From NCBI GenBank assembly GCA_965208125.1, contig OZ242320.1, positions 192,001 to 256,000 on the forward strand: DNA of 64,000 bases, read 5' to 3'. Source of the stretch: Candidatus Latescibacterota bacterium. Its GTDB lineage: Bacteria; Latescibacterota; UBA2968. The position numbers and the translations under genes were made by a program. The notes below the pieces were generated by a model. That model was not told where the DNA came from. It did not search any database and saw only the letters and a list, made by a program, of their open reading frames with translations. Position 1 is the first letter of the stretch; each line of letters opens with the position of its first letter. This document shows positions 1-64,000 of this stretch, in pieces.

Positions 1-93
1 GACAACGCGGGCCTATGTGCGCCACTCGATGCGGCATTTCAGGCGTGGCTAAAGGGCATTGCAGACACCGATGGCCCGCATTGCTCGAATTAG
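1..93 (+). CDS. 3' end of an upstream gene (partial, unknown product)
   Basis: Frame 1 is open from the window edge to TAG at 91-93 and is followed by an intrinsic terminator. Confidence 0.35.
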   Translation, partial: DNAGLCAPLDAAFQAWLKGIADTDGPHCSN

Positions 94-143
94 GATTCGC
101 TCGTACAGATTACAAAAGCCATCATTGGCAAACCCTTTCCCCA

Positions 144-175
144 GGCGCACATCTCCACGATGTGCGCTTTTTTTT
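144..175 (+). terminator. Rho-independent terminator
   Basis: GCGCACATC-TCCAC-GATGTGCGC hairpin followed by a T8 run. Confidence 0.75.
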
Positions 176-176
176 C

Positions 177-205
177 TTTGTATTTCAAAAATCGAGTTTT
201 ATAAT
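177..205 (+). promoter_or_regulatory. Putative sigma70 promoter of glnK-amtB
   Basis: TTGTAT/TTTGTA, then 16-17 bp, then a perfect TATAAT at 200-205. Confidence 0.5.
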
Positions 206-275
206 ACACGACCTCGGAAATGGATCGAAAGGCGATCCCGACCAACCGGGTACAACTCATAAGGAGGAAATACGT

Positions 276-614
276 ATGAAACTCATCACAGCAGTCATCC
301 AGCCCCACAAGCTGGACGATGTGCGCGCAGCACTCGGCGACATCGGCATCCAGGGCATGACCGTTACCGAAGCACGCGGTTTTGGACGCCAAAGAGGACA
401 CCGAGAAGTCTATCGCGGTGCCGAATACATCGTCGATTTTCTGCCCAAAGCCAAGCTGGAGATCGCCGTCAATGACGATGAAGTTGGCCGCGCCATTGAT
501 GCGATAGAGCATGCGGCCAAAACCGGCAACGTAGGTGATGGGAAAATTTTTGTCACAGATCTGGGACAAGCTGTTCGCATTCGAACGGGCGAAACCGGAC
601 CCGACGCACTTTAG
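276..614 (+). CDS. glnK: P-II nitrogen regulatory protein
   Basis: AAGGAGG RBS then MKLITAVIQPHKLDDV; GFGRQRG T-loop, YRGAEY uridylylation site, GDGKIFV, RIRTGE; 112 aa; directly upstream of amtB. Confidence 0.95.
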   Translation: MKLITAVIQPHKLDDVRAALGDIGIQGMTVTEARGFGRQRGHREVYRGAEYIVDFLPKAKLEIAVNDDEVGRAIDAIEHAAKTGNVGDGKIFVTDLGQAVRIRTGETGPDAL

Positions 615-643
615 AACCACAAAATTTTGGAGGAAACACAAAT

Positions 644-1966
644 ATGAAACGCCACTCTTACATCTTAGCAACTCTCCTGCTCATCTTAGGACTCCCAGAC
701 CTCGCGCTTGCCGATGGACACGAACTCAACGGCAGTGACACAGCCTGGCTACTCACCTCAACTGCCCTGGTGCTATTTATGACCATCCCCGGCCTCGCCC
801 TCTTTTACGGCGGCCTCGTACGCGCCAAAAATGTACTCTCCGTCCTCATGCAGTGTTTTGCACTCACCGCAATATTGAGCGTCGTCTGGGTCATCATCGG
901 CTATAGCCTTGCCTTTAACACCAATGGCATGACAGCAGGTACCACTAATTTCAACTCCTTTATCGGTGGTCTGGGCACTGCGTTCTTGTCCGGTGTGACA
1001 GCCGATAGCCTCTCCGGTACAATTCCGGAAACTGTCTTCATCACCTTTCAAATGACCTTCTTCATCATCACACCTGCGCTCATTGTCGGGGCTTTTGCCG
1101 AACGCATGAAATTTTCAGCCGTACTCCTGTTCTCTGTACTCTGGGGCATTTTTGTTTACGCGCCCATCTGCCACATGACATGGGGTGGTGATGGTTCCTT
1201 CTTTGGCGACATGGGCGTGCTCGACTTTGCAGGTGGACTTGTTGTACACATCAACGCGGGTATCGCAGCACTCGTCGCGTGTATTGTCATTGGCAAACGC
1301 CAGGGCTATCCCGACGCACAAATTTTGCCTCACAGCCTCAGCCTTACGGTCGTTGGCGCATCCATGCTGTGGGTCGGTTGGTTCGGCTTTAATGCCGGAA
1401 GTGCTGTCGCAGCCGACGGAGCCGCAGGCATGGCCATGCTCGTCACGCAGATATCTGCCGCAGTCGCCACCTCCACCTGGATGTTTATCGAATGGATCAA
1501 AAACGGCAAACCCAGTATCCTGGGTGCGGTCACAGGCACCATTGCCGGATTGGGCGCCATTACACCGGCGTCGGGCAGCGTAGGTCCCCTGGGTGCTATT
1601 GTCATCGGCCTTGCTGCCGGCGCTATTTGCTTTTGGGCATCCACCACACTCAAACGCAAATTGGGCTACGACGACTCCCTCGACGTCTTTGGCGTTCACG
1701 GCGTGGGCGGCATTATTGGCACTCTGCTATGTGGTATTTTTGTCGCCAAAAGCTTAGGTGGTCAGGGATTGGCCGAAGGCATGACCATGGGCAGCCAATT
1801 CACCGCGCAACTGATAGCGGTCATTATCACCATCGTCTATTGCGGCGTGGTATCCTTCATCCTGCTCAAAATCGTTGACGCTGCCGTTGGCTTGCGCGTC
1901 TCGCAAGAAGAAGAAACCGGAGGACTCGATATTGCCCTCCACGACGAGCGCGGCTACAATTACTAA
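644..1966 (+). CDS. amtB: Ammonium transporter
   Basis: PGLALFYGG, FQMTF, GAFAERMK, DFAGG..VHINAG, WFGFNAGS, DDSLDVFGVHGVGG motifs; many TM segments. Confidence 0.97.
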   Translation: MKRHSYILATLLLILGLPDLALADGHELNGSDTAWLLTSTALVLFMTIPGLALFYGGLVRAKNVLSVLMQCFALTAILSVVWVIIGYSLAFNTNGMTAGTTNFNSFIGGLGTAFLSGVTADSLSGTIPETVFITFQMTFFIITPALIVGAFAERMKFSAVLLFSVLWGIFVYAPICHMTWGGDGSFFGDMGVLDFAGGLVVHINAGIAALVACIVIGKRQGYPDAQILPHSLSLTVVGASMLWVGWFGFNAGSAVAADGAAGMAMLVTQISAAVATSTWMFIEWIKNGKPSILGAVTGTIAGLGAITPASGSVGPLGAIVIGLAAGAICFWASTTLKRKLGYDDSLDVFGVHGVGGIIGTLLCGIFVAKSLGGQGLAEGMTMGSQFTAQLIAVIITIVYCGVVSFILLKIVDAAVGLRVSQEEETGGLDIALHDERGYNY

Positions 1967-1990
1967 TATTCGCTTGACAAAGCGGACAAG

Positions 1991-2024
1991 AAAAAAAGCG
2001 GGCACATTGTACCCGCTTTTTTTC
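1991..2024 (+). terminator. Bidirectional Rho-independent terminator
   Basis: A7-GCGGG cacattgta CCCGC-T7. Confidence 0.8.
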
Positions 2025-2098
2025 TTGTTGCAATTATTTTCCAGACACCTTTATTTCTCACCGACAACCGTCGTAATACACCACAGAAAGGAACAAAG

Positions 2099-3058
2099 AT
2101 GAAAATTGTTTTACACCCCCCTGTCGATGAATACCTTTGTCAACAAGTGCGAGACACGGCTCCCAACGCCGAAGTTGTCATGGCAGATAATCACAATGTT
2201 ATTGAGGCTGTTGCAGATGCCGAAATTATATTTGGAAATTTTTCGCCTGAAATTGTCAGTGCAGCCCCCAATCTCAAATGGATTCAATCCACCAGTGCTG
2301 GCATGGACAAAGCCCTGATCCCCGAAGTCGCCAACAGCGACATCACAATATGCAATGCCAGCGGCGTCCATGCCGTTCAGGTCGCCGAACACGCCTGGGC
2401 ACTCACCACTGCCCTCACCCGCGGGCTACACGTTTCTTTTCGCCATCAACTCGACCATGCCTGGACGCGCCCACCACTCGCCGACTTATTGGAAGCCACC
2501 ATTCTCATCGTCGGATTTGGCGGCATTGGCCAATACTACGCACAACTCGCCCAGGGCTATGACGCGCGTCTGATTGCGCTGGATATCCAGGGCGGCGACA
2601 AACCCGATTACGTCGAAGCGATCTGGGACATGGACCGTCTGGATGAAGGTCTGCAAATAGCCGATGTCGTATTTATCGCCGTGCCGTACACACCCGAAAC
2701 CGAAAAACTCATCAATGCCCACACCCTGAGCCTGATGAAAAATACCGCCTTTCTGGTCAACACCGCACGCGGTCCCATCGTCGATGAAGCCGCTTTGGCC
2801 GAGGGCCTCAAAAACGGCGAAATCGCCGGCGCTGGCCTGGACGTATTTGAAAAAGAGCCCCTATCTCCCGACAGCCCGCTCTGGGACATGGAAAATGTCA
2901 TTATCACGCCACACGCTGCTGGTGGGTCACCCAATCGGCACAACCGAACCATTGGATTCTTCTGCCAAAACCTGAAACGCTATCAGGCTGGCGAGCCGCT
3001 CTTTAACGAAGTTGACAAATCCCTCGGATATCCAAAACGGGAACGGCGCGTCAAATGA
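2099..3058 (+). CDS. D-2-hydroxyacid dehydrogenase (NAD-binding)
   Basis: GFGGIG Rossmann motif, LVNTARGPIVDE, AGLDVFEKEPL, ITPHAAG. Confidence 0.9.
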   Translation: MKIVLHPPVDEYLCQQVRDTAPNAEVVMADNHNVIEAVADAEIIFGNFSPEIVSAAPNLKWIQSTSAGMDKALIPEVANSDITICNASGVHAVQVAEHAWALTTALTRGLHVSFRHQLDHAWTRPPLADLLEATILIVGFGGIGQYYAQLAQGYDARLIALDIQGGDKPDYVEAIWDMDRLDEGLQIADVVFIAVPYTPETEKLINAHTLSLMKNTAFLVNTARGPIVDEAALAEGLKNGEIAGAGLDVFEKEPLSPDSPLWDMENVIITPHAAGGSPNRHNRTIGFFCQNLKRYQAGEPLFNEVDKSLGYPKRERRVK

Positions 3059-4653
3059 AAAAACCCAATATCATCGTCATTCTCGTAGATGACATGGGCT
3101 ATTCGGATATCGGTTCTTATGGTGGCGAGATTCGGACGCCCAACCTGGATCGCCTATCGGCAAATGGCCTGCGATTCACGCAAAGTTACAACTCTGCCCG
3201 CTGTTGTCCTTCGCGGGCTTCTCTGCTCACAGGGCTTTATTCCCATCAGGCTGGAATCGCCAATTTTACGGGACCTGATCGAACCGCCGAATTGGGGCCA
3301 GCCTATTTGGGCAGACTAAACAACAACTGCGTGACATTAGCAGAAGTCCTCAAAACCGTGGGCTACAGCACATATGGTGTTGGAAAATGGCACGTTGGCG
3401 ATCAAGTTAACCCCACAGACCGGGGATTTGACGAATACTACGGATTCATCAAAGGCCACAGCGCCCCGCAATGGGATCCGTCTTACTATCATCGCTATCC
3501 CGAATCTCGAACACCCGAACTTTCTTTTGCCGACGATGCATTCTACGCAACAGAAGCATTCAATGATTACGCCGTAGAATTTATCGATCAAGCGCAACAA
3601 AAAGACAATCCCTGGCTCCTGTACTTCGCTCACTCGGCTCCGCATTTTCCCTTACATGCCCCGGCGGAAACCCGCGATTCATATCTCGATATTTACCGCC
3701 GAGGTTGGGATGTATTGCGCCGTGAACGCTACGCGCGCCAGCAAGAATCCGGCCTGGCAACGGAGAACTGGCAATTCACACCGCGCTCACTTGTCCCCAT
3801 TGAAGAAAATGATGCCATCGCAAATGGGTATAGCGGCAAACAGAATCCCGCGTGGGAGGATCTCCCCCAGAACCGCAGGGAGGACCTCGCCTACCGCATG
3901 GCGGTCTTTGCGGCCATGATCGAGCATATCGATCGCGGCATTGGCAGAATTATTGATCGTCTGGAAGAAACAAGAGAACTGGACAACACACTCATTCTAT
4001 TTACAAGCGACAACGGCGCGTGTTACGAATGGGGACCTTTTGGATTTGACGAACGCAGCAGATTGGGCGTCACCCATCTCCACACGGGCGAGGAACTCAA
4101 AAAAATTGGTGGACCGGACACCTATCACTCCGTGGGCAGCGCGTGGTCGTGCCTGAGCAATACCCCGTTGCACATGTACAAACACTACAACCACGAAGGC
4201 GGAAATTGCAGCCCATTTATCGCCCATTGGCCCGAAGGGATTGTGCAACCCGACCGCTGGGTTCGCACCCCCATGCATCTGTTTGACATCATGCCGACTA
4301 TATGCGAAATTACCGGAGCCGAATATCCCAAAACGCACAATAGAGAACGCATTCACCCGCAAGAAGGGACGAGCCTCGTACCCCTATTCAACGCACAAAA
4401 CCTGCCCGAACGCAGCCTGTGCTTCGATCACTTTGAAGCCAGTGCCATACGCAGGGGAAAATGGAAATTGCTGAAGGGCAATACCCGATATCCCAACAAA
4501 GATTGGGAACTCTACGACATGGAAAAAGACCGCTGTGAAACCAGCGATCTATCAGCAGAACATCCCGAATTGGTAAAATTGCTCGAGCGAGAATGGACCG
4601 AATGGGCCGTGCGGGTTAAGGTACATCCCTACCATCAAGAAGTGGCAAAATGA
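3055..4653 (+). CDS. Arylsulfatase (FGly-dependent, S1)
   Basis: KPNIIVILVDDMGYSD, CCPSRASLLTG (CxPxR), GKWHVG, SDNG; ATGA overlap with the upstream gene. Confidence 0.92.
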   Translation: MKKPNIIVILVDDMGYSDIGSYGGEIRTPNLDRLSANGLRFTQSYNSARCCPSRASLLTGLYSHQAGIANFTGPDRTAELGPAYLGRLNNNCVTLAEVLKTVGYSTYGVGKWHVGDQVNPTDRGFDEYYGFIKGHSAPQWDPSYYHRYPESRTPELSFADDAFYATEAFNDYAVEFIDQAQQKDNPWLLYFAHSAPHFPLHAPAETRDSYLDIYRRGWDVLRRERYARQQESGLATENWQFTPRSLVPIEENDAIANGYSGKQNPAWEDLPQNRREDLAYRMAVFAAMIEHIDRGIGRIIDRLEETRELDNTLILFTSDNGACYEWGPFGFDERSRLGVTHLHTGEELKKIGGPDTYHSVGSAWSCLSNTPLHMYKHYNHEGGNCSPFIAHWPEGIVQPDRWVRTPMHLFDIMPTICEITGAEYPKTHNRERIHPQEGTSLVPLFNAQNLPERSLCFDHFEASAIRRGKWKLLKGNTRYPNKDWELYDMEKDRCETSDLSAEHPELVKLLEREWTEWAVRVKVHPYHQEVAK

Positions 4654-4663
4654 GCATCTTCCA

Positions 4664-5710
4664 TCACCTCACTTTTTCAACAAACGGCCACATAAGATCG
4701 CTGTAGAAGCGGTGACCTGCGGCACCGTAGTGGTGTTCGACATGATCGGGCACACCAGCGACCTCGTAGAGACGCGCGATACCTTTGACCGCGCGATCAA
4801 CTTCGGGCACAGGGAATAGCGTATCCTGTTTCCCATTGACAATACAGAGATGGCGCGGGGCAATAAGACCCGTAACATCCCAGATCTCGCCAAAGCGCAA
4901 AATGCCGGGCACCGCATTGCAATCGCAATGGTGAATCAAACCGCTGGTGCCCACAAGCGTACAAAAAGAGCAACTCGGCACGGCAATAGTAATGCGGGGA
5001 TCAACCGCGGCGGCATAACAGGTAATCACCCCACCGCCCGAGTTGCCCATAACCAGAATCGTAGAAGTATCAATTTCGGGAATATCCTGTGCCCAGTCAA
5101 TAAGACGCATCACATCCCACACGCGCTCACCTGTCGCAGTGCGCCCGGCGAGCAAAGCGTGCATAAACTGGCTGCGGCAATCGCGGTTGCCGTGGCGCTT
5201 GTTAATATCGGGAATAGCCGTAGTACTCGTACCGCGGGCAGCGGGCGCAATAGCAGCAAACCCGCGCTTGACCGCCTGAACAGCAACATCGCGGTCTTCG
5301 GCCTCGATCTTCTTGCGGTGACCGTCATCGCGCGCTTTGCCAATATACGTATCCATGCCATATTTGTCGTGCCCGTGTGGCAAAACAGCGAGCGGAAAAG
5401 GACCATCTCCCCTGGGTTTGAGATACCAGAACGGCAAACCAAAACGCGGTTCGGTAGTGATAACACCGGGTTGCAACGTATAATCGCCCATATCTTGCGC
5501 TGCACCGAGTTGCACCTGAATCGTGTGATTGCCCAGAGACGCACCAATACTTTCAAGACCCAGCATGTGCTGAAGCACCGGGCGCGCCTCATCTTGCCAT
5601 TGCAGAAAAGATTCGCGATCAGTTGCTCGACACGCGACATAGCGCAATTCGTCGGTATAAAGATAGTCGAGATAAGTGCGAACAGCACCGCTGTGTTCGG
5701 GATGTTCCAT
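4664..5710 (-). CDS. Alpha/beta hydrolase (dienelactone hydrolase / acetylxylan-esterase-like)
   Basis: HGH motif, GNSGGG nucleophile elbow, LIAPRHL..NGKQD, C-terminal GHRF. Confidence 0.8.
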   Translation of the reverse strand: MEHPEHSGAVRTYLDYLYTDELRYVACRATDRESFLQWQDEARPVLQHMLGLESIGASLGNHTIQVQLGAAQDMGDYTLQPGVITTEPRFGLPFWYLKPRGDGPFPLAVLPHGHDKYGMDTYIGKARDDGHRKKIEAEDRDVAVQAVKRGFAAIAPAARGTSTTAIPDINKRHGNRDCRSQFMHALLAGRTATGERVWDVMRLIDWAQDIPEIDTSTILVMGNSGGGVITCYAAAVDPRITIAVPSCSFCTLVGTSGLIHHCDCNAVPGILRFGEIWDVTGLIAPRHLCIVNGKQDTLFPVPEVDRAVKGIARLYEVAGVPDHVEHHYGAAGHRFYSDLMWPFVEKVR

Positions 5711-5735
5711 ATTGAATACCTTTCAAGGAAAAAAA

Positions 5736-6500
5736 ATGGCAGATACACTGCGAGAAGTACTGGATTTTGCAACAGATGCCGCCTGGCAAGCTGGGCGGAT
5801 CACGCTGCAGTATTTTCAGACCGGCGTCGAAGTAGAGGAAAAGGCGGACGAGTCACCTGTAACAGCCGCGGACAGGGGAGCCGAGACAAAATTGCGGGAA
5901 TTGATTGAAGCGCGTTTTCCCAACGACGGCATTGTGGGAGAAGAGCACGGAAACAAAAAAGGAACAACCGGTCGGCAGTGGATTTTAGACCCCATCGACG
6001 GCACAAAATCATTCATACAGGGCGTCCCCCTCTACGGGGTAATGGTCGGCGTAGAAATAGAAGGTGAACCTGCTGTTGGCGTGGTTAATTTTCCGGCGTT
6101 GAATGAGATGATCTGCGCTGCTAAGGGATTGGGGTGTACGTGGAATGGCCGCCCCGCGCGGGTGTCTGATGTACCGAATATTCAGAACGCAACCGTGATT
6201 TTGACCGATTTCGTAAATGGGCATAAGCGAGGTGAAGCCATTGACCGGATCTGCTCACGCGCCAAACTCGTGCGCGGCTGGGGCGATTGTTATGGTCACA
6301 TGCTCGTCGCAACCGGGCGTGCAGAAGTCATGCTCGATCCCATTATGAGCGTATGGGATTGCGCCGCCCTCGCGCCCATCCTGAAAGAAGCGGGCGGCAC
6401 ATTCACGACGTGGAGCGGCGAGGCAACGATTTGGGGCAACGAGGCCGTAAGTACAAACGGGGCATTATTTGAAGAAGTAATGCAATTGATAAAAGGATGA
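5736..6500 (+). CDS. hisN: Histidinol-phosphatase, inositol monophosphatase family
   Basis: SPVTAAD, GEE, WILDPIDGTKSF, RGWGDCYG, WDCAAL; start moved to MADTL at 5736. Confidence 0.8.
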   Translation: MADTLREVLDFATDAAWQAGRITLQYFQTGVEVEEKADESPVTAADRGAETKLRELIEARFPNDGIVGEEHGNKKGTTGRQWILDPIDGTKSFIQGVPLYGVMVGVEIEGEPAVGVVNFPALNEMICAAKGLGCTWNGRPARVSDVPNIQNATVILTDFVNGHKRGEAIDRICSRAKLVRGWGDCYGHMLVATGRAEVMLDPIMSVWDCAALAPILKEAGGTFTTWSGEATIWGNEAVSTNGALFEEVMQLIKG

Positions 6501-6501
6501 T

Positions 6502-7704
6502 TTACCCCGCAAATATCGAGCGATTTGATATGCCGCAGATATAATCTTCGCGCATGAATCCGGGAACAAATTGGGCGGTTCGGCCAGAAGGCGCGACACC
6601 TGTATAATAGCCCGAGAATTGTTCATTGAAAGTAGTCAAACGATCGCGCGACGCCTCACTACTCTCCGCAGCCACAATGTACGCATTGTTAAAAACCCCA
6701 TTTTCTTTCAACCCCGCCGCGCCACCTGCTGCCACGATATGCCCATCAATCGTATTGAGAATAGCGTCTGCATCATCGCCGCCAACACCGCTCACGAGCA
6801 CCTCGGATATCCCCTGTCGCCGGATGGCCGTCCAGGTACTGAAACCATCTACAATCTCCCCCGAGCGATCAATAGCGACATCACCAGTAACACAGCGCGG
6901 TTGGGGTTCAACAATACCATCAAGATTGGGAATGCGCGAAACCGGATAAATTCTACCGGCGGGGCGGTTGTCGCCAAAATAATCGGCAATCACTTCGCGC
7001 ACGGTTTCAATACGCGTCCAGGTTGCCGAAGGATCGTCGTCAATCGCCACGAGCACCTCGAGATGCGCGGTTTGCGTCTTGAAATCCACATTGTCAGCCG
7101 CGAGCTTTTTTTCGTACTGTTCTACGAGCACAAATTCCATCTCTTGTTTGAGATCATCGCCGAGTGTCGTAACAGTATTGCCCTCAGCATCGGTGTGCAT
7201 CACCGACGCACCACTGGGCTGGTGATCGGTCCACGCACCGTATTCGATCTTCCCATGGCCAAAGGAAATATCCTCCCCCTTAACAGCTTTAATTTCCACC
7301 TCAAAAAGCGCTACTGGATCTGGAAACCCTTCTCCATGGGTAAAACGCGCCATGCGATTGGATTTGAGTTCGCAACCCGTCACAGCATCAATCATAGGGC
7401 CATATACAGCATTAAACACATCTCGATATGCCTCACAGTCGTCACGGCTATCAGATGGCGTCGTCCACAAAACATCGGTTTTGTACACATCGCCCCAGTT
7501 CGCGCCCGCGCGTGCAAGGCCCAAACTCAGGTTCTCAATGGTACCAAACCACTCTGACCCGAGTTCATTGGGATACTGCGTACCCACATTGCCGCTGGGT
7601 TCTACGAGACGCACGACCTGACCGTCGTCATAAGTCATAACAACTTCGGCTGTGCTACAAAAAATGGGAATGGGCTTGTGACGGATAATATTGACGCTTG
7701 CCAT
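6502..7704 (-). CDS. Hypothetical protein with three tandem RidA/YjgF-like domains
   Basis: Three ~125-aa segments resembling the Rid pattern, e.g. LARAGANWGDVYKTDV..FNAVY..ARF..LFEVEIKAV, YFGDNRPAGR, FNEQFSGYY..PSGRT. Confidence 0.55.
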   Translation of the reverse strand: MASVNIIRHKPIPIFCSTAEVVMTYDDGQVVRLVEPSGNVGTQYPNELGSEWFGTIENLSLGLARAGANWGDVYKTDVLWTTPSDSRDDCEAYRDVFNAVYGPMIDAVTGCELKSNRMARFTHGEGFPDPVALFEVEIKAVKGEDISFGHGKIEYGAWTDHQPSGASVMHTDAEGNTVTTLGDDLKQEMEFVLVEQYEKKLAADNVDFKTQTAHLEVLVAIDDDPSATWTRIETVREVIADYFGDNRPAGRIYPVSRIPNLDGIVEPQPRCVTGDVAIDRSGEIVDGFSTWTAIRRQGISEVLVSGVGGDDADAILNTIDGHIVAAGGAAGLKENGVFNNAYIVAAESSEASRDRLTTFNEQFSGYYTGVAPSGRTAQFVPGFMREDYICGISNRSIFAG

Positions 7705-7751
7705 AGTGAAAAATCCTTTGTGTTGGGGTTACCAGAAATTCGGTTTTCTAA

Positions 7752-7780
7752 AAGATAGAGCCTGAAATACGCAATGTCAA
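7752..7780 (-). promoter_or_regulatory. sigma70 promoter of the Rid-like gene
   Basis: TTGACA-17bp-TATCTT on the minus strand. Confidence 0.55.
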
Positions 7781-7793
7781 TGCGCGGGGATGA

Positions 7794-8546
7794 TCAGCTA
7801 CCTTTGGATTGAAAAAACGCCCGCGCGTCGGCGAGAGATTCGCGGTTGCCAATATCGAGAACACCGCCTTCAATATCGTAAGCATAAACGGTTTCGCATG
7901 TGTGCAACCACTCCAAAAAATGCCCGGGCGCATCGGGATTGCCTCCATTGGCGATATATTCTTTAAAACGGGGCAGTATCGACGCCGGATAAATATAAAC
8001 CGGCGATGCCGACCACTCGGAAATGGGCCTATCGGGTTTTTCAATAAATTGTACAACCCGATTATCTTCGTCTAATAGAACATTGCCCCGGCGCTTGCGA
8101 TCATCGTAGTCAGAATTGTGGCGCACGGCAATATGGGAGACGGGATTGGATTTAAATATATTGACCAATTTTTGAAGAGAAAACAGCAGAATATTATCAG
8201 CAGCGAGAATGAGAACATCATCGGTAATATCGCGTGCTTCAATAGCAAACTGGATATCGCCCACAGCCCCCAAACGATTGTCATTAGAGGTCGTACCATC
8301 GTCGAGTATCTCAGTCTCCACCCCGGTCTTTATCGCTCTATTTGCACGCGCCCAATCGGCAAAGTGCCCGTAAAATCGGCGATTGGTCACCACATAAGTA
8401 CCATCGATGTCTGAAATATTTTTAAGCTGATTAACGAGATGATCGAGAATAGTCCTGCCCCCCACTTTGAGCAGAGGCTTGGGAAAGTTTTGGGTAAGAG
8501 GATACAGCCGCGTGGCATATCCCGCCGCGAGAATAATAGCTTTCAC
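7794..8546 (-). CDS. Sugar-1-phosphate nucleotidyltransferase family protein
   Basis: GTG start overlaps the kinase TGA; KAIILAAGYATRLYPLT..PKPLL, EKP, DIG motifs. Confidence 0.88.
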   Translation of the reverse strand: MKAIILAAGYATRLYPLTQNFPKPLLKVGGRTILDHLVNQLKNISDIDGTYVVTNRRFYGHFADWARANRAIKTGVETEILDDGTTSNDNRLGAVGDIQFAIEARDITDDVLILAADNILLFSLQKLVNIFKSNPVSHIAVRHNSDYDDRKRRGNVLLDEDNRVVQFIEKPDRPISEWSASPVYIYPASILPRFKEYIANGGNPDAPGHFLEWLHTCETVYAYDIEGGVLDIGNRESLADARAFFQSKGS

Positions 8547-9724
8547 AGAATCCTGGCTCCATTGTCGGGTTGACAAATAAAAACCGGGGCATTTTTTGAT
8601 AAATCGGGATATTTGACGCAATAAGCCGATTGAATCTGTTCAATCGCCGCACTGGATTTTTGGGGATTGACCAGTGCAACACAACAACCCCGAAAACCGG
8701 CGCCGCTAAATCTGGCGCCGTAAACCCCATCGGTTTCAATGAGAATATGGTAGAGATCAATGAGAGGTTCGCTACCACATTCGTAATTATCAATAGAACT
8801 GCGGCCCGATTCGGCGATCAGCCCGCCAAAAGTCTTAAGGTCGCCTGCGCGCCAGGCATCAATACCCATAAGCACGCGCTCAGATTCCGTAAAAAAGTGT
8901 CTGGCGCGTTTGGCAAGGGCACCGTTCAACAAGTGTTTGTGTATTTCGTATTCTTCAAAGGCAATATTGCCGAGCAGTGGTTCTCGATCGGAACGCCCCA
9001 CGGCATCGAGCAATATCCGCGCTGCGCGGGCGCATTCATCTACCCGCGTGTTATACCCCGTCGAAACCAGCGCCTCGCGCAAGCCCGATTGGGCAATCAG
9101 AATATCAAAATCTGGCATCGCGTTGGACCGGGGAATCAATTCGTGCGTGGCCGACGCGCAATCGATCACTGTGAGAAAGCCCTCTTGCGATAACAGGATC
9201 GCCGATTGATCCAGAATGCCATTTTTGAGACCGAGGTAGCCATTTTCAATCGACTGATCGAGCCGAATATTATCTGCGGGCGATAGGGACATATCGTTGG
9301 CATATTCATAAGCGAGCAAATACGCCACGCCAATAGCCGCTGATGAACTCAAACCCCCTTCGTTCATCCTGCCCGCTGTAAGTCCCGTAATCCCGCGTGT
9401 GAGTTTATGGCCCTCTTGCTGCAATGCGCGCACTGCGCCGCGCGGGAAATTGCCCCAATCCCCATCTATTTTATTGGGTACATCGCCCAGTGCAAACGAA
9501 ACTTCGCCCTCAAAAGTAAGACTCTGGAGATGCGTATTTCCATCGCCCGATGGCGCGAAAGCGAGGTACACAGCCTGATCAATAGCCATAGCCGTAACCT
9601 GCCCGAGCTGGTGATCAATATGCGCGCCGAGCGGACATATCCGATAAGGCGATCGCACAACGCGCACATCGGCAGGCGCAACACCAAATCGGCGATTCAT
9701 TTCTGTTTTGAGTAGATCTATCAT
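8543..9724 (-). CDS. GHMP sugar kinase, galacturonokinase-like
   Basis: PYRICPLGAHIDHQ, GLSSSAA ATP loop, NGILDQ, GARFSGAGFRGC. Confidence 0.85.
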   Translation of the reverse strand: MIDLLKTEMNRRFGVAPADVRVVRSPYRICPLGAHIDHQLGQVTAMAIDQAVYLAFAPSGDGNTHLQSLTFEGEVSFALGDVPNKIDGDWGNFPRGAVRALQQEGHKLTRGITGLTAGRMNEGGLSSSAAIGVAYLLAYEYANDMSLSPADNIRLDQSIENGYLGLKNGILDQSAILLSQEGFLTVIDCASATHELIPRSNAMPDFDILIAQSGLREALVSTGYNTRVDECARAARILLDAVGRSDREPLLGNIAFEEYEIHKHLLNGALAKRARHFFTESERVLMGIDAWRAGDLKTFGGLIAESGRSSIDNYECGSEPLIDLYHILIETDGVYGARFSGAGFRGCCVALVNPQKSSAAIEQIQSAYCVKYPDLSKNAPVFICQPDNGARIL

Positions 9725-9785
9725 GAGTAGTCAGGTGTTAGCAGTCAGCGACCAACAACGTTACCAAAAAAGGAGAACAACCGCA

Positions 9786-10814
9786 ATGCCACAAATCAAA
9801 ATAGGCAAAGGTATTGGCGATATTTCGGAGCAAACACTGCGATTTTATCGGCAAATTGGGGTCGATGCGGTAGTGATGCCAACGCGATGGCGCACAGAAC
9901 CGGGAACTGGCGAACGCAAACTGGTACCGCCGACGCAGATGGGACCAAAAGGCGCGCAGGGAGGGATATGGGATGAGCGGGAATTACAACGCATCAAAGC
10001 GAGAATCGAATTGTATGACCTGACCCCTCTAATCGCGGGATTGGGTATTTCAGGACGCGTATTAATGGGACAACCGGGCAGAGAGGACGATCTGAAAATT
10101 ATAAAAGCCAATATCGAAATCGCAGGGCGGCTGGGACTTCGGGCATTGAACTACAGTTTCACAGCCCTCAGAGCCTCAGAAGGATATGCGGCGCAGCGAG
10201 GTGCGGGACGCGGCGGCGCAGATCTGCGAGATTTTGACAACGAGCGGATATCCCATCTCCCACCGCTCAATTCAATCGGTCGAATTGGGATGATTGAAAT
10301 GTGGGATAATCTGACCTATTTTTTGGAAAACGCGATTCCAACGGCGGAAAAAGCGGGTGTACAATTGGCCGCACATCCCAATGATCCACCGGTTCCAGAA
10401 TATCGCGGCGTTGCCCAACCCCTGGGCGATATTGAGGGCATGCAACGGCTGATCGAAGTGATAGACAGCCCATCAAATTGCATTTTTTACGACACGGGCG
10501 TAATGACGGAAAAAGGCGCAGATGCCGTCGAAATGATTCGCTATTTTGGATGGCGGAATCGCATTGGAACTGTACATTTCCGAAATGTGAAAGTGGAAAT
10601 ACCTCGATTTAAGTATATCGAGACCTTTCACGATGACGGCGAATGCGATATGTTTGCCTGCATTCAGGCATTTCAAGAGGTTGGTTACAACGGAATGATT
10701 GATCCCGACCACACGCCGGGCATCCTGGGCGATACGCCAGATACGCGCATTGGCTGGGCGTATGCTATTGGTCAAATGGTGGCAATGCGAAATGCCGTAG
10801 AAAAAAACAAATAA
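9786..10814 (+). CDS. uxuA: Mannonate dehydratase family protein
   Basis: AGGAG RBS; WDNLTYFL..AEKAGVQLAAHPNDPP, VHFRNV, ETFHDDG, PDHTP, AYAIG. Confidence 0.8.
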   Translation: MPQIKIGKGIGDISEQTLRFYRQIGVDAVVMPTRWRTEPGTGERKLVPPTQMGPKGAQGGIWDERELQRIKARIELYDLTPLIAGLGISGRVLMGQPGREDDLKIIKANIEIAGRLGLRALNYSFTALRASEGYAAQRGAGRGGADLRDFDNERISHLPPLNSIGRIGMIEMWDNLTYFLENAIPTAEKAGVQLAAHPNDPPVPEYRGVAQPLGDIEGMQRLIEVIDSPSNCIFYDTGVMTEKGADAVEMIRYFGWRNRIGTVHFRNVKVEIPRFKYIETFHDDGECDMFACIQAFQEVGYNGMIDPDHTPGILGDTPDTRIGWAYAIGQMVAMRNAVEKNK

Positions 10815-10845
10815 AAAAGCCCCAACGCTTTTCCGCGTTGGGGCT
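10813..10845. terminator. Terminator hairpin between convergent genes
   Basis: A6-GCCCCAACGC ttttcc GCGTTGGGGC; the U-run lies on the minus strand. Confidence 0.7.
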
Positions 10846-10862
10846 GCATGTGATATTGTGTG

Positions 10863-10988
10863 TCAGAAATTGAGAACGCCATAAACCAGAGTAATCGCAA
10901 AAATCACGCCTATAATTCCCATGGCAACTTTGAATTGTAAGCTGATTCTATCCTCTTCCCGGTCGCGCAAGTCGTTGAAAGTCTGCAT
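10863..10988 (-). CDS. Small 41-aa single-TM membrane protein (not in the ORF track)
   Basis: AAAGGAGGAG RBS; MQTFNDLRDREEDRISLQFKVAMGIIGVIFAITLVYGVLNF*; terminator immediately downstream. Confidence 0.7.
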   Translation of the reverse strand: MQTFNDLRDREEDRISLQFKVAMGIIGVIFAITLVYGVLNF

Positions 10989-11076
10989 GGCTCTCCTCCT
11001 TTAAGTATGCGGACGGATATGTTCTATATAAATAATACTAATTTTTTCTATTAAGTCAATAGACAAAATACGACTC

Positions 11077-11105
11077 TTGACAATTCTTACAGATAAATCT
11101 ATCGT
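11077..11105 (+). promoter_or_regulatory. sigma70 promoter of the cytochrome gene
   Basis: TTGACA-17bp-TATCGT. Confidence 0.45.
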
Positions 11106-11151
11106 TTGCAGTAGCTTTTGTATGAATATCATAACTCGGAGAGAAATACCA

Positions 11152-12120
11152 ATGAAGTGGGTGGTCGTGATAGTAGCACTCGTAATTGTGGGAGCGCTGG
11201 GCGTTGCCTACCATCTGAAGACCAATTTTCCCAAAGTAGATCCGCCTTATAATATTCGCGTATCGGGAACGCCCGAACAGATCGCACGAGGACGTTATTT
11301 AGCCAATCACGTCACGGTATGTCTCGAATGCCATTCAACGCGAGATTGGGCGCATTATTCTGCGCCACCGCTGCCGGGCACCGAGGGCAAAGGCGGCGAA
11401 GTATTTCCCGAAACAGCAGGATTTCCAGGCACCTTGATCGCACCCAATATCACACCGGCAGCTTTGGGAGATTGGACAGATGGCGAAATCATTCGAGCTT
11501 TTACCAGCGGCGTAAATAAAAACGGCGATCCGCTTTTTCCACTGATGCCCTATCGCGCATATCGAAATCTCATGCCAGCAGATATTGACGCCATTGTCGC
11601 TTATGTGCGTACCCTATCTCCCATTGACCATATCCCGCCGCGATCCAAATTGAATTTTCCCATGAACCTGATAGTACGCACAATGCCAGAACCCTATAAA
11701 CTCCCCAAATCGGTTGATCCCTCAGACCCCGTTGCTTATGGCGAGTATTTGGCGACCATTGCCGGATGTGCCACTTGCCATACGCCTCATGATCAAAAAC
11801 TGAGGGAGCCTGTTGAAGACATGCAATTCGCCGGAGGATTTCAATTCCAATTGCCCAGTGGCAAAACTGTACAATCGGCCAATATTACACCCGACATAGA
11901 AACGGGAATTGGACATTGGAAAAAAGAGTACTTCATCGGACGTTTCAGGCAATTTGCCGGGGAAAACGCAAAGCACATTCTATTGCAGGATGGCATGAAC
12001 AGCGTGATGCCCTGGACAATGTACGCGGGCATGACAGACGAAGACCTCGGCGTCATCTACGACTATCTGCAAACCGTCGCGCCAATCCGAAATGCCGTTG
12101 AACGGTTTGCAGAACAGTAG
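11152..12120 (+). CDS. Membrane-anchored diheme cytochrome c
   Basis: N-terminal TM; CLECH and CATCH heme motifs, each followed by (A/S)xNITP and MP[YW]. Confidence 0.88.
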   Translation: MKWVVVIVALVIVGALGVAYHLKTNFPKVDPPYNIRVSGTPEQIARGRYLANHVTVCLECHSTRDWAHYSAPPLPGTEGKGGEVFPETAGFPGTLIAPNITPAALGDWTDGEIIRAFTSGVNKNGDPLFPLMPYRAYRNLMPADIDAIVAYVRTLSPIDHIPPRSKLNFPMNLIVRTMPEPYKLPKSVDPSDPVAYGEYLATIAGCATCHTPHDQKLREPVEDMQFAGGFQFQLPSGKTVQSANITPDIETGIGHWKKEYFIGRFRQFAGENAKHILLQDGMNSVMPWTMYAGMTDEDLGVIYDYLQTVAPIRNAVERFAEQ

Positions 12121-12130
12121 AGAGGAAAAT

Positions 12131-12907
12131 ATGGAATCGGGTTCCGGAGCATTTAATTTTGGTCGCGTCAAGGTATGGTATCATTGCCCTCAAGACCGTC
12201 TTACCGACCTGCCGGTAGTATTTGTCCTGCACGGAGCCTCGCGCAATGCCAGCACCTATCGCGACACCTGGGCCAGCCATGCCGATACGCACAGATTTTT
12301 GTTATTGGCCCCGGAATTTTCACAGGAGAATTACCCCGATGAAAGGACATTTAACCTCGGCAATGTATTTGCCGAAGATGGAAGGCGAAATACCATAGCC
12401 GATTGGTCCTTTCAAGTCATTGAAGGCATTTTTGACCACGTCAAAAAACGAGTGGGACTCCGAGCATCGTCCTACGGATTTTATGGGCATTCGGCGGGCA
12501 GCCAATTTGTACACCGATTTTTGTACTTCATGCCTCAGTCACATGCATATATCTTTGTAGCGGCCAACGCCGGATGGTACACTATGCCCACATTCAAACA
12601 GACCTATCCCTATGGACTGGCCGGATCGGGTCTGACTGTCGCGAATTTGAAACGGTCGCTAAACCAGCAGGTTGTAGTACTCCTGGGTACTGATGATATA
12701 GATGTGAACCATCCCAAATTGAGACGCACGCCGCAGGCGATGATGCAGGGCGCGCACCGCTTTGAGCGCGGCCACACATTTTTTGAAACGGCAAAACGCG
12801 AAGCCGAAGCGCTCAACGTGCCATTTAACTGGCAGTTGGACACAGTACCCAACGTGGGACACAACAATGCGGGAATGGCAAAAGTGGGCATTGCGTATTT
12901 GGTGTGA
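12131..12907 (+). CDS. Alpha/beta hydrolase (esterase/depolymerase-like)
   Basis: VFVLHG, GHSAGSQFVHR, ANAGWYT, VGH motifs. Confidence 0.75.
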   Translation: MESGSGAFNFGRVKVWYHCPQDRLTDLPVVFVLHGASRNASTYRDTWASHADTHRFLLLAPEFSQENYPDERTFNLGNVFAEDGRRNTIADWSFQVIEGIFDHVKKRVGLRASSYGFYGHSAGSQFVHRFLYFMPQSHAYIFVAANAGWYTMPTFKQTYPYGLAGSGLTVANLKRSLNQQVVVLLGTDDIDVNHPKLRRTPQAMMQGAHRFERGHTFFETAKREAEALNVPFNWQLDTVPNVGHNNAGMAKVGIAYLV

Positions 12908-12909
12908 GC

Positions 12910-12972
12910 GTAGGGACAACCCCCTGTGGTTGTCCTTGTTCTAACGGGCGGGCACAGGGGCGCCGCCCCTAC
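12910..12972. repeat. GTAG-family REP doublet (inverted pair)
   Basis: GTAGGGACAACCCCCTGTGGTTGTCC ... GGGCGGGCACAGGGGCGCCGCCCCTAC immediately after the stop codon. Confidence 0.7.
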
Positions 12973-13011
12973 CTTCTTACGTCTCACCTCTTACTGCTTG
13001 TTTTGCTAACC

Positions 13012-13354
13012 ATAAATAAAGAATGGCCGCGATCATTCATCGCGGCCATTTATGTACTACAAGGCATGGAACCTCCTATGTCAGCCGATCGGATGAGAGG
13101 TCCTTCCACCCGACCGCTGGATACAGATTGGTGGCATAGTAACCTCCTCTTGTGAGTGTTGCGGCCCGTCACGCCCACTCGCGGTCCGATGAACTCTCTA
13201 TGCCCTGTGTGTTTGCGCGAAGGTCTAAGGAACGGTATCCAAGTCGGGTTACCGAATGGGGCAACGAGTCCGACGAAAAAAAGACCAGATATAAAACACA
13301 CGGGCGAGAACCCTTTCGAGCGGAATGCCGCCTGACGATTCATATCGCCTGTTA
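13012..13354 (-). ncRNA. Candidate structured non-coding RNA (~340 nt) with a 6S-like rod in its 5' half
   Basis: Own promoter and terminator; nested pairings CGTCA/TGACG, GCGG..TCCG/CGGA.CCGC, GGGTTCTC/GAGAGTTC, GCCCGTGTGTTT/AAACACACAGGGC, GGTCT/AGACC, GTCGG/CCGAC, GTTGCC/GGTAAC. Confidence 0.55.
13022..13050. terminator. Terminator hairpin, probably bidirectional
   Basis: AATGGCCGCGAT cattc ATCGCGGCCATT with T-rich tails on both strands. Confidence 0.7.
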
Positions 13355-13360
13355 TTTTGG

Positions 13361-13390
13361 AATATAACCCGATAAATTGTGGGATGTCAA
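13361..13390 (-). promoter_or_regulatory. sigma70 promoter of the candidate ncRNA
   Basis: TTGACA-18bp-TATATT. Confidence 0.55.
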
Positions 13391-13498
13391 GACCTAATTT
13401 GAAATTTTTTTATAGGTATCTTTAGATAAAATTATATACTATATATCAGTGCCCAATCCACACTAATCATTTCCGCTATAGAACAGGAGAACGCAGAT

Positions 13499-15094
13499 AT
13501 GGGATATGGCAAACGAGAAGATCCGAAACTGTTTAAGGACGAGCAAATTCGTCAATATATCGCAGACGGATACGTGGTTTTTAAGCCAGATGTGCCCGAT
13601 GACCTGCACGAGACAGTTCGGCAAAAACTGCAATTTATGGTCGATGAAGAATTCAATTACGGCAACAACGTACTGCCTCGCGTCCCCGAGATGGATCGCA
13701 TCTTAAACAGCCCAGAAGTGCGGGGTGCGCTCATCAGCGTACTAGGCCCGGGCTACATCGAACACCCGCATCGGTTTTGTCACTACATCTCGCCCAACGC
13801 AACACACAGAACACTCGCTCAAAATTGTCATCAAGATTCTTACACCCCTCTGGGACGCCCGCGCCAGCACTACCCGCGCTTTGCGCGCATCATGTACTAT
13901 CCACAGGATTCACCCGTTGAAATCGGTCCCACACACGCGATTCCCGGCACGCAGTATCACAGGCGATTGACAGATGGAGACCGCCAGAACGCCATACCAA
14001 TAGCCGGTAAAGCTGGCACAGTATCAATCACGCACTTTGATATAGGACACGCCGCAGGCATCAACACACTTCGCCAGCCCCGGCATATGATCAAATTCAT
14101 TTACGTACGCGCGGAAGAACCGATCACCCCCTCGTGGGATTGTCGGGATCACATCTGGCGAAATCCCGAAACATATAAAACACCGCATGATCTGCACCTA
14201 ATCTGGTCGCATATATGGGATTGGCTCTGTGGCAAAAAGGATCGATACGAAAGTTTTCACGCATCAGACCCCGCAACTTATGGATTGGAAGACCTGCATC
14301 ACGACAACCTGGACAAACAACTCGCTGCCATGCACTCAATAGCCGCAACAAAAAATGTCGATGCAATTCCAGCGCTGATTCGCAAACTCAATACCGACGA
14401 CCAGTGGACGCGCCTCGCGGCTGTATATACTCTCGGCGCAATAGGTCAACCCGCAGTACAGCCTCTGATAGAAGCACTCTTAGACGCCGCTATGCATCAA
14501 GACGAGGACCCCGTACCCACATCGTGGAATGAAGGCGCCATATCGATGGAAGATGCTGCCCATGCGCTTGTTGCCATAGGCACACCTTCACTGGATCCTC
14601 TAATTGGACTACTGGACAACCCGAGCGAATGGGCACGCATCAACGCGGCCTTCGCGCTCGGCGAAATGGATTCTCTGGCGACACAAGCCGTACCTGCACT
14701 CACGCGCTGTCTTGACGATGCCTCTCACTGCGTTGTGCGCACAGCCACAGATGCACTGGGCAGCATTCGGCAAAACAGCGAAGAATTTATACCCGTAATC
14801 GAGCGGCTACTCAAAGTAGGACGTCCCGAATGGCAAATACCCGACCGACGCGACTGGACGCCCTATGATCAGGTCCGCGTCAACGCCGCAATGGTATTTA
14901 CACGCCTGGGCAAAGACGTCGCAAGTGCCGAAGCTCTCCTACTCGACACATTATCCGACCCCAACGGTCATGTCGCAGCATTTGCTCTGGAAGCATTGCG
15001 ACGGATAGGCACGCCCTCGGCAATAGATGGCGTCATGGAATATCTGATGACGCGGCGGTGGGATGAAAGCATAGAGAAAGGAAGACTGTTTTGA
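13499..15094 (+). CDS. Phytanoyl-CoA dioxygenase (PhyH)-family domain fused to HEAT repeats
   Basis: HQD..H facial triad (CHQDSY, DIGHAAG), YYPQD..GPT; C-terminal RLAAVYTLGAIG / RINAAFALGEM / RTATDALG repeats. Confidence 0.82.
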   Translation: MGYGKREDPKLFKDEQIRQYIADGYVVFKPDVPDDLHETVRQKLQFMVDEEFNYGNNVLPRVPEMDRILNSPEVRGALISVLGPGYIEHPHRFCHYISPNATHRTLAQNCHQDSYTPLGRPRQHYPRFARIMYYPQDSPVEIGPTHAIPGTQYHRRLTDGDRQNAIPIAGKAGTVSITHFDIGHAAGINTLRQPRHMIKFIYVRAEEPITPSWDCRDHIWRNPETYKTPHDLHLIWSHIWDWLCGKKDRYESFHASDPATYGLEDLHHDNLDKQLAAMHSIAATKNVDAIPALIRKLNTDDQWTRLAAVYTLGAIGQPAVQPLIEALLDAAMHQDEDPVPTSWNEGAISMEDAAHALVAIGTPSLDPLIGLLDNPSEWARINAAFALGEMDSLATQAVPALTRCLDDASHCVVRTATDALGSIRQNSEEFIPVIERLLKVGRPEWQIPDRRDWTPYDQVRVNAAMVFTRLGKDVASAEALLLDTLSDPNGHVAAFALEALRRIGTPSAIDGVMEYLMTRRWDESIEKGRLF

Positions 15095-16341
15095 ATACAC
15101 GACACCTGATTTCAACGCAGGGATCAGACCGCGGAACCGGATATAACATGAGCGGGAAACTGATTCGGCGCGATGGCAAATTATTCATCGGATGGTTGGA
15201 TGCCCCGCCAGAAGAAGGCACACAGGCGAGGATCATGATAGGCGTTTGTGACGAAATATCTGGAGAGATGCACCGGGCATTTCAAATTGGCGAAGGCATT
15301 GACAACCACTGTGGACCCGCCCTGGTACTGGACGGCAACGGGCGATTGCACGCCCTCGTCGGAGCGCATCACGGACCGTTTTTTTATCGATGGTCAGACA
15401 ATCCGGAAGACCCGAATACCTGGAGTGAGCCAGAGGCATTGGGCGCATTGAGCACATATCCCAGTTTCGCAGTGGATCAGGAGGGAACACTGCACCTGGC
15501 GCATCGCGAGAGCGGGAACAGATGGGCCATGTGGTACCGGCGAAAAAAAGCCAATCAGAGTTGGGAACCACCGCGTGTAATAGCCGTCAGCCCGGTCGCG
15601 GGATACAATCATTTTATGCAATCCTTAACCACAGGACCAGACGGAACCCCGCATCTAATATTCCAATTTCACTTTGCGGAATCTGGTAGTGCAGCAGATT
15701 GTCGGGGACGTGCAGCAGTACATGTGTATTCAGAAGACGGCGGCGATACGTGGTACAACGAAGGCGTGCGCTTTGACGACCCATTGACAATGGAAACAAT
15801 GCGAGCCATTTGTCACGACCCGCAGGGCGGAGATGGTCAGCACAGCGTGCGCGTGGGCAATCACGTCGTAGATGCAAACAATCAACCGTGGTTCTTCTGC
15901 TCATATCCCGGGTATCAAAGCGGCGTATTGTGGCATCGCAGCGATGGGGGATGGGAACCTGTGGATTTATCCCCAGTCCTCAATGGCTTAAACATGGAAG
16001 GTGGACGCGCGACATCGCTATCCCGAGATCACAAAGGCAGATTGCACTTTGCATTTGCAACACATCCACACAAAAAGCGATGTGAATGGTTCAGCCCCGA
16101 ACTGGAATTATTTTATGCAATACTCGACGAAAAAGGCGAGTTGGTCTCCTTAGACCAACTAACGGAAACCGACAACGCGGCAGCGAACTGGTTACCCGCA
16201 CTGGAGCAATGGGACTGGATGCGCCCCCATCAAAAGTTCAATAATGGTCACTGGATGATGTACACACGTGGCTTGAATGCTGGCGGCATTGGCGGCGACA
16301 ACAAAAGCGCATTGAAGACAGAAATTTATTTAACCCGATGA
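15091..16341 (+). CDS. BNR/Asp-box repeat beta-propeller protein
   Basis: DNHCGPAL..D.NGRLH..GAHH, TYP, YSEDGGDTW Asp-box. Confidence 0.7.
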   Translation: MNTRHLISTQGSDRGTGYNMSGKLIRRDGKLFIGWLDAPPEEGTQARIMIGVCDEISGEMHRAFQIGEGIDNHCGPALVLDGNGRLHALVGAHHGPFFYRWSDNPEDPNTWSEPEALGALSTYPSFAVDQEGTLHLAHRESGNRWAMWYRRKKANQSWEPPRVIAVSPVAGYNHFMQSLTTGPDGTPHLIFQFHFAESGSAADCRGRAAVHVYSEDGGDTWYNEGVRFDDPLTMETMRAICHDPQGGDGQHSVRVGNHVVDANNQPWFFCSYPGYQSGVLWHRSDGGWEPVDLSPVLNGLNMEGGRATSLSRDHKGRLHFAFATHPHKKRCEWFSPELELFYAILDEKGELVSLDQLTETDNAAANWLPALEQWDWMRPHQKFNNGHWMMYTRGLNAGGIGGDNKSALKTEIYLTR

Positions 16342-16385
16342 ATTTAGCGAATCCTCCCTGCTGAACCTCCAATAACAAAAAAAAG

Positions 16386-16448
16386 TTGACATCTGAGATC
16401 ATTTACTCTATTTTCTTTAGTAACTCTAAAAAACAGAGAACTCTAAAA
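16386..16448 (+). promoter_or_regulatory. sigma70 promoter with three ACTCTA direct repeats (putative operator)
   Basis: TTGACA-17bp-TATTTT; ACTCTA at 16405, 16423 and 16440. Confidence 0.5.
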
Positions 16449-16468
16449 TCCATTAAAGGAGGAATCAA

Positions 16469-17038
16469 ATGCAATCCACGCAAAAATTTGAAGAGGACGT
16501 AGCCTTTGTCCGCGAGGCTGTTGAAAAGCGCGATCGGAGGCAATACAACTCCATTGCCATAGTCGTGCTCTGGGCCATCATCCTTACCGCCGGTTATATA
16601 GTCAACGATTTTCGTCCCGAAGTGAGCCACCTCTATTGGCCCATCGCGACCTCCGTCGGATTCCTGATCAGCATCTGGGTCGGCGTGCGGGCAAAGCGGG
16701 TGGAAGGCGTCGCAAAACGCAGCGAAGGGGCTAAGCACACCCTGCATTGGGGCAGTTTGTTTTTTACGATTGCCGCTATTGTGTTCATTGCACTGCGACA
16801 CGGCCTGGATGGCTGGGTGATGGGCCAGTTCATCACTCTAATCTCTGGTGTCACCTGGTACCTGGGCGGTCTGCACCTGGACCGTCGCTTTCTTTTGCCC
16901 GGCATCGTATGCATCGTGAGTGCCCCTGCTGTTGACTATCTCGCTCCCTACCCCTGGACCATGGCCGGCCTGGCCATCGCCGCCAGCCTGATCATCAGTG
17001 CCTTATGGATGAAACCTCATGAAAAAAGCACCGTCTAA
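16469..17038 (+). CDS. Integral membrane protein (~6 TM)
   Basis: AAGGAGG RBS; alternating hydrophobic helices. Confidence 0.75.
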   Translation: MQSTQKFEEDVAFVREAVEKRDRRQYNSIAIVVLWAIILTAGYIVNDFRPEVSHLYWPIATSVGFLISIWVGVRAKRVEGVAKRSEGAKHTLHWGSLFFTIAAIVFIALRHGLDGWVMGQFITLISGVTWYLGGLHLDRRFLLPGIVCIVSAPAVDYLAPYPWTMAGLAIAASLIISALWMKPHEKSTV

Positions 17039-17345
17039 CACCTCCGATAGTCTTGCCCAACTGGACAAACTGCTGGAACACCGGTCTCGGCTCGGCGCCT
17101 GCGTGCTCCTCGCCGACACCGACGCCATGACCTTTACCAGTTTGAAACAACTGCTAAAAGAAACCGACGGCAACATGGGCGCGCACCTGCGAAAACTGGA
17201 AGACATGGGCTATGTCGATATTGACAAGCTATTCGAAAACCGAAAACCCGTCACCTGGTACAGCCTTACGGAAAAAGGCCGCAGGTCTTTAACCACACAC
17301 TTAAAAGCCCTGCAAACCGTAATCCGCAGTGCCGGCATCGACTGA
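17019..17345 (+). CDS. Winged-helix transcriptional regulator (HTH_34/MarR-like)
   Basis: RL..L....MTFTSLKQLLKETDGNMGAHLRKLED.GYV...K.F..RKPVTWYSLT.KGR. Confidence 0.85.
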   Translation: MKKAPSNTSDSLAQLDKLLEHRSRLGACVLLADTDAMTFTSLKQLLKETDGNMGAHLRKLEDMGYVDIDKLFENRKPVTWYSLTEKGRRSLTTHLKALQTVIRSAGID

Positions 17346-17358
17346 TAGGCGTACAAAC

Positions 17359-19593
17359 ATGAAACATCTCCCCACATCCACAACGCAATGGGCAATGGTC
17401 CTCCTCCTTCTGTCTTTCGCTATGCCCGCCCTTGCACAGAATCACGCCTTTATTCAGGGCCAGGTACTCGACGAAACAGATCGCCCAGTAGCCTATGTCA
17501 ACGTACAAATCACTGGCACGCTCGACGGCGCAATCACCGATCGCGACGGCCGCTTTGCCTTCTCCACACAGCACATGGGCAAATACAAATTGCACGCATC
17601 CTTCATCGGCTATGAACCCGCTCAACAAACCCTGCATCTAACGCCAGGCGATACCACAACAGTTCGCCTCATCCTGCGCCTCGCCCTCATCGAACTCGAC
17701 GAGACCACTGTCACGGCAAGCACCTATACCACTGGGGAAGACGAAACCGTAACCCTCTCCCCCCTGGACGTCGTGACAACACCCGGCGCTTCTGCCGATA
17801 TATTCCGCGCATTCAAAACCTTCCCCGGTGTCGCAACCGTCGATGACGGCGCTGGCCTCTTTGTGCGCGGAGGCGACGTGAGCGAAACCGTCATATTGCT
17901 CGGACAAGCCACAGTGGTGCATCCCTACAAATACGAATCGCCCACAGGCGGTGTCTTCGGCACCATCTCTCCCTTTATGGTACAGGGCACGGTCTTCTCC
18001 ACTGGCGGATTTCCCGCGCGCTATGGCAACGCGCTTTCCGCCGTCCTGTCCATGGAAACCCAGAACATGCCCGCGCAAAAAAGCTACACGCTCAATCTGG
18101 GCCTCGCCGCTGGCTCTCTCGGCCTCGACCTGCCCCTTGTGTCCGACAAATTGGGCGTACGCTTCACCGGCAACCTCAGCTTTACTGATCTTCTGTTTCG
18201 CGTCAACCGCCACAGCAGCGCATTCACCACCACACCGCGCGGGCACGATGGCAACCTCAATCTGATCTACCAGTACTCGCCGACCGGCCGCCTCAAATTC
18301 TTCAGCTTCAACGCGAGCGACCGCCTGGGCGTACGCGTCATAGAACCATCCTTTGACGGCATTTACAAAGGCAGTTCCAACAGCGCGTTGCACAACCTCG
18401 AGTGGACAGACGTATTTGCCCATTGGATCATGGAAACCAGCGCCTCGCTCAACCACCACACGGCGCGAAAACAACTGGGCAACCTTGATTTCTCACCCCG
18501 CGACCTGACCCTCAAACTTCGCACAGATATAGAACGCGCCCTCACCTCATCTGCCTTCTTGCGCCTCGGCGGTGAAATCGAACACACGAACAACCGACTC
18601 AAAGGTAGCATACCCCAGGGCGATATATTCGATCCCCAGGCAGAGATCTTTGAACTCGATACATCCTACGGTGCCAGACGTGTGGGTACCTACTTTGAAA
18701 TCGACATTGAACCTGCCCGCCGCATCGCGGTCAATCTCGGTACGCGTGCCGATCACCACAACCTGGGCGACCAGTTTTCCATAGACCCGCGCGTATCTGC
18801 GCGCTACCAGATCACCAAACACACAGACGCACGTCTCGCCTGGGGTATCTATCACCAATTCCCCGACCCATCCAAATACAACGCCACCAGCGGCAATCCC
18901 AATATAGGACCTCAACGCGCACAACACAGGATCATCGGCCTGCACCACGAACGCGACCAATTCATGGTGCGGCTGGAGGCATACCACAAACCCTATTACA
19001 ACCTCGTACTGGATCATCCCGACCTGAACCTCTCCAATGACGGCAAAGGCCGAGCCTCTGGCTTAGACCTCTTCCTCAAACGCGGCGATTTTCTCAGCAC
19101 GCGCTTCAGCGGATGGATGGCCTACAGCCTCCTGAAATCGCGCCGCTTGCAGGTGCGCCACATCGGATCAGAGATGCACTACGAAGAAGCCCCATCGCCT
19201 TATGACATCACGCACAACCTGACACTCGTCACAAAAATGCGGCTCATAGACGACCTCAGCGGCGGCCTGACCGTAAAGTATGCCACGGGTCGTCCCATCA
19301 CCCCAATCGTGGGCGCAATTCCCGTAGCAGATCAGAACTACTACCTGCCTATCGAAGGGCGCGTCGGCTCAGAACGGCTGCCTTCCTTTCGCCGGGTGGA
19401 TGGACAACTGAGCTATTTACTGCCCTTTGGCGCAAATCACCAGATCATCTTCTATTTGGCGATCAACAATTTGTTCAACCGCGCCAATGTGCTCGACTAC
19501 GACTACTCTATAGACTACAGCCAACGCCAGCCCCGCACCACCACCTTTCGCCGATCCATTTATTTCGGAGCCACCGTTACCTTAAACCCATAG
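17359..19593 (+). CDS. TonB-dependent outer-membrane receptor with N-terminal carboxypeptidase-regulatory-like domain
   Basis: Signal peptide; ASFIGY, FPGV..LFVRGGD plug, TGGFPARYGNALS, INNLFNRAN, aromatic C-terminal strand. Confidence 0.88.
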   Translation: MKHLPTSTTQWAMVLLLLSFAMPALAQNHAFIQGQVLDETDRPVAYVNVQITGTLDGAITDRDGRFAFSTQHMGKYKLHASFIGYEPAQQTLHLTPGDTTTVRLILRLALIELDETTVTASTYTTGEDETVTLSPLDVVTTPGASADIFRAFKTFPGVATVDDGAGLFVRGGDVSETVILLGQATVVHPYKYESPTGGVFGTISPFMVQGTVFSTGGFPARYGNALSAVLSMETQNMPAQKSYTLNLGLAAGSLGLDLPLVSDKLGVRFTGNLSFTDLLFRVNRHSSAFTTTPRGHDGNLNLIYQYSPTGRLKFFSFNASDRLGVRVIEPSFDGIYKGSSNSALHNLEWTDVFAHWIMETSASLNHHTARKQLGNLDFSPRDLTLKLRTDIERALTSSAFLRLGGEIEHTNNRLKGSIPQGDIFDPQAEIFELDTSYGARRVGTYFEIDIEPARRIAVNLGTRADHHNLGDQFSIDPRVSARYQITKHTDARLAWGIYHQFPDPSKYNATSGNPNIGPQRAQHRIIGLHHERDQFMVRLEAYHKPYYNLVLDHPDLNLSNDGKGRASGLDLFLKRGDFLSTRFSGWMAYSLLKSRRLQVRHIGSEMHYEEAPSPYDITHNLTLVTKMRLIDDLSGGLTVKYATGRPITPIVGAIPVADQNYYLPIEGRVGSERLPSFRRVDGQLSYLLPFGANHQIIFYLAINNLFNRANVLDYDYSIDYSQRQPRTTTFRRSIYFGATVTLNP

Positions 19594-19609
19594 ACTCAGG
19601 AGAACAGCC

Positions 19610-20464
19610 ATGCAATACATTTTACTCGCATTCATCGCCTCCCTCATCATCTTCACCAAACTCGGATGTGCGGTTGCGCGGCAATCAACCTATGAGCAAA
19701 ATTCCGGTCCGCCGACTGTCAAATCTGACGAACCCGCACAACCCGCCGCCGCTCTCCTCACCAGCGGCAAAAATATCCTTCAACAGGGTATAAACGAGAA
19801 CAATCTCGACGCAATGTACGCCGCCCGGGCGACATTCGAACGCGCTCTGGCTGATAAAAATCTATCGGCATGGAGCCATTACTACATCGCCCTCACCGAC
19901 TACCGCATCGCCAACTATCTCTTAGCCCAGGGCAAAAAGAACAAAGACCGGGCCTCTAAGCACCTCAAAGAAGCGGCAGAGCATCTGGAAGAAGCCACGC
20001 GGGAAGACATCACTCGTGAAGATGCCAAAACGATTGCTGCCGAAGTCTATGCACTGCTCTCAAGCGTGTACGGGCGACAAATCAGCCTGAGTGGAATCAA
20101 AGGCATGTTCCTGGGACCTAAATCAGGCAATCTCCTAAAAAAAGCCGAGCAACTCGCACCCGACAATCCGCGTGTGGTCCTGAGCGCGGCCATCAGTGCT
20201 TTTAATACGCCCAAAATGTGGGGCGGGAGCAAAGAACGGGCACTGGAAGGATTCCAACGCGCCGCATATCTCTTTTCTCGAGAAAAACCGATCAATCCCA
20301 TCCATCCCGTCTGGGGACATAGCGAAACTTATGCCTGGCTGGGTATCGCGTATATGGACCGCGATGAGAAGGATTCAGCGCGAGAGGCATTTGAAAAAGC
20401 GCTCGAAATTGATCCAGATAATGGCTGGGTCAAATACGATCTGTTGCCGAAGGTGACAGAATAG
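19610..20464 (+). CDS. Secreted tetratricopeptide-repeat protein
   Basis: Signal peptide; LKKAEQLAPDNPR, AWLGIAY..AREAFEKALEIDPDN. Confidence 0.82.
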   Translation: MQYILLAFIASLIIFTKLGCAVARQSTYEQNSGPPTVKSDEPAQPAAALLTSGKNILQQGINENNLDAMYAARATFERALADKNLSAWSHYYIALTDYRIANYLLAQGKKNKDRASKHLKEAAEHLEEATREDITREDAKTIAAEVYALLSSVYGRQISLSGIKGMFLGPKSGNLLKKAEQLAPDNPRVVLSAAISAFNTPKMWGGSKERALEGFQRAAYLFSREKPINPIHPVWGHSETYAWLGIAYMDRDEKDSAREAFEKALEIDPDNGWVKYDLLPKVTE

Positions 20465-20482
20465 CATAAGCAGCGCATTGAT

Positions 20483-20527
20483 AAAAAACGACCGCGACCC
20501 GAAGTATCTCGCGGTCTTTCTTTTTTA
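20483..20527 (+). terminator. Rho-independent terminator
   Basis: GACCGCGA...TCGCGGTC followed by a T-run. Confidence 0.6.
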
Positions 20528-20616
20528 TAAATCGGTTGACAGCATCTTCAATCGCCTATTACATTTGATCTCTCCCAAACAAAAATAGCAAAAACTCAAC
20601 TCACAAAGGAACGCAC

Positions 20617-21708
20617 ATGTCCAACGACAACATCATTCGCGTCGCTATCGGTGGTCAGGGTCGCAGTGGATACAACATCCATGCCAAACAATTGAACCAG
20701 ATGCCCGACAAATTCAAAATTGTAGCCGTAGCCGACCAATTGCCCGAGCGCAGGCGCGATGCCCGCGAACAATTTGGGGCCGAAGCTTATGAAGACTGGC
20801 AAGACATGATCAAAGCAGGTGGATTTGACCTCTTTGTCAATGCCCTGCACCAGCCTCTGCACCCCGTCGCCAGCATTGCCGCTCTCCAGGCGGGTAGCCA
20901 TGTCGTATGCGAAAAACCCACCTGCAAAACCGTGGCGCAATTCGACGACATCGTTCAGACAGCCAGAGACAACAACCGCGTCTTTGCCCCTTTTCAGAAC
21001 AACCGGTTACAACCCTACTTTGACAAAATCCAGGAAATCATCAACTCGGGCGTGTTGGGCAAAATTGTGTACATCCGATCCTCCTGGGGCGGTTTTTCGC
21101 GGCGCTGGGACTGGCAAACCCGTCAGGAAAACTGGGGCGGTGGCCTGCTCAATACAGGACCTCATCCCGTTGATCAAGCCCTCTGCCTCTTTGGCTTTGA
21201 CCGCACCCCCAGCGTCTTTGCCCGCATGGACTGCAACAACCCCTTTGAAGGCGATGCCGACGATCACTGCACCGTCACATTGTACGACCCCGAACGGCAG
21301 GCACCCCAAATCGACATCGTCGTGAGCAACTACCTGCATTATCCGCAAAACGACACCTACACCATTAACGGCACCTATGGCGGTCTCGCAGGGGGATCAT
21401 CAGCACTCAAATGGCGTTATTTTGACCCCGAAAAAGCCCCCAAACACGACATGTGGACCTGGTCGGTAAACCGACAGTACACCCGCGAAGAACTCGACTG
21501 GATCGAAGAAACGTGGACACTCGAAGAAGAGAAGAAAAACAACAACTCTCCCTCCGTCTCACTCGAAAGCGGTCCCGAACGCTTCTACAACAACATCTAC
21601 GACGCACTCAAAAACAACGGCGAACTCCTCATCACACCCGTGCAAGTACGCACACAAATCGCTGTGATAGAAGAATCCCATCGTCAAAACCCACTCCCCA
21701 AAAAATAA
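20617..21708 (+). CDS. Gfo/Idh/MocA family oxidoreductase
   Basis: IRVAIGGQGRSG, HVVCEKP, GGGLLNTGPHPVDQ. Confidence 0.9.
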   Translation: MSNDNIIRVAIGGQGRSGYNIHAKQLNQMPDKFKIVAVADQLPERRRDAREQFGAEAYEDWQDMIKAGGFDLFVNALHQPLHPVASIAALQAGSHVVCEKPTCKTVAQFDDIVQTARDNNRVFAPFQNNRLQPYFDKIQEIINSGVLGKIVYIRSSWGGFSRRWDWQTRQENWGGGLLNTGPHPVDQALCLFGFDRTPSVFARMDCNNPFEGDADDHCTVTLYDPERQAPQIDIVVSNYLHYPQNDTYTINGTYGGLAGGSSALKWRYFDPEKAPKHDMWTWSVNRQYTREELDWIEETWTLEEEKKNNNSPSVSLESGPERFYNNIYDALKNNGELLITPVQVRTQIAVIEESHRQNPLPKK

Positions 21709-21729
21709 AGTACAACAAAGGAAAACCCC

Positions 21730-22581
21730 ATGAGCATCCCCATCTTAGACACCCATCAGCATCTCATCTACCTGGGCAAATACCCCTATTCGTGGACCGA
21801 TGACCTCGCGCCACTCAAAGGCAATGCCTTCCACATCGAAGACTATTTGACCCTCACAAAAGGCAGCGGCATCACGCGCACCATTTTCATGGAAGCCTCG
21901 CCCGATGACCCTCACTGGCGGGACGAAACGCAATTTGTTTATGAACTATCCGAACAACCCAATGCCATAATCGAAGGCGTCATCGCCAACTGCCGTCCCG
22001 AATCCCCCTCTGGATTTGAAGCCTATATCGAATCTGTCCAGCACCCCAAACTCGTCGGCTTCCGCCGCATCCTGCACACCATGCCCGACGACCTCTCCCA
22101 ATCGGATCACTTTGCAACAAACATCCGCCTGCTCGAAAAATACAACCTCACCTTCGACCTCTGCTTCCGCACCGACCAGCTACCCATCGCCCGCAACCTC
22201 GCGCAAAAATGTCCAGACGTCCAATTCATCCTCGACCACTGCGGCGTACCGGATATTGCAAACAACGAGACAGACCCATGGCGCGACCACATCGCGCAAA
22301 TAGCCGCCCTCCCAAATGTCGCATGCAAAATCTCGGGCGTCCTCGCCTATTGCGCCGAAGGAAATGTCACCACCGAAGCGGTACGCCCTTATGTCGAACA
22401 CTGCATCGCCAGCTTCGGCTGGAATCGCGTGGTCTGGGGCAGCGACTGGCCCGTTTGCAACACGCGGTCCGATATCCAGACCTGGGTCCAAATATCGCGC
22501 GAAATCGTCGCCAACGCCGACGTAGCGGATCAGGAAAAACTCTTTCATAAGAACGCGGAACGCATCTATCTTAAAAAATAA
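21730..22581 (+). CDS. Amidohydrolase_2 family (sugar lactonase-like)
   Basis: DTHQH, ILDHCG, VACKISG, VWGSDWPV, NAERIY. Confidence 0.88.
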   Translation: MSIPILDTHQHLIYLGKYPYSWTDDLAPLKGNAFHIEDYLTLTKGSGITRTIFMEASPDDPHWRDETQFVYELSEQPNAIIEGVIANCRPESPSGFEAYIESVQHPKLVGFRRILHTMPDDLSQSDHFATNIRLLEKYNLTFDLCFRTDQLPIARNLAQKCPDVQFILDHCGVPDIANNETDPWRDHIAQIAALPNVACKISGVLAYCAEGNVTTEAVRPYVEHCIASFGWNRVVWGSDWPVCNTRSDIQTWVQISREIVANADVADQEKLFHKNAERIYLKK

Positions 22582-22636
22582 GAACGGTCCCTCATAGAGA
22601 GAGACCGTCTAATCGCGAAACGTCTCAATTCTGTCT

Positions 22637-22867
22637 CTAACTCTCCTCTCCCCCATCTGTGCGATCTTGCTCAACCTGCTGAGCAGCGGACATCCCGTCC
22701 TTTTTACCCATATTATAGGCGCGATATGATGCGGGTATCACCATCGCAGCCATAATCCCTGCCACAACAGCAGGCGAGATATTGATATCCATAATAAGCC
22801 GCAGTACGACTATAGCCGCCAGACCAGATGCGATATATCCGATTCCCACTCCAATAGCCTTATACAT
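22637..22867 (-). CDS. Small 2-TM membrane protein (tandem paralog 2)
   Basis: AGGAGG RBS; two hydrophobic helices; paralog of 22876-23097. Confidence 0.7.
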   Translation of the reverse strand: MYKAIGVGIGYIASGLAAIVVLRLIMDINISPAVVAGIMAAMVIPASYRAYNMGKKDGMSAAQQVEQDRTDGGEES

Positions 22868-22875
22868 AATTCCTC

Positions 22876-23097
22876 CTATTTCTCGGTTGTGCGATCTTGC
22901 TCAACCTTTTGCGCAGCGGATGCCCTGTCCTTTTTACCCATATTATAGGCGTGATATGATGCGTTTATCACCATCGCAGCCATAACTCCTGTCATAACAG
23001 CAGGCGATGTATCGATTCTCAAAATAAATTCAGCTATGGCTATAGCCGCAAAACCAGTTGCGACATGACCGATTCCTACCAAGATAGGCTTAAACAT
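22876..23097 (-). CDS. Small 2-TM membrane protein (tandem paralog 1)
   Basis: GAGGGGG RBS; shares ASYxAYNMGKKD..SAAQxVEQDRT with its neighbour. Confidence 0.7.
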   Translation of the reverse strand: MFKPILVGIGHVATGFAAIAIAEFILRIDTSPAVMTGVMAAMVINASYHAYNMGKKDRASAAQKVEQDRTTEK

Positions 23098-23108
23098 AAT
23101 CCCCCTCT

Positions 23109-23936
23109 TTAACCAACACGCGCACTCAATCCCCCGTCAACCGGAAGCAAAACACCCGTAATATACTTCGCCTCATCCGAAGCGAGAAATACTGCAGCGG
23201 AGGCCACATCCCACGCCGACCCCATCTTTTGTTCGAGAGGCACCTGTGCAGCGCGCTCCTGGCGAAGCGCATCCCGGTTGACACCCTGATCTTGCACGCG
23301 GGATTCAATCGCCATCGGCGTATCCATCAAACCGGGCAAAATCGCATTCACGCGCACGCCATAAGGCGCGTTTTCAAGCGCGAGATTCTGCGTAAGCGCA
23401 TTGATCCCCGCCTTGGCGATTTTGTACGCAAGCGTCCTGGGGCGAAAACACACAGCCGCCGTAGAAGAAATATTGATAATAACGCCATTTCTCTGCGTGC
23501 GCATAACGGGAAGCACATATTTACAGGTCAGGAACAACCCCTTGAGATTAATATCTATAAGTCGCTGCCAGTCTTCGCCACTCAGATCAACAGAACCACC
23601 GTCTCCCCTCAGCGTACCGACATTATTGTGCAAAATATCGATACGCCCATAGCGCTGGACACAGGTCTCGGCAATAGCTCGACAATCATCTTCAATCGTA
23701 ATATCCGCGCCGAGCACCGATGCACACCCCTTCTCCTGTGCAATCATCCGCGCAGTCTCTTCAGCAGACGCGGCATCCTTATCCACCAGAAGCACCTGCG
23801 CGCCCGCTCTGGCAAAGCGAATAGCCGTCGCCCGCCCATTGCCAATGGTCTCGCCCGCCGACTGTCCTGCCCCAACGACAATCGCTATTTTATCTTTAAG
23901 CTGCATATTCTCTTTGCATATTGATATCAGAGTCAT
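23109..23936 (-). CDS. Short-chain dehydrogenase/reductase
   Basis: Gly-rich GAG..GNGRA, NNVG, YKIAK (YxxxK), VNAILPG, VDGG; start may instead be 23906. Confidence 0.9.
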   Translation of the reverse strand: MTLISICKENMQLKDKIAIVVGAGQSAGETIGNGRATAIRFARAGAQVLLVDKDAASAEETARMIAQEKGCASVLGADITIEDDCRAIAETCVQRYGRIDILHNNVGTLRGDGGSVDLSGEDWQRLIDINLKGLFLTCKYVLPVMRTQRNGVIINISSTAAVCFRPRTLAYKIAKAGINALTQNLALENAPYGVRVNAILPGLMDTPMAIESRVQDQGVNRDALRQERAAQVPLEQKMGSAWDVASAAVFLASDEAKYITGVLLPVDGGLSARVG

Positions 23937-24646
23937 TCATTCGCAACCGACTCCCGGTTTTGCATCGCCACAAAATGGCGTTCCACCCGGCCTGTCGCCA
24001 GCATCGTACCGATGAGCAGTAACCATAGAACAAAGGCCGGCCCACTGAAATGATGCATACCGATCACTGCGTCTGTCCATATAAATTGCATGGCGATGCC
24101 GATAACCGCCGATGCGGGTGCGATATATCTGAGTTGACCGCCGACTTTCCACTGGTACCGCGCCGCGAGGATAAGCGCCAACCCAGCCGCCGAGAAACCG
24201 ATTTTGCCGGTAAACCATCGAAGGTATTCGGTCGTCTCTGCCGTGGTGGTCACCTCTGGTGCAATGGCAACAAGCGCGATTGCACACGCCCCGGAAATAA
24301 TCGTAAAAAGTCCAGACACAGCGAACAGCGCTGGCACCAGAGGCGTACCCAGTCGCTCCTTAATAATCCATGTTCTCGACAAAAACCACGCGCCTGTAAC
24401 CAGCGCAACCCCCGAGAGCAGCCTGCCAGCACCTCCCGTAGCGTAAAGGCCACCACTCTCTGAGATCGCGACGAGCGATTCAGCAAACGTGGGCTGATCC
24501 GCATCGGCAGCGACTCTTCCGATAACGGCAACACCTGTAGCGAGTGCAGTCAATATCAGAGACAGCCCACCTTTGCGAGCGCTGGAATCCAGTGGCCGAT
24601 CTGCTATCGCCTCGGCTGAAGTTGATGGATGCGATGATTCTTTCAT
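23933..24646 (-). CDS. Integral membrane protein (~6 TM)
   Basis: Multiple hydrophobic helices; ATG at 24646 preceded by GGGAG from the IS right end. Confidence 0.7.
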   Translation of the reverse strand: MKESSHPSTSAEAIADRPLDSSARKGGLSLILTALATGVAVIGRVAADADQPTFAESLVAISESGGLYATGGAGRLLSGVALVTGAWFLSRTWIIKERLGTPLVPALFAVSGLFTIISGACAIALVAIAPEVTTTAETTEYLRWFTGKIGFSAAGLALILAARYQWKVGGQLRYIAPASAVIGIAMQFIWTDAVIGMHHFSGPAFVLWLLLIGTMLATGRVERHFVAMQNRESVANE

Positions 24647-24790
24647 GACTACTCCCAACGCTAAAACTCTCTGCGAGTGGGCTTCTTGGCGATCAATCCG
24701 CCTGACGTTGTAGCCCCAACGTCAATATGTTTATCGCAGCATTATGATCTCTGTCCGTCTTATAGCCACACGCCTTGCAATGATGCACAC
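24628..24790 (-). ncRNA. Putative TnpB omega/reRNA (scaffold in the right end, guide from flanking DNA)
   Basis: Expected position for the family, overlapping the tnpB 3' end and the right-end hairpin; boundaries approximate. Confidence 0.45.
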
Positions 24791-25817
24791 GATCTGAGAG
24801 TGTCTTTTTCTCTCTATGTCCGCAGGCTGAGCAATCTTGTGACGTATAGTCAGGATCAACGGCTTTGAATCCAATACCAGCTTCTTCCGCTTTGTATTCG
24901 AGACAGTGCCGAAACAGGGACCACGCTACGTCTGATATTGATTTAGCCAATCGTCTGTTCTTTTGCATCTCTTTAACGTCTAATTTCTCTACGGCTATGA
25001 ATCCGTGACGATTGACCATTTTTCTTGATTCTTGATGAGCAAAGTTATGTCGCTTATTACGGATACGCTCATGCACTCTACCAATGACTTTACGACGCTT
25101 TTCTCTTGTGGGATCGGTCTTAGGTCTTTTTTTCACTTTGTCCCATTTGCTCTGTGCTTTGGCAAGGTTCTTTTCCTCTTTGCGAAAGAATCTCTGATTC
25201 TCTATTTTTTCGCCGTCACTGGTTACAGCAAAGGACGTAAGACCCACGTCAATGCCAACAGCAGAGTTAGTGTTTGGTTTCTTATCTTTTTCGCCAATAT
25301 CGCAAGAGATAGATACAAACCATTTGCCAGTAGCTGTGCGCGTGATTGTGCAAGACTTAGGGATACCCTCAAGTGACCTGTGCTGGACAATGCGAATGCA
25401 ACCAATACTGCCCAATCGCAAGCCCTTGTCGTCCAAACGGCATCCATTGGCAAACTGAGGATAGGTGATAGAATCATAGCGATTCTCATTCTTGTATCTG
25501 GGAAAGCCCGCTTTCTCGCCTGTCTTTGACTTCTCTTTGAGACGCCGAAAGAATCCTTTGAATGCTAAATCCACCCTTGCCGATACTTGTTGCAACACTT
25601 GACTATATACGTGCTTGAAAGCGGCGTGTTGTTGTTTTAACAATGGTATTGTTTTGGTCTGGTCATATTGCGAGAGAGACTGATTCTCATTTTTCCATGC
25701 TTGTATTCTGGCACAGAGTAGTTGATTATACAGAATACGACATTCGTCAATATGCGCCAGCAAGATTTGTTCTTGCTTTTTGGTCGGACGCAATCTGTAT
25801 TTTAATGACTTAACCAT
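24693..25817 (-). CDS. tnpB: RNA-guided endonuclease TnpB
   Basis: KYRLRPTKKQ HTH, GFPRYK, RuvC D (GIDVG), E (AVEKL), D (DRDHNAAINI), CxxC..CxxC zinc finger. Confidence 0.93.
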   Translation of the reverse strand: MVKSLKYRLRPTKKQEQILLAHIDECRILYNQLLCARIQAWKNENQSLSQYDQTKTIPLLKQQHAAFKHVYSQVLQQVSARVDLAFKGFFRRLKEKSKTGEKAGFPRYKNENRYDSITYPQFANGCRLDDKGLRLGSIGCIRIVQHRSLEGIPKSCTITRTATGKWFVSISCDIGEKDKKPNTNSAVGIDVGLTSFAVTSDGEKIENQRFFRKEEKNLAKAQSKWDKVKKRPKTDPTREKRRKVIGRVHERIRNKRHNFAHQESRKMVNRHGFIAVEKLDVKEMQKNRRLAKSISDVAWSLFRHCLEYKAEEAGIGFKAVDPDYTSQDCSACGHREKKTLSDRVHHCKACGYKTDRDHNAAINILTLGLQRQAD

Positions 25818-25823
25818 AATAAA

Positions 25824-25852
25824 AATATACATTTATGTGCTGTTTGTGTCAA
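25824..25852 (-). promoter_or_regulatory. sigma70 promoter of tnpB (probably leaderless)
   Basis: TTGACA-17bp-TATATT ending 7 bp before the ATG at 25817; no SD. Confidence 0.6.
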
Positions 25853-26024
25853 GTTGAAAATAGAATAAATCTTGTTGATTTACCGCCACCGATAGTCCCT
25901 TGAGGACTATCCCCAAGCTAAAGCCACCCCGCAAATTCGTAAGCCCTTCGCCATGCGACCCAACGCTAAAGCTGTTGGGTTTTACGGGCTTTTCGGATAA
26001 TGCTTGCACGATAACTATCTGTAA

Positions 26025-27284
26025 TTAGCCAGCGATGCCCCCTCCCGCGCACGCATGCACAACATCCGACTCCATATTGACAAAAGTATTTTCCTCAATC
26101 ATCGTTCCGCGCGCTTCGCGCTCGATCGCAATCCCCACCTTTTGCTTCTCTCCCCCCGAATCCTCAATCCGATTATCTCGAATCTCCACATCGTACGTCG
26201 TACCTCGAATCTCAATCCCATACCCATTCTCGGCAAAACCATTATCGCGGATTACACACGAACGAATCGCATTTCTGTGCGCCCCTCGAAACTCGGATAA
26301 AGGCGTCCGAAACAAAATGCCCACCTTGTGATTACCCGTAATCTCGCAATTGACAATGAGGTTATCCGTATCTCTGTGCCCAATTGAAATACCAAAATCC
26401 CGATTGTCCAAACACGCGCAATCCTCGGCGATGCCATCCGACACACCCCAACAAAAGAAAATGCCCTGACTATTACTCGTTGACCGACACATACGAAACC
26501 GCGGCCGCTGCGATCCACTTCCCGGATGAAATCCCAGATTGGCATTGTTCTCCGACACACAATTTTCAAAAACAAAATCATCGCAAACCTGAAAACTGAA
26601 CCCATCGCCATTGTAATTGCGCGCCGTCACATTCCGAAAGGTATAGCGGTGGCAACGCTGTAAAAACACCGCACCCGAATAATTCCCATTGATCTCTTCA
26701 TTCTCCTCTTTATTCCCATCCAGAACGATATTCTCAACAGTCACATCGCAAACCCCTTCTTCCGCCGTCAAAATGGGGAAAATCGTCGCCAGCGTAGCCT
26801 GTTCATCCAGCCACATATTTTTATACACCCGCTTACTAAGCGAAATCACCGCCCCCTCAATCGCCGTCACAGTATCTTTCACCACCGTCATCCCGGACTT
26901 GCCATAAGACCGCAACATCACCCCGCATCCCACACCAAATCCACACGCATCCTCCACCTCGACCCGCGCCTCATACCAATCGGAATCCCGCACCAGAGGA
27001 GTCACAACCCCCTCGTCCTTCTTCAACACCGTCGCACTACCCGCCCCGCGCACAGTCAAATTTGGATGCAGATAAAGCGCGTTACGCATCGTATATACCC
27101 CCGACAAAATCTGCAAAACACCACCGCCCAAACGGTGCAAATAATCCGCACCAGCCTGCAAAACCCGATCATCGCTCCCCTGCAAATCCCCCTCGCCCTG
27201 CCCCACCGTCAACACCATCTCCCGCCGCTCTGTCATAGGCCGATTAGCAGAAAAATCCAACATATCAACGCTCCTCAAATTCAT
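26025..27284 (-). CDS. Right-handed parallel beta-helix (pectin lyase-fold) protein
   Basis: LQAGADYL..GGGVL..G.Y N-cap; repeated N/G-rich beta-helix rungs; start may be 27260 or 27236. Confidence 0.8.
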   Translation of the reverse strand: MNLRSVDMLDFSANRPMTERREMVLTVGQGEGDLQGSDDRVLQAGADYLHRLGGGVLQILSGVYTMRNALYLHPNLTVRGAGSATVLKKDEGVVTPLVRDSDWYEARVEVEDACGFGVGCGVMLRSYGKSGMTVVKDTVTAIEGAVISLSKRVYKNMWLDEQATLATIFPILTAEEGVCDVTVENIVLDGNKEENEEINGNYSGAVFLQRCHRYTFRNVTARNYNGDGFSFQVCDDFVFENCVSENNANLGFHPGSGSQRPRFRMCRSTSNSQGIFFCWGVSDGIAEDCACLDNRDFGISIGHRDTDNLIVNCEITGNHKVGILFRTPLSEFRGAHRNAIRSCVIRDNGFAENGYGIEIRGTTYDVEIRDNRIEDSGGEKQKVGIAIEREARGTMIEENTFVNMESDVVHACAGGGIAG

Positions 27285-27340
27285 AAGTTATCTCGTACTT
27301 GAAACCAAAGATAATAATGGATTGCCATGCATCCAAAGAC

Positions 27341-27372
27341 AAAAAAATACCCGGCGAGAACCGGGTATTTTA
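27341..27372 (-). terminator. Bidirectional terminator ending the GH3 operon
   Basis: AAAATACCCGG cgagaa CCGGGTATTTT. Confidence 0.75.
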
Positions 27373-27400
27373 TCCATGATGGATACTGAAAGCGCATGCC

Positions 27401-29212
27401 CTAATCGCTATAACTGAGGCCATAACCATACGGGAAAAGCGGCTGGTAGGGTTGTTCGCCCCTATTTACATTTTCATCTTCAGACTTTGGCCAGGAAAAA
27501 GACAACTTGCCCTGAAAATCGCAATCGCCAAAAAGAACATCGGCGACCCCCTGCCCTTCTGAACCGGGCAACCATGCCGCCACAAAAGCAGACGCCGCTT
27601 TTAATTCTCTGTTAATAACCAGAGGGCGTCCCGACACCAAAACAGCAACCACGGGAATCCCTTTTGACCCGATATCCTCAATCGTCTGCAAATCCTCCGG
27701 ATGCAACTCTGCCAATTCCAGACTCTCTCCGTAGGCATCCTGCAATTTCATCAGACCCCTTATCTGGGATCCCACTTCTATTACAACATCATCTCCGCTT
27801 CGAATATCGCCCAAACCTTCGGCATAGGGCTTCTCGCCAATCGCGACAACGGCAACATCATACGCGCCAGCATCGACATTTGCGCCCCCCGTATGCAACA
27901 CGGCCTGAGGTGCCACATTAGCTATCCCCTCCCAAATCGAGGTACCACCTTCGATCAAATCATTGCCACACACGCCCTGCCATCTGACCGTCCAACCACC
28001 GCACTGATACCCGCGATTATGGGCACTCTTGCCAGCGACCAGAATTCGCGCATCCCTGTCCAGCGGCAGCAAACCATCGGTGTTCTTGAGCAACACCAGA
28101 GATTTTCGCACCGCATCGCGTGCAACCTCCCTGTGCTCCTGTGAGCCAAAATACCCGTGACCTGCCCAGTAACTCTGTGAGGGCTTCGGCCTGTCAAATA
28201 AACCATAAGCAGATTTAACCGACAAAATCCGCCGTACCGCATCGTCAATCCTATCTATCGAAACGGTTTTTCGCTCAACGTGTCGCCTGAGATGACCGAT
28301 AAATTTTCTCCACGTCTCTGGAAGCATAAACATATCAATGCCGGCATTCACCGATAGCGCGACCGCATCCCCATAATCGGGTGCCAGTTGGTTTATACCC
28401 TCCCAATCGGAAACGATAAATCCCCGAAATCCCATCTCGCCCTTCAGAAGATGCGTGAGCAGATACTCGTGCCCGTGGCACTTATCCCCATTCCAACAAT
28501 TGTAGGACGCCATGATAGTGAGCACACCCGCTTCAATAGCCGGGTAATAAGGCGCAATATGGATACTTTCCAACTCGGCTTTTGTCACTTCGGTATTTCC
28601 CTGATCAATCCCGTATATGGTCCCCCCGTCGCCCACCCAGTGTTTGGCACACGCAATCACACTATCTTCACAGAGATCACCCTGCAAGGCACCGACGAAT
28701 CTGCTGGCATACGAAACAACAATCTCGGGATCTTCCGAATAGCTCTCGTAGCAACGCCCCCAGCGATTATCGCGTGCCACCGCCAGACTCGGCGCAAAAA
28801 CCCATTGTACACCGCACGCGAGCACCTCACGCATAGTGACCTGTGCAATACGCGCCATAAGATCGGGATCATTGGCACATCCCAGGCCGATATTATGCGG
28901 AAATACGGTCGCACCCATCACGTTATTGTTGCCATGCACGGCATCTATGCCGTAAAGAATGGGAATCCCCAGCGGTGCGTCAAGGGATGCATCCCAATAG
29001 GCATCGATCATAGCGAGCCAATCTTCCGGACGATTATCGCCCGGAGATGAACCGCCACCGCTCAAAACCGAACCTATATGATGGGCTTTGACCTCATCGG
29101 GCCTGATCGTATTGCGCTCTGCCTGAACCATCTGACCAATTTTCTGATCCAGACTCATCTCTGCAATCAGCGCTTCGACTCTCTCTACGTCAACTATTAG
29201 CTCACGCATCAC
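27401..29212 (-). CDS. GH3 beta-glucosidase / exo-beta-glucanase
   Basis: KIGQMVQ, GIDAVHG, VFPHNIGLG, RWGR.YES, AKHWVGDGG, VSDW nucleophile, KSLVLLKN, AWLPGSEG; no signal peptide. Confidence 0.93.
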   Translation of the reverse strand: MMRELIVDVERVEALIAEMSLDQKIGQMVQAERNTIRPDEVKAHHIGSVLSGGGSSPGDNRPEDWLAMIDAYWDASLDAPLGIPILYGIDAVHGNNNVMGATVFPHNIGLGCANDPDLMARIAQVTMREVLACGVQWVFAPSLAVARDNRWGRCYESYSEDPEIVVSYASRFVGALQGDLCEDSVIACAKHWVGDGGTIYGIDQGNTEVTKAELESIHIAPYYPAIEAGVLTIMASYNCWNGDKCHGHEYLLTHLLKGEMGFRGFIVSDWEGINQLAPDYGDAVALSVNAGIDMFMLPETWRKFIGHLRRHVERKTVSIDRIDDAVRRILSVKSAYGLFDRPKPSQSYWAGHGYFGSQEHREVARDAVRKSLVLLKNTDGLLPLDRDARILVAGKSAHNRGYQCGGWTVRWQGVCGNDLIEGGTSIWEGIANVAPQAVLHTGGANVDAGAYDVAVVAIGEKPYAEGLGDIRSGDDVVIEVGSQIRGLMKLQDAYGESLELAELHPEDLQTIEDIGSKGIPVVAVLVSGRPLVINRELKAASAFVAAWLPGSEGQGVADVLFGDCDFQGKLSFSWPKSEDENVNRGEQPYQPLFPYGYGLSYSD

Positions 29213-30666
29213 GCATCTCCAACTGCCACACTGCCGCGCCTGCGCTCGAGTTCCTCGCGCACCTGATGGGCTTTTTCTTCAGTGAGCGTATATGTCGCAA
29301 TCGCCCAAATCGCAATACCAGAGAAGATCATGGGAACGACAACATCAAAAAACCTCAGCAGAAAGAGGGTGTCCTCGGACTGGGCCTCTCCTAAAGCCAC
29401 ATCAAATCCAGTCAAATTGAGCAGAGGGCCGCCTACCGCCAATGCCATGGACTGGCCGAGTTTCACCATCCACCAATATACCGATCCAAATATTCCCTCC
29501 CTGCGCTCATTGGTCTCCAACTCGTCAAGGTCGCAAACATCCGCGACCATGGACGGCATCAAGGTGAACAACCCACCCAGGCCAAAGGCAATCAATGGCA
29601 TAGGCAATACCACCAACAAGGGAATATCGGGATTGTAGCAAAACCACTTTAGCCCATACCCAATAATAGAAATACCCGTGGAAAGAAAAAATGCCCGCCG
29701 CTTGCCGATCTTCGTACCCACCCAGGTGATGAGAATGACTACCAAAAATGCGGATACGGTCGCTGTCGTGCCCGCATAAGCAAGATACTCCGATCCTATC
29801 TTTTGATCGCCGCCAGAAACGTAATAGATAATCACATAGGCCTGAAAAGAAGCGATCATGATAAAGCCATTGAACACGAGAAATGTCGCCGCGCAGAGCT
29901 TGAGAAAAGGACGGAATTTCAGCGTGGTGGCAAACCCCTTAAAGAAGCTGATCATGCTTCGCTTAAATTCCGCGAGAAAGGGCTTCTTTTCTTTTGGCGT
30001 TGCATCATCGGCTTCCTTAAATCGCTCCTTGAGAAAAATTGCGGGCAAGATGCCAATGACAATTGTCGCAACCCCAATGGCGATGCCCAATCCCGCAGCC
30101 CCATCGACCATATCATCGAATATCTCGTACTGCATAATCCACAAAAACCACGGCGACAGCAAATAGGCGAGTTGACCGATAAAATTTTGCACCCCCATCA
30201 GGCGCGTGCGCTCGTGATAATCCGGCGTCAACTCATAGCCGAGAGCCACCCACGGCGTTGCAAAAACCGTATAGGCGAGAAAAAAGAGGATTGAACCGGC
30301 GAGAAAAAAATAAAAATAGAACATCTCGCTCTGGCCTCTCGGCAACTGCCACAGCAACGCGAAAATAAGCCCCGCAGCAATCGCGCCGCAAAAGATATAA
30401 GGCCGCCGCCGTCCCCATTTCGACCGCGTATTATCGGAGAGATACCCCATCAGCGGATCGGTAATCGCATCGGTCACACGCGGCAAAGCCCCCAGCAAAC
30501 CCACGAGCGCGGGATTCATCCCCAAGCCGAGGTTCAACACGATCACCATGCCACCAATCGCGCCAGCAAGCAAATTATTGACAAATGCACCCACCCCATA
30601 AATTAACTTTTGACCAAATGAAATTCGATCTTCTGGCGCGGTTTCGTAATGCACTGTATCGTTCAT
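29209..30666 (-). CDS. Glycoside-pentoside-hexuronide (GPH/MFS) sugar symporter
   Basis: DAITDPLMG..SD..RS.WGRRRPY, ELTPDYHERT, MVADVCD.DE..RREG; about 12 TM. Confidence 0.92.
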   Translation of the reverse strand: MNDTVHYETAPEDRISFGQKLIYGVGAFVNNLLAGAIGGMVIVLNLGLGMNPALVGLLGALPRVTDAITDPLMGYLSDNTRSKWGRRRPYIFCGAIAAGLIFALLWQLPRGQSEMFYFYFFLAGSILFFLAYTVFATPWVALGYELTPDYHERTRLMGVQNFIGQLAYLLSPWFLWIMQYEIFDDMVDGAAGLGIAIGVATIVIGILPAIFLKERFKEADDATPKEKKPFLAEFKRSMISFFKGFATTLKFRPFLKLCAATFLVFNGFIMIASFQAYVIIYYVSGGDQKIGSEYLAYAGTTATVSAFLVVILITWVGTKIGKRRAFFLSTGISIIGYGLKWFCYNPDIPLLVVLPMPLIAFGLGGLFTLMPSMVADVCDLDELETNERREGIFGSVYWWMVKLGQSMALAVGGPLLNLTGFDVALGEAQSEDTLFLLRFFDVVVPMIFSGIAIWAIATYTLTEEKAHQVREELERRRGSVAVGDA

Positions 30667-30704
30667 AAGAATCCTTTGTGACTGCTTCGCAGAGATAATT
30701 TTTG

Positions 30705-32453
30705 CTATTTACCCTCATCGGTGAAATAGACATTATCGAGAAGCATTACATCCCCCGCGCTGCCGCCTGGTCCCGTCAGATTAAAAGGCGAAGAAACCGC
30801 TGACAGATTCAAACCATCCCCAGCAAAGTCAGCCAGTGGAATCACCAGCGTGTGCCACATCCCGTCATTGACATATCCATATGCACTCGCCTTGACAATA
30901 TGGCGGTCATTATTCGCACCCGTCATCCCAATCTCAATATTTGTAAACGTCGTCGATTTCAAGCTGATGTATAACGAGCCAAATGCACTCAGATCCCGCG
31001 TGCTATCCCAATGAATCCCAAACCCCCACCAGGCATTACCTCCGTGAACAATCCCATCTGAAATCGCACCTTCGAGACGATCTTCCGAAGCCTCTAACGC
31101 CACAGTATTTTCATACAGATAAAGGTGCGTGTTCTCACCGTTAATCTCAACGCTATCAGACCTACCACCTTCGTAAAAACGACCAACGCTGAGCCGCTTT
31201 TCGCCCGCCTGAAATAGATCGACCATTGGATCACCGCTCGGGACACCAACCCCGGCATTTTCAGTAGTGAAATAGACATTGTCCAGGAGTGCATAATCTC
31301 CCGCATTACCACCGGGACCCGTCAGATTCAAAGGAGAAGAAACCGCTGACAGAATCAAACCGTCCTTGACAAAATCCGCCAGTGGAATCGCCAGCGTGTG
31401 CCACATCCCGTCGTTGACATATCCATATGCACTCGCCTTGACAATGTGACGATCATTATTCGCACCCGTCATACCGATCTCGATATCGGCAAAAGTCGTC
31501 GATTGAAAACTGATATACATCGTGCCCCACGCACTCAGATCCCGAGTGTCATTCCAATGCACCCCCATCCCCCACCAGGTGCCCCCACCATGCACGAGGC
31601 GATCTGAGCTGAGACCTTCAATGCGATCATTGGAAATCTCTATTGCCACAGTATTTTCATACAGATAGAGATGCGTATTCTCCTGGTTAATCTCAATATT
31701 TTCAGAACTTCCACCTTCGTAAAAACCGCCAATACTGAGCCGCTGTTCGCCCTCCTGATAGGGGTATGGACCGGGCAGCGGCGGACCAATAGCTGCCGCT
31801 TCATTCGCCTCTACATTCTCCGTAGTAAAATAAACATTGTCCAGGAGTGCATAATCTCCCGCATTGCCACCAGGTCCCGTCAGATTCAAAGGGGAAGAAA
31901 CCGCTGATAGATTCAGACCATCCCGGATAAAATCAGCCAGTGGAATCGCCAGTGTGTGCCACTTCCCATCGCTGACATATCCATACGCACTCGCCAGAAC
32001 AACGTGGCGGTCATTTTCCGCACCCGTCATACCGATCTCGATATCGGCAAAAGTCGTCGATTGAAAGCTAATATACATCGTGCCCCACGCGCTCAAATCC
32101 CGAGGGCTATCCCAATGCACCCCCATCCCCCACCAGGCACCTCCTGCATGCACGAGACGATCCGCCTCAAGTCCTTCGAGACGGTCGCCCGAAAAACTCA
32201 GAGCCACGGTATTTTCATACAGATAGAGATGCGTATTCTCCTGATTGATCTCAATATTTTCAGAACTTCCACCTTCGTAAAAGCCACCAATACTCAGCCG
32301 CTGTTCGCCCTCTACGTATGGATCGGGACCAACAATGGGGCTTAAACCGGAATCGAACGGCACCTGGTCTTCGTAGTTGGGATCGCTAATTCCCGACCGA
32401 CATCCGGCCAGAACCATTAGGAGCAACAAGCCTGTAATCGTCCTTATGTTCAT
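30705..32453 (-). CDS. Lipoprotein with three tandem CBM-like beta-sandwich repeats
   Basis: LAGC lipobox; 3 x ~175-aa repeat RLS.G.FYEGG..WWG.G.HW..DLSA..G.WHTL.IPLADF..LLDNVYFT. Confidence 0.8.
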   Translation of the reverse strand: MNIRTITGLLLLMVLAGCRSGISDPNYEDQVPFDSGLSPIVGPDPYVEGEQRLSIGGFYEGGSSENIEINQENTHLYLYENTVALSFSGDRLEGLEADRLVHAGGAWWGMGVHWDSPRDLSAWGTMYISFQSTTFADIEIGMTGAENDRHVVLASAYGYVSDGKWHTLAIPLADFIRDGLNLSAVSSPLNLTGPGGNAGDYALLDNVYFTTENVEANEAAAIGPPLPGPYPYQEGEQRLSIGGFYEGGSSENIEINQENTHLYLYENTVAIEISNDRIEGLSSDRLVHGGGTWWGMGVHWNDTRDLSAWGTMYISFQSTTFADIEIGMTGANNDRHIVKASAYGYVNDGMWHTLAIPLADFVKDGLILSAVSSPLNLTGPGGNAGDYALLDNVYFTTENAGVGVPSGDPMVDLFQAGEKRLSVGRFYEGGRSDSVEINGENTHLYLYENTVALEASEDRLEGAISDGIVHGGNAWWGFGIHWDSTRDLSAFGSLYISLKSTTFTNIEIGMTGANNDRHIVKASAYGYVNDGMWHTLVIPLADFAGDGLNLSAVSSPFNLTGPGGSAGDVMLLDNVYFTDEGK

Positions 32454-33013
32454 TGTCTCACCGCTTTCAAATTGCCGTCGGGTCCCTGCACCAGAACCCA
32501 GCCGCCAGTGGGCGTGCCACCGAGTTCAATAATCCCATTGAACGCCGATGTCACCAATTCAAAAAAGGTCTTGCCCTCCGAGTCATAACTAGCTGCATCG
32601 GGGAAATTGTCGAGTACTGATTGGTACGCGCCAATAGCCATCTCGCGCACCGTGTCCAAATCTTCTGGCCTCGCCTTGCCCTGTGACCATATCTGATGCA
32701 GACTCACGGCAACATAATACTGGTGTTCGCCCGAGGGCTGTTTGACCAGCCAGGTTGCCCAACTGTAAAAGGCAGCCACATGATTGCCGCTGTTGTGAAT
32801 ATCCCACTTGGTCGTCTCACCTGAAGATGCGCGGGCAAACGGATTGTTGGGATCGTCGAGAACCGCTTTGCTCGGATGGATACCCGCTTCTTTGTCGAAC
32901 ACCACAAACGGCGCATCGCTAAATGAACTGCCATAGACAAAATCGCCCGGCTCCGAACACGCACTCAGGATGAGAAGCACCAGCAGACCAGTGATATTTT
33001 GTACTAATTTCAT
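32450..33013 (-). CDS. Hypothetical lipoprotein
   Basis: LSAC lipobox; ATGA-coupled to the downstream gene. Confidence 0.75.
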   Translation of the reverse strand: MKLVQNITGLLVLLILSACSEPGDFVYGSSFSDAPFVVFDKEAGIHPSKAVLDDPNNPFARASSGETTKWDIHNSGNHVAAFYSWATWLVKQPSGEHQYYVAVSLHQIWSQGKARPEDLDTVREMAIGAYQSVLDNFPDAASYDSEGKTFFELVTSAFNGIIELGGTPTGGWVLVQGPDGNLKAVRQ

Positions 33014-33021
33014 ATCATCCC

Positions 33022-36000
33022 TCACAGGCCAACGTTGACGTAAATACCAATCTCCAACTCTCGACCACGCTTATTCGAGTTTCTGGGATCGGATACGAAC
33101 TCTGAAGAATTTTCGTCGAGTGTGCGAAACTGTGCACGCACGCCAAACCGCGTTCCAAGCCCTTCCAGACCAGCCGGTGCCAGACCATAGGAGGCATCCA
33201 GGTACCACTGTATTGGATAGGTCAAATTAAAATCGCGATGGAAGTCATAAGGCCCCCAATCGTCAAAGTGCAGTTTTGTTCTGGCGTGAAAAGTCCGCCA
33301 CCACATACTCATATCAATGCCATAACGCCTGATCAGACGCGAGTCTTCACCGCGCGATTGCCCTTCACCTGCCAAAAACGTGGTTACCACTCGCGTATCG
33401 CGACTCGGGTTGTGGACCGTGTGTAGCTTGACTTCCCATACATCCTCTGCCGGCGGTGCAGTGCCAAAAGCGGCGATACTCCCATCTCCGAGCGTGAACG
33501 TATTCGCATCGCGCTGTTCGGGCTGATGGCGATACCAGATGTCCAGGGCAGCTACAAAACCGGCGTCTTCCTTAATATCGCGATCCCATGTGTGGAACCA
33601 CGTGCCGGGTGTGGGATCATATACGATGAGTAGTTCTCCAGCAATGGTCTCGCGGTTATCGCCCACCACAAAGGGATCGTCAATAATGCTACGCGGGCGC
33701 ACAGCCGGATAATAAATCCCCGTAATGCGATTGTAAAAATCGTCAATTTTGGGATTGGCTGGTATGATGGGTTTCTGATACAGAAATTGTGGCGCAATCT
33801 CAAAAAGCCCGGCCCTCGTGGAAAACCCGGTTGAAAGCGCCCAGTGATTGCCCCGCCCACTCTCCTTAATTGACCAACCAGTCAAAAGGGTCGCGTAATT
33901 ATAGCCTCCATCCGCAACAGGTCCCATCAAACTGCCCTGAGCATACCAGCGCATAGGTGCACCGTTATAAATAATACGCGCCCTGCCACCAAACGTATCG
34001 CCCAGGCGGACCTCGTCGTCAATGATCGCATATCCAGAATCCAGATAACTGCTTCCATCGGTCTTTTCAACCCATGTGAACGGATCACCGACTTTGGGCG
34101 ACCCCGAGAAGATCCCGCCAAATTCGAGCGTAAAAGATCCGGTATCGTAGCCAAAGTAGAACGACGACCGCCGGTTCAATGGTTCGGGAACCGCAAAACT
34201 CGTCTGCGCGCCAGACGCCTCAACAATATCTTCGTGGTGAATGAGGGCATAACGCCATTTGCCAGAGGTGCGGTAATACTTGACGAGCACAGCGGCATTT
34301 GCGCCCCACCACAACTCGGGACCGATAGCCACTTTCAGGCCATTCATTTCTCCTTTGCCGGTAAACTCAAAACCGATGGGCGCTTGCCCGTTGTAAATAT
34401 CGAGATTGGAACCGTAATTGGCTTCGGGATAAAAACCGAAAAAATCGCCCTCATACCCCCAGTGGAAGTGACCCGTACGGAAAAATCCACTGAGCGTAAA
34501 TCCGGGCTGTTCGATGGTAAGATCGGCGGCATAGATAGCAAAGCGATCATTAACTTTTCGCGCTTCGCGCGAAGGTGCTTCCCCCGGTTCGGGCACAACG
34601 ACCTCTAAAGCTCGCGTTTCGTAAAAAATATTGTCGAGCCGGTTCTGCGCCACAGCACCCACGCCGTGCAAAGACAATCGCGCACTCAGGCCTGCCCCCG
34701 GATTGATCTCAAAATCCGTCCAGAACGACTCGGTGTGCCCAAACAGTTGTTTTTCACCGCGCTCTGTCTGTGCATTGCCACTGCTCACACTCGACTCATA
34801 CCGCATGCGGATATCACTCACGCGAACAACGCCCAGCCGCTCGACTTCGGACAGCGCGCGCCCCGTAGCATAATGATGGATGTGGTCGGCTATGCGAATG
34901 CCACCAAAGTGCTGTGCGATGCGCTCAGGCGTTGTCGGCGGCGCATAAGGGTCAAGCGCAAATGCCTCTCGCAAAACATAGTAGGCCGTTCTCGGTGTTA
35001 CCGTGGCAAATTTGTTTTCATCGGGCCAATTTTTAGCGGTAATCCCCCACCACTCTTCATTCATATTGTTGCGCCCCTCCACATAGTCGTGTGGATAGGC
35101 CGCCGTAACCCAACTCGCATTGGTATCGTGAACATCGAGGTTTTCTTCCTGACGGAATTTCCACCAACCGTCGGACCACTGAAAAATAAAACCACCGATA
35201 GACGTACCGGCCTTACCCTTGCCATACGACTGCTCGTAAATTTCTCGCCACTGTCCGAGGAGATACCAGGCCTGAGATACGTCATCTTCTTTCTCAAGAC
35301 GCGCATCGTAAGCATCGGCCCCAAACTCTGTGTAGATAAAGGGAACATTGAGTTCCTTGTGAACGCGCTCAAAAAGGTCCCCGCTCGATACACCGCGATA
35401 AACATTGCCCCCCATCGCGTCAATATCTTTGCAGGTCCGGGCGATAATATCGAGGTATTGAATATCGCCATTGGCAAGCGCAACAGGGCGTTTGTCATCG
35501 AGATTTTTGACCAGAGTTGCAGCCTCGCCCATGAGAGAATAAAGGTGTTCGGCACGCGGGTCGGGAGCACCTTCGGGCAAATCCTGAATCTCAAAACCCG
35601 TCCACGCCAACCCGTAGTTATTCTCGTTGCCGAGCAAATAGATGAGCACGCCCCGCGTATCCACATAACGCTCAACTGTCGCGCGCAAATCGTCCAGAAT
35701 AGCCTTGCGCGTAGCCGGATCGCTGTAGTCGGTATTGGGCACAAAAACCCCATTGATTTCAAAGCCATAGCGTCCCATCAAGTGATTGACAGCAGACATG
35801 ATGCCGTATTTTTCATAGATATATTCTACCCAGCGCGGCGGAATATCTGAGAACAAACGAATAGCATTGACGCCCATATCGCGCATCATCGCCATCTCGT
35901 TATCCAGCACTTGCATAATGAACGCATCGGACTGATCCCACAGCGAGTAGCTATAGTTTTCGCCGATGGGGATATAGCCCCAGTTCATACCAAATACCAT

Positions 36001-36138
36001 AAAATCTTTGCCATCAACCTGGAGTTTCCAGCCGCGGTCATCGTGAAAAACGACCACTTCGTTTGGTTGTGCCCACACAACCTCGAACGAAGAGACACTC
36101 ACGAGCAATAGCACAGTCAAAAGATATCGGTTCATCAT
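33022..36138 (-). CDS. Clan GH-A (GH2-like TIM barrel) glycosidase with a predicted C-terminal outer-membrane beta-barrel
   Basis: Signal peptide; MGVNAIR, LGNENN (acid/base), YTEFG (nucleophile); C-terminal half of amphipathic strands ending ELEIGIYVNVGL; start placed downstream of the sigma54 promoter. Confidence 0.8.
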   Translation of the reverse strand: MMNRYLLTVLLLVSVSSFEVVWAQPNEVVVFHDDRGWKLQVDGKDFMVFGMNWGYIPIGENYSYSLWDQSDAFIMQVLDNEMAMMRDMGVNAIRLFSDIPPRWVEYIYEKYGIMSAVNHLMGRYGFEINGVFVPNTDYSDPATRKAILDDLRATVERYVDTRGVLIYLLGNENNYGLAWTGFEIQDLPEGAPDPRAEHLYSLMGEAATLVKNLDDKRPVALANGDIQYLDIIARTCKDIDAMGGNVYRGVSSGDLFERVHKELNVPFIYTEFGADAYDARLEKEDDVSQAWYLLGQWREIYEQSYGKGKAGTSIGGFIFQWSDGWWKFRQEENLDVHDTNASWVTAAYPHDYVEGRNNMNEEWWGITAKNWPDENKFATVTPRTAYYVLREAFALDPYAPPTTPERIAQHFGGIRIADHIHHYATGRALSEVERLGVVRVSDIRMRYESSVSSGNAQTERGEKQLFGHTESFWTDFEINPGAGLSARLSLHGVGAVAQNRLDNIFYETRALEVVVPEPGEAPSREARKVNDRFAIYAADLTIEQPGFTLSGFFRTGHFHWGYEGDFFGFYPEANYGSNLDIYNGQAPIGFEFTGKGEMNGLKVAIGPELWWGANAAVLVKYYRTSGKWRYALIHHEDIVEASGAQTSFAVPEPLNRRSSFYFGYDTGSFTLEFGGIFSGSPKVGDPFTWVEKTDGSSYLDSGYAIIDDEVRLGDTFGGRARIIYNGAPMRWYAQGSLMGPVADGGYNYATLLTGWSIKESGRGNHWALSTGFSTRAGLFEIAPQFLYQKPIIPANPKIDDFYNRITGIYYPAVRPRSIIDDPFVVGDNRETIAGELLIVYDPTPGTWFHTWDRDIKEDAGFVAALDIWYRHQPEQRDANTFTLGDGSIAAFGTAPPAEDVWEVKLHTVHNPSRDTRVVTTFLAGEGQSRGEDSRLIRRYGIDMSMWWRTFHARTKLHFDDWGPYDFHRDFNLTYPIQWYLDASYGLAPAGLEGLGTRFGVRAQFRTLDENSSEFVSDPRNSNKRGRELEIGIYVNVGL

Positions 36139-36203
36139 ATTGAAAACCTGTATAAAGAGTTGGAATTCAAGCGCCGGATTGGTTTTTTTCATAGCAAAAG
36201 CTA

Positions 36204-36219
36204 TGCAACATGCGTGCCA
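36204..36219 (-). promoter_or_regulatory. sigma54 -24/-12 promoter (cassette 4)
   Basis: TGGCAC-GCATG-TTGCA. Confidence 0.85.
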
Positions 36220-36293
36220 CATAAATTGTTTCAAGCAATATATATCCATAAAGTATTATTTTTATTACATATAATTTATAGAACTAATAAAAA

Positions 36294-36425
36294 AAGCCAA
36301 GCTGTGTTTTTGCCGAAAGGACCATATATGACCCCCAAAACAACCAGAATGGCTCTTATATTATTTATTAACAGACATTTATAATTAAAGGGTCATATTT
36401 AACCCTAAAAGACCAAATGTGACCC
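36294..36425. promoter_or_regulatory. Putative enhancer (UAS) array, variant type
   Basis: Three related 16-mers GGACCATATATGACCC, GGGTCATATTTAACCC, AGACCAAATGTGACCC upstream of an AT-rich tract. Confidence 0.55.
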
Positions 36426-39400
36426 TCACTGAGGACGTCTAATACCCAGCTTTCTCATTTTGCCATACAGAGTAGAAGACGGTAGTTTCAGCAGAGCCGC
36501 TGCCCCCCTGGCCCCCTTTATCTGCCAGTTGGTGACTTTGAGCACTTCGAGGATATAGCGGCGTTCAAATTCATCCCAGGGCATGATTTCGCGGTCTTGA
36601 TCTAACTTGTGATCGGAAGCTGCGCCTTCGATTCGGGAACCATACAGTCCCAGATCACCCACTTCGATTTGAGAACTGTGGCACGCAATTACAGCACGCT
36701 GCATAGTATGCTCCAATTCCCGCACATTCCCAGGCCAATGATAGTTTTGCAACACCTCTATGACCTCAGAATCCAGGCGATCAATTTGCTTGCCTATATG
36801 TGCCACCAGGCGACTCTTAAAAAACTCGGCCAGGTCCGGTATGTCCTCCTTGCGCTCGCGCAGAGGCGGCAAATAGATCGGAAAAGCATTGAGGCGATAA
36901 TAGAGATCTTCGCGGAAATCACCCTTGCTGACCATCTCCTTCAGATCGCGATTCGTCGCTGCCACGATCCGCGTCTGCGCCGTCAGTATCTCGCTGCCCC
37001 CAACGCGCTCAAACGTCCCCTCTTCCAGCAAGCGCAGCAACCTGGCCTGCGTTTCCAGAGCCATATCGCCAATCTCATCTAAAAAGAGCGTACCGTCCCT
37101 GGCCAGTTCCACCCTACCCAGCCTGCGAGAAACTGCGCTGGTAAACGCCCCTTTCTCGTGACCAAACATTTCACTATCGATCAGCGATTCAGGCAACGCA
37201 CCACAGTTGACCTGTATAAAAGGCCCATCGCTATAGACACTCAGCCCGTGTAGTGCCCGCGCTGCCAGTCCCTTACCCACACCCGTCTCGCCTGCAATTA
37301 GCACCGTCAGATCGGCGGAGGCCACCTCTATGAGTTTGATTTGAAACTCGCGCAGAGCCGCGCTATGACCGATAAACTCATTGCTCCCTTGACTATTGAG
37401 TACAGCAGTCAGTTCTTTAATACGTGGATCAGGCTCGACCGAGATTTGTACCCGCGCCATCTGCGAGTAATTGAGATCGCGATCTACAGCCCGGACTTGA
37501 AAGGTGTAATCTCCCGGTGGTAAGTCTCGATAATAGACCCGCATCTCTCGGGTCGCGGGCTGCCAGTCGTGATCGTAGCCCTTCAAGCGGTAAATATAGA
37601 GCATATCGCTGGGATGGGTCGAAAAACTCAGACCCTTATACTCGAAAATCACCTGCTGATCCGTCGTAGATACGATGGCTTCTTCCAGGTTCTCATAGAC
37701 CTGATCAACTACAACTTGAATCAGGCGAACTATAGGCGGAATTTGCCGCAGGCGGTAGCGTACTATAGATCCCTCGGCAGTGCCAAACCAGAAGGTTCCG
37801 TCGCGATCTTCGAGTATCTGAAGAACGGGTCCTATATGTGGTGACTTGATGGTCTGGAAAAGTAGCCCATCGTAGTGAACCACACCTCCATCCGTGCCGA
37901 GCCAGAGGTGTCCACGCGAATCCTCGAACAAGCAACGGATGCGGTTGCTCGGCAAACCGTCTTCAGTGGTAAAGTTGCGAAAAACAATACCATCAAAGCA
38001 ACTGAGCCCCCTCTGAGTGGCGATCCACAGGTTGCCAGCGCGGTCTTCCAACAGGTCGGCAACCCGGTTATCTAACAACCCATCCGAAACAGTATAAAGA
38101 GAAATCCCATCTTCTGGATGCCACCGTCCAATGCCCTTGCCACTACCGAAGGGGTTGTGGGTACCCACACTAAACCAGAACTCTCGGTTGCGTCTGACGA
38201 TCAAGGTACCGATGTGGTTAAATGGATCTTCTTTTTCTTCCTCCTCAAAAACAAGTTGAAACTGTCCACCTCGGTGGTAAACGATTTGCAGTGGACTGGC
38301 AAAAAGCTCTTCTCTTTTTTTAGTCGTGCCATTTTCCCAATGCCCCAGAATCAGCTGTCCCTCCTGATCCTCGGCGATTGCGCTGACCCCCACCTCGCCA
38401 AAACCCTCGGTGGAGTGAAAGCCCTGCCCGTCATAGCGGAACAGGCCATTGCCGCCGCCAAACCACACATCACCATCGCGGTCTTCGTAAATGGCGAAAC
38501 AACTGTTGAGATCGAGACCCTGTGCGGCTCCGACAAACTCAAAGTGCTCGCCACTAAAGCGCGCGAGACTTTTGATTGTGAGGCTCAGGAATGGAGAGGA
38601 AAATCCGATCCATATATCCCCTCGTCGATCCTGCAACATCTGCGAGATTTCGCTATCGCCTTCGGGAGAATCTTTTCCAGGGTCGAAAAGACCGATACTA
38701 TATGCATCGTAGAGTACTACACCACCGCCCCATGTGGCGAACCAAAACTGATACTCGCGGTCCTGGAACACGGCATTGACAATGGGATAGGGCAAACCAT
38801 CAGCAGGAGTGAAACTGCCAAATTCATCGGGATTCTGATAGAGCACGCCTTCCGAAGTGCAGAACCACATCCGCCCTTCGCGGTCACACTGAATTTTGCG
38901 CAGGTTACCACCGAGGTCCACGGGAACACGATGGAAAGTGCCATCGGCATAGCGCCAGAGTCCGTCCCGCTGCCCGTACCGACCAATCCACACATAGCCT
39001 GTACTATCTCGCCCCACCGCGTAGTTACTCTGGTCCAGAGGAAAACCCTCTTCCTCGTCGTAGCGGTGGAACGATTCACCATCAAAGCGGATGAGGTAGT
39101 CAAAACCAAACCACAGGTGGCCTTCCATATCCTGGGTAATGCCCCAACACTGATTGGTCCACTGAGGAGAAGGCGGCTGCTCGTAGTGCCGGAGATAGAG
39201 CGGAATCAAATCGCAGAAAGCAGTGCCATCGTAATACCCCAGGGTATTCGTGCCACCGCACCATATACGCCCCTCACGATCTTCGTAGATGAACTGTGCA
39301 GATCGGCCTGCGATCCCCTCGTCCTCCAAATGGTGGAAATTTGCTCCATCATACCAGCAAACGCCACTCATTGTACCGAACCACAATCGCCCTTGACTAT

Positions 39401-39617
39401 CCTTGTGGATGGCAAAAACTCGATCGCCGCAAAGACCATCCTGTCGGGTAAATGTCTGAAACGCATCCCCGTCAAATCGGCTGACACCATTGTCCCAGGT
39501 AGCGAACCAGAGATACCCCTCGCTGTCTTCTACAATGTGTTCGGTGCGCACCCCAGCCAAGCCATTGGCAAGGGAATACGTCCGCCAGGTACCCGTGCGG
39601 TCGAGTGGCTTAATCAT
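36426..39617 (-). CDS. sigma54-dependent activator: beta-propeller (Reg_prop) sensor + Y_Y_Y + AAA+ + Fis HTH
   Basis: Many D..G.LW.GT repeats; [24 protein letters not shown]; [28 protein letters not shown]; C-terminal HTH. Confidence 0.92.
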   Translation of the reverse strand: MIKPLDRTGTWRTYSLANGLAGVRTEHIVEDSEGYLWFATWDNGVSRFDGDAFQTFTRQDGLCGDRVFAIHKDSQGRLWFGTMSGVCWYDGANFHHLEDEGIAGRSAQFIYEDREGRIWCGGTNTLGYYDGTAFCDLIPLYLRHYEQPPSPQWTNQCWGITQDMEGHLWFGFDYLIRFDGESFHRYDEEEGFPLDQSNYAVGRDSTGYVWIGRYGQRDGLWRYADGTFHRVPVDLGGNLRKIQCDREGRMWFCTSEGVLYQNPDEFGSFTPADGLPYPIVNAVFQDREYQFWFATWGGGVVLYDAYSIGLFDPGKDSPEGDSEISQMLQDRRGDIWIGFSSPFLSLTIKSLARFSGEHFEFVGAAQGLDLNSCFAIYEDRDGDVWFGGGNGLFRYDGQGFHSTEGFGEVGVSAIAEDQEGQLILGHWENGTTKKREELFASPLQIVYHRGGQFQLVFEEEEKEDPFNHIGTLIVRRNREFWFSVGTHNPFGSGKGIGRWHPEDGISLYTVSDGLLDNRVADLLEDRAGNLWIATQRGLSCFDGIVFRNFTTEDGLPSNRIRCLFEDSRGHLWLGTDGGVVHYDGLLFQTIKSPHIGPVLQILEDRDGTFWFGTAEGSIVRYRLRQIPPIVRLIQVVVDQVYENLEEAIVSTTDQQVIFEYKGLSFSTHPSDMLYIYRLKGYDHDWQPATREMRVYYRDLPPGDYTFQVRAVDRDLNYSQMARVQISVEPDPRIKELTAVLNSQGSNEFIGHSAALREFQIKLIEVASADLTVLIAGETGVGKGLAARALHGLSVYSDGPFIQVNCGALPESLIDSEMFGHEKGAFTSAVSRRLGRVELARDGTLFLDEIGDMALETQARLLRLLEEGTFERVGGSEILTAQTRIVAATNRDLKEMVSKGDFREDLYYRLNAFPIYLPPLRERKEDIPDLAEFFKSRLVAHIGKQIDRLDSEVIEVLQNYHWPGNVRELEHTMQRAVIACHSSQIEVGDLGLYGSRIEGAASDHKLDQDREIMPWDEFERRYILEVLKVTNWQIKGARGAAALLKLPSSTLYGKMRKLGIRRPQ

Positions 39618-40297
39618 GGGACTGAGACCTTATACACTTTCAAATTCGCATATTCTCCAATCAAAGGCGCCATTTGTCGGAAACCGATCTTGCCACTCCC
39701 CAGCAAAGGCCCATACGTCTGACCATCATCAACCCAGTGAAAAATCTTCAAATCGCGAATATAAAAAACAACCTCAGCACCGCATTTGATCAGCGTAATC
39801 GGGTATGGCGGTCTGGCATCGACAACTGAAGGCAGGGGATCCGCCCCCTGGCAGACCATGTGAAAACCATAGCTCTTGCGCAAATTGCAAACCTGAAAAG
39901 CGCGTTCTTTGAGTGCTTTCCGCCGAAAATAAGACACATGCAACGCATTGATATCGCTGCTGTGATACTGCTTGTATTCGCCAGCCCGAGGCGCCAATGA
40001 CGAATCAAATATATCTTCACCGCCTCGTCCCAGTGCAGAAAAAAACAGAATGCACAACCCCGGCTCGCGCACCGGCCAAAAATCCCACGTTACGGCAATA
40101 TCCGCTGGAAAATCTTCAGAACACCAAAAAACAAAATTTGCTGCCTGTCCCTCCCCGGGATCGCGGCGATTCTCCATTCGCATGCGACCATTTGGAAAGG
40201 TCACTTCGGCATCTCCCTCCATCCGAAATCCTTCAATATCTGATGCGGAAGACAGCGGATTGTCGTAAAGCAATTCGCCAAATTCAAAATTATCCAT
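39614..40297 (-). CDS. YesU/DUF1961-like protein (in-frame upstream Tat-signal extension from 40441 possible)
   Basis: AGGAGAGG RBS; LLYDNPL..F.MEG, NFVFWC..FP, GLCILFF, YHSSDINALHVSYFRR, CNLRKS.GF, GKIGFRQM. Confidence 0.78.
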   Translation of the reverse strand: MDNFEFGELLYDNPLSSASDIEGFRMEGDAEVTFPNGRMRMENRRDPGEGQAANFVFWCSEDFPADIAVTWDFWPVREPGLCILFFSALGRGGEDIFDSSLAPRAGEYKQYHSSDINALHVSYFRRKALKERAFQVCNLRKSYGFHMVCQGADPLPSVVDARPPYPITLIKCGAEVVFYIRDLKIFHWVDDGQTYGPLLGSGKIGFRQMAPLIGEYANLKVYKVSVP

Positions 40298-40455
40298 AAC
40301 ACCTCTCCTGATGCGTTGACGTATCGGATTCTTCGCCGCATGAACAGCCTGCCTCAAAAACAGCGGCGCACTGCCAAAAGATACTGAAAACAACGCCATC
40401 TTGCTGCATTTTATAAATGCCCTGCGCGTCCATTCCATCATTTTAGTCTCCTGTT

Positions 40456-41352
40456 TCACTTTGGAAGCGGGATCTTGCGAAGCGATTCCCATTCTGTACG
40501 CAGCGTATTTAGCCAGACAGGAAGCTTTCCAAGCCGCAACGCGAGTTGAGCCTCAAAAAGAGATTCCGGCTCAACCGGGCTGCCGTTTGATTCCAGAACC
40601 TCAAGCGCACTTTCATTGAAAGTGGCGGGATTGCCGTGAAATCCCACAATAATCGGATGCAAAAATCGGAGATACCCCTGCCAAAAATCGTAGCGCGTAT
40701 CATCCCCTCCGTGGTTGAAATTCCAAAACACAAGACGCCTGAGATGGTGTGGCTGAACACCTGTACCGCTGCTGCCATATAGCCTGCCATTACTCACGCG
40801 ATCGTACAAATTGGCATAGCTCGGTTTGGTCTTATGGATATCGAGCGACTGTCTGGAACCCATGTCAAAGCGATAGACCACATTGCCGGTCGTGCTATGG
40901 CTCATGCCCACGCCATGGAGTTGGTTTGCAAGGTCTTCGGACAGCCCCACCCATATCCCGTAACTGCCCTGACTCTTAATCGCATAATGCCCAACGCCCT
41001 TGCCATTGGCCTCTGCTGCGGCAATGGCTGCCTGTATAGCACGCTGATCAGATAGGTCATCATTGGGGATTGCACCATACTTTGTGACATCGAAAATGGG
41101 ATGCGCGACATCGGGAACTGGCTCGTTGGAGTAGTGATATCCCGCGTAGGAAAAATCGGGTAAGATAGATTCTGTCCCCTTCTCCTTGGCCTTCACAAAC
41201 TGTTGATAGGTAGTTGAGATGCGTGGCGTTCCCACTGGAATGGCAACATCTCGGTCTCCTTCTGAACCATCCATCAGAGATGGAATCAACAGCAAGATAA
41301 CTGCAAAGATCCAAACACAGGCGAAACGCCTGCGATGTAGCAACTCGGGCAT
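40456..41352 (-). CDS. DUF4955-like pectin-lyase-fold protein, apparently internally deleted
   Basis: LPDFSYAGYH..FDVTKYGAIPND..AIQAAIAAAE N-cap joined directly to the C-terminal PHHL..LVFWNF..PESLFEAQL part; possible pseudogene. Confidence 0.6.
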   Translation of the reverse strand: MPELLHRRRFACVWIFAVILLLIPSLMDGSEGDRDVAIPVGTPRISTTYQQFVKAKEKGTESILPDFSYAGYHYSNEPVPDVAHPIFDVTKYGAIPNDDLSDQRAIQAAIAAAEANGKGVGHYAIKSQGSYGIWVGLSEDLANQLHGVGMSHSTTGNVVYRFDMGSRQSLDIHKTKPSYANLYDRVSNGRLYGSSGTGVQPHHLRRLVFWNFNHGGDDTRYDFWQGYLRFLHPIIVGFHGNPATFNESALEVLESNGSPVEPESLFEAQLALRLGKLPVWLNTLRTEWESLRKIPLPK

Positions 41353-41461
41353 ATTGTACTCCTCCCGTAGATAAAATCAGCCATCAATCTAAGTCCAGGA
41401 CAATGGCTCGCTGGAACATCTAATCCCGTATCCACAAAATACTATACTCCATTGTATAGTG

Positions 41462-44400
41462 TCAGCAAAAAACAAAAAGCTCTGGCAAAACACCAGAGCT
41501 TTTCTGTTCCATTTGGAGAGCCACTGTTTTTCCACTTACCGATCTGCCAAATCCCTCTGCAAAAATCAGAAAGTCGTTGAACCCCACTGTGCCATTGCTA
41601 TCCAGATCGTATTTTGTGTCAAAACCCGTATCACCCTCCGACAGCCCAAAGTGGCTGACAAATAGCAAAAAATCCGTGCTCCCAACCATATTATCCCCAT
41701 CAAAATCCAGGCTTGCAAGACTGGCACCTGTCCCGATTAGTTTCACTTCCACGCTTTTGCCATCCTGACACGTAAACGCCACAACCGTCTGATCTGATTG
41801 AACCGTTGCGACCGCGAGATCATACATGTCATCCAAACGCCATTTTCCTCGCAACGTCACATCCACTGTGCGGGGCATACTCGACTGATTTACAATCAAC
41901 GTGCCATCTTGCCGGTGCGGATCCTGAATGGTCCAACTCCACCCAAAATCCGGATCCGCAACCGAAAGCAATAATCCATCCTCCACTTCGCGGGTCATCG
42001 CCAAAATCGGCAAAGACACAGATACAATCTGACCTTTATTGGGACTTGCATTCGTGTTAAACAGCGCGTAACCCGTGGTTTTCAAATCCCGATGATGTAC
42101 GATGTGTGCCATATGATTTTGCTGCCAGACCTCATATTCGGGTGCATTGGCAAATGCGTGTACCTTGTCGGACGAGCTTTGCACCAGCACAGCATATTCA
42201 TACTTTTTTGCCTGAGGCGCACTACCGTGATCCAGATACGCCAATTCAAAAGTTCCTGTACCACCGCTATCCCTGCCAAAATCTCCAGGGGTTTGCACCT
42301 GACGACGCACCCGCAAGTCGCCTCCATCTGGAATCACATAGCCATTACCCGAGGCGTCCATCACCCATGCGGTCTGCCCCGTTGTCCCCGAAAATGTATA
42401 GGGAATCGCCAGCACGCCTGTCCCATTGACCCATGTGGAGCGGTCCTCAGATATAGCTACTTGAAATAATGGCGTCACAGTTCTATGTCCACTATCATCA
42501 TTCTTAATACCCGATCCCAGGCAAACCAGTACATCGTCAAAACAAAACACCGTCTTAAACGCTCGAAAACTCGTATTGTATTCTGTATCGTGCAACTTCA
42601 GCGCAAACACGCCGTTTTGTCCTTCTATGTTCACCCCACCCACAAAAGTCTCATCCGAAAAATTGCGATCACGTGTCCTGTTGTTAAGCTCCGCATGACT
42701 CAGGCGAATCACCGTCGTACCCGGCCACATGCTCCAGTCCCATCCATCCCGAACAATCCCACTCGCCTCCCGGCCAACCGGATCGCCACTGGCGTAAATT
42801 AGCACCGAGCCATAGCTCAAATAACGACCGAGCGAATTTTCACTACCCGACGATTCAAAATCCCACACGTACTTGCTCCACCCTTTCATACTCACCATCC
42901 ATTCATTGCGCCGATGAATAGACAACGCGCCATAAGGCAATGTCCAGTGCCCAGATGGCGCTGCCTCGGGTGCGTGTCCTGCCTCTGCAAAATCCACTAT
43001 CATTTGCATCGCACCCGGCGTGTGCAAATACATGATCCCTGCAGATGCCTGTTCGAACAGACCTTCTCGCAATAACTGCGATTGAGGTTTCCAAAGCTGC
43101 ATAAACGCGCCAGCCAGTTCTGCATCCACCGAGGGATAGCTCAAAGCCACATACATATATGCCGGCAAATTTGCGTCGTTTACCGTTGTATTATTTGGAA
43201 ACCGACCACCGATGGCTGGCGAAATATCATACGTATTCGCCATAGCCCTGAACGTCAACAGCGCCTGCTTCAAATTATCGCGCTTATCATCGGCAACTGC
43301 AAAGACCGTATCGTGCAACAAATACACCAGCACAGAAGCCACATGAAAAGCATTTGGTGCATACGCATTGGCATAGATGCCCCGATGGTGAAACCCCACA
43401 AAATCCGGCTTAATCGTATCCAGCCACCCGGGCGCAATATCCAGCGCATTATTCAACCAGGCGACATAGCGGCGCATAGTAACGACCTTTTCAGGCGTAT
43501 CGTCCATCATCAAAATGCACAACAACCGATACATCGCCACCGAACGCAAAAAATCCGCATTCGCGCCCAGCACCTCGGGATCCTCATACAACTCACCAAA
43601 CATACTGTGCCATTTCAGGGTCGCCAATTCCCGCGCCAACGCCCCTTTGCTCTCCAAAGCATCCCGCATCAAATACACGGCATGGGAATACCCCGCAAGG
43701 CGCAAAAATTGGTGATGCAGCGAGCCTATACCACTACCGTCTGCCCATCCCTGATCATAGAGATAATCAAAAATATCCAGCACTTGATTTTTGGTATTGT
43801 TGTCACCATTCAACCGATAATCCAGCACCAGACGCAACAAGACCCTTGAGAAAACATTCTGATAGGGGGGAGTGTATGGTGATCGTTCAGCAAAGAGTGG
43901 GACTCCCAAAATTCGGTTATTCTCACGTCGAATATTATAATCTGGCAGATTGCGCCGCCCGAACCGGAAAAGCTTCTCCAACTCACTGATCCGAATTTGA
44001 ACGGGCTGTCGCTGGTCATTTTTCACATTGTCGCCCAAAACCCAGGTTTCATATCTCTGGACAATCGTCTCAAAAGCCTCTTTTTCTTCTTCGGTGATCT
44101 GCGAAGGTAGCAGATCTTGCAGTGTATTTAGACTCCATCTGTATTCGCGATTTCTCTCGCCACTTGTATTTACACCTCCATTCACAAATGGAACCTGGGC
44201 ATCAGCTGATCGCCTCGAGTCAATTGTTTCTACAAGTTCCATCAGATCCAGATAGACAGTGCCACTATTCGGCGCAATGACTTCAAATGCTGTCACGCGT
44301 CCATTTTGTGGACCTGCATAAGCATCATTGATCGCATCTTCTTGTAGATCAATCCACATCACCCGCCAACCCGTGAAATTCAAGCCAAAATGAAATTGAT

Positions 44401-44752
44401 AACGCGGATTATTTGTCACCAGTTCAGATTTCGTTCCAAACGCAAAAGTCAGTTTCTCACTGAGTGCCATTTCATTATAAACCCACGCCCGAAATCCCTT
44501 CAGTGCCTTGTCGCGTCCCGGCGAGGGATCTGTAAATAAAAGACGTCCGTTATTCTGCCAGATCCATTTCAGAGATTGCACTCCCGACTTGTAATGATCC
44601 GTCGAAAGCGATATCTCGCTGTTAGCATCTGTTTGATAGTCTGGCGACATTTCCTCAAAATTGTAGCACCAGGGCGTATCTTGCGCCATCGCCATATTGA
44701 CGCTGCCGAGCACACAGCCTGCAAAAATCATGATCCATCGCTGTAAGTTCAT
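41462..44752 (-). CDS. Polysaccharide lyase family 8, chondroitinase ABC-like, with C-terminal EF-hand/dockerin-like domain
   Basis: Signal peptide; HYKSG.QSLKW, LNFTGWR, DQGWADGS, DTIKPD..GFHH..Y..AY, GWDW..WPGTT; paired DxDxD/N repeats at the C-terminus. Confidence 0.85.
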   Translation of the reverse strand: MNLQRWIMIFAGCVLGSVNMAMAQDTPWCYNFEEMSPDYQTDANSEISLSTDHYKSGVQSLKWIWQNNGRLLFTDPSPGRDKALKGFRAWVYNEMALSEKLTFAFGTKSELVTNNPRYQFHFGLNFTGWRVMWIDLQEDAINDAYAGPQNGRVTAFEVIAPNSGTVYLDLMELVETIDSRRSADAQVPFVNGGVNTSGERNREYRWSLNTLQDLLPSQITEEEKEAFETIVQRYETWVLGDNVKNDQRQPVQIRISELEKLFRFGRRNLPDYNIRRENNRILGVPLFAERSPYTPPYQNVFSRVLLRLVLDYRLNGDNNTKNQVLDIFDYLYDQGWADGSGIGSLHHQFLRLAGYSHAVYLMRDALESKGALARELATLKWHSMFGELYEDPEVLGANADFLRSVAMYRLLCILMMDDTPEKVVTMRRYVAWLNNALDIAPGWLDTIKPDFVGFHHRGIYANAYAPNAFHVASVLVYLLHDTVFAVADDKRDNLKQALLTFRAMANTYDISPAIGGRFPNNTTVNDANLPAYMYVALSYPSVDAELAGAFMQLWKPQSQLLREGLFEQASAGIMYLHTPGAMQMIVDFAEAGHAPEAAPSGHWTLPYGALSIHRRNEWMVSMKGWSKYVWDFESSGSENSLGRYLSYGSVLIYASGDPVGREASGIVRDGWDWSMWPGTTVIRLSHAELNNRTRDRNFSDETFVGGVNIEGQNGVFALKLHDTEYNTSFRAFKTVFCFDDVLVCLGSGIKNDDSGHRTVTPLFQVAISEDRSTWVNGTGVLAIPYTFSGTTGQTAWVMDASGNGYVIPDGGDLRVRRQVQTPGDFGRDSGGTGTFELAYLDHGSAPQAKKYEYAVLVQSSSDKVHAFANAPEYEVWQQNHMAHIVHHRDLKTTGYALFNTNASPNKGQIVSVSLPILAMTREVEDGLLLSVADPDFGWSWTIQDPHRQDGTLIVNQSSMPRTVDVTLRGKWRLDDMYDLAVATVQSDQTVVAFTCQDGKSVEVKLIGTGASLASLDFDGDNMVGSTDFLLFVSHFGLSEGDTGFDTKYDLDSNGTVGFNDFLIFAEGFGRSVSGKTVALQMEQKSSGVLPELFVFC

Positions 44753-44782
44753 TATATGCTCCTGTTATTTTGCCTACTGGCT

Positions 44783-47700
44783 CTATTGCCCGAACAGGAT
44801 GAGCGAAGTACCCACGGCAATCTGGATGCCAACGTAGTTCATCGGTAATGAAGGTGCTGTTCCCAGACTGACGGTGGTCGATGTTGTCCCGCTCTGCGTC
44901 ACCGTTATGGGTTCGCTTTGGATATTGCCCTTTGAAATTGTGACTTCTGTGATCGCATTGCCATTCTCATCGGTCAGTGTACCATCTGTTGCCGATAGCT
45001 CAACAGTCATATCAAACGGCGCACCCTGGGCAACCTTGACCACAACTGTGGCGGGACCTTGTGCGGTCAAATCCGTATTGTCTGTACGTTCCAAGATTAG
45101 CGTAAGACTAAAGGGCGCACCCGTATTGCCAGACACATCCAGATGACTCAGGCTGGACAAACCGAAGAATATACTGTCGGGCAGCGCGCTCAACGTATTT
45201 CCATTCAGACTCAAAGTCTCCAAATTGGCCAAACCGGAAAACACGCCAGAGGGCAGTGTACTCACTGAATTACTGTCGAGACTCACAAATCTCAAATTCG
45301 ATAGACCATTGAACACATCCGCAGGTAGTGCGGTCAATTCATTGTCGTAAAGGCTCACAAATCTCAAATTCGACAGACCGGAAAACACACCTGATGGGAG
45401 TGAGGTCAAGTCATTGTCGTAAAAATTCAGAATTCTCAGATTGGGCAGGTCAGAGAAATCACTCGCCAGTAAAGTGGTGATACTCCGACTACGGAAATCC
45501 AAAGAATCTACAATCCCGACCAGGTGCTCCTCTGTGACATGGGCGCAGTTGTTAATCCCGTCTATCACAGACAGGATAGCCGTTTGTACCTGTGAAGTCC
45601 TGCTGCAAATCCCTATGGGGATCGTCAAAGTAAAGCTCGTCTGTACCTGACTGCCTTTGCCGTCATCGGCTGTTACTATAATCGTAAAGGGCGAACCATC
45701 GGTATTGGACGGTGTACCGCTGAACGTGCGCGAGGACGAAGTAAAAGTCAGCCACGCTGGCTGCCCGCTGCTCGTGTAGGTAAGGACATCGCTATCGGCA
45801 TCGCTAAACGCATCTGCGGGAAAGGTGTACGTAAACGCGTTGCCCGATAATGCAATCTGATCAGTAAGTCCTTTATCGACCACAGGTGCCGTATTTTTCA
45901 CCCTCACATCGATCTCCTGCGTGGCGCTGTTAGTCTGATCACTTGCAGTCACTGTCACCGTTGCACTTCCTGCACTCACCGGCGTTATCATAACTTCAGA
46001 ACCCGTTACACTCACCGACGCTATACCGGGCATATTTGAAGTCGCACTGTAGCTTAAAATGTCGCCATCCACATCCGAAAAACTGTCTTTCACATCCACA
46101 ACTACGGCACCGCCCCCCACATCCAGAGTCTGTGCGGCAATTGCTCCCACGACTTCAGGTTCTGTCTTTCCGAACAAGACAAGCGGTGTGCCAGAAACTA
46201 TGCGGATACCCTCATATCCTCCTGGGACTTCAGGTGCCTCGTCTATGTGGATCCTGGTCGGTGATGTCCCGCTCTGTGTCACCGTTATAGATTCACTCTG
46301 GATATTGCCCTTTGAAATTGTCGCCTCAGTTATCGCACTGCCATTCCCATTGGTCAGTGTACCGTCTATTGCCGATAGCTCAACAGTCATATCAAACGGC
46401 GCACCCTGAGCAATACTGACCACAACAGTGGCGGGTCCCTGTACTGTCAAGTCCGCATTGTCTATGCGTTTCAATTCCAGCGTGAGGGTGAAGGGCGCAC
46501 CCGTATTGCCGGATACGTCCAGCTTTCTCAAACTGGACAGACCGTAGAACATGCTATCGGGAAGCACGCTCAACAAGTTACCGGTCAGATTCAGGATTTG
46601 CAGACTGGATAAGTCAAAAAAAGCACTATCGGGCAATGCGCTCAATGTGTTGCCGCTGAGATTCAGAGTTTGCAGACTGGATAAGCCGGAAAACGCACGA
46701 TCAGGGAGCGTGCCCAATTCGTTGCCGTCAAGACTCAGGAACCTCAAACTGGAAAGATCCGAAAATGCATCATCGGGTAGCGCGGCACTCAACAGATTAC
46801 TGTTCAGACTCAGCGTTTGCAGACTGGACAGACCACTGAACACACCTATCGGAAGATTGGTCAGACGGTTATTGTCAAGGTTCAGCGTTTGCAGACTGGA
46901 CAGATCACTGAACACACCCATTGGAAGATTGGTCAGTCGATTATCGTAAAGACTCAGCGTCTGCAGACTGGACAGATCACTGAACACACCCATTGGAAGA
47001 TTGGTCAGCCGATTATCGTAAAGACTCAGCGTCTGCAGACTGGACAGGTCAGCGAATAGGTTAGCGTCCAGATTATTCAACCTGTTACCATCAAGATTCA
47101 GGGTTTGCAGGCTGGACAAGCCAGTGAACACATTAGTGGGCAGTATTCTAAATTTATTTCTATAAAGACTCAAAGTTTGCAGGCTGGACAAATCAGTGAA
47201 CACGTCAGCAGGCAGTGTTCTCAAATCATTCTCGTAAAGCCACAAGTTTTGAAGATTAGACAGACCAGTGAAATCATTTGCCAGCAGGGCAGTGATATTC
47301 TGATTGCTAAGATCCAAAATCTCCGTGATCCCCGTCAGGTGCATGTTTGTGACCAGAGCACAGTCGGTAATCCCAGCTATCGCAGACAATATCTCGGTTT
47401 GAACAGCCGCTGTGCGGGTACATATCTCTGGCGCGATTTCGGTCATCCCTACTACAGTATCTGACCACCCACTTGTCCCTTCGTCATTCTCTGCTCTGAC
47501 CTGTACATCGTAGCTTGTATCTTGACTTAGGCTGCTAATCGTATATTCAAGAGCACCATCACCACTCTCCCACGCATCCTCTGCCACCGTCCAGTTGGCA
47601 TCATCTGTCTCATCATCACTGGTCAGAATATGACGCACATCATAAGCACTGATCGCTGGTCCCGTGTTCGTAGGCGCTTCCCATTCCACGGTCAGACTGT

Positions 47701-50700
47701 TAAAGGTCGAAGATGCCACTGTCGGGGCATCAGGCACACCGGGAGCCTCTCCATCCACATCAGTCAGGGTCACCGTGAGCGTATCCCTCGCTGTCAAAGC
47801 TCGACCACCCATGCCGCTTGTCGCAGACACGAACACGATATATTCATTATTGCCCGCTGCATTGGCTGGGTCGGTAACCGCCACATCAGCAGGTGCCTCA
47901 TAGTTGGGGGCTACCTTGAACGTCAACACACCGGTAGATCCTCCAATGGAGAACTGTGACCCATCTGCACCAGACTCAATGCCATAACGCTCGATATCAT
48001 CCCCCATATCATCATCCGTCGCACTCACAGTCACAAGGTCTGATGTGCTGTTCTCTGCCACTGTGATCGGTGAGATAGGTGCAATCACGGGAGCCACATT
48101 GGAAGAGATTTTGATATCGTCCAATCGGAAAATCGTATCTCCGAAGTCCTCCGTTGTGGTGAATATGATTCCGTCTACATCTTCCCAGGTGGCATTGCTC
48201 CGCCCTAATCTGCTCAGGGGAATACTCACCTGGTGCCACTGACTGTCCCATGAAGTTATGCCTATATTCTCCTCATTGACGCGGTATCCCCTGTTCGAAT
48301 CCATGTCGAAGCGGACTCTGAACTCGGTTCCTGGGGTATCGCCCCATACCCAGAATTCAAAGACATAGTCGTCAGCCAGGAGGGACAAGTCGAAATTCGG
48401 GGTAAAATCGAACCTCACAATATCGCCCTTTTTCGCTCCTGACCAGTAAATGCTTTTGTTCCCCACGACCGCCTCTGTATCATCGTCGAACGTGAGCCAT
48501 CCCCTGCTATAGAGTTTGCCGGAAATACCCTCTCCGAGGCTATTGAGGCCATCGGTATATATCTCAAAGCCAGCCTGCTTAGACACGGTCACCCATTCAA
48601 GCTGAGGGGAGACGTTCAGCCCGAGTGCCTCGACTATCGAGATATCGAGATTGTAGTCGAAGTGATCATCACCCTCATTTTCAAATATTTTGAAACCTCC
48701 TACGCCGTATTCCCAGAGCGTCCAGGCAATATTGTTGTCTTCCATATAAGTTCGCGCTTCTCGAATCCAGGCCGCGCGGTCATCTGGGGGGGCATATGGC
48801 CCATAGACGCCAAACTCGCCGCACCACACAGGCACGTTGCGATCCTCAGCAAAATCGACAGCGTTCTTGAGCCCATTCTGCAATTTCTCTAACGTCCCCT
48901 TCGTGTGATAATCTTCAAGAATTTCGGGCACGGGGTCCGGCATGCGGCTGGCATCATACGGCCAGGGCACGCCCCTGAGATCCTTAAATCTGTCTATCCA
49001 GCCAGCCCCTTGGTGCGTAAACTCTCCAGGATTGTAGATATGAAATGTGTAGATAAGGTTATCGTCTGTATATTCCGGCAGCGTTCTGAGGGCGCCCGAA
49101 TGGAATTTGCCACCTGTGACCACGATGGTGTGTGTGTTATCATGGGCGCGAATGGTGTCGATAACTGCCTGCTGAATCGGATTCCAAATACTGGGTTGGA
49201 TGTTTGGCTCGTTGAAGACTTCGTACAACACCAGCTTAGAGCGATTTTTATAGCGCTCGGCGATCTGAGGCCAGACCTGGACGAGATATTCCCTGGTATC
49301 ACTCCGATTATTTTGGTCTGTTTCTTCCGCGGCTAGTTTATGGTTGGTGTGATTGTCGAGGATAATGTAGAGGCCGAGTTCCTCTGCCCAATCGACTATC
49401 TGGTCGAGATAGGTGAAAAAGAGAGGGTCTATGATGTGTGAGGGTTCCCCACTGGTCAGAGGAACAAAGGGCAGTCGCACAACGTCGCATCCAAGGGTCT
49501 TAACGTTCACAAACGTCTGCCGATCATAGGTTATGAAAGGATGCGTCCTGGGACGCTGCATAAACACAGTGAGATTTACGCCGCGACTAAAAGGAGGGAG
49601 TCGCCGCTTCGGAGTGGCGGTCGCCTGGTTGGAGACGAGGCTGTTGCCCACGACATTCACAGCGCGGACCTCGAAGGTATATTCCGTGTCGAAGGTCAGA
49701 TCCCCTACGGTGTAGGTCGTGGCCGTGCCCCCAGTGGTCGTCCAGTTCGGATCCCACGTTGTACCATCATCGTCGCTGGCGCGGTATTCGTAGCGCGTGA
49801 TGGGTGAGCCTCCCTCGTCCGCAGGCGCGATCCAAGACAGTGTTACCAAAAAGCCAGAAGTGGCAATCAGGTCTGTGGGTGCGCCCGGGACGGTGACCAG
49901 TGTTGTCCCACTTACTGAGTCTGACCAATCACTTATGCCTTCATCACTTTCTGCTCGCACCTGCACTTCATAGCTTGTATTTGGACTTAAACTACCAATC
50001 GTGTAGGTAAGATCACCATCATCTGTCTCCCACGCATCAGTCGCCACTGTCCAGTTGGCATCTACTTTATCAGGCGCACTACTAAGAATATGACGCACAT
50101 CATACGCACTAATCGCAGGTCCTGTGTTCGTTGGGACTTCCCAACTCACCTTCAAGCTGTTGAAGGTCGTGGCTGCTATGGTTGGCGCATCAGGCTTGCC
50201 AGGAGGCTCGGCCTCATCACCCACCATCACTTTAAGTGTATCCCCTGCTGTCAATGCACGGGCATTCTCACCACTGGTTACTTCTACGAACACGATATAT
50301 TCATTGTTGTTGGCTGCATTGGATGGATCAGTCACTGCCACATCCTTAGGCTCCTCATAGTTGGGTGCCACCTTGAACGTCAACACACCTGTTTGGTCAT
50401 CAATCTCAAACTGTGATCCATCGGCACCTTCAACAATGCTATAACCCTCTATGTCATCATCGCTATCTGCATCTGTCGCACTCACGGTCACAATGTCTGT
50501 AGTGCTATTCTCATTGATTGAGAACGCCGATGTACTCGTGATTACTGGCGCAACATTGGCTTCAGTCATCCCCACCCCAGAGGATGACCAACCACCTGTG
50601 CCCTCATCACTTCCTGCTCGCACTTGAATATCATAGCTTGTGTTCTGCTCCAGACTGCCAATCGTATATTCAAGGTCATCACCATTATTACTCGTCCACA

Positions 50701-53700
50701 CTTCCTCAACCACTGTCCACTTGCTATCATCCTCCTTATCTGTGGCACTGACACTACTGAGAATGTAGCGTACATCATACGCACTAATCGCAGGTCCTGT
50801 GTTCGCAGGGGCTGTCCATTCTACTATCAGACTATTAAATGTTACTTCTGCTATCGTCGGGGTAGCAGGCTTGCCCGGTACTTCAGTCACATCACTCACG
50901 GTGATTGTTAGTGTGTCCCTTGCTGTCAACGCGCGCGCACCTGTACCGCCTGTTGCTGTGACATACACGATGTATTCATTGTTACTTGCATCATTAGCCG
51001 GATCACTAACTGCCACATCTTTAGGATCTTCATAGTTAGGGGATGCCTTGAATGTCAACACACCGGTAGATGCACCAATAGAGAACAGTTCCCCATCAGC
51101 ACCAGAGGCTATCCCATAACTTTCAATGTCATCACCTTCATCTGCATCAGTCGCACTGACTGTGACAAGGGCACCCGTGCTATTCTCTGCCATGCTGATC
51201 GGCGAGATAGTAGCAATCACTGGGGTCACATTCGCACTTGTTGTCCCACTCACCGAAGAAGACCAGTCACTCGTGCCTTCGTCACTTTCTGCACGCACCT
51301 GTATATCATAGCTCGTATTCTGGCTCAAGCCGCCTATCAGATATTCGAGATTGCCATCACCACTCTTCCAGGCCTCTTCCTTCACGGTCCAGTTGGCATC
51401 ATCTGTCTCATCCTCACTTGTCAGAATATGACGCACATCATAAGCACTGATCGCTGGTCCCGTGTTCGTAGGCGCTTCCCATTCCACGGTCAGACTGTTA
51501 AAGGTCGAGGATGCCACTGTCGGGGCATCAGGCACACCAGGTGCTTCGTTCACATCACTCACTGTCACGGTCAGTGTATCTCTTACCATTAACTCACGAT
51601 CACCTGTCCCGCTCTTCACTTCCACCACCACGATATACTCATTGTTGCTTGCTGCATTGGATGGATCAGCCACCGCTACATCCTTAGGATCCTCATAGTT
51701 TGGAGCCGCTTTGAACGTCAATACACCACTTTGTTCAGTAAGCGCAAACTGCTCTCCATCTGCTGCATCAACAATCTCATACCCTGTAATACTATCATCG
51801 TCATCGGCATCACTCGCAGTGACTGTGACCAGTGCCCCCGTGCTGTTCTCTGCCACACTGATTGGAGAAATAGTGGCGATGACTGGCGCCACATTCGCTC
51901 TTGTTGTCCCACTCACCGAAGAAGACCAGTCACTGGTGCCTTCATCACTTTCTGCTCTAACCTGTATATCATAACCTGTATCCTGACTCAGGTTACCAAC
52001 CGGATATTCAAGCGCATCATCACCAGTCTCCCACGCATCCTCTACCTCTGTCCAGTTGGCGTCATCTGTCTCATCCTCACTTGTCAGAATATGACGCACA
52101 TCATAAGCACTGATCGTTGGTCCCATGTTCGTTGGGGCTACCCATTCTATCTTTAAGCTGTTAAATGTTGCTTGTGCTATCGTCGGTGCAGCAGGTGTGC
52201 CAGGAACCTCTGTCTCATCGGTCACCGTCACTGTAATCGTATCTCTACTCGTTAGTGCGCGGGCATCCTCTCCACCTGTCGTAGTCACGATTACAATGTA
52301 TTCATTGTTGTTCGCTGCATTGTCATTAGCAGAATCATTCGCATCCGTAAATGTCACATCCTTTGGATCTTCATAATTCGGCGCTGTCTTGAATGTCAAC
52401 ACACCCGTAGATGCTCCAATGGAGAACTGTGCGCCATCTGCATCATCAACAATCCCATACCTCTCAATGTCATCATCCTCATCTGCATCTGTCGCACTGA
52501 CCGTGATAACATCTGCTGTACTGTTCTCACTGACTGAAATCGCCGATATACTCGCGAAGACTGGTGCAACATTGGCTTCAGTCATCCCCACCCCAGAGGA
52601 TGACCAACCACCTATGCCCTCATCACTTCCTGCTCGCACTTGAATATCATAGCTTGTGTTCTGCTCCAGACTGCCAATCGTATATTCAAGGTCATCACCA
52701 TTATTACTCGTCCACACTGCCTCAACCACTGTCCACTTGTCATCTGCCTTATCTGATGCATTGGTCAGAATGTAGCGGATATCATACGCACTTATATCAG
52801 GACCTGTGTTATCAGGCGCACTCCATTGCACCTTTAAGCTATTCACTGTTGCCTCTGCCACTGTTGGTGCATCAGGCGCTCCAGGGGCTTCTTTCACATC
52901 CTCCACAGTCACCGTAATCGTATCTCTACCTGTCAACTCACGAGCACCTGTCCCACTCTTCACCTCCACCACCACGATGTATTCATTATTCTCCCCTGCA
53001 TTGTTATTCGTCGAATTGGATACATCCTTAAACGCTACATCGGCAGGTGCCTCATAGTTGGGAGCCATCTTGAAACTCAACACACCCGTCTGATCATTGA
53101 GATCAAACTGTGCTCCATCTGCACCTTCAACAATGTGATACCCTGTGATGTTGTCATCTGCATTGGCATCTGTCGCTGTGACCGTGACAATGTCCGTTGT
53201 ACTGTTCTCATTGAATGTAACCGCAGACACACTTGTGAACACGGGTGGTGTATTATGGCCGGTATTAGCTCGAATCGCTGGAGACCAATTACTTTTTCCG
53301 CCCTCAAAGACGGTTCTAACTTGAAACTCATAAGTCGTCGACCTCTCCAGGCCGACGACTGTATAAGACATATCAGATCTGGTAAAATTGACGGGTATAA
53401 TGGTATTATAGTCCTCATCAACCTTTCTATATCGGATCTCATAGCCAATAATAACATAATCATTCGCAGGTGGCGCTCTCCAGGTGATCTCAACAAAAAC
53501 AGTCCCAATTGGTTTCACTCTTGCGAAGATAGGTTTATCCGGCGTGAGTGGATGTATAATATTTATAGTAACTTCAGCAGTAGCAACACCACCATTACTG
53601 TCATCTACAACGATGGTGAACGTGTAAACCTCTTTATTGAACACCGCACCTGCTTTCGTCTTAATATGACCGAACCAATTGACCGTAAAATTGGAAGCAT

Positions 53701-54658
53701 CATCACCCATTAAAGAATAACTCAACTTGTCATCATTGGGATCATAGGCTCTTACAGGCGGATCAATTTCCAGTATGATAGACGGGTCTAAAGTAGATGG
53801 ATCTAAAGTAAAAGAGAGAACAACAGAATTTTTTGGAAACACCGGTGGCATATCCATATTTGTCACCGGCTCAACAGAGATATGAAAATAGGACATATAA
53901 TACTCCTCGCCATCAATCACATCTATTTCTATCCTGAAAACGCCCGCCTTCTCTGGGATTCCGACGACCGTCATCATGGTCTTACCCGTCGAAGAATCAT
54001 AGTGAAAGTTGACCATACGTATGCCGCGTGGAAAATTTGCAATACCTATCTGATCATAATGTGGCGTGCCACCAGATACAGTAACAAGGACATCTGGCAT
54101 GGCAGTACCGAATGCGAATTTCAACGTATCAGACACTGTTAAAATTCTTCCCGACTCTTTTACTGCTATTTCTATTTGAACAGAAGACACATCGTCAACG
54201 CCATCTGTTTGTTGACTTTTTGCTAACTCTTGCCCAGATGCGATATTTTCATCTACCAAAAACTTCACAGGATGCGTCGGGGGAGAGGCTAATGTATGGT
54301 TCACCACTTTGCCATAGTTGTTCGCAAAGATTAGAAAATCAGCAATATCAACTATACCATTGCCATCAATGTCGTATTTCGCATCGTATTTTTCATCCTC
54401 ATCCCGGGTCCCAAAGTGGTTAACAAATGCTCGAAAGTCAGGTGAATCGACAACCCCATTTCCATTAAAATCTAAAGAAGTTACCATCGCAGTTTGCAAT
54501 TCTACATTTAGTATTTCACTGTCAACCTGTCCATTCCTGCCAGGTTCAGCACGCACCAACCGAATCAAAAAAAGAGGCCATGAGAAAATCAGCAGAGTGA
54601 TGAATATGAGTGCAAAAATCAAGGCAGGTACTGAACACCTGTTAAGCAGCTTTGGCAT
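44783..54658 (-). CDS. Giant secreted/surface protein (~3290 aa): dockerin-like, cadherin/FN3 array, GH5 + CBM-like, LRR and Ig/He_PIG domains
   Basis: GAGGAG RBS; hydrophobic N-terminus; cadherin motifs (ENST, DAD, PNYE), FN3 (W.AP..Y..L..NTSY.IQVRA), GH5 NEP and WCGEFG, 24-aa LRRs, WLTF..RTFSGTP. Confidence 0.88.
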   Translation of the reverse strand: MPKLLNRCSVPALIFALIFITLLIFSWPLFLIRLVRAEPGRNGQVDSEILNVELQTAMVTSLDFNGNGVVDSPDFRAFVNHFGTRDEDEKYDAKYDIDGNGIVDIADFLIFANNYGKVVNHTLASPPTHPVKFLVDENIASGQELAKSQQTDGVDDVSSVQIEIAVKESGRILTVSDTLKFAFGTAMPDVLVTVSGGTPHYDQIGIANFPRGIRMVNFHYDSSTGKTMMTVVGIPEKAGVFRIEIDVIDGEEYYMSYFHISVEPVTNMDMPPVFPKNSVVLSFTLDPSTLDPSIILEIDPPVRAYDPNDDKLSYSLMGDDASNFTVNWFGHIKTKAGAVFNKEVYTFTIVVDDSNGGVATAEVTINIIHPLTPDKPIFARVKPIGTVFVEITWRAPPANDYVIIGYEIRYRKVDEDYNTIIPVNFTRSDMSYTVVGLERSTTYEFQVRTVFEGGKSNWSPAIRANTGHNTPPVFTSVSAVTFNENSTTDIVTVTATDANADDNITGYHIVEGADGAQFDLNDQTGVLSFKMAPNYEAPADVAFKDVSNSTNNNAGENNEYIVVVEVKSGTGARELTGRDTITVTVEDVKEAPGAPDAPTVAEATVNSLKVQWSAPDNTGPDISAYDIRYILTNASDKADDKWTVVEAVWTSNNGDDLEYTIGSLEQNTSYDIQVRAGSDEGIGGWSSSGVGMTEANVAPVFASISAISVSENSTADVITVSATDADEDDDIERYGIVDDADGAQFSIGASTGVLTFKTAPNYEDPKDVTFTDANDSANDNAANNNEYIVIVTTTGGEDARALTSRDTITVTVTDETEVPGTPAAPTIAQATFNSLKIEWVAPTNMGPTISAYDVRHILTSEDETDDANWTEVEDAWETGDDALEYPVGNLSQDTGYDIQVRAESDEGTSDWSSSVSGTTRANVAPVIATISPISVAENSTGALVTVTASDADDDDSITGYEIVDAADGEQFALTEQSGVLTFKAAPNYEDPKDVAVADPSNAASNNEYIVVVEVKSGTGDRELMVRDTLTVTVSDVNEAPGVPDAPTVASSTFNSLTVEWEAPTNTGPAISAYDVRHILTSEDETDDANWTVKEEAWKSGDGNLEYLIGGLSQNTSYDIQVRAESDEGTSDWSSSVSGTTSANVTPVIATISPISMAENSTGALVTVSATDADEGDDIESYGIASGADGELFSIGASTGVLTFKASPNYEDPKDVAVSDPANDASNNEYIVYVTATGGTGARALTARDTLTITVSDVTEVPGKPATPTIAEVTFNSLIVEWTAPANTGPAISAYDVRYILSSVSATDKEDDSKWTVVEEVWTSNNGDDLEYTIGSLEQNTSYDIQVRAGSDEGTGGWSSSGVGMTEANVAPVITSTSAFSINENSTTDIVTVSATDADSDDDIEGYSIVEGADGSQFEIDDQTGVLTFKVAPNYEEPKDVAVTDPSNAANNNEYIVFVEVTSGENARALTAGDTLKVMVGDEAEPPGKPDAPTIAATTFNSLKVSWEVPTNTGPAISAYDVRHILSSAPDKVDANWTVATDAWETDDGDLTYTIGSLSPNTSYEVQVRAESDEGISDWSDSVSGTTLVTVPGAPTDLIATSGFLVTLSWIAPADEGGSPITRYEYRASDDDGTTWDPNWTTTGGTATTYTVGDLTFDTEYTFEVRAVNVVGNSLVSNQATATPKRRLPPFSRGVNLTVFMQRPRTHPFITYDRQTFVNVKTLGCDVVRLPFVPLTSGEPSHIIDPLFFTYLDQIVDWAEELGLYIILDNHTNHKLAAEETDQNNRSDTREYLVQVWPQIAERYKNRSKLVLYEVFNEPNIQPSIWNPIQQAVIDTIRAHDNTHTIVVTGGKFHSGALRTLPEYTDDNLIYTFHIYNPGEFTHQGAGWIDRFKDLRGVPWPYDASRMPDPVPEILEDYHTKGTLEKLQNGLKNAVDFAEDRNVPVWCGEFGVYGPYAPPDDRAAWIREARTYMEDNNIAWTLWEYGVGGFKIFENEGDDHFDYNLDISIVEALGLNVSPQLEWVTVSKQAGFEIYTDGLNSLGEGISGKLYSRGWLTFDDDTEAVVGNKSIYWSGAKKGDIVRFDFTPNFDLSLLADDYVFEFWVWGDTPGTEFRVRFDMDSNRGYRVNEENIGITSWDSQWHQVSIPLSRLGRSNATWEDVDGIIFTTTEDFGDTIFRLDDIKISSNVAPVIAPISPITVAENSTSDLVTVSATDDDMGDDIERYGIESGADGSQFSIGGSTGVLTFKVAPNYEAPADVAVTDPANAAGNNEYIVFVSATSGMGGRALTARDTLTVTLTDVDGEAPGVPDAPTVASSTFNSLTVEWEAPTNTGPAISAYDVRHILTSDDETDDANWTVAEDAWESGDGALEYTISSLSQDTSYDVQVRAENDEGTSGWSDTVVGMTEIAPEICTRTAAVQTEILSAIAGITDCALVTNMHLTGITEILDLSNQNITALLANDFTGLSNLQNLWLYENDLRTLPADVFTDLSSLQTLSLYRNKFRILPTNVFTGLSSLQTLNLDGNRLNNLDANLFADLSSLQTLSLYDNRLTNLPMGVFSDLSSLQTLSLYDNRLTNLPMGVFSDLSSLQTLNLDNNRLTNLPIGVFSGLSSLQTLSLNSNLLSAALPDDAFSDLSSLRFLSLDGNELGTLPDRAFSGLSSLQTLNLSGNTLSALPDSAFFDLSSLQILNLTGNLLSVLPDSMFYGLSSLRKLDVSGNTGAPFTLTLELKRIDNADLTVQGPATVVVSIAQGAPFDMTVELSAIDGTLTNGNGSAITEATISKGNIQSESITVTQSGTSPTRIHIDEAPEVPGGYEGIRIVSGTPLVLFGKTEPEVVGAIAAQTLDVGGGAVVVDVKDSFSDVDGDILSYSATSNMPGIASVSVTGSEVMITPVSAGSATVTVTASDQTNSATQEIDVRVKNTAPVVDKGLTDQIALSGNAFTYTFPADAFSDADSDVLTYTSSGQPAWLTFTSSSRTFSGTPSNTDGSPFTIIVTADDGKGSQVQTSFTLTIPIGICSRTSQVQTAILSVIDGINNCAHVTEEHLVGIVDSLDFRSRSITTLLASDFSDLPNLRILNFYDNDLTSLPSGVFSGLSNLRFVSLYDNELTALPADVFNGLSNLRFVSLDSNSVSTLPSGVFSGLANLETLSLNGNTLSALPDSIFFGLSSLSHLDVSGNTGAPFSLTLILERTDNTDLTAQGPATVVVKVAQGAPFDMTVELSATDGTLTDENGNAITEVTISKGNIQSEPITVTQSGTTSTTVSLGTAPSLPMNYVGIQIAVGTSLILFGQ
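46520..47320 (-). repeat. 72-bp tandem repeats encoding leucine-rich repeats
   Basis: Near-identical LSSLQTLSLYDNRLTNLPMGVFSD units. Confidence 0.8.
49900..53260 (-). repeat. ~670-bp intragenic repeats (cadherin + FN3 units); one more copy at about 47440-48100
   Basis: Long near-identical DNA stretches, e.g. ~47620-47740 vs ~51420-51540 and ~50550-50720 vs ~52570-52740. Confidence 0.8.
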
Positions 54659-54699
54659 ATTACATCTCCTCAAGATAGATATCATTCTATCTGAAGTGA

Positions 54700-54715
54700 T
54701 GCAATATGTGTGCCA
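54700..54715 (-). promoter_or_regulatory. sigma54 -24/-12 promoter (cassette 3)
   Basis: TGGCAC-ACATA-TTGCA. Confidence 0.85.
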
Positions 54716-54790
54716 ACATGACTTTCTCTAAATTATTTTATACATAAAGTATTATTCTTAAATAATATATAATTATTTTATAAATAGAGA

Positions 54791-54850
54791 AGCCAGACGG
54801 AATTTTACATTATCAGACGGTATATCGTCTAATGATATAATCAGACTGGC
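54791..54850. promoter_or_regulatory. Palindromic enhancer (UAS)
   Basis: GCCAG..AGACGGTATATCGTCT..CTGGC dyad centred ~108 bp upstream of the -24 box. Confidence 0.65.
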
Positions 54851-54919
54851 CCTTATATTATTTATTAATATATATTTAAAAGAAAGTTTATTTATCGCCT
54901 AAAGGTCGTTAAATAGCCC

Positions 54920-55942
54920 CTATGCGAGACGTTTGATGCCCAATTTTTTCATTTTGCTGTATAAAGTAGAAGGCGGTAATCCCAGCAGAATCGCCGCCCC
55001 CTCTACTCCCTTTATTTTCCAGTTGGTGGCTTCAAGCACTTTGAGGATATAGCGACGTTCAAATTCTTCCAAAGGTACAATTTCGCGTCCTTGGGGATCT
55101 GGTAAGATAACCCTTATAAGTTCGAGATCCTCTTCTTTGATTCGAGAACCTTCGCACATGATTACAGCCCGCTGGATGGTATGCTTCAATTCTCGCACAT
55201 TTCCAGGCCAATGATAGACTTGCAACGCATCTATCACCTCTGGTGTTAGGGAACTGATTTCCTTACCCAAATGCGCCGCCATGCGATCCTTGAAAAACTC
55301 GGCTAACTCTGGTATATCCTCTTTGCGCTCCCGAAGAGGCGGCAAATAGAGCGGAAAAACATAAATGCGGTAATAGAGATCCTCACGGAAATCACCTGCG
55401 CGGACCATCTCCTCAAGGTTGTGATTGGTCGCGGTCACAATGCGCGTCTGCGCCCTCAGCGTCTGGTTTCCTCCAACGCGCTCAAACGTGTCCTCTTCCA
55501 GCAATCGCAACAACTTGGCCTGTGTTTCCAGAGCCATGTCGCCAATTTCATCTAAAAAAAGTGTGCCGCCTTTGGCCAGTTCCACCTTGCCCAGCCTGCG
55601 GGAAACTGCGCTGGTAAAGGCTCCCTTCTCGTGACCAAAGAGTTCACTATCGATCAACGTATGGGACAGGGCACCGCAGTTGACCTGTATAAAAGGGCCA
55701 TCGCTATTTGAACTCAGCGCGTGTAGTGCCAATGCAGCCAACCCCTTACCCACACCTGTTTCGCCCAGGATCAGCACCGTCATATTGGTGGATGCAATCT
55801 TTCTGAGTTTGACTTGAAACTGTTGCAAAGCCTCGCTTTGACCGACAAACTCATTGTCATCCCCATCAGTACTTTTGAACGAATTAGACTGCACACTTGC
55901 CCCCTCTGTATTCTTTGCTCTTACCTGCTCATCGTCTTCCAT
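54920..55942 (-). CDS. sigma54-dependent activator without a sensory domain (AAA+ + HTH only)
   Basis: ~30-aa leader, then [33 protein letters not shown] and a Fis-type HTH. Confidence 0.9.
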   Translation of the reverse strand: MEDDEQVRAKNTEGASVQSNSFKSTDGDDNEFVGQSEALQQFQVKLRKIASTNMTVLILGETGVGKGLAALALHALSSNSDGPFIQVNCGALSHTLIDSELFGHEKGAFTSAVSRRLGKVELAKGGTLFLDEIGDMALETQAKLLRLLEEDTFERVGGNQTLRAQTRIVTATNHNLEEMVRAGDFREDLYYRIYVFPLYLPPLRERKEDIPELAEFFKDRMAAHLGKEISSLTPEVIDALQVYHWPGNVRELKHTIQRAVIMCEGSRIKEEDLELIRVILPDPQGREIVPLEEFERRYILKVLEATNWKIKGVEGAAILLGLPPSTLYSKMKKLGIKRLA

Positions 55943-56040
55943 AGATCTATCTTTTGAAACTCTGGCTTATGACACTTAAAACACTGCTGAGCCAAAATGA
56001 TATATGTCCTGATAATTATTACAAATTTGCTTTTCAGAAC

Positions 56041-56056
56041 TGCAAGATACGTGCCA
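56041..56056 (-). promoter_or_regulatory. sigma54 -24/-12 promoter (cassette 2)
   Basis: TGGCAC-GTATC-TTGCA. Confidence 0.85.
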
Positions 56057-56129
56057 ACGTAAATTGTGCTAAATCATTATATGCATAAAGTATTATTTTT
56101 ATTTGAGATAAAAATTTAAAAACAAAAAA

Positions 56130-56270
56130 GAGCCAGACCGATTTTTATGCCATTAGACGATATATAGTCCAATGATATAATCAGACTGGCTCGTAATTTT
56201 AGGTAATTTTACTTATTATCAAAACTTTACGACAAATGGATTAAATATAGTCCCTGGACTATATTTAATC
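56130..56270. promoter_or_regulatory. Palindromic enhancer (UAS) plus a 15-bp perfect inverted repeat
   Basis: GAGCCAG..CATTAGACGATATATAGTCCAATG..CTGGCTC; GATTAAATATAGTCC-ct-GGACTATATTTAATC at 56239-56270. Confidence 0.65.
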
Positions 56271-56334
56271 TTTATTATAGACATTTTTTACATGTCTTTT
56301 AAGACGGCATATCTAAAAATAATCAAACTAATCC

Positions 56335-59300
56335 TTACAAACCAGGACGTTCAATACCCAACTTTTTCATTTTGCTGTACAGAGTAGAAGGCGGTAATCC
56401 CAGCAGAATCGCCGCACCCTTTGCTCCTTTTACCCGCCAGTTGGTGTCTTGAAGCACTTCAATGAGGTATCGGCGTTCAAATTCCTCCAAAGGCACGACT
56501 TTGGGATCTTGAGAAACTGGCGACGCATTATCTTCTATATGAGAACCATATAGTCCGAGATCTCGCACATCAATTTGAGAACCGCGGCACACGATAACCG
56601 CTCGTTGTATGATATGCTCCAGTTCCCGCACATTTCCTGGCCAATAGTAGGTTTGCAATCCCTCTATAACATCTGGCGTCAAGGCACCGACTTGCTTTCC
56701 CAGATGTGTAGCTATGCGAGTCTTGAAAAATTCGGCCAGACGCGGTATATCCTCCTTGCGCTCGCGCAGGGGGGGGAGAATAATTGGAAAAACCTGGAAA
56801 CGATAATACAGATCCTCGCGGAAAGTACCTGCACTGACCATCTCCTGCAGGTCGCGATTGGTCGCTGCCACAATCCGCGCCTGCACCCTCAGTATCTCGT
56901 TACCCCCAACGCGCTCAAAAGTACGCTCTTCCAGCAAACGCAACATCCTGGTCTGCGTTTTCGGAGCCATATCACCAATCTCATCCAAAAAGAGCGTGCC
57001 GCCCTTAGCCAATTCCACCTTGCCCAGCTTGCGAGACACTGCGCTGGTAAACGCCCCCTTCTCATGACCAAAAAGTTCACTATCGATCAGCGTTTCAGGC
57101 AATGCACCGCAGTTGACCTGTATAAAAGGACCATCGCAATGGGGACTCAGCGCGTGTAGCACCCGCGCAGCCAATCCCTTACCCACACCTGTCTCGCCCA
57201 GAATCAGCACAGTTATATCAGTAGATGCCACCTCCATGAGTTTGATTTGAAACTGGTGCATAGCTTTGCTCTGCCCGATAAACTCTTTGCCAACACCATC
57301 TGTGCTGTTGAGCGCGGAGGTCAGCGCGCTGATGCGCGGATCCCTCTCTACGGAGAGTTGCACCTGCGTCATCTCTGAGTAATTGAGGTCGCGATCTACA
57401 GCCCTGACCTGAAAGGTATAGTCTCCCGGTGGCAGGTCCCGATAATAGACCCGCATCTCTCGGATCGCTGGCTGCCAGTCGTGGTCATAGCCCTTCAAAC
57501 GATAGACATAGAGCATGTCGCGGGGATGAGTGGAAAAACTCAGGCCTTTATACTCGAAAATCACACTCTGCTCTGTCGTAGATAGGACTCTTTCCTCTAA
57601 GTTCTCATAGACCTTATCCGCGACGACCTGGAGCAGGCGAACCGCGGGGGGCGTCTGTCGTGGGCGGTAGCGTATTATGGCCTCCCCGGCAGTGCCGAAC
57701 CAGAAATTTCCGTCGTGATCTTCAAGTATTTGAAGAACCGATCCTATATGCGGTGACTTGATGGTCTGAAAAAGCTGACCATCGTAGTGAGCTACCCCCC
57801 CGTCCATGCCGAGCCAGAGATGTCCTCGCGAATCCTCAAATAAGCAATGGATGCGGTTGCACGGCAAGCCATCTTCGGTGGTAAAGTTGCGAAAAACAAC
57901 ACCATCAAAGCAACTGAGACCTCTTTGAGTGGCGATCCACAAATTGCCGTGTCGGTCTTCTAATAAGTCGGTAATCCGGTTATCTAACAACCCATCTGCA
58001 ACAGTATAAAAAGAAATACCGTCTTCTATGTGCCACCGCCCGATACCCTTGCCACTGTCGAAGGGATTGTAGGTGCTCACACTAAACCAGAATTCACGGT
58101 CGCGCCTGGCGACCAGAGCACTAATATAGTTGAATTGCTCTTCTTTCTTCTCAAAAACGGTTTGGGACTGCCCATCCCGGTAGTAAACGATCTGCAGTGG
58201 TCTGGCAAACATCTCTTCTGTTTTTTTTCTAAGACCATTTTCCCACTGTCCAAAAATAAGTTGCCCATCCCGGCCCTCGGCGATTGCGCTGACACCCACT
58301 TCACCAGTACCTACGGCAATGTCCATTTTTTGAAAGGCCTGCCCATCGTAGCGGAACAGACCGTTATCCCCTCCAAACCACAGGTGTCCATCGCGGTCCT
58401 CGTAGATGGCGGAACAACTATTGAGATCAAGACCCTGTTTTGCTCCAACAAATTCAAAGTGCTCGCCATCAAAGCGCGCCAGGCTTTTGGTTGCGGGGCC
58501 CAGAAAAGGCTCGGAAAATCCGAGCCATATATCTCCCTGTCGATCCTGCAACATCCGTGATATTCTACTATCATCTTCGGGAAAATTCGCACCAAAATCG
58601 AAAATACTGATACCATGCGCATCGTATAGTCCTAAACCGCCGCCCCATGTGGCGAACCAGAACTGATACTCGCGATCCTGAAATACGGCGTTGACAACGG
58701 GATGGGGCAGACCATCGACAAGGGTAAACCTGCCGAATCCATCACCATTCCAGTAGAGGACCCCTGTCGAGGTACAGAACCACATCCGACCTTCGCGGTC
58801 ACACTGAATTTTGCGTAACTCACCACCCAAATTCACCTCAACAGACTGAAAGGTGCCATCGGCATAGCACCACAGTCCATCTCTGCGCTGCGATCGACCA
58901 ATCCACACCTTGCCAGTATGATCCTTGCCCACAGTATAGCTACTCTGGTCTGGGGGAAAACCCTCCTCCTCTTCGTAGCGGTGAAAGGATGCGCCATCAA
59001 AGCGGATGAGATAATTAAATCCAAACCACAGGTGACCTTCCGCATCCTGGGTAATACCCCAACACTGGTTAGACCACCCAGGAGAAGGCGGCTCCTGGTA
59101 GTGCTGTAGATAGAGTGGAATCAGGTCGTGGAAAGCTGTACCATCGTAATATCCCAGGGTACTGATACCGCCAAACCATATACGGCCCTTATTATCTTCG
59201 TAGATGAATAACACGGACCGACCTGCGATCCCATCGTCCTCCAAATGATGGAAAACCACTCCATCGTACCAGCAGACCCCATTCATAGTACCGAACCATA

Positions 59301-59532
59301 GCCGATCCTGACTATCCAAATGGATGGCAAAAACTCGATCGCTACACAAACCATCCTGTTCGGTAAACGTCTCGAACTTGTCCCCATCAAAGCGGCTGAC
59401 ACCACTATCCCAGGTAGCAATCCAGAGACACCCCTCGCTATCTTCGGCGATATGTTCGGTACGCACCCCAGCCAGACCATTGGCAAGAGAATAAGCCCGC
59501 CAGATGCCCTTTCTGTCGAGTGACTCAATCAT
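56335..59532 (-). CDS. sigma54-dependent activator: beta-propeller sensor + Y_Y_Y + AAA+ + HTH (paralog of 36426-39617)
   Basis: Same architecture and motifs, colinear over the whole length. Confidence 0.92.
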
Positions 59533-59700
59533 GGTTAAGAAACCTCATGATATGGGTGAAAAAAACTCTACTCCTCCCTCAAAATATCATGCTACATCCC
59601 AGCCAATCTTCTTTTGAATCAGTAATTCTAATTACTTTTGACGCTTTACCGCTTCAATAGTTCGGATCCTTAAAGAAAATATCAATTCTGTTTGAAAAGA

Positions 59701-59716
59701 CGCAATATGCGTGCCA
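59701..59716 (-). promoter_or_regulatory. sigma54 -24/-12 promoter (cassette 1)
   Basis: TGGCAC-GCATA-TTGCG. Confidence 0.85.
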
Positions 59717-59793
59717 ACGTGAATCTCTTGAGGTGATTCTAATCATAAAAGATTATTTTTAATCAAGATATAATTTTTTTTATAAATAAAAAA

Positions 59794-59848
59794 CCAGACT
59801 GTACTATATCTTCATGGACGATAGGTCGTCCATGAAGAGTCAATCTGG
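59794..59848. promoter_or_regulatory. Palindromic enhancer (UAS)
   Basis: Perfect 13-bp arms TCTTCATGGACGA-tagg-TCGTCCATGAAGA, flanked by CCAGA/TCTGG. Confidence 0.7.
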
Positions 59849-60078
59849 CTTCTTTAAATCCTAACTATATGTAGAGTTTTTCAATAAAAGTCTTTATATC
59901 GTCTAAAAGATTATATATCGCCCTTATTAAAAAATATTTCTGACTCGTTTACGCAACGCCCAGCCGGGATATTTATCCGGGTCGATAAACACTTGTCCCA
60001 GATAGAGAGACCTTCTGGGATCGCGCGTCGCCTCCATCTCTTCGAGAGCAGGGCGCGCTTCATTATTCATATCCATCG

Positions 60079-61365
60079 TCATATCTCCTTTGCCACACAG
60101 GCAACCGCTTCAATTGTCGCATCAATCACATCATCTGTATGCGCTGTCGATAAAAACCACGCCCCTCGCTCCAGCGCGCGCACGCCTTTGTAATGAAGTG
60201 CTTCCGTAAATTTGATATACCGCTCGCGATCCGCTTGAAGCGAACTGCGATAATCAGTAACTGGAGAATCGACGCCAAAACCAACGTGAAAAATCTGCGA
60301 AAAACCAGCAACCCGCGCTTGAATATCGGCCTCTTTCAGTGCGCGCGCAATACCTTCTATAAGCCGATTGCCCCGCGCATTGAGCACGCCAAACGTCTCT
60401 TTTTTGCCCAACTCGGTCAGCGTAGCAATCACTGCGGCCATAGAAGCGGGTTGAGCATTATAAGTACCTCCGTGCATCACACCCGCGCCAAGCATATCCA
60501 TCAAATCGCCCCGCCCGGCCAAACACGAAACCGGAAACCCATTGGCTATCGCCTTGCCAAACGTCGCCAGATCGGGCGTCACCCCAAAGTATTGCTGCGC
60601 GCCGCCAGGTGCCACGCGAAACCCTGTAATCACCTCGTCAAAAATGAGCACCGTTCCCGTATCGGTACACACTTCCCGAACACCTTCCAAATAGCCCTCA
60701 GCGGGAAAAATTGTGCTGGTATTGCACATCGCAGGCTCCATAATAACAGCTGCGACATCCCCGCGTTTCAGGCGCGCACTCAGAAGCTCCAGATTATTCC
60801 AGGGAAGCACCTCAGTATGCTGCCCCACCAACAGGTCTTGCCCTGCACTGGCGGGAATGGGAACGGGCACATCAGCCGGACCATACTGATCGGGTGGAGG
60901 CGCGACAGACCACAGCACATTGTCAAACCACCCGTGATAATGTCCCTCAAATTTGATCACATACAACCGCTCCGTAGCCGCGCGTGCCAGACGCAAAGCC
61001 GCTTGCACCACTTCGCTACCCGTGCAGTTAAACCGCACCCGCTCCGCGCATGGCACCATATCGCAAACCATCCTGGCTGCCTCTTGCTCAATCTCTGTCT
61101 GCCCGGCAAAGAGAATGCCCGACTCGAGCTGTTTCCGAACAGCAGATAGCACGGGTTCCGGATTGTGCCCGAGAATCATCGGCCCCATGCCCAGATAATA
61201 ATCGATCAAACGATTGCCATCCACATCGTAGAGATACGGCCCTTCGCCCCGTTCAAAAACCAGAGGCGTGGGAACCATCCCCAGTCGAAAATTGCTGTTC
61301 ACACCACCCGGTAAATAGCGCGAGGCTTCGGCAATCAGACGTCTGGATTTTTCAAAAGATTTCAT
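60079..61365 (-). CDS. Class III aminotransferase, glutamate-1-semialdehyde aminomutase-like
   Basis: PGGVNS, DVDGN..IDY, FEGHYHG, FDEVITGFR, PDLATFGK, HGGTYN. Confidence 0.85.
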   Translation of the reverse strand: MKSFEKSRRLIAEASRYLPGGVNSNFRLGMVPTPLVFERGEGPYLYDVDGNRLIDYYLGMGPMILGHNPEPVLSAVRKQLESGILFAGQTEIEQEAARMVCDMVPCAERVRFNCTGSEVVQAALRLARAATERLYVIKFEGHYHGWFDNVLWSVAPPPDQYGPADVPVPIPASAGQDLLVGQHTEVLPWNNLELLSARLKRGDVAAVIMEPAMCNTSTIFPAEGYLEGVREVCTDTGTVLIFDEVITGFRVAPGGAQQYFGVTPDLATFGKAIANGFPVSCLAGRGDLMDMLGAGVMHGGTYNAQPASMAAVIATLTELGKKETFGVLNARGNRLIEGIARALKEADIQARVAGFSQIFHVGFGVDSPVTDYRSSLQADRERYIKFTEALHYKGVRALERGAWFLSTAHTDDVIDATIEAVACVAKEI

Positions 61366-61395
61366 GTAATTCCCAAATTTTTATAGCGATCAACT

Positions 61396-61473
61396 CATCC
61401 TGTTTATCCTTCAATCCTGAAACCCCTGATCGCTTTCATCCTGTTCATCCTTCAATCCTGAAAATCCTGATCC
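61396..61473. repeat. Short ATCCT(G)-based direct-repeat element
   Basis: TCATCCTGTT[TC]ATCCTTCAATCCTGAAA occurs twice and overlaps the GT2 stop codon. Confidence 0.55.
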
Positions 61474-62409
61474 GAGTTCCATAGATCGCACACGCGAGGA
61501 AACATCTTCAAGAAGGGCGCGGTTGGTGGCGATAAGATCGGCGACAATACCGGTGAGAAACATCTGAAATCCGGCGAGCAAGAGGATAGCGGCGAGTATA
61601 AGCGATTGAATGTGGAGTGCGCCTTCGTCGGTAAAAAAGAAAAAATAGAGAAATCGGAGACCGATTAACGTGCCAAAAGCGAACACAACAGCACCAAAAG
61701 CTGAAAAAATGCGGAGTGCCTTGTAGCGTGCGTAAGTCCGCAGACTAATCATGCCCGACTTAAAAACAAATACACCTGGATTTTTGAAAAGACGCGATTC
61801 GCGCGTTTTGGGATTCGTGCGAATGGGCACAGTTTCAACAGCGAGACGGTCTTGACCCGCTTGCACAACATGCTCGGCGGTGTGATCAAAATCCGTAAAC
61901 ATCGACAGATGCAGGACCGCATCTCTTGAAAAGGCGCGAAAACCACTGGCGACATCGGGCACCTCAATATGGGCGAGGCGACTGATGACGCGACTGCCCA
62001 AACGCTGTAGCCATCGCTTAAAAAAAGAAAAGTGGCCGATACCACTTGTTTGTCGATCTCCAATCACGATATGAGCGCGCTTTTCGAGAATGGGCTGAAC
62101 GAGCGCCGCTATATCGGGACCGTAGTACTGGTTATCCCCATCGGTATTGACAATAATATCGGCACCGAGTTTGAGGCAAGTGTCAAAACCCGCTTTGAAT
62201 GCATGCCCCAGACCGCGATTTTTGGGGAATCTGATAATATGATCCACACCGAGGTCGCGCGCGACCTCTGACGTGCGATCCGTAGAACCATCATCAATGA
62301 CCAGAATCTCAACTTTATCAATACCGGGAACTTCGCGCGGAATATCGTTAACAGTAGCGGGCAGGGTTTCTTCTTCGTTGAGGCAGGGGATTTGGACAAT
62401 CAGTTTCAT
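61411..62409 (-). CDS. Glycosyltransferase family 2 (DPM-synthase/ArnC-like, two C-terminal TMs)
   Basis: IPCLNEE, IDDGSTD, N.GLG, TDGDNQY, D..SGFRA. Confidence 0.9.
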   Translation of the reverse strand: MKLIVQIPCLNEEETLPATVNDIPREVPGIDKVEILVIDDGSTDRTSEVARDLGVDHIIRFPKNRGLGHAFKAGFDTCLKLGADIIVNTDGDNQYYGPDIAALVQPILEKRAHIVIGDRQTSGIGHFSFFKRWLQRLGSRVISRLAHIEVPDVASGFRAFSRDAVLHLSMFTDFDHTAEHVVQAGQDRLAVETVPIRTNPKTRESRLFKNPGVFVFKSGMISLRTYARYKALRIFSAFGAVVFAFGTLIGLRFLYFFFFTDEGALHIQSLILAAILLLAGFQMFLTGIVADLIATNRALLEDVSSRVRSMELGSGFSGLKDEQDESDQGFQD

Positions 62410-62411
62410 TT

Positions 62412-64000
62412 TTAATCGCCAAAAATAGCAGCTGAGGCGGCTTCGGCCTTTTCCATTTTTTCTTCATCGGATAAATCGCCCATCGCTTTGTAAAAAATTT
62501 CATCGTAATCGCGCGTTTTGATAACCACGGGCATAGGGACCGCATGCCCAAATACGAGGGCTTGCTGCTTGGAATCGAGACTGGCCAGAACACTTCGCAA
62601 ACCACTGGCATTGGAAACACCTGTGAGTACCCCCTGGATGTCTTTTTCATCATTGAGCAAAGCCGTGATTTTTGTGCCGAGTTGTGAAAGCACTTCTTCG
62701 TCAATACCCGAGGGACGCTGGTCAACCACGAGAAGCGAAACGTAGTATTTACGCATTTCTCTGGCAATCGTACCAAAAATGGTTTGCCTTGCAGTCGCGG
62801 GATTGAGAAACTTGTGGGCTTCTTCAATGGTGATAACCAGGTGTCGCGGCTGATCTTCGGGATTTTGCGAGGCGTAAAACTTTTCGCTTTTTGTGACGTA
62901 CTGTTCGTGAATGCGGCGAGAGAGAATATTCGCCACGAGCAAATACGCGAGCATGCCGGTCTGCCGACCAAATTCGAGTACAATGTGAATACCTCGATCG
63001 ATGTAGTCCATCATCGTATCGACAGCATCGGCACCATTCAGACTATTGACCAAAAAGGGAAAGTTTTCAAGGCGTTTGAGTTTGCGATGCAGCGCAGAAA
63101 GCGAACTTTTATTTGCGCCAATATCCTCGGCAAATTGCTCGACATCGGGACCATCAATAGAAAGCAATTGGCGCAGCCAGCGGTCTTTGTACATCGCGTA
63201 AACCAGATAGGCAGACTCAGAGGCCGTGGGATTGAGTTGCAGTTCGTCTTGCAACGCGATAACATCTTCAACCGCAACTTGATCGTAAGTAATGTACACC
63301 TCGTGATCGGGTTGAATACCGCGCTGACGAGACGATTCGGGATCGAGAGAAAACAGAGCGACCCGATTCCCAAAAAGCTGCTTGAGACCCTTGACAAAGC
63401 TATTTCCCTGTCCGCCCTCTTTCATAGCGCGAAAACCGTATTCGTTGTGCATATCAAAAATGAGATTGACGGCTTTCTTGTTTTTAATCAGACCGCACAA
63501 GACCAGACGCGTGAGAAAGGACTTACCCGTACCCGTTTTGCCAAAAATACCGTTACTGCGTTCGACAAAGCGATTGAGATTGATACACACCGGCGTATCC
63601 ATATCCAGCGGTGTGCCCATATTGAAAAACCGGTCGTCTTTTTCCTCGCTGCCGAAAACGCGCGATACATCCTCTTCTTCAGCTTCAACAACTTTGGAAA
63701 AATGACTGGGAATAGTTTTCACCGGACGCGGTTCATCGACTATTTCTTCGCCCTGTTCCAGCATAAGCATGGGGCGCAGTGCAACGGTGACATAGGTACT
63801 GGACCCATTGAGAACGCTGTGCAACAACTGATCGCCCTCGCGCGGCGGATAAAGCAAAATCTCGGGATTAGTGGCATCCAAACTCAGGTCGGTAATCATG
63901 GAGAAAAATTGATTTTTATAGCCCTCAATAACCACAAATTTGCCGGCTTTGACGTCTTCCACACTGCGATCGGGGTTGAGCTTCATCTCAACGCCCTCGG
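62412..64000 (-). CDS. herA: HerA-like ATPase/helicase (5' partial)
   Basis: GKTGTGKS Walker A, IFDMHNEY, IEEAH Walker B, IAREMRKY, DQRPS; frame stays open to the window edge. Confidence 0.8.
   Translation of the reverse strand, partial: EGVEMKLNPDRSVEDVKAGKFVVIEGYKNQFFSMITDLSLDATNPEILLYPPREGDQLLHSVLNGSSTYVTVALRPMLMLEQGEEIVDEPRPVKTIPSHFSKVVEAEEEDVSRVFGSEEKDDRFFNMGTPLDMDTPVCINLNRFVERSNGIFGKTGTGKSFLTRLVLCGLIKNKKAVNLIFDMHNEYGFRAMKEGGQGNSFVKGLKQLFGNRVALFSLDPESSRQRGIQPDHEVYITYDQVAVEDVIALQDELQLNPTASESAYLVYAMYKDRWLRQLLSIDGPDVEQFAEDIGANKSSLSALHRKLKRLENFPFLVNSLNGADAVDTMMDYIDRGIHIVLEFGRQTGMLAYLLVANILSRRIHEQYVTKSEKFYASQNPEDQPRHLVITIEEAHKFLNPATARQTIFGTIAREMRKYYVSLLVVDQRPSGIDEEVLSQLGTKITALLNDEKDIQGVLTGVSNASGLRSVLASLDSKQQALVFGHAVPMPVVIKTRDYDEIFYKAMGDLSDEEKMEKAEAASAAIFGD

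Follow-up and report, generated by a model that had tools for sequence, protein, structure and literature searches.

A propeller/Y_Y_Y sensor fused to a sigma-54 AAA+ domain in Latescibacterota: a probable family of cytoplasmic one-component activators

We analysed a 64,000-nt stretch of a Latescibacterota genome (the window, meaning the whole of that stretch) and found that its gene A joins an HTCS-type twin beta-propeller and Y_Y_Y sensor directly to a sigma-54 AAA+ domain and a DNA-binding domain. We consider it probable (roughly 0.6) that A, its paralog B and six further copies in the same genome are cytoplasmic one-component sigma-54 enhancer-binding proteins (bEBPs) that use this twin-propeller/Y_Y_Y module as their regulatory domain. 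The features on which this reading is based are listed in Table 1.

Table 1. Features of the window, with the evidence for each assignment.
Feature	Coordinates	Strand	Evidence
Gene A (P0001), 1065 aa	56335..59532	minus	ATG start; ORF and Pfam
A: sensor, twin beta-propeller, residues 1 to ~629	57646..59532	minus	Reg_prop E 2.3e-53; AF2; Foldseek
A: Y_Y_Y (fn3-like) domain, residues 630-728	57349..57645	minus	Pfam Y_Y_Y 669-722
A: hydrophilic linker, 21 residues	57286..57348	minus	Translation; hydropathy
A: AAA+ domain and lid, residues 750-997	56542..57285	minus	Sigma54_activat E 2.6e-65; AAA_lid_14
A: L1 loop GAFTSA, variant of GAFTGA	57040..57057	minus	Translation
A: HTH_8, Fis-type, DNA-binding	56359..56490	minus	Pfam E 5.7e-9
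Gene B, 1063-aa paralog, same architecture, GAFTSA	36426..39617	minus	Pfam, translation
Gene C, 340 aa, sensor-less (AAA+ and HTH only), GAFTSA	54920..55942	minus	Pfam; BLASTP
Giant gene, 3300-aa exported protein, LRR/fn3/cadherin/Ig-like/GH5	44783..54685	minus	Pfam; signal-peptide-like N-terminus
PL8 lyase, DUF4955 and DUF1961 genes	39614..44752	minus	Pfam; signal peptides
Operon after B: exported GH2-like, two lipoproteins, MFS_2, GH3	27401..36141	minus	Pfam; signal-peptide/helix heuristics
Sigma-54 promoter TGGCACGCATATTGC upstream of A	59702..59716	minus	Exact match
Candidate UAS palindrome GGACGACCTATCGTCC	59816..59831	minus	Centre ~107 bp upstream of A promoter; fold z = -10.4
Sigma-54 promoter TGGCACGTATCTTGC between A and C	56042..56056	minus	Exact match
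Candidate UAS GGACTATATATCGTCT downstream of A, terminator-like hairpin	56155..56170	minus	Fold z = -7.0
Sigma-54 promoter TGGCACACATATTGC before giant gene	54701..54715	minus	Exact match
Candidate UAS AGACGATATACCGTCT	54815..54830	minus	~107 bp upstream of giant-gene promoter; fold z = -4.2
Sigma-54 promoter TGGCACGCATGTTGC downstream of B	36205..36219	minus	Exact match
Candidate UAS GGTCATATATGGTCC downstream of B	36319..36333	minus	Fold z = -3.2

Domain architecture and cellular location of gene A

The Pfam scan of gene A recovered, from the N-terminus, the Reg_prop twin propeller, Y_Y_Y, the linker, the sigma-54 AAA+ domain (Sigma54_activat 752-917, AAA_lid_14 923-997) and the Fis-type HTH (HTH_8 1015-1058), and found no HisKA, HATPase_c, receiver, AraC-type HTH or GerE domain. 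A first-pass annotation, made from the letters, had described a sensor joined directly to the AAA+ domain through a particular hydrophilic string and without a kinase; the scan and the translation, in which that string is present, bear out all three statements. Within the AAA+ domain, Walker A (GETGVGKG), Walker B (LFLDEIGD) and the R-finger context were all intact. The earlier annotation gave no strand for this gene, which lies on the minus strand.

The HTCS character claimed for the sensor held in both sequence and fold. A phmmer search against the PDB matched 4a2l (E 1.5e-42), and the AlphaFold check that had been suggested yielded an all-beta AF2 model (pLDDT 88.8, pTM 0.85), whose best Foldseek matches were the periplasmic sensors BT4663 (4A2M, 4A2L) and BT3049 (3V9F), with E values of 6e-38 to 5e-35 and TM scores of 0.61-0.68.

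The L1 loop reads GAFTSA in A, B and C, as had been noted for all three activators of the window: F and T are retained, with Ser at position 5. Of the 120 close homologs, 98 share this variant; propeller fusions at greater distance retain GAFTGA. Most GAFTGA mutants fail to activate, according to a bEBP review. The departure of GAFTSA from the GAFTGA signature counts against the preferred reading, and a role with sigma-54 is put forward on the strength of promoter adjacency and of the conservation of GAFTSA itself; rpoN is present in the genome (Sigma54_DBD E 2.7e-59).

The highest Kyte-Doolittle 19-residue window of gene A was 1.20, at the Walker A region. None of the three activators had a window at or above 1.6, the cut-off at which the true membrane helices of control proteins are picked up, and neither did 118 of the 120 close homologs. 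By the same test, 47 of 150 sensor relatives have both a signal peptide and a membrane helix after the sensor, as do two classical membrane-anchored propeller sensors of the same genome (P0289 and P0290), which carry their membrane helix where gene A has its hydrophilic linker. The AF2 model opens with a beta strand at residue 10. Hydropathy with these positive controls, a crude stand-in for SignalP/DeepTMHMM, and the model thus agree with the earlier claims that A has no hydrophobic N-terminal stretch, signal peptide or TM helix. Since it is leaderless and helix-less and is joined directly to a complete AAA+ domain and HTH, gene A must act in the cytoplasm, which supports the proposal of a cytoplasmic one-component enhancer-binding protein. 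The sensor of A contains 11 Cys; the median was 13 in sensors without hydrophobic segments versus 3 in the class with signal peptide plus helix. This contrast also favours a cytoplasmic location, but its p-value is too strong because the compared sequences are related.

The module is usually periplasmic, so we considered that gene A might be mis-called, its true start lying upstream with a signal peptide, or that it might be a decaying remnant of a membrane HTCS. We found no support for either. An in-frame stop lies 4 codons 5' of the gene A ATG, and in 7 full-length paralogs such stops lie 2-18 codons before the conserved N-terminus. Among 120 close homologs, 93 have the N-terminal motif at residue 4-5. 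The dN/dS of the sensor is 0.15-0.21, and 45 genomes carry open frames of ~1060-1130 aa. This reading is extremely improbable and is already contradicted by these results.

Paralogs, promoter cassettes and neighbouring genes

The first-pass annotation had counted two paralogs. The window does hold two, 76% identical, but the count was understated: the 5.75-Mb genome contains 8 Y_Y_Y ORFs, every one fused to Sigma54_activat, including one truncated fusion with an open frame of 713 aa. Gene C is 71% identical to residues 735-1062 of A (BLASTP) and is absent from L002, the locus of a 95% ortholog. Across the phylum, the sensor was matched at E <= 1e-60 in 45 of 168 genomes. Among its 150 nearest representative clusters, 59 had no membrane segment at all, and the outputs of such membrane-less propeller sensors were a sigma-54 ATPase, a histidine kinase or a PP2C phosphatase. 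The propeller-sigma-54 architecture is common in metagenomes, where it is machine-annotated. A full-text literature search (with most subscription journals and bioRxiv supplements outside its scope) returned no paper on this architecture, nothing linking Latescibacteria with sigma-54 and no occurrence of GAFTSA; the relevant literature that it found comprised HTCS, BguR and bEBP reviews, and nothing closer. A term search of a paper on sponge-associated Latescibacterota (PMC12993501) found none of the words sigma, regulator and propeller.

Each fusion adjoins a conserved ~150-bp cassette composed of a paralog-specific palindrome at the tip of a terminator-like hairpin, a perfect TGGCAC-N5-TTGC promoter and an AT-rich box. 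Cassettes of this kind stand before giant LRR/fn3/cadherin/GH5 surface proteins, before PL8 lyase clusters and before a GH/MFS/GH3 operon. The window contains 4 exact TGGCAC-N5-TTGC sites next to A, B and C, each of them intergenic and in the orientation of the genes (102 sites genome-wide against ~22 expected), and its 4 cassettes align across ~200 bp with 73% column identity. The palindromes, which were read off at a fixed position relative to the promoter and not by a general pattern search, are 14-16 bp long with the general form GnnCGATATATCGnnC, and keep a spacing of ~107 bp upstream of the promoter in this genome and in related loci. Two of the palindromes next to paralogs recur as exact copies at remote sigma-54 promoters, with no change in spacing, and the recognition helix of the HTH varies together with the type of palindrome. 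The assignment of the palindromes as candidate UAS elements draws on position, palindromy and this co-variation at only about a dozen sites. GGACGACCTATCGTCC lies at the tip of an RNA hairpin that is followed by a T-run, and an element identical to GGACTATATATCGTCT precedes the giant gene in L002.

Of the 102 promoter-like sites, 12 have the AT-rich box at -44 +/- 2, where the background rate is 0.075%. We call it only an AT-rich conserved box, because no convincing match to the IHF consensus was found in it. A one-mismatch site upstream of PL8 (TGGCATCCAGATTGC, 44817-44831) was rejected as a promoter; it falls within the giant gene and no cassette accompanies it. A look-up of RNA datasets for positions 54600-60100 gave no entry.

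The giant gene is a likely target of the activators, and translation probably starts 27 nt further downstream, at an ATG preceded by a GAGGAG ribosome-binding site. A giant LRR/FG-GAP/cadherin/fn3 gene directly follows 3 of the 8 paralogs (A, through C, and those at ~1.55 Mb and ~4.81 Mb), and sensor fusions likewise stand directly before giant proteins in the related loci L002 and L008. The PL8, DUF4955 and DUF1961 genes are tightly packed on the same strand between the giant gene and B. The operon after B is likely B-controlled; its lipoproteins, one of them Exop_C/SGBP-like, are described as glycan-binding, and its GH3 is leaderless. PL8, DUF4955, DUF1961, sulfatase and GH genes recur beside family members in this genome and in relatives, and a remote cassette precedes LacI-type regulators and a TonB-dependent receptor. 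No glycan gene lies downstream of the paralogs near 3.585, 3.589, 2.21 and 0.07 Mb, and all that follows two paralogs of this genome is uncharacterised small ORFs or a further paralog.

Proposed mechanism, ligand and alternative readings

In other bEBPs the R domain usually inhibits, the activator binds a UAS and IHF assists looping, as outlined in a review (PMC7175178). By analogy with these proteins and with BT4663, for which a scissor-like movement is described in PMC8534201, the sensor of A would keep the AAA+ domains non-hexameric. A cytoplasmic ligand may then alter the geometry of the Y_Y_Y ends, which would be tied to the ATPase through 21 residues in place of a membrane helix, so that the ring assembles. 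The C-terminal HTH dimer would bind its paralog-specific candidate palindrome ~107 bp upstream of TGGCAC-N5-TTGC, the AT-rich box at -44 would probably aid DNA bending, and the AAA+ ring would remodel the sigma-54 holoenzyme. Predicted targets would be the giant exported LRR/fn3/cadherin/GH5 proteins and the PL8/DUF4955/DUF1961 clusters and, for B, the GH2-like/lipoprotein/MFS/GH3 uptake operon. Gene C may serve as an amplifier: A would switch on C through C's own sigma-54 promoter, which lies after A and before the giant gene, and C, having no sensor, would activate the giant operon.

Our best single guess for the ligand of A and B is an imported glycan breakdown product, at a little under even odds. 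Some paralogs could plausibly respond to a glycan fragment; the glycan context fits B, with its exported GH2-like protein, glycan-binding lipoproteins, MFS_2 importer and leaderless GH3, and fits A loosely, since a giant protein with a GH5 domain and a PL8 lyase lie after it. Laminari-oligosaccharides and unsaturated chondroitin disaccharides are guesses.

A narrower form of the glycan idea, the first-pass reading taken strictly, has the propellers bind imported oligosaccharides such as these, each paralog being the dedicated sensor of a catabolic locus, like a PUL regulator placed in the cytoplasm. We consider this rather less likely than not. It draws on the homology to glycan-binding HTCS sensors, on the lyase, DUF4955, DUF1961, sulfatase and GH genes beside members here and in relatives, on the remote cassette that would drive LacI-type regulators and a TonB-dependent receptor, and on the B operon, where an MFS_2 importer and a leaderless GH3 mean that oligosaccharides should reach the cytoplasm. 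However, 3 of the 8 paralogs, and those of L002 and L008, directly precede giant proteins and not catabolic enzymes, the two paralogs noted above precede only small ORFs or another paralog, and very few Reg_prop sensors have known ligands. The heterogeneity of targets, together with the frequent use of beta-propellers as protein-interaction scaffolds and the sensor-less paralog C beside A, would suit a platform for protein binding or oligomerisation, with activity governed by a partner protein or by the copy-number ratio to C. We judge this decidedly unlikely: the closest solved relatives are ligand-binding sensors, no conserved partner gene stands beside the paralogs across the compared loci, and the 95% ortholog locus lacks C, which is therefore no standing part of the system.

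The preferred reading of A, B and their paralogs as cytoplasmic one-component bEBPs can be extended to a scenario that we regard as rather doubtful. Giant eukaryote-like repeat proteins (LRR, cadherin, fn3, FG-GAP) are thought to mediate life with an animal host. A Latescibacterota lineage might have moved an HTCS glycan sensor into the cytoplasm and wired up to six or more copies per genome to the sigma-54 promoters of such proteins, with imported breakdown products of host matrix as the cue for display. In this scenario the preceding terminator hairpin would carry the enhancer in its loop, so that one element would both end the upstream transcript and receive the activator. If a cytoplasmic sensor does switch giant repeat proteins, it would be the first regulatory handle on the eukaryote-like proteins of uncultured symbionts.

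The propeller/Y_Y_Y sensor, treated as a periplasmic module in two sources (bioRxiv 10.64898/2026.01.10.698779; PMC8534201), appears to have a large cytoplasmic branch, and a 730-aa propeller would join the list of bEBP regulatory domains. The family would serve as a natural experiment on the control of AAA+ ring assembly by a scissor-type sensor in the absence of a membrane. From the promoter cassettes one can predict which activator controls which giant surface protein in uncultured Latescibacterota, so that the regulation of giant proteins can be tested in a heterologous host. One-component sigma-54 sensors serve as tight biosensor parts, and a family of many specificities could be useful in this way once ligands are known.

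Comparison with known systems

Gene A shares the twin propeller and Y_Y_Y with the Bacteroides HTCS sensors (BT4663, BT3049, BT4673; 4A2L, 4A2M, 3V9F, 3OTT), as well as the association with glycan-degrading genes, including GAG lyases. Unlike those sensors, it has no signal peptide and no membrane helix after Y_Y_Y, and in place of HisKA, HATPase, receiver and AraC domains its output is a sigma-54 AAA+ ATPase with a Fis HTH. Sequence identity to the HTCS sensors is only 17-19%, and the sensor of A is Cys-rich (11 Cys).

BguR of marine Bacteroidota, a membrane-spanning one-component propeller regulator described in a preprint (bioRxiv 10.64898/2026.01.10.698779), likewise couples an HTCS-type propeller/Y_Y_Y sensor to a DNA-binding output without a phosphorelay, and it controls glycan utilisation genes. 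However, the same text gives BguR a signal peptide, one membrane helix and periplasmic sensing, whereas A is wholly cytoplasmic, and its output is a GerE HTH that uses no ATP, whereas that of A is a predicted ATP-driven sigma-54 activator.

The order of sensor, AAA+ domain with L1 loop and HTH is that of NorR (GAF), XylR/DmpR/MobR (V4R), PrpR and TyrR, which are in part covered by PMC7175178. The UAS of such one-component bEBPs lies ~100 bp upstream of the -24/-12 promoter, a spacing that the candidate palindromes near A resemble, and in both cases a ligand probably acts by relieving inhibition. Gene A differs from them in its 730-aa twin propeller, which replaces a small GAF/PAS/V4R/ACT domain, and in its GAFTSA loop. 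No NCBIfam equivalog scored above cut-off for A, and every match was limited to residues >= 711. Finally, gene C resembles PspF in consisting of AAA+ and HTH only (the NCBIfam pspF match is below cut-off); unlike PspF, it has no psp genes nearby and is a recent derivative of the propeller subfamily, as its identity to the C-terminus of A (71%) indicates.

Domain architecture of the propeller activators

We examined three related activator genes in the window (A, B and C; see the table). The first-pass annotation had described A as a propeller/Y_Y_Y sensor fused to a sigma-54 AAA+ domain, and this is borne out by its reading frame and its Pfam domains: Reg_prop repeats (E 2.3e-53), Y_Y_Y (residues 669-722), Sigma54_activat (752-917, E 2.6e-65), AAA_lid_14 and HTH_8. 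The hydrophilic linker that it had quoted is present in the translation of A, with 21 residues separating the last Y_Y_Y strand from the beginning of the AAA+ domain. B is the second paralog that had been proposed, and C shares 71% identity with residues 735-1062 of A. All three carry GAFTSA instead of GAFTGA in the sigma-54-contact (L1) loop, as had been noted.

Features of the window and inner palindromes of the cassettes
Feature	Position	Strand	Description
Gene A	56335-59532	-	single ORF, 1065 aa
Gene B	36426-39617	-	1063 aa, 76% identity to A across entire length
Gene C	54920-55942	-	340 aa, AAA+ and HTH parts only
Giant protein	44783-54685	-	3300 aa, exported; LRR, 8 fn3, cadherin, Ig-like and GH5 cellulase domains
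DUF1961 protein	39614-40492	-	4-nt overlap with B start
GH2-like ORF	33022-36249	-	called start at 36249, upstream of sigma-54 promoter 36205-36219
IS605-family OrfB/TnpB-like ORF	24693-25832	-	OrfB_IS605 and Cas12f1-like TNB domains
HerA-like ATPase	62412-63986	-	DUF87 and HAS barrel; window edge, upstream of GT2 glycosyltransferase and class-III aminotransferase
TGGCAC-N5-TTGC sites (four)	upstream of A; A/C gap; C/giant-gene gap; downstream of B	-	exact match
Hairpins with candidate enhancer at tip	54779-54859, 56120-56200, 59780-59860, 36283-36363	-	predicted to precede a U-run; z = -3.2 to -10.4
GAC-type inner palindrome GACGATATAnCGTC	A, C and giant-gene promoters	-	each copy imperfect
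Inner palindrome GGTCATATATGGTCC	after B	-
Inner palindrome ACCGTATATGGT	after the 1.55-Mb copy
Inner palindrome GGGCGATGTATTGTCCC	after the 4.81-Mb copy; also after its relative in L008
Inner palindrome GGTCGATATATCGACC	L006, one of the loci compared

The genome of the window (5.75 Mb, single contig) encodes rpoN, and all eight of its Y_Y_Y matches, one of them truncated, fall in ORFs that also match Sigma54_activat. Among its 24 recognisable L1 loops we counted GAFTGA (9), GAFTSA (7), GAFTDA (4), GAFTTA (1) and other variants (3); all 7 GAFTSA loops belong to the propeller-activator subfamily, C included. Position 5 of the motif is relaxed among the activators of this genome. The eighth paralog (G000:C1:70320-72461; L024, 6392-8461), with the GAFTTA loop, is N-terminally truncated (open frame 713 aa, first ATG at codon 309); it could represent a copy in decay or else a shorter version. 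At another locus (L022, G000:C1:3584124-3591270) two propeller activators stand in tandem, the upstream one with canonical GAFTGA; the gap between them contains, besides a sigma-54 promoter, a 124-aa ORF whose product has an Imm_superinfect (superinfection-immunity) domain.

The sensor of A is of the hybrid two-component system (HTCS) kind, as first proposed, judging from phmmer against PDB sequences and Foldseek on an AlphaFold model (pLDDT 88.8, pTM 0.85, 52-row alignment). The only four distinct phmmer matches were Bacteroides thetaiotaomicron sensor domains (4a2l, E 1.5e-42; 3v9f, 3va6 and 3ott), and the model matched BT4663 and BT3049 at full length (E 6e-38 to 5e-35, TM 0.61-0.68), the next unrelated propellers scoring TM ~0.3. 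Sensor dN/dS (against orthologs and against B) was 0.15-0.21, not above that of the ATPase/HTH part, and the sensor is therefore a maintained domain.

Membrane topology and distribution of the sensor

Membrane segments were searched by Kyte-Doolittle hydropathy (19-residue window, threshold 1.6) with control proteins. The highest values for A, B and C (1.20-1.42) fall on the Walker A strand. The start codon of A has an in-frame stop 4 codons upstream, and in the 7 full-length paralogs of the genome a stop precedes the conserved N-terminus (M-I/L-K-S/P-L-D-R-x-G-x-W-R-x-Y) by 2-18 codons. Among 120 close homologs this motif is located at residue 4-5 in 93, and 118 have no hydrophobic window. 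In the AlphaFold model the first element of the sensor is a beta strand at residue 10, and there are no long helices. The lines of evidence agree with the original claim that A has neither signal peptide nor TM helix.

The test detects real membrane segments, as its positives show. In the same locus it flagged signal peptides on the giant protein, the PL8 lyase, DUF4955, the GH2-like protein and two lipoproteins, and eight helices in the MFS transporter. The most telling controls are two classical propeller sensors of the genome, with kinase and SpoIIE outputs respectively: each shows a clear signal peptide along with a membrane helix directly after the Y_Y_Y-like region. Finally, the 150 nearest sensor representatives divided into 47 with an N-terminal plus a post-sensor segment, 37 with an internal segment only, 7 with an N-terminal segment only and 59 with none. 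Cysteine content gives an independent sign of the predicted compartment: the median was 13 (1.8%) in sensors without hydrophobic segments vs 3 (0.43%) in those with signal peptide plus helix, a contrast that the p-value overstates since the sequences are related.

Sensor matches numbered 18,549 (E <= 1e-30) in a library of 1.84 billion proteins. In the phylum, 45 of 168 species genomes had a match (E <= 1e-60); 15 of the 20 other members of the genus are among them, often with at least 6 copies per genome. Among close relatives with names, the MAG titles read Candidatus Latescibacterota or Latescibacteria, and some carry a Gemmatimonadota label. The Pfam scan of outputs took in 64 of the 150 best representatives; 18 of the 64 contained Sigma54_activat, all of them free of membrane segments except for a single marginal window at Walker A. 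Twenty-seven representatives were collinear from residue 1 (13 sigma-54 fusions, 1 degenerate fusion, 9 kinases, 2 SpoIIE phosphatases and 2 sensor-only proteins), none with a leader or post-sensor helix. These leaderless forms make the predicted cytoplasmic propeller sensor a broad class, with the sigma-54 fusion as the commonest form near A among the 64 scanned.

Promoter cassettes and predicted regulon

All four exact TGGCAC-N5-TTGC sites of the window are intergenic; a slightly relaxed sigma-54 pattern gave 102 sites genome-wide, against ~22 expected. The four cassettes, conserved stretches that contain these -24/-12 promoters, can be aligned over ~200 bp (73% column identity). They consist, in order, of an outer inverted repeat (GCCAGTCTGA ... 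CGGTCTGGCT) and a T-run after it, an inner palindrome (14-16 bp, centred ~107 bp upstream of the promoter), an AT-rich box (AAAAATAATACTTTATG, at -44) and the -24/-12 element. The AT box lies at -44 +/- 2 in 12 of the 102 promoter-like sites (background 0.075%). Across fifteen sites from this genome and related loci, compared by distance from the promoter, the element order was largely alike, with some divergent; at the site in L007 we saw no clear inverted repeat.

The inverted repeat is predicted to fold in RNA as a long hairpin ahead of a U-run (z = -3.2 to -10.4), so that the candidate enhancer occupies the apex of a structure resembling a terminator; termination and enhancer function may reside in a single element. 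The outer repeat is common to cassettes with differing inner palindromes, the palindrome type varies along with the HTH recognition helix sequence, and two palindromes recur as exact copies at remote sigma-54 promoters with unchanged spacing. This pattern, drawn from about a dozen sites, would fit a set of paralogous activators whose DNA specificities have diverged.

A is followed by C, the giant gene, a PL8 lyase, DUF4955, DUF1961 and B. The called ATG of the giant gene is just ~16 nt past its promoter; translation more likely begins at the ATG 27 nt beyond that one, which is accompanied by a GAGGAG site. The leader of the DUF1961 protein is twin-arginine-like (TRRAFIK...), suggesting export by the Tat route. 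The operon after B encodes an exported GH2-like protein, probably starting at Met37/38 (~36141), which opens a signal peptide, then two lipoproteins (one Exop_C/SGBP-like), an MFS_2 importer and a leaderless GH3, and here sugars should reach the cytoplasm. Further paralogs of the genome precede a 1612-aa LRR/dockerin protein, or a 1639-aa LRR/FG-GAP/LDL-repeat protein and a 1495-aa LRR protein; downstream of one copy there are only a small membrane protein and a further paralog. These kinds of neighbour recur at related loci (giant fn3/cadherin/GH5 proteins, PL8, DUF4955, DUF1961, sulfatases and tandem activator pairs), and remote cassettes head an LRR protein with outer-membrane and WD40 proteins, three LacI-type regulators with a TonB-dependent receptor, and a sugar-nucleotide epimerase. 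The predicted regulon thus mixes glycan breakdown genes with giant eukaryote-like surface proteins. At the LacI locus (L025, G000:C1:5380377-5383167) three sigma-54 promoter-like sites lie within 3 kb, each before a LacI-family gene, with the TonB-dependent receptor next; palindromes at two of the three match those beside propeller activators.

Possible mechanism and comparison with known systems

According to a review of bacterial enhancer-binding proteins (bEBPs), the ATPase is usually kept inactive by the regulatory domain in the absence of a signal, and HTH pairs occupy upstream activating sequences, with looping aided by IHF (PMC7175178); a scissor-like movement is described for BT4663 (PMC8534201). 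Since the 21 hydrophilic residues of A occupy the expected position of the membrane helix, altered spacing of the two Y_Y_Y ends in a sensor dimer would act directly on the AAA+ domains. We propose that a cytoplasmic ligand would relieve the sensor's inhibition of the ATPase. The sensor-less C, located between A and the giant gene, is preceded by a sigma-54 promoter of its own; a cascade is possible, with C boosting the signal of A. In L002, a 95% ortholog locus, C is absent and the A-side cassette abuts the giant gene, the upstream half of the window's C cassette and the promoter half of the giant-gene cassette forming one cassette. From this comparison, C looks like a recent insertion.

No NCBIfam model matched A above its cut-off, and all matches were confined to the C-terminal third. 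Such proteins already carry machine names in public annotation ('sigma 54-interacting transcriptional regulator'; 'NtrC family response regulator/ligand-binding sensor domain-containing protein'), and we found no study of the propeller/Y_Y_Y-sigma-54 fusion in the literature searched; the architecture is therefore recorded yet unstudied as far as our search reaches. A differs from an HTCS in two defining features, membrane topology and phosphorelay, and from BguR, the membrane-spanning one-component propeller regulator of marine Bacteroidota, in lacking the membrane helix and GerE. With the candidate palindromes as putative sites for its HTH, it corresponds to the definition of a bEBP except for the variant L1 loop.
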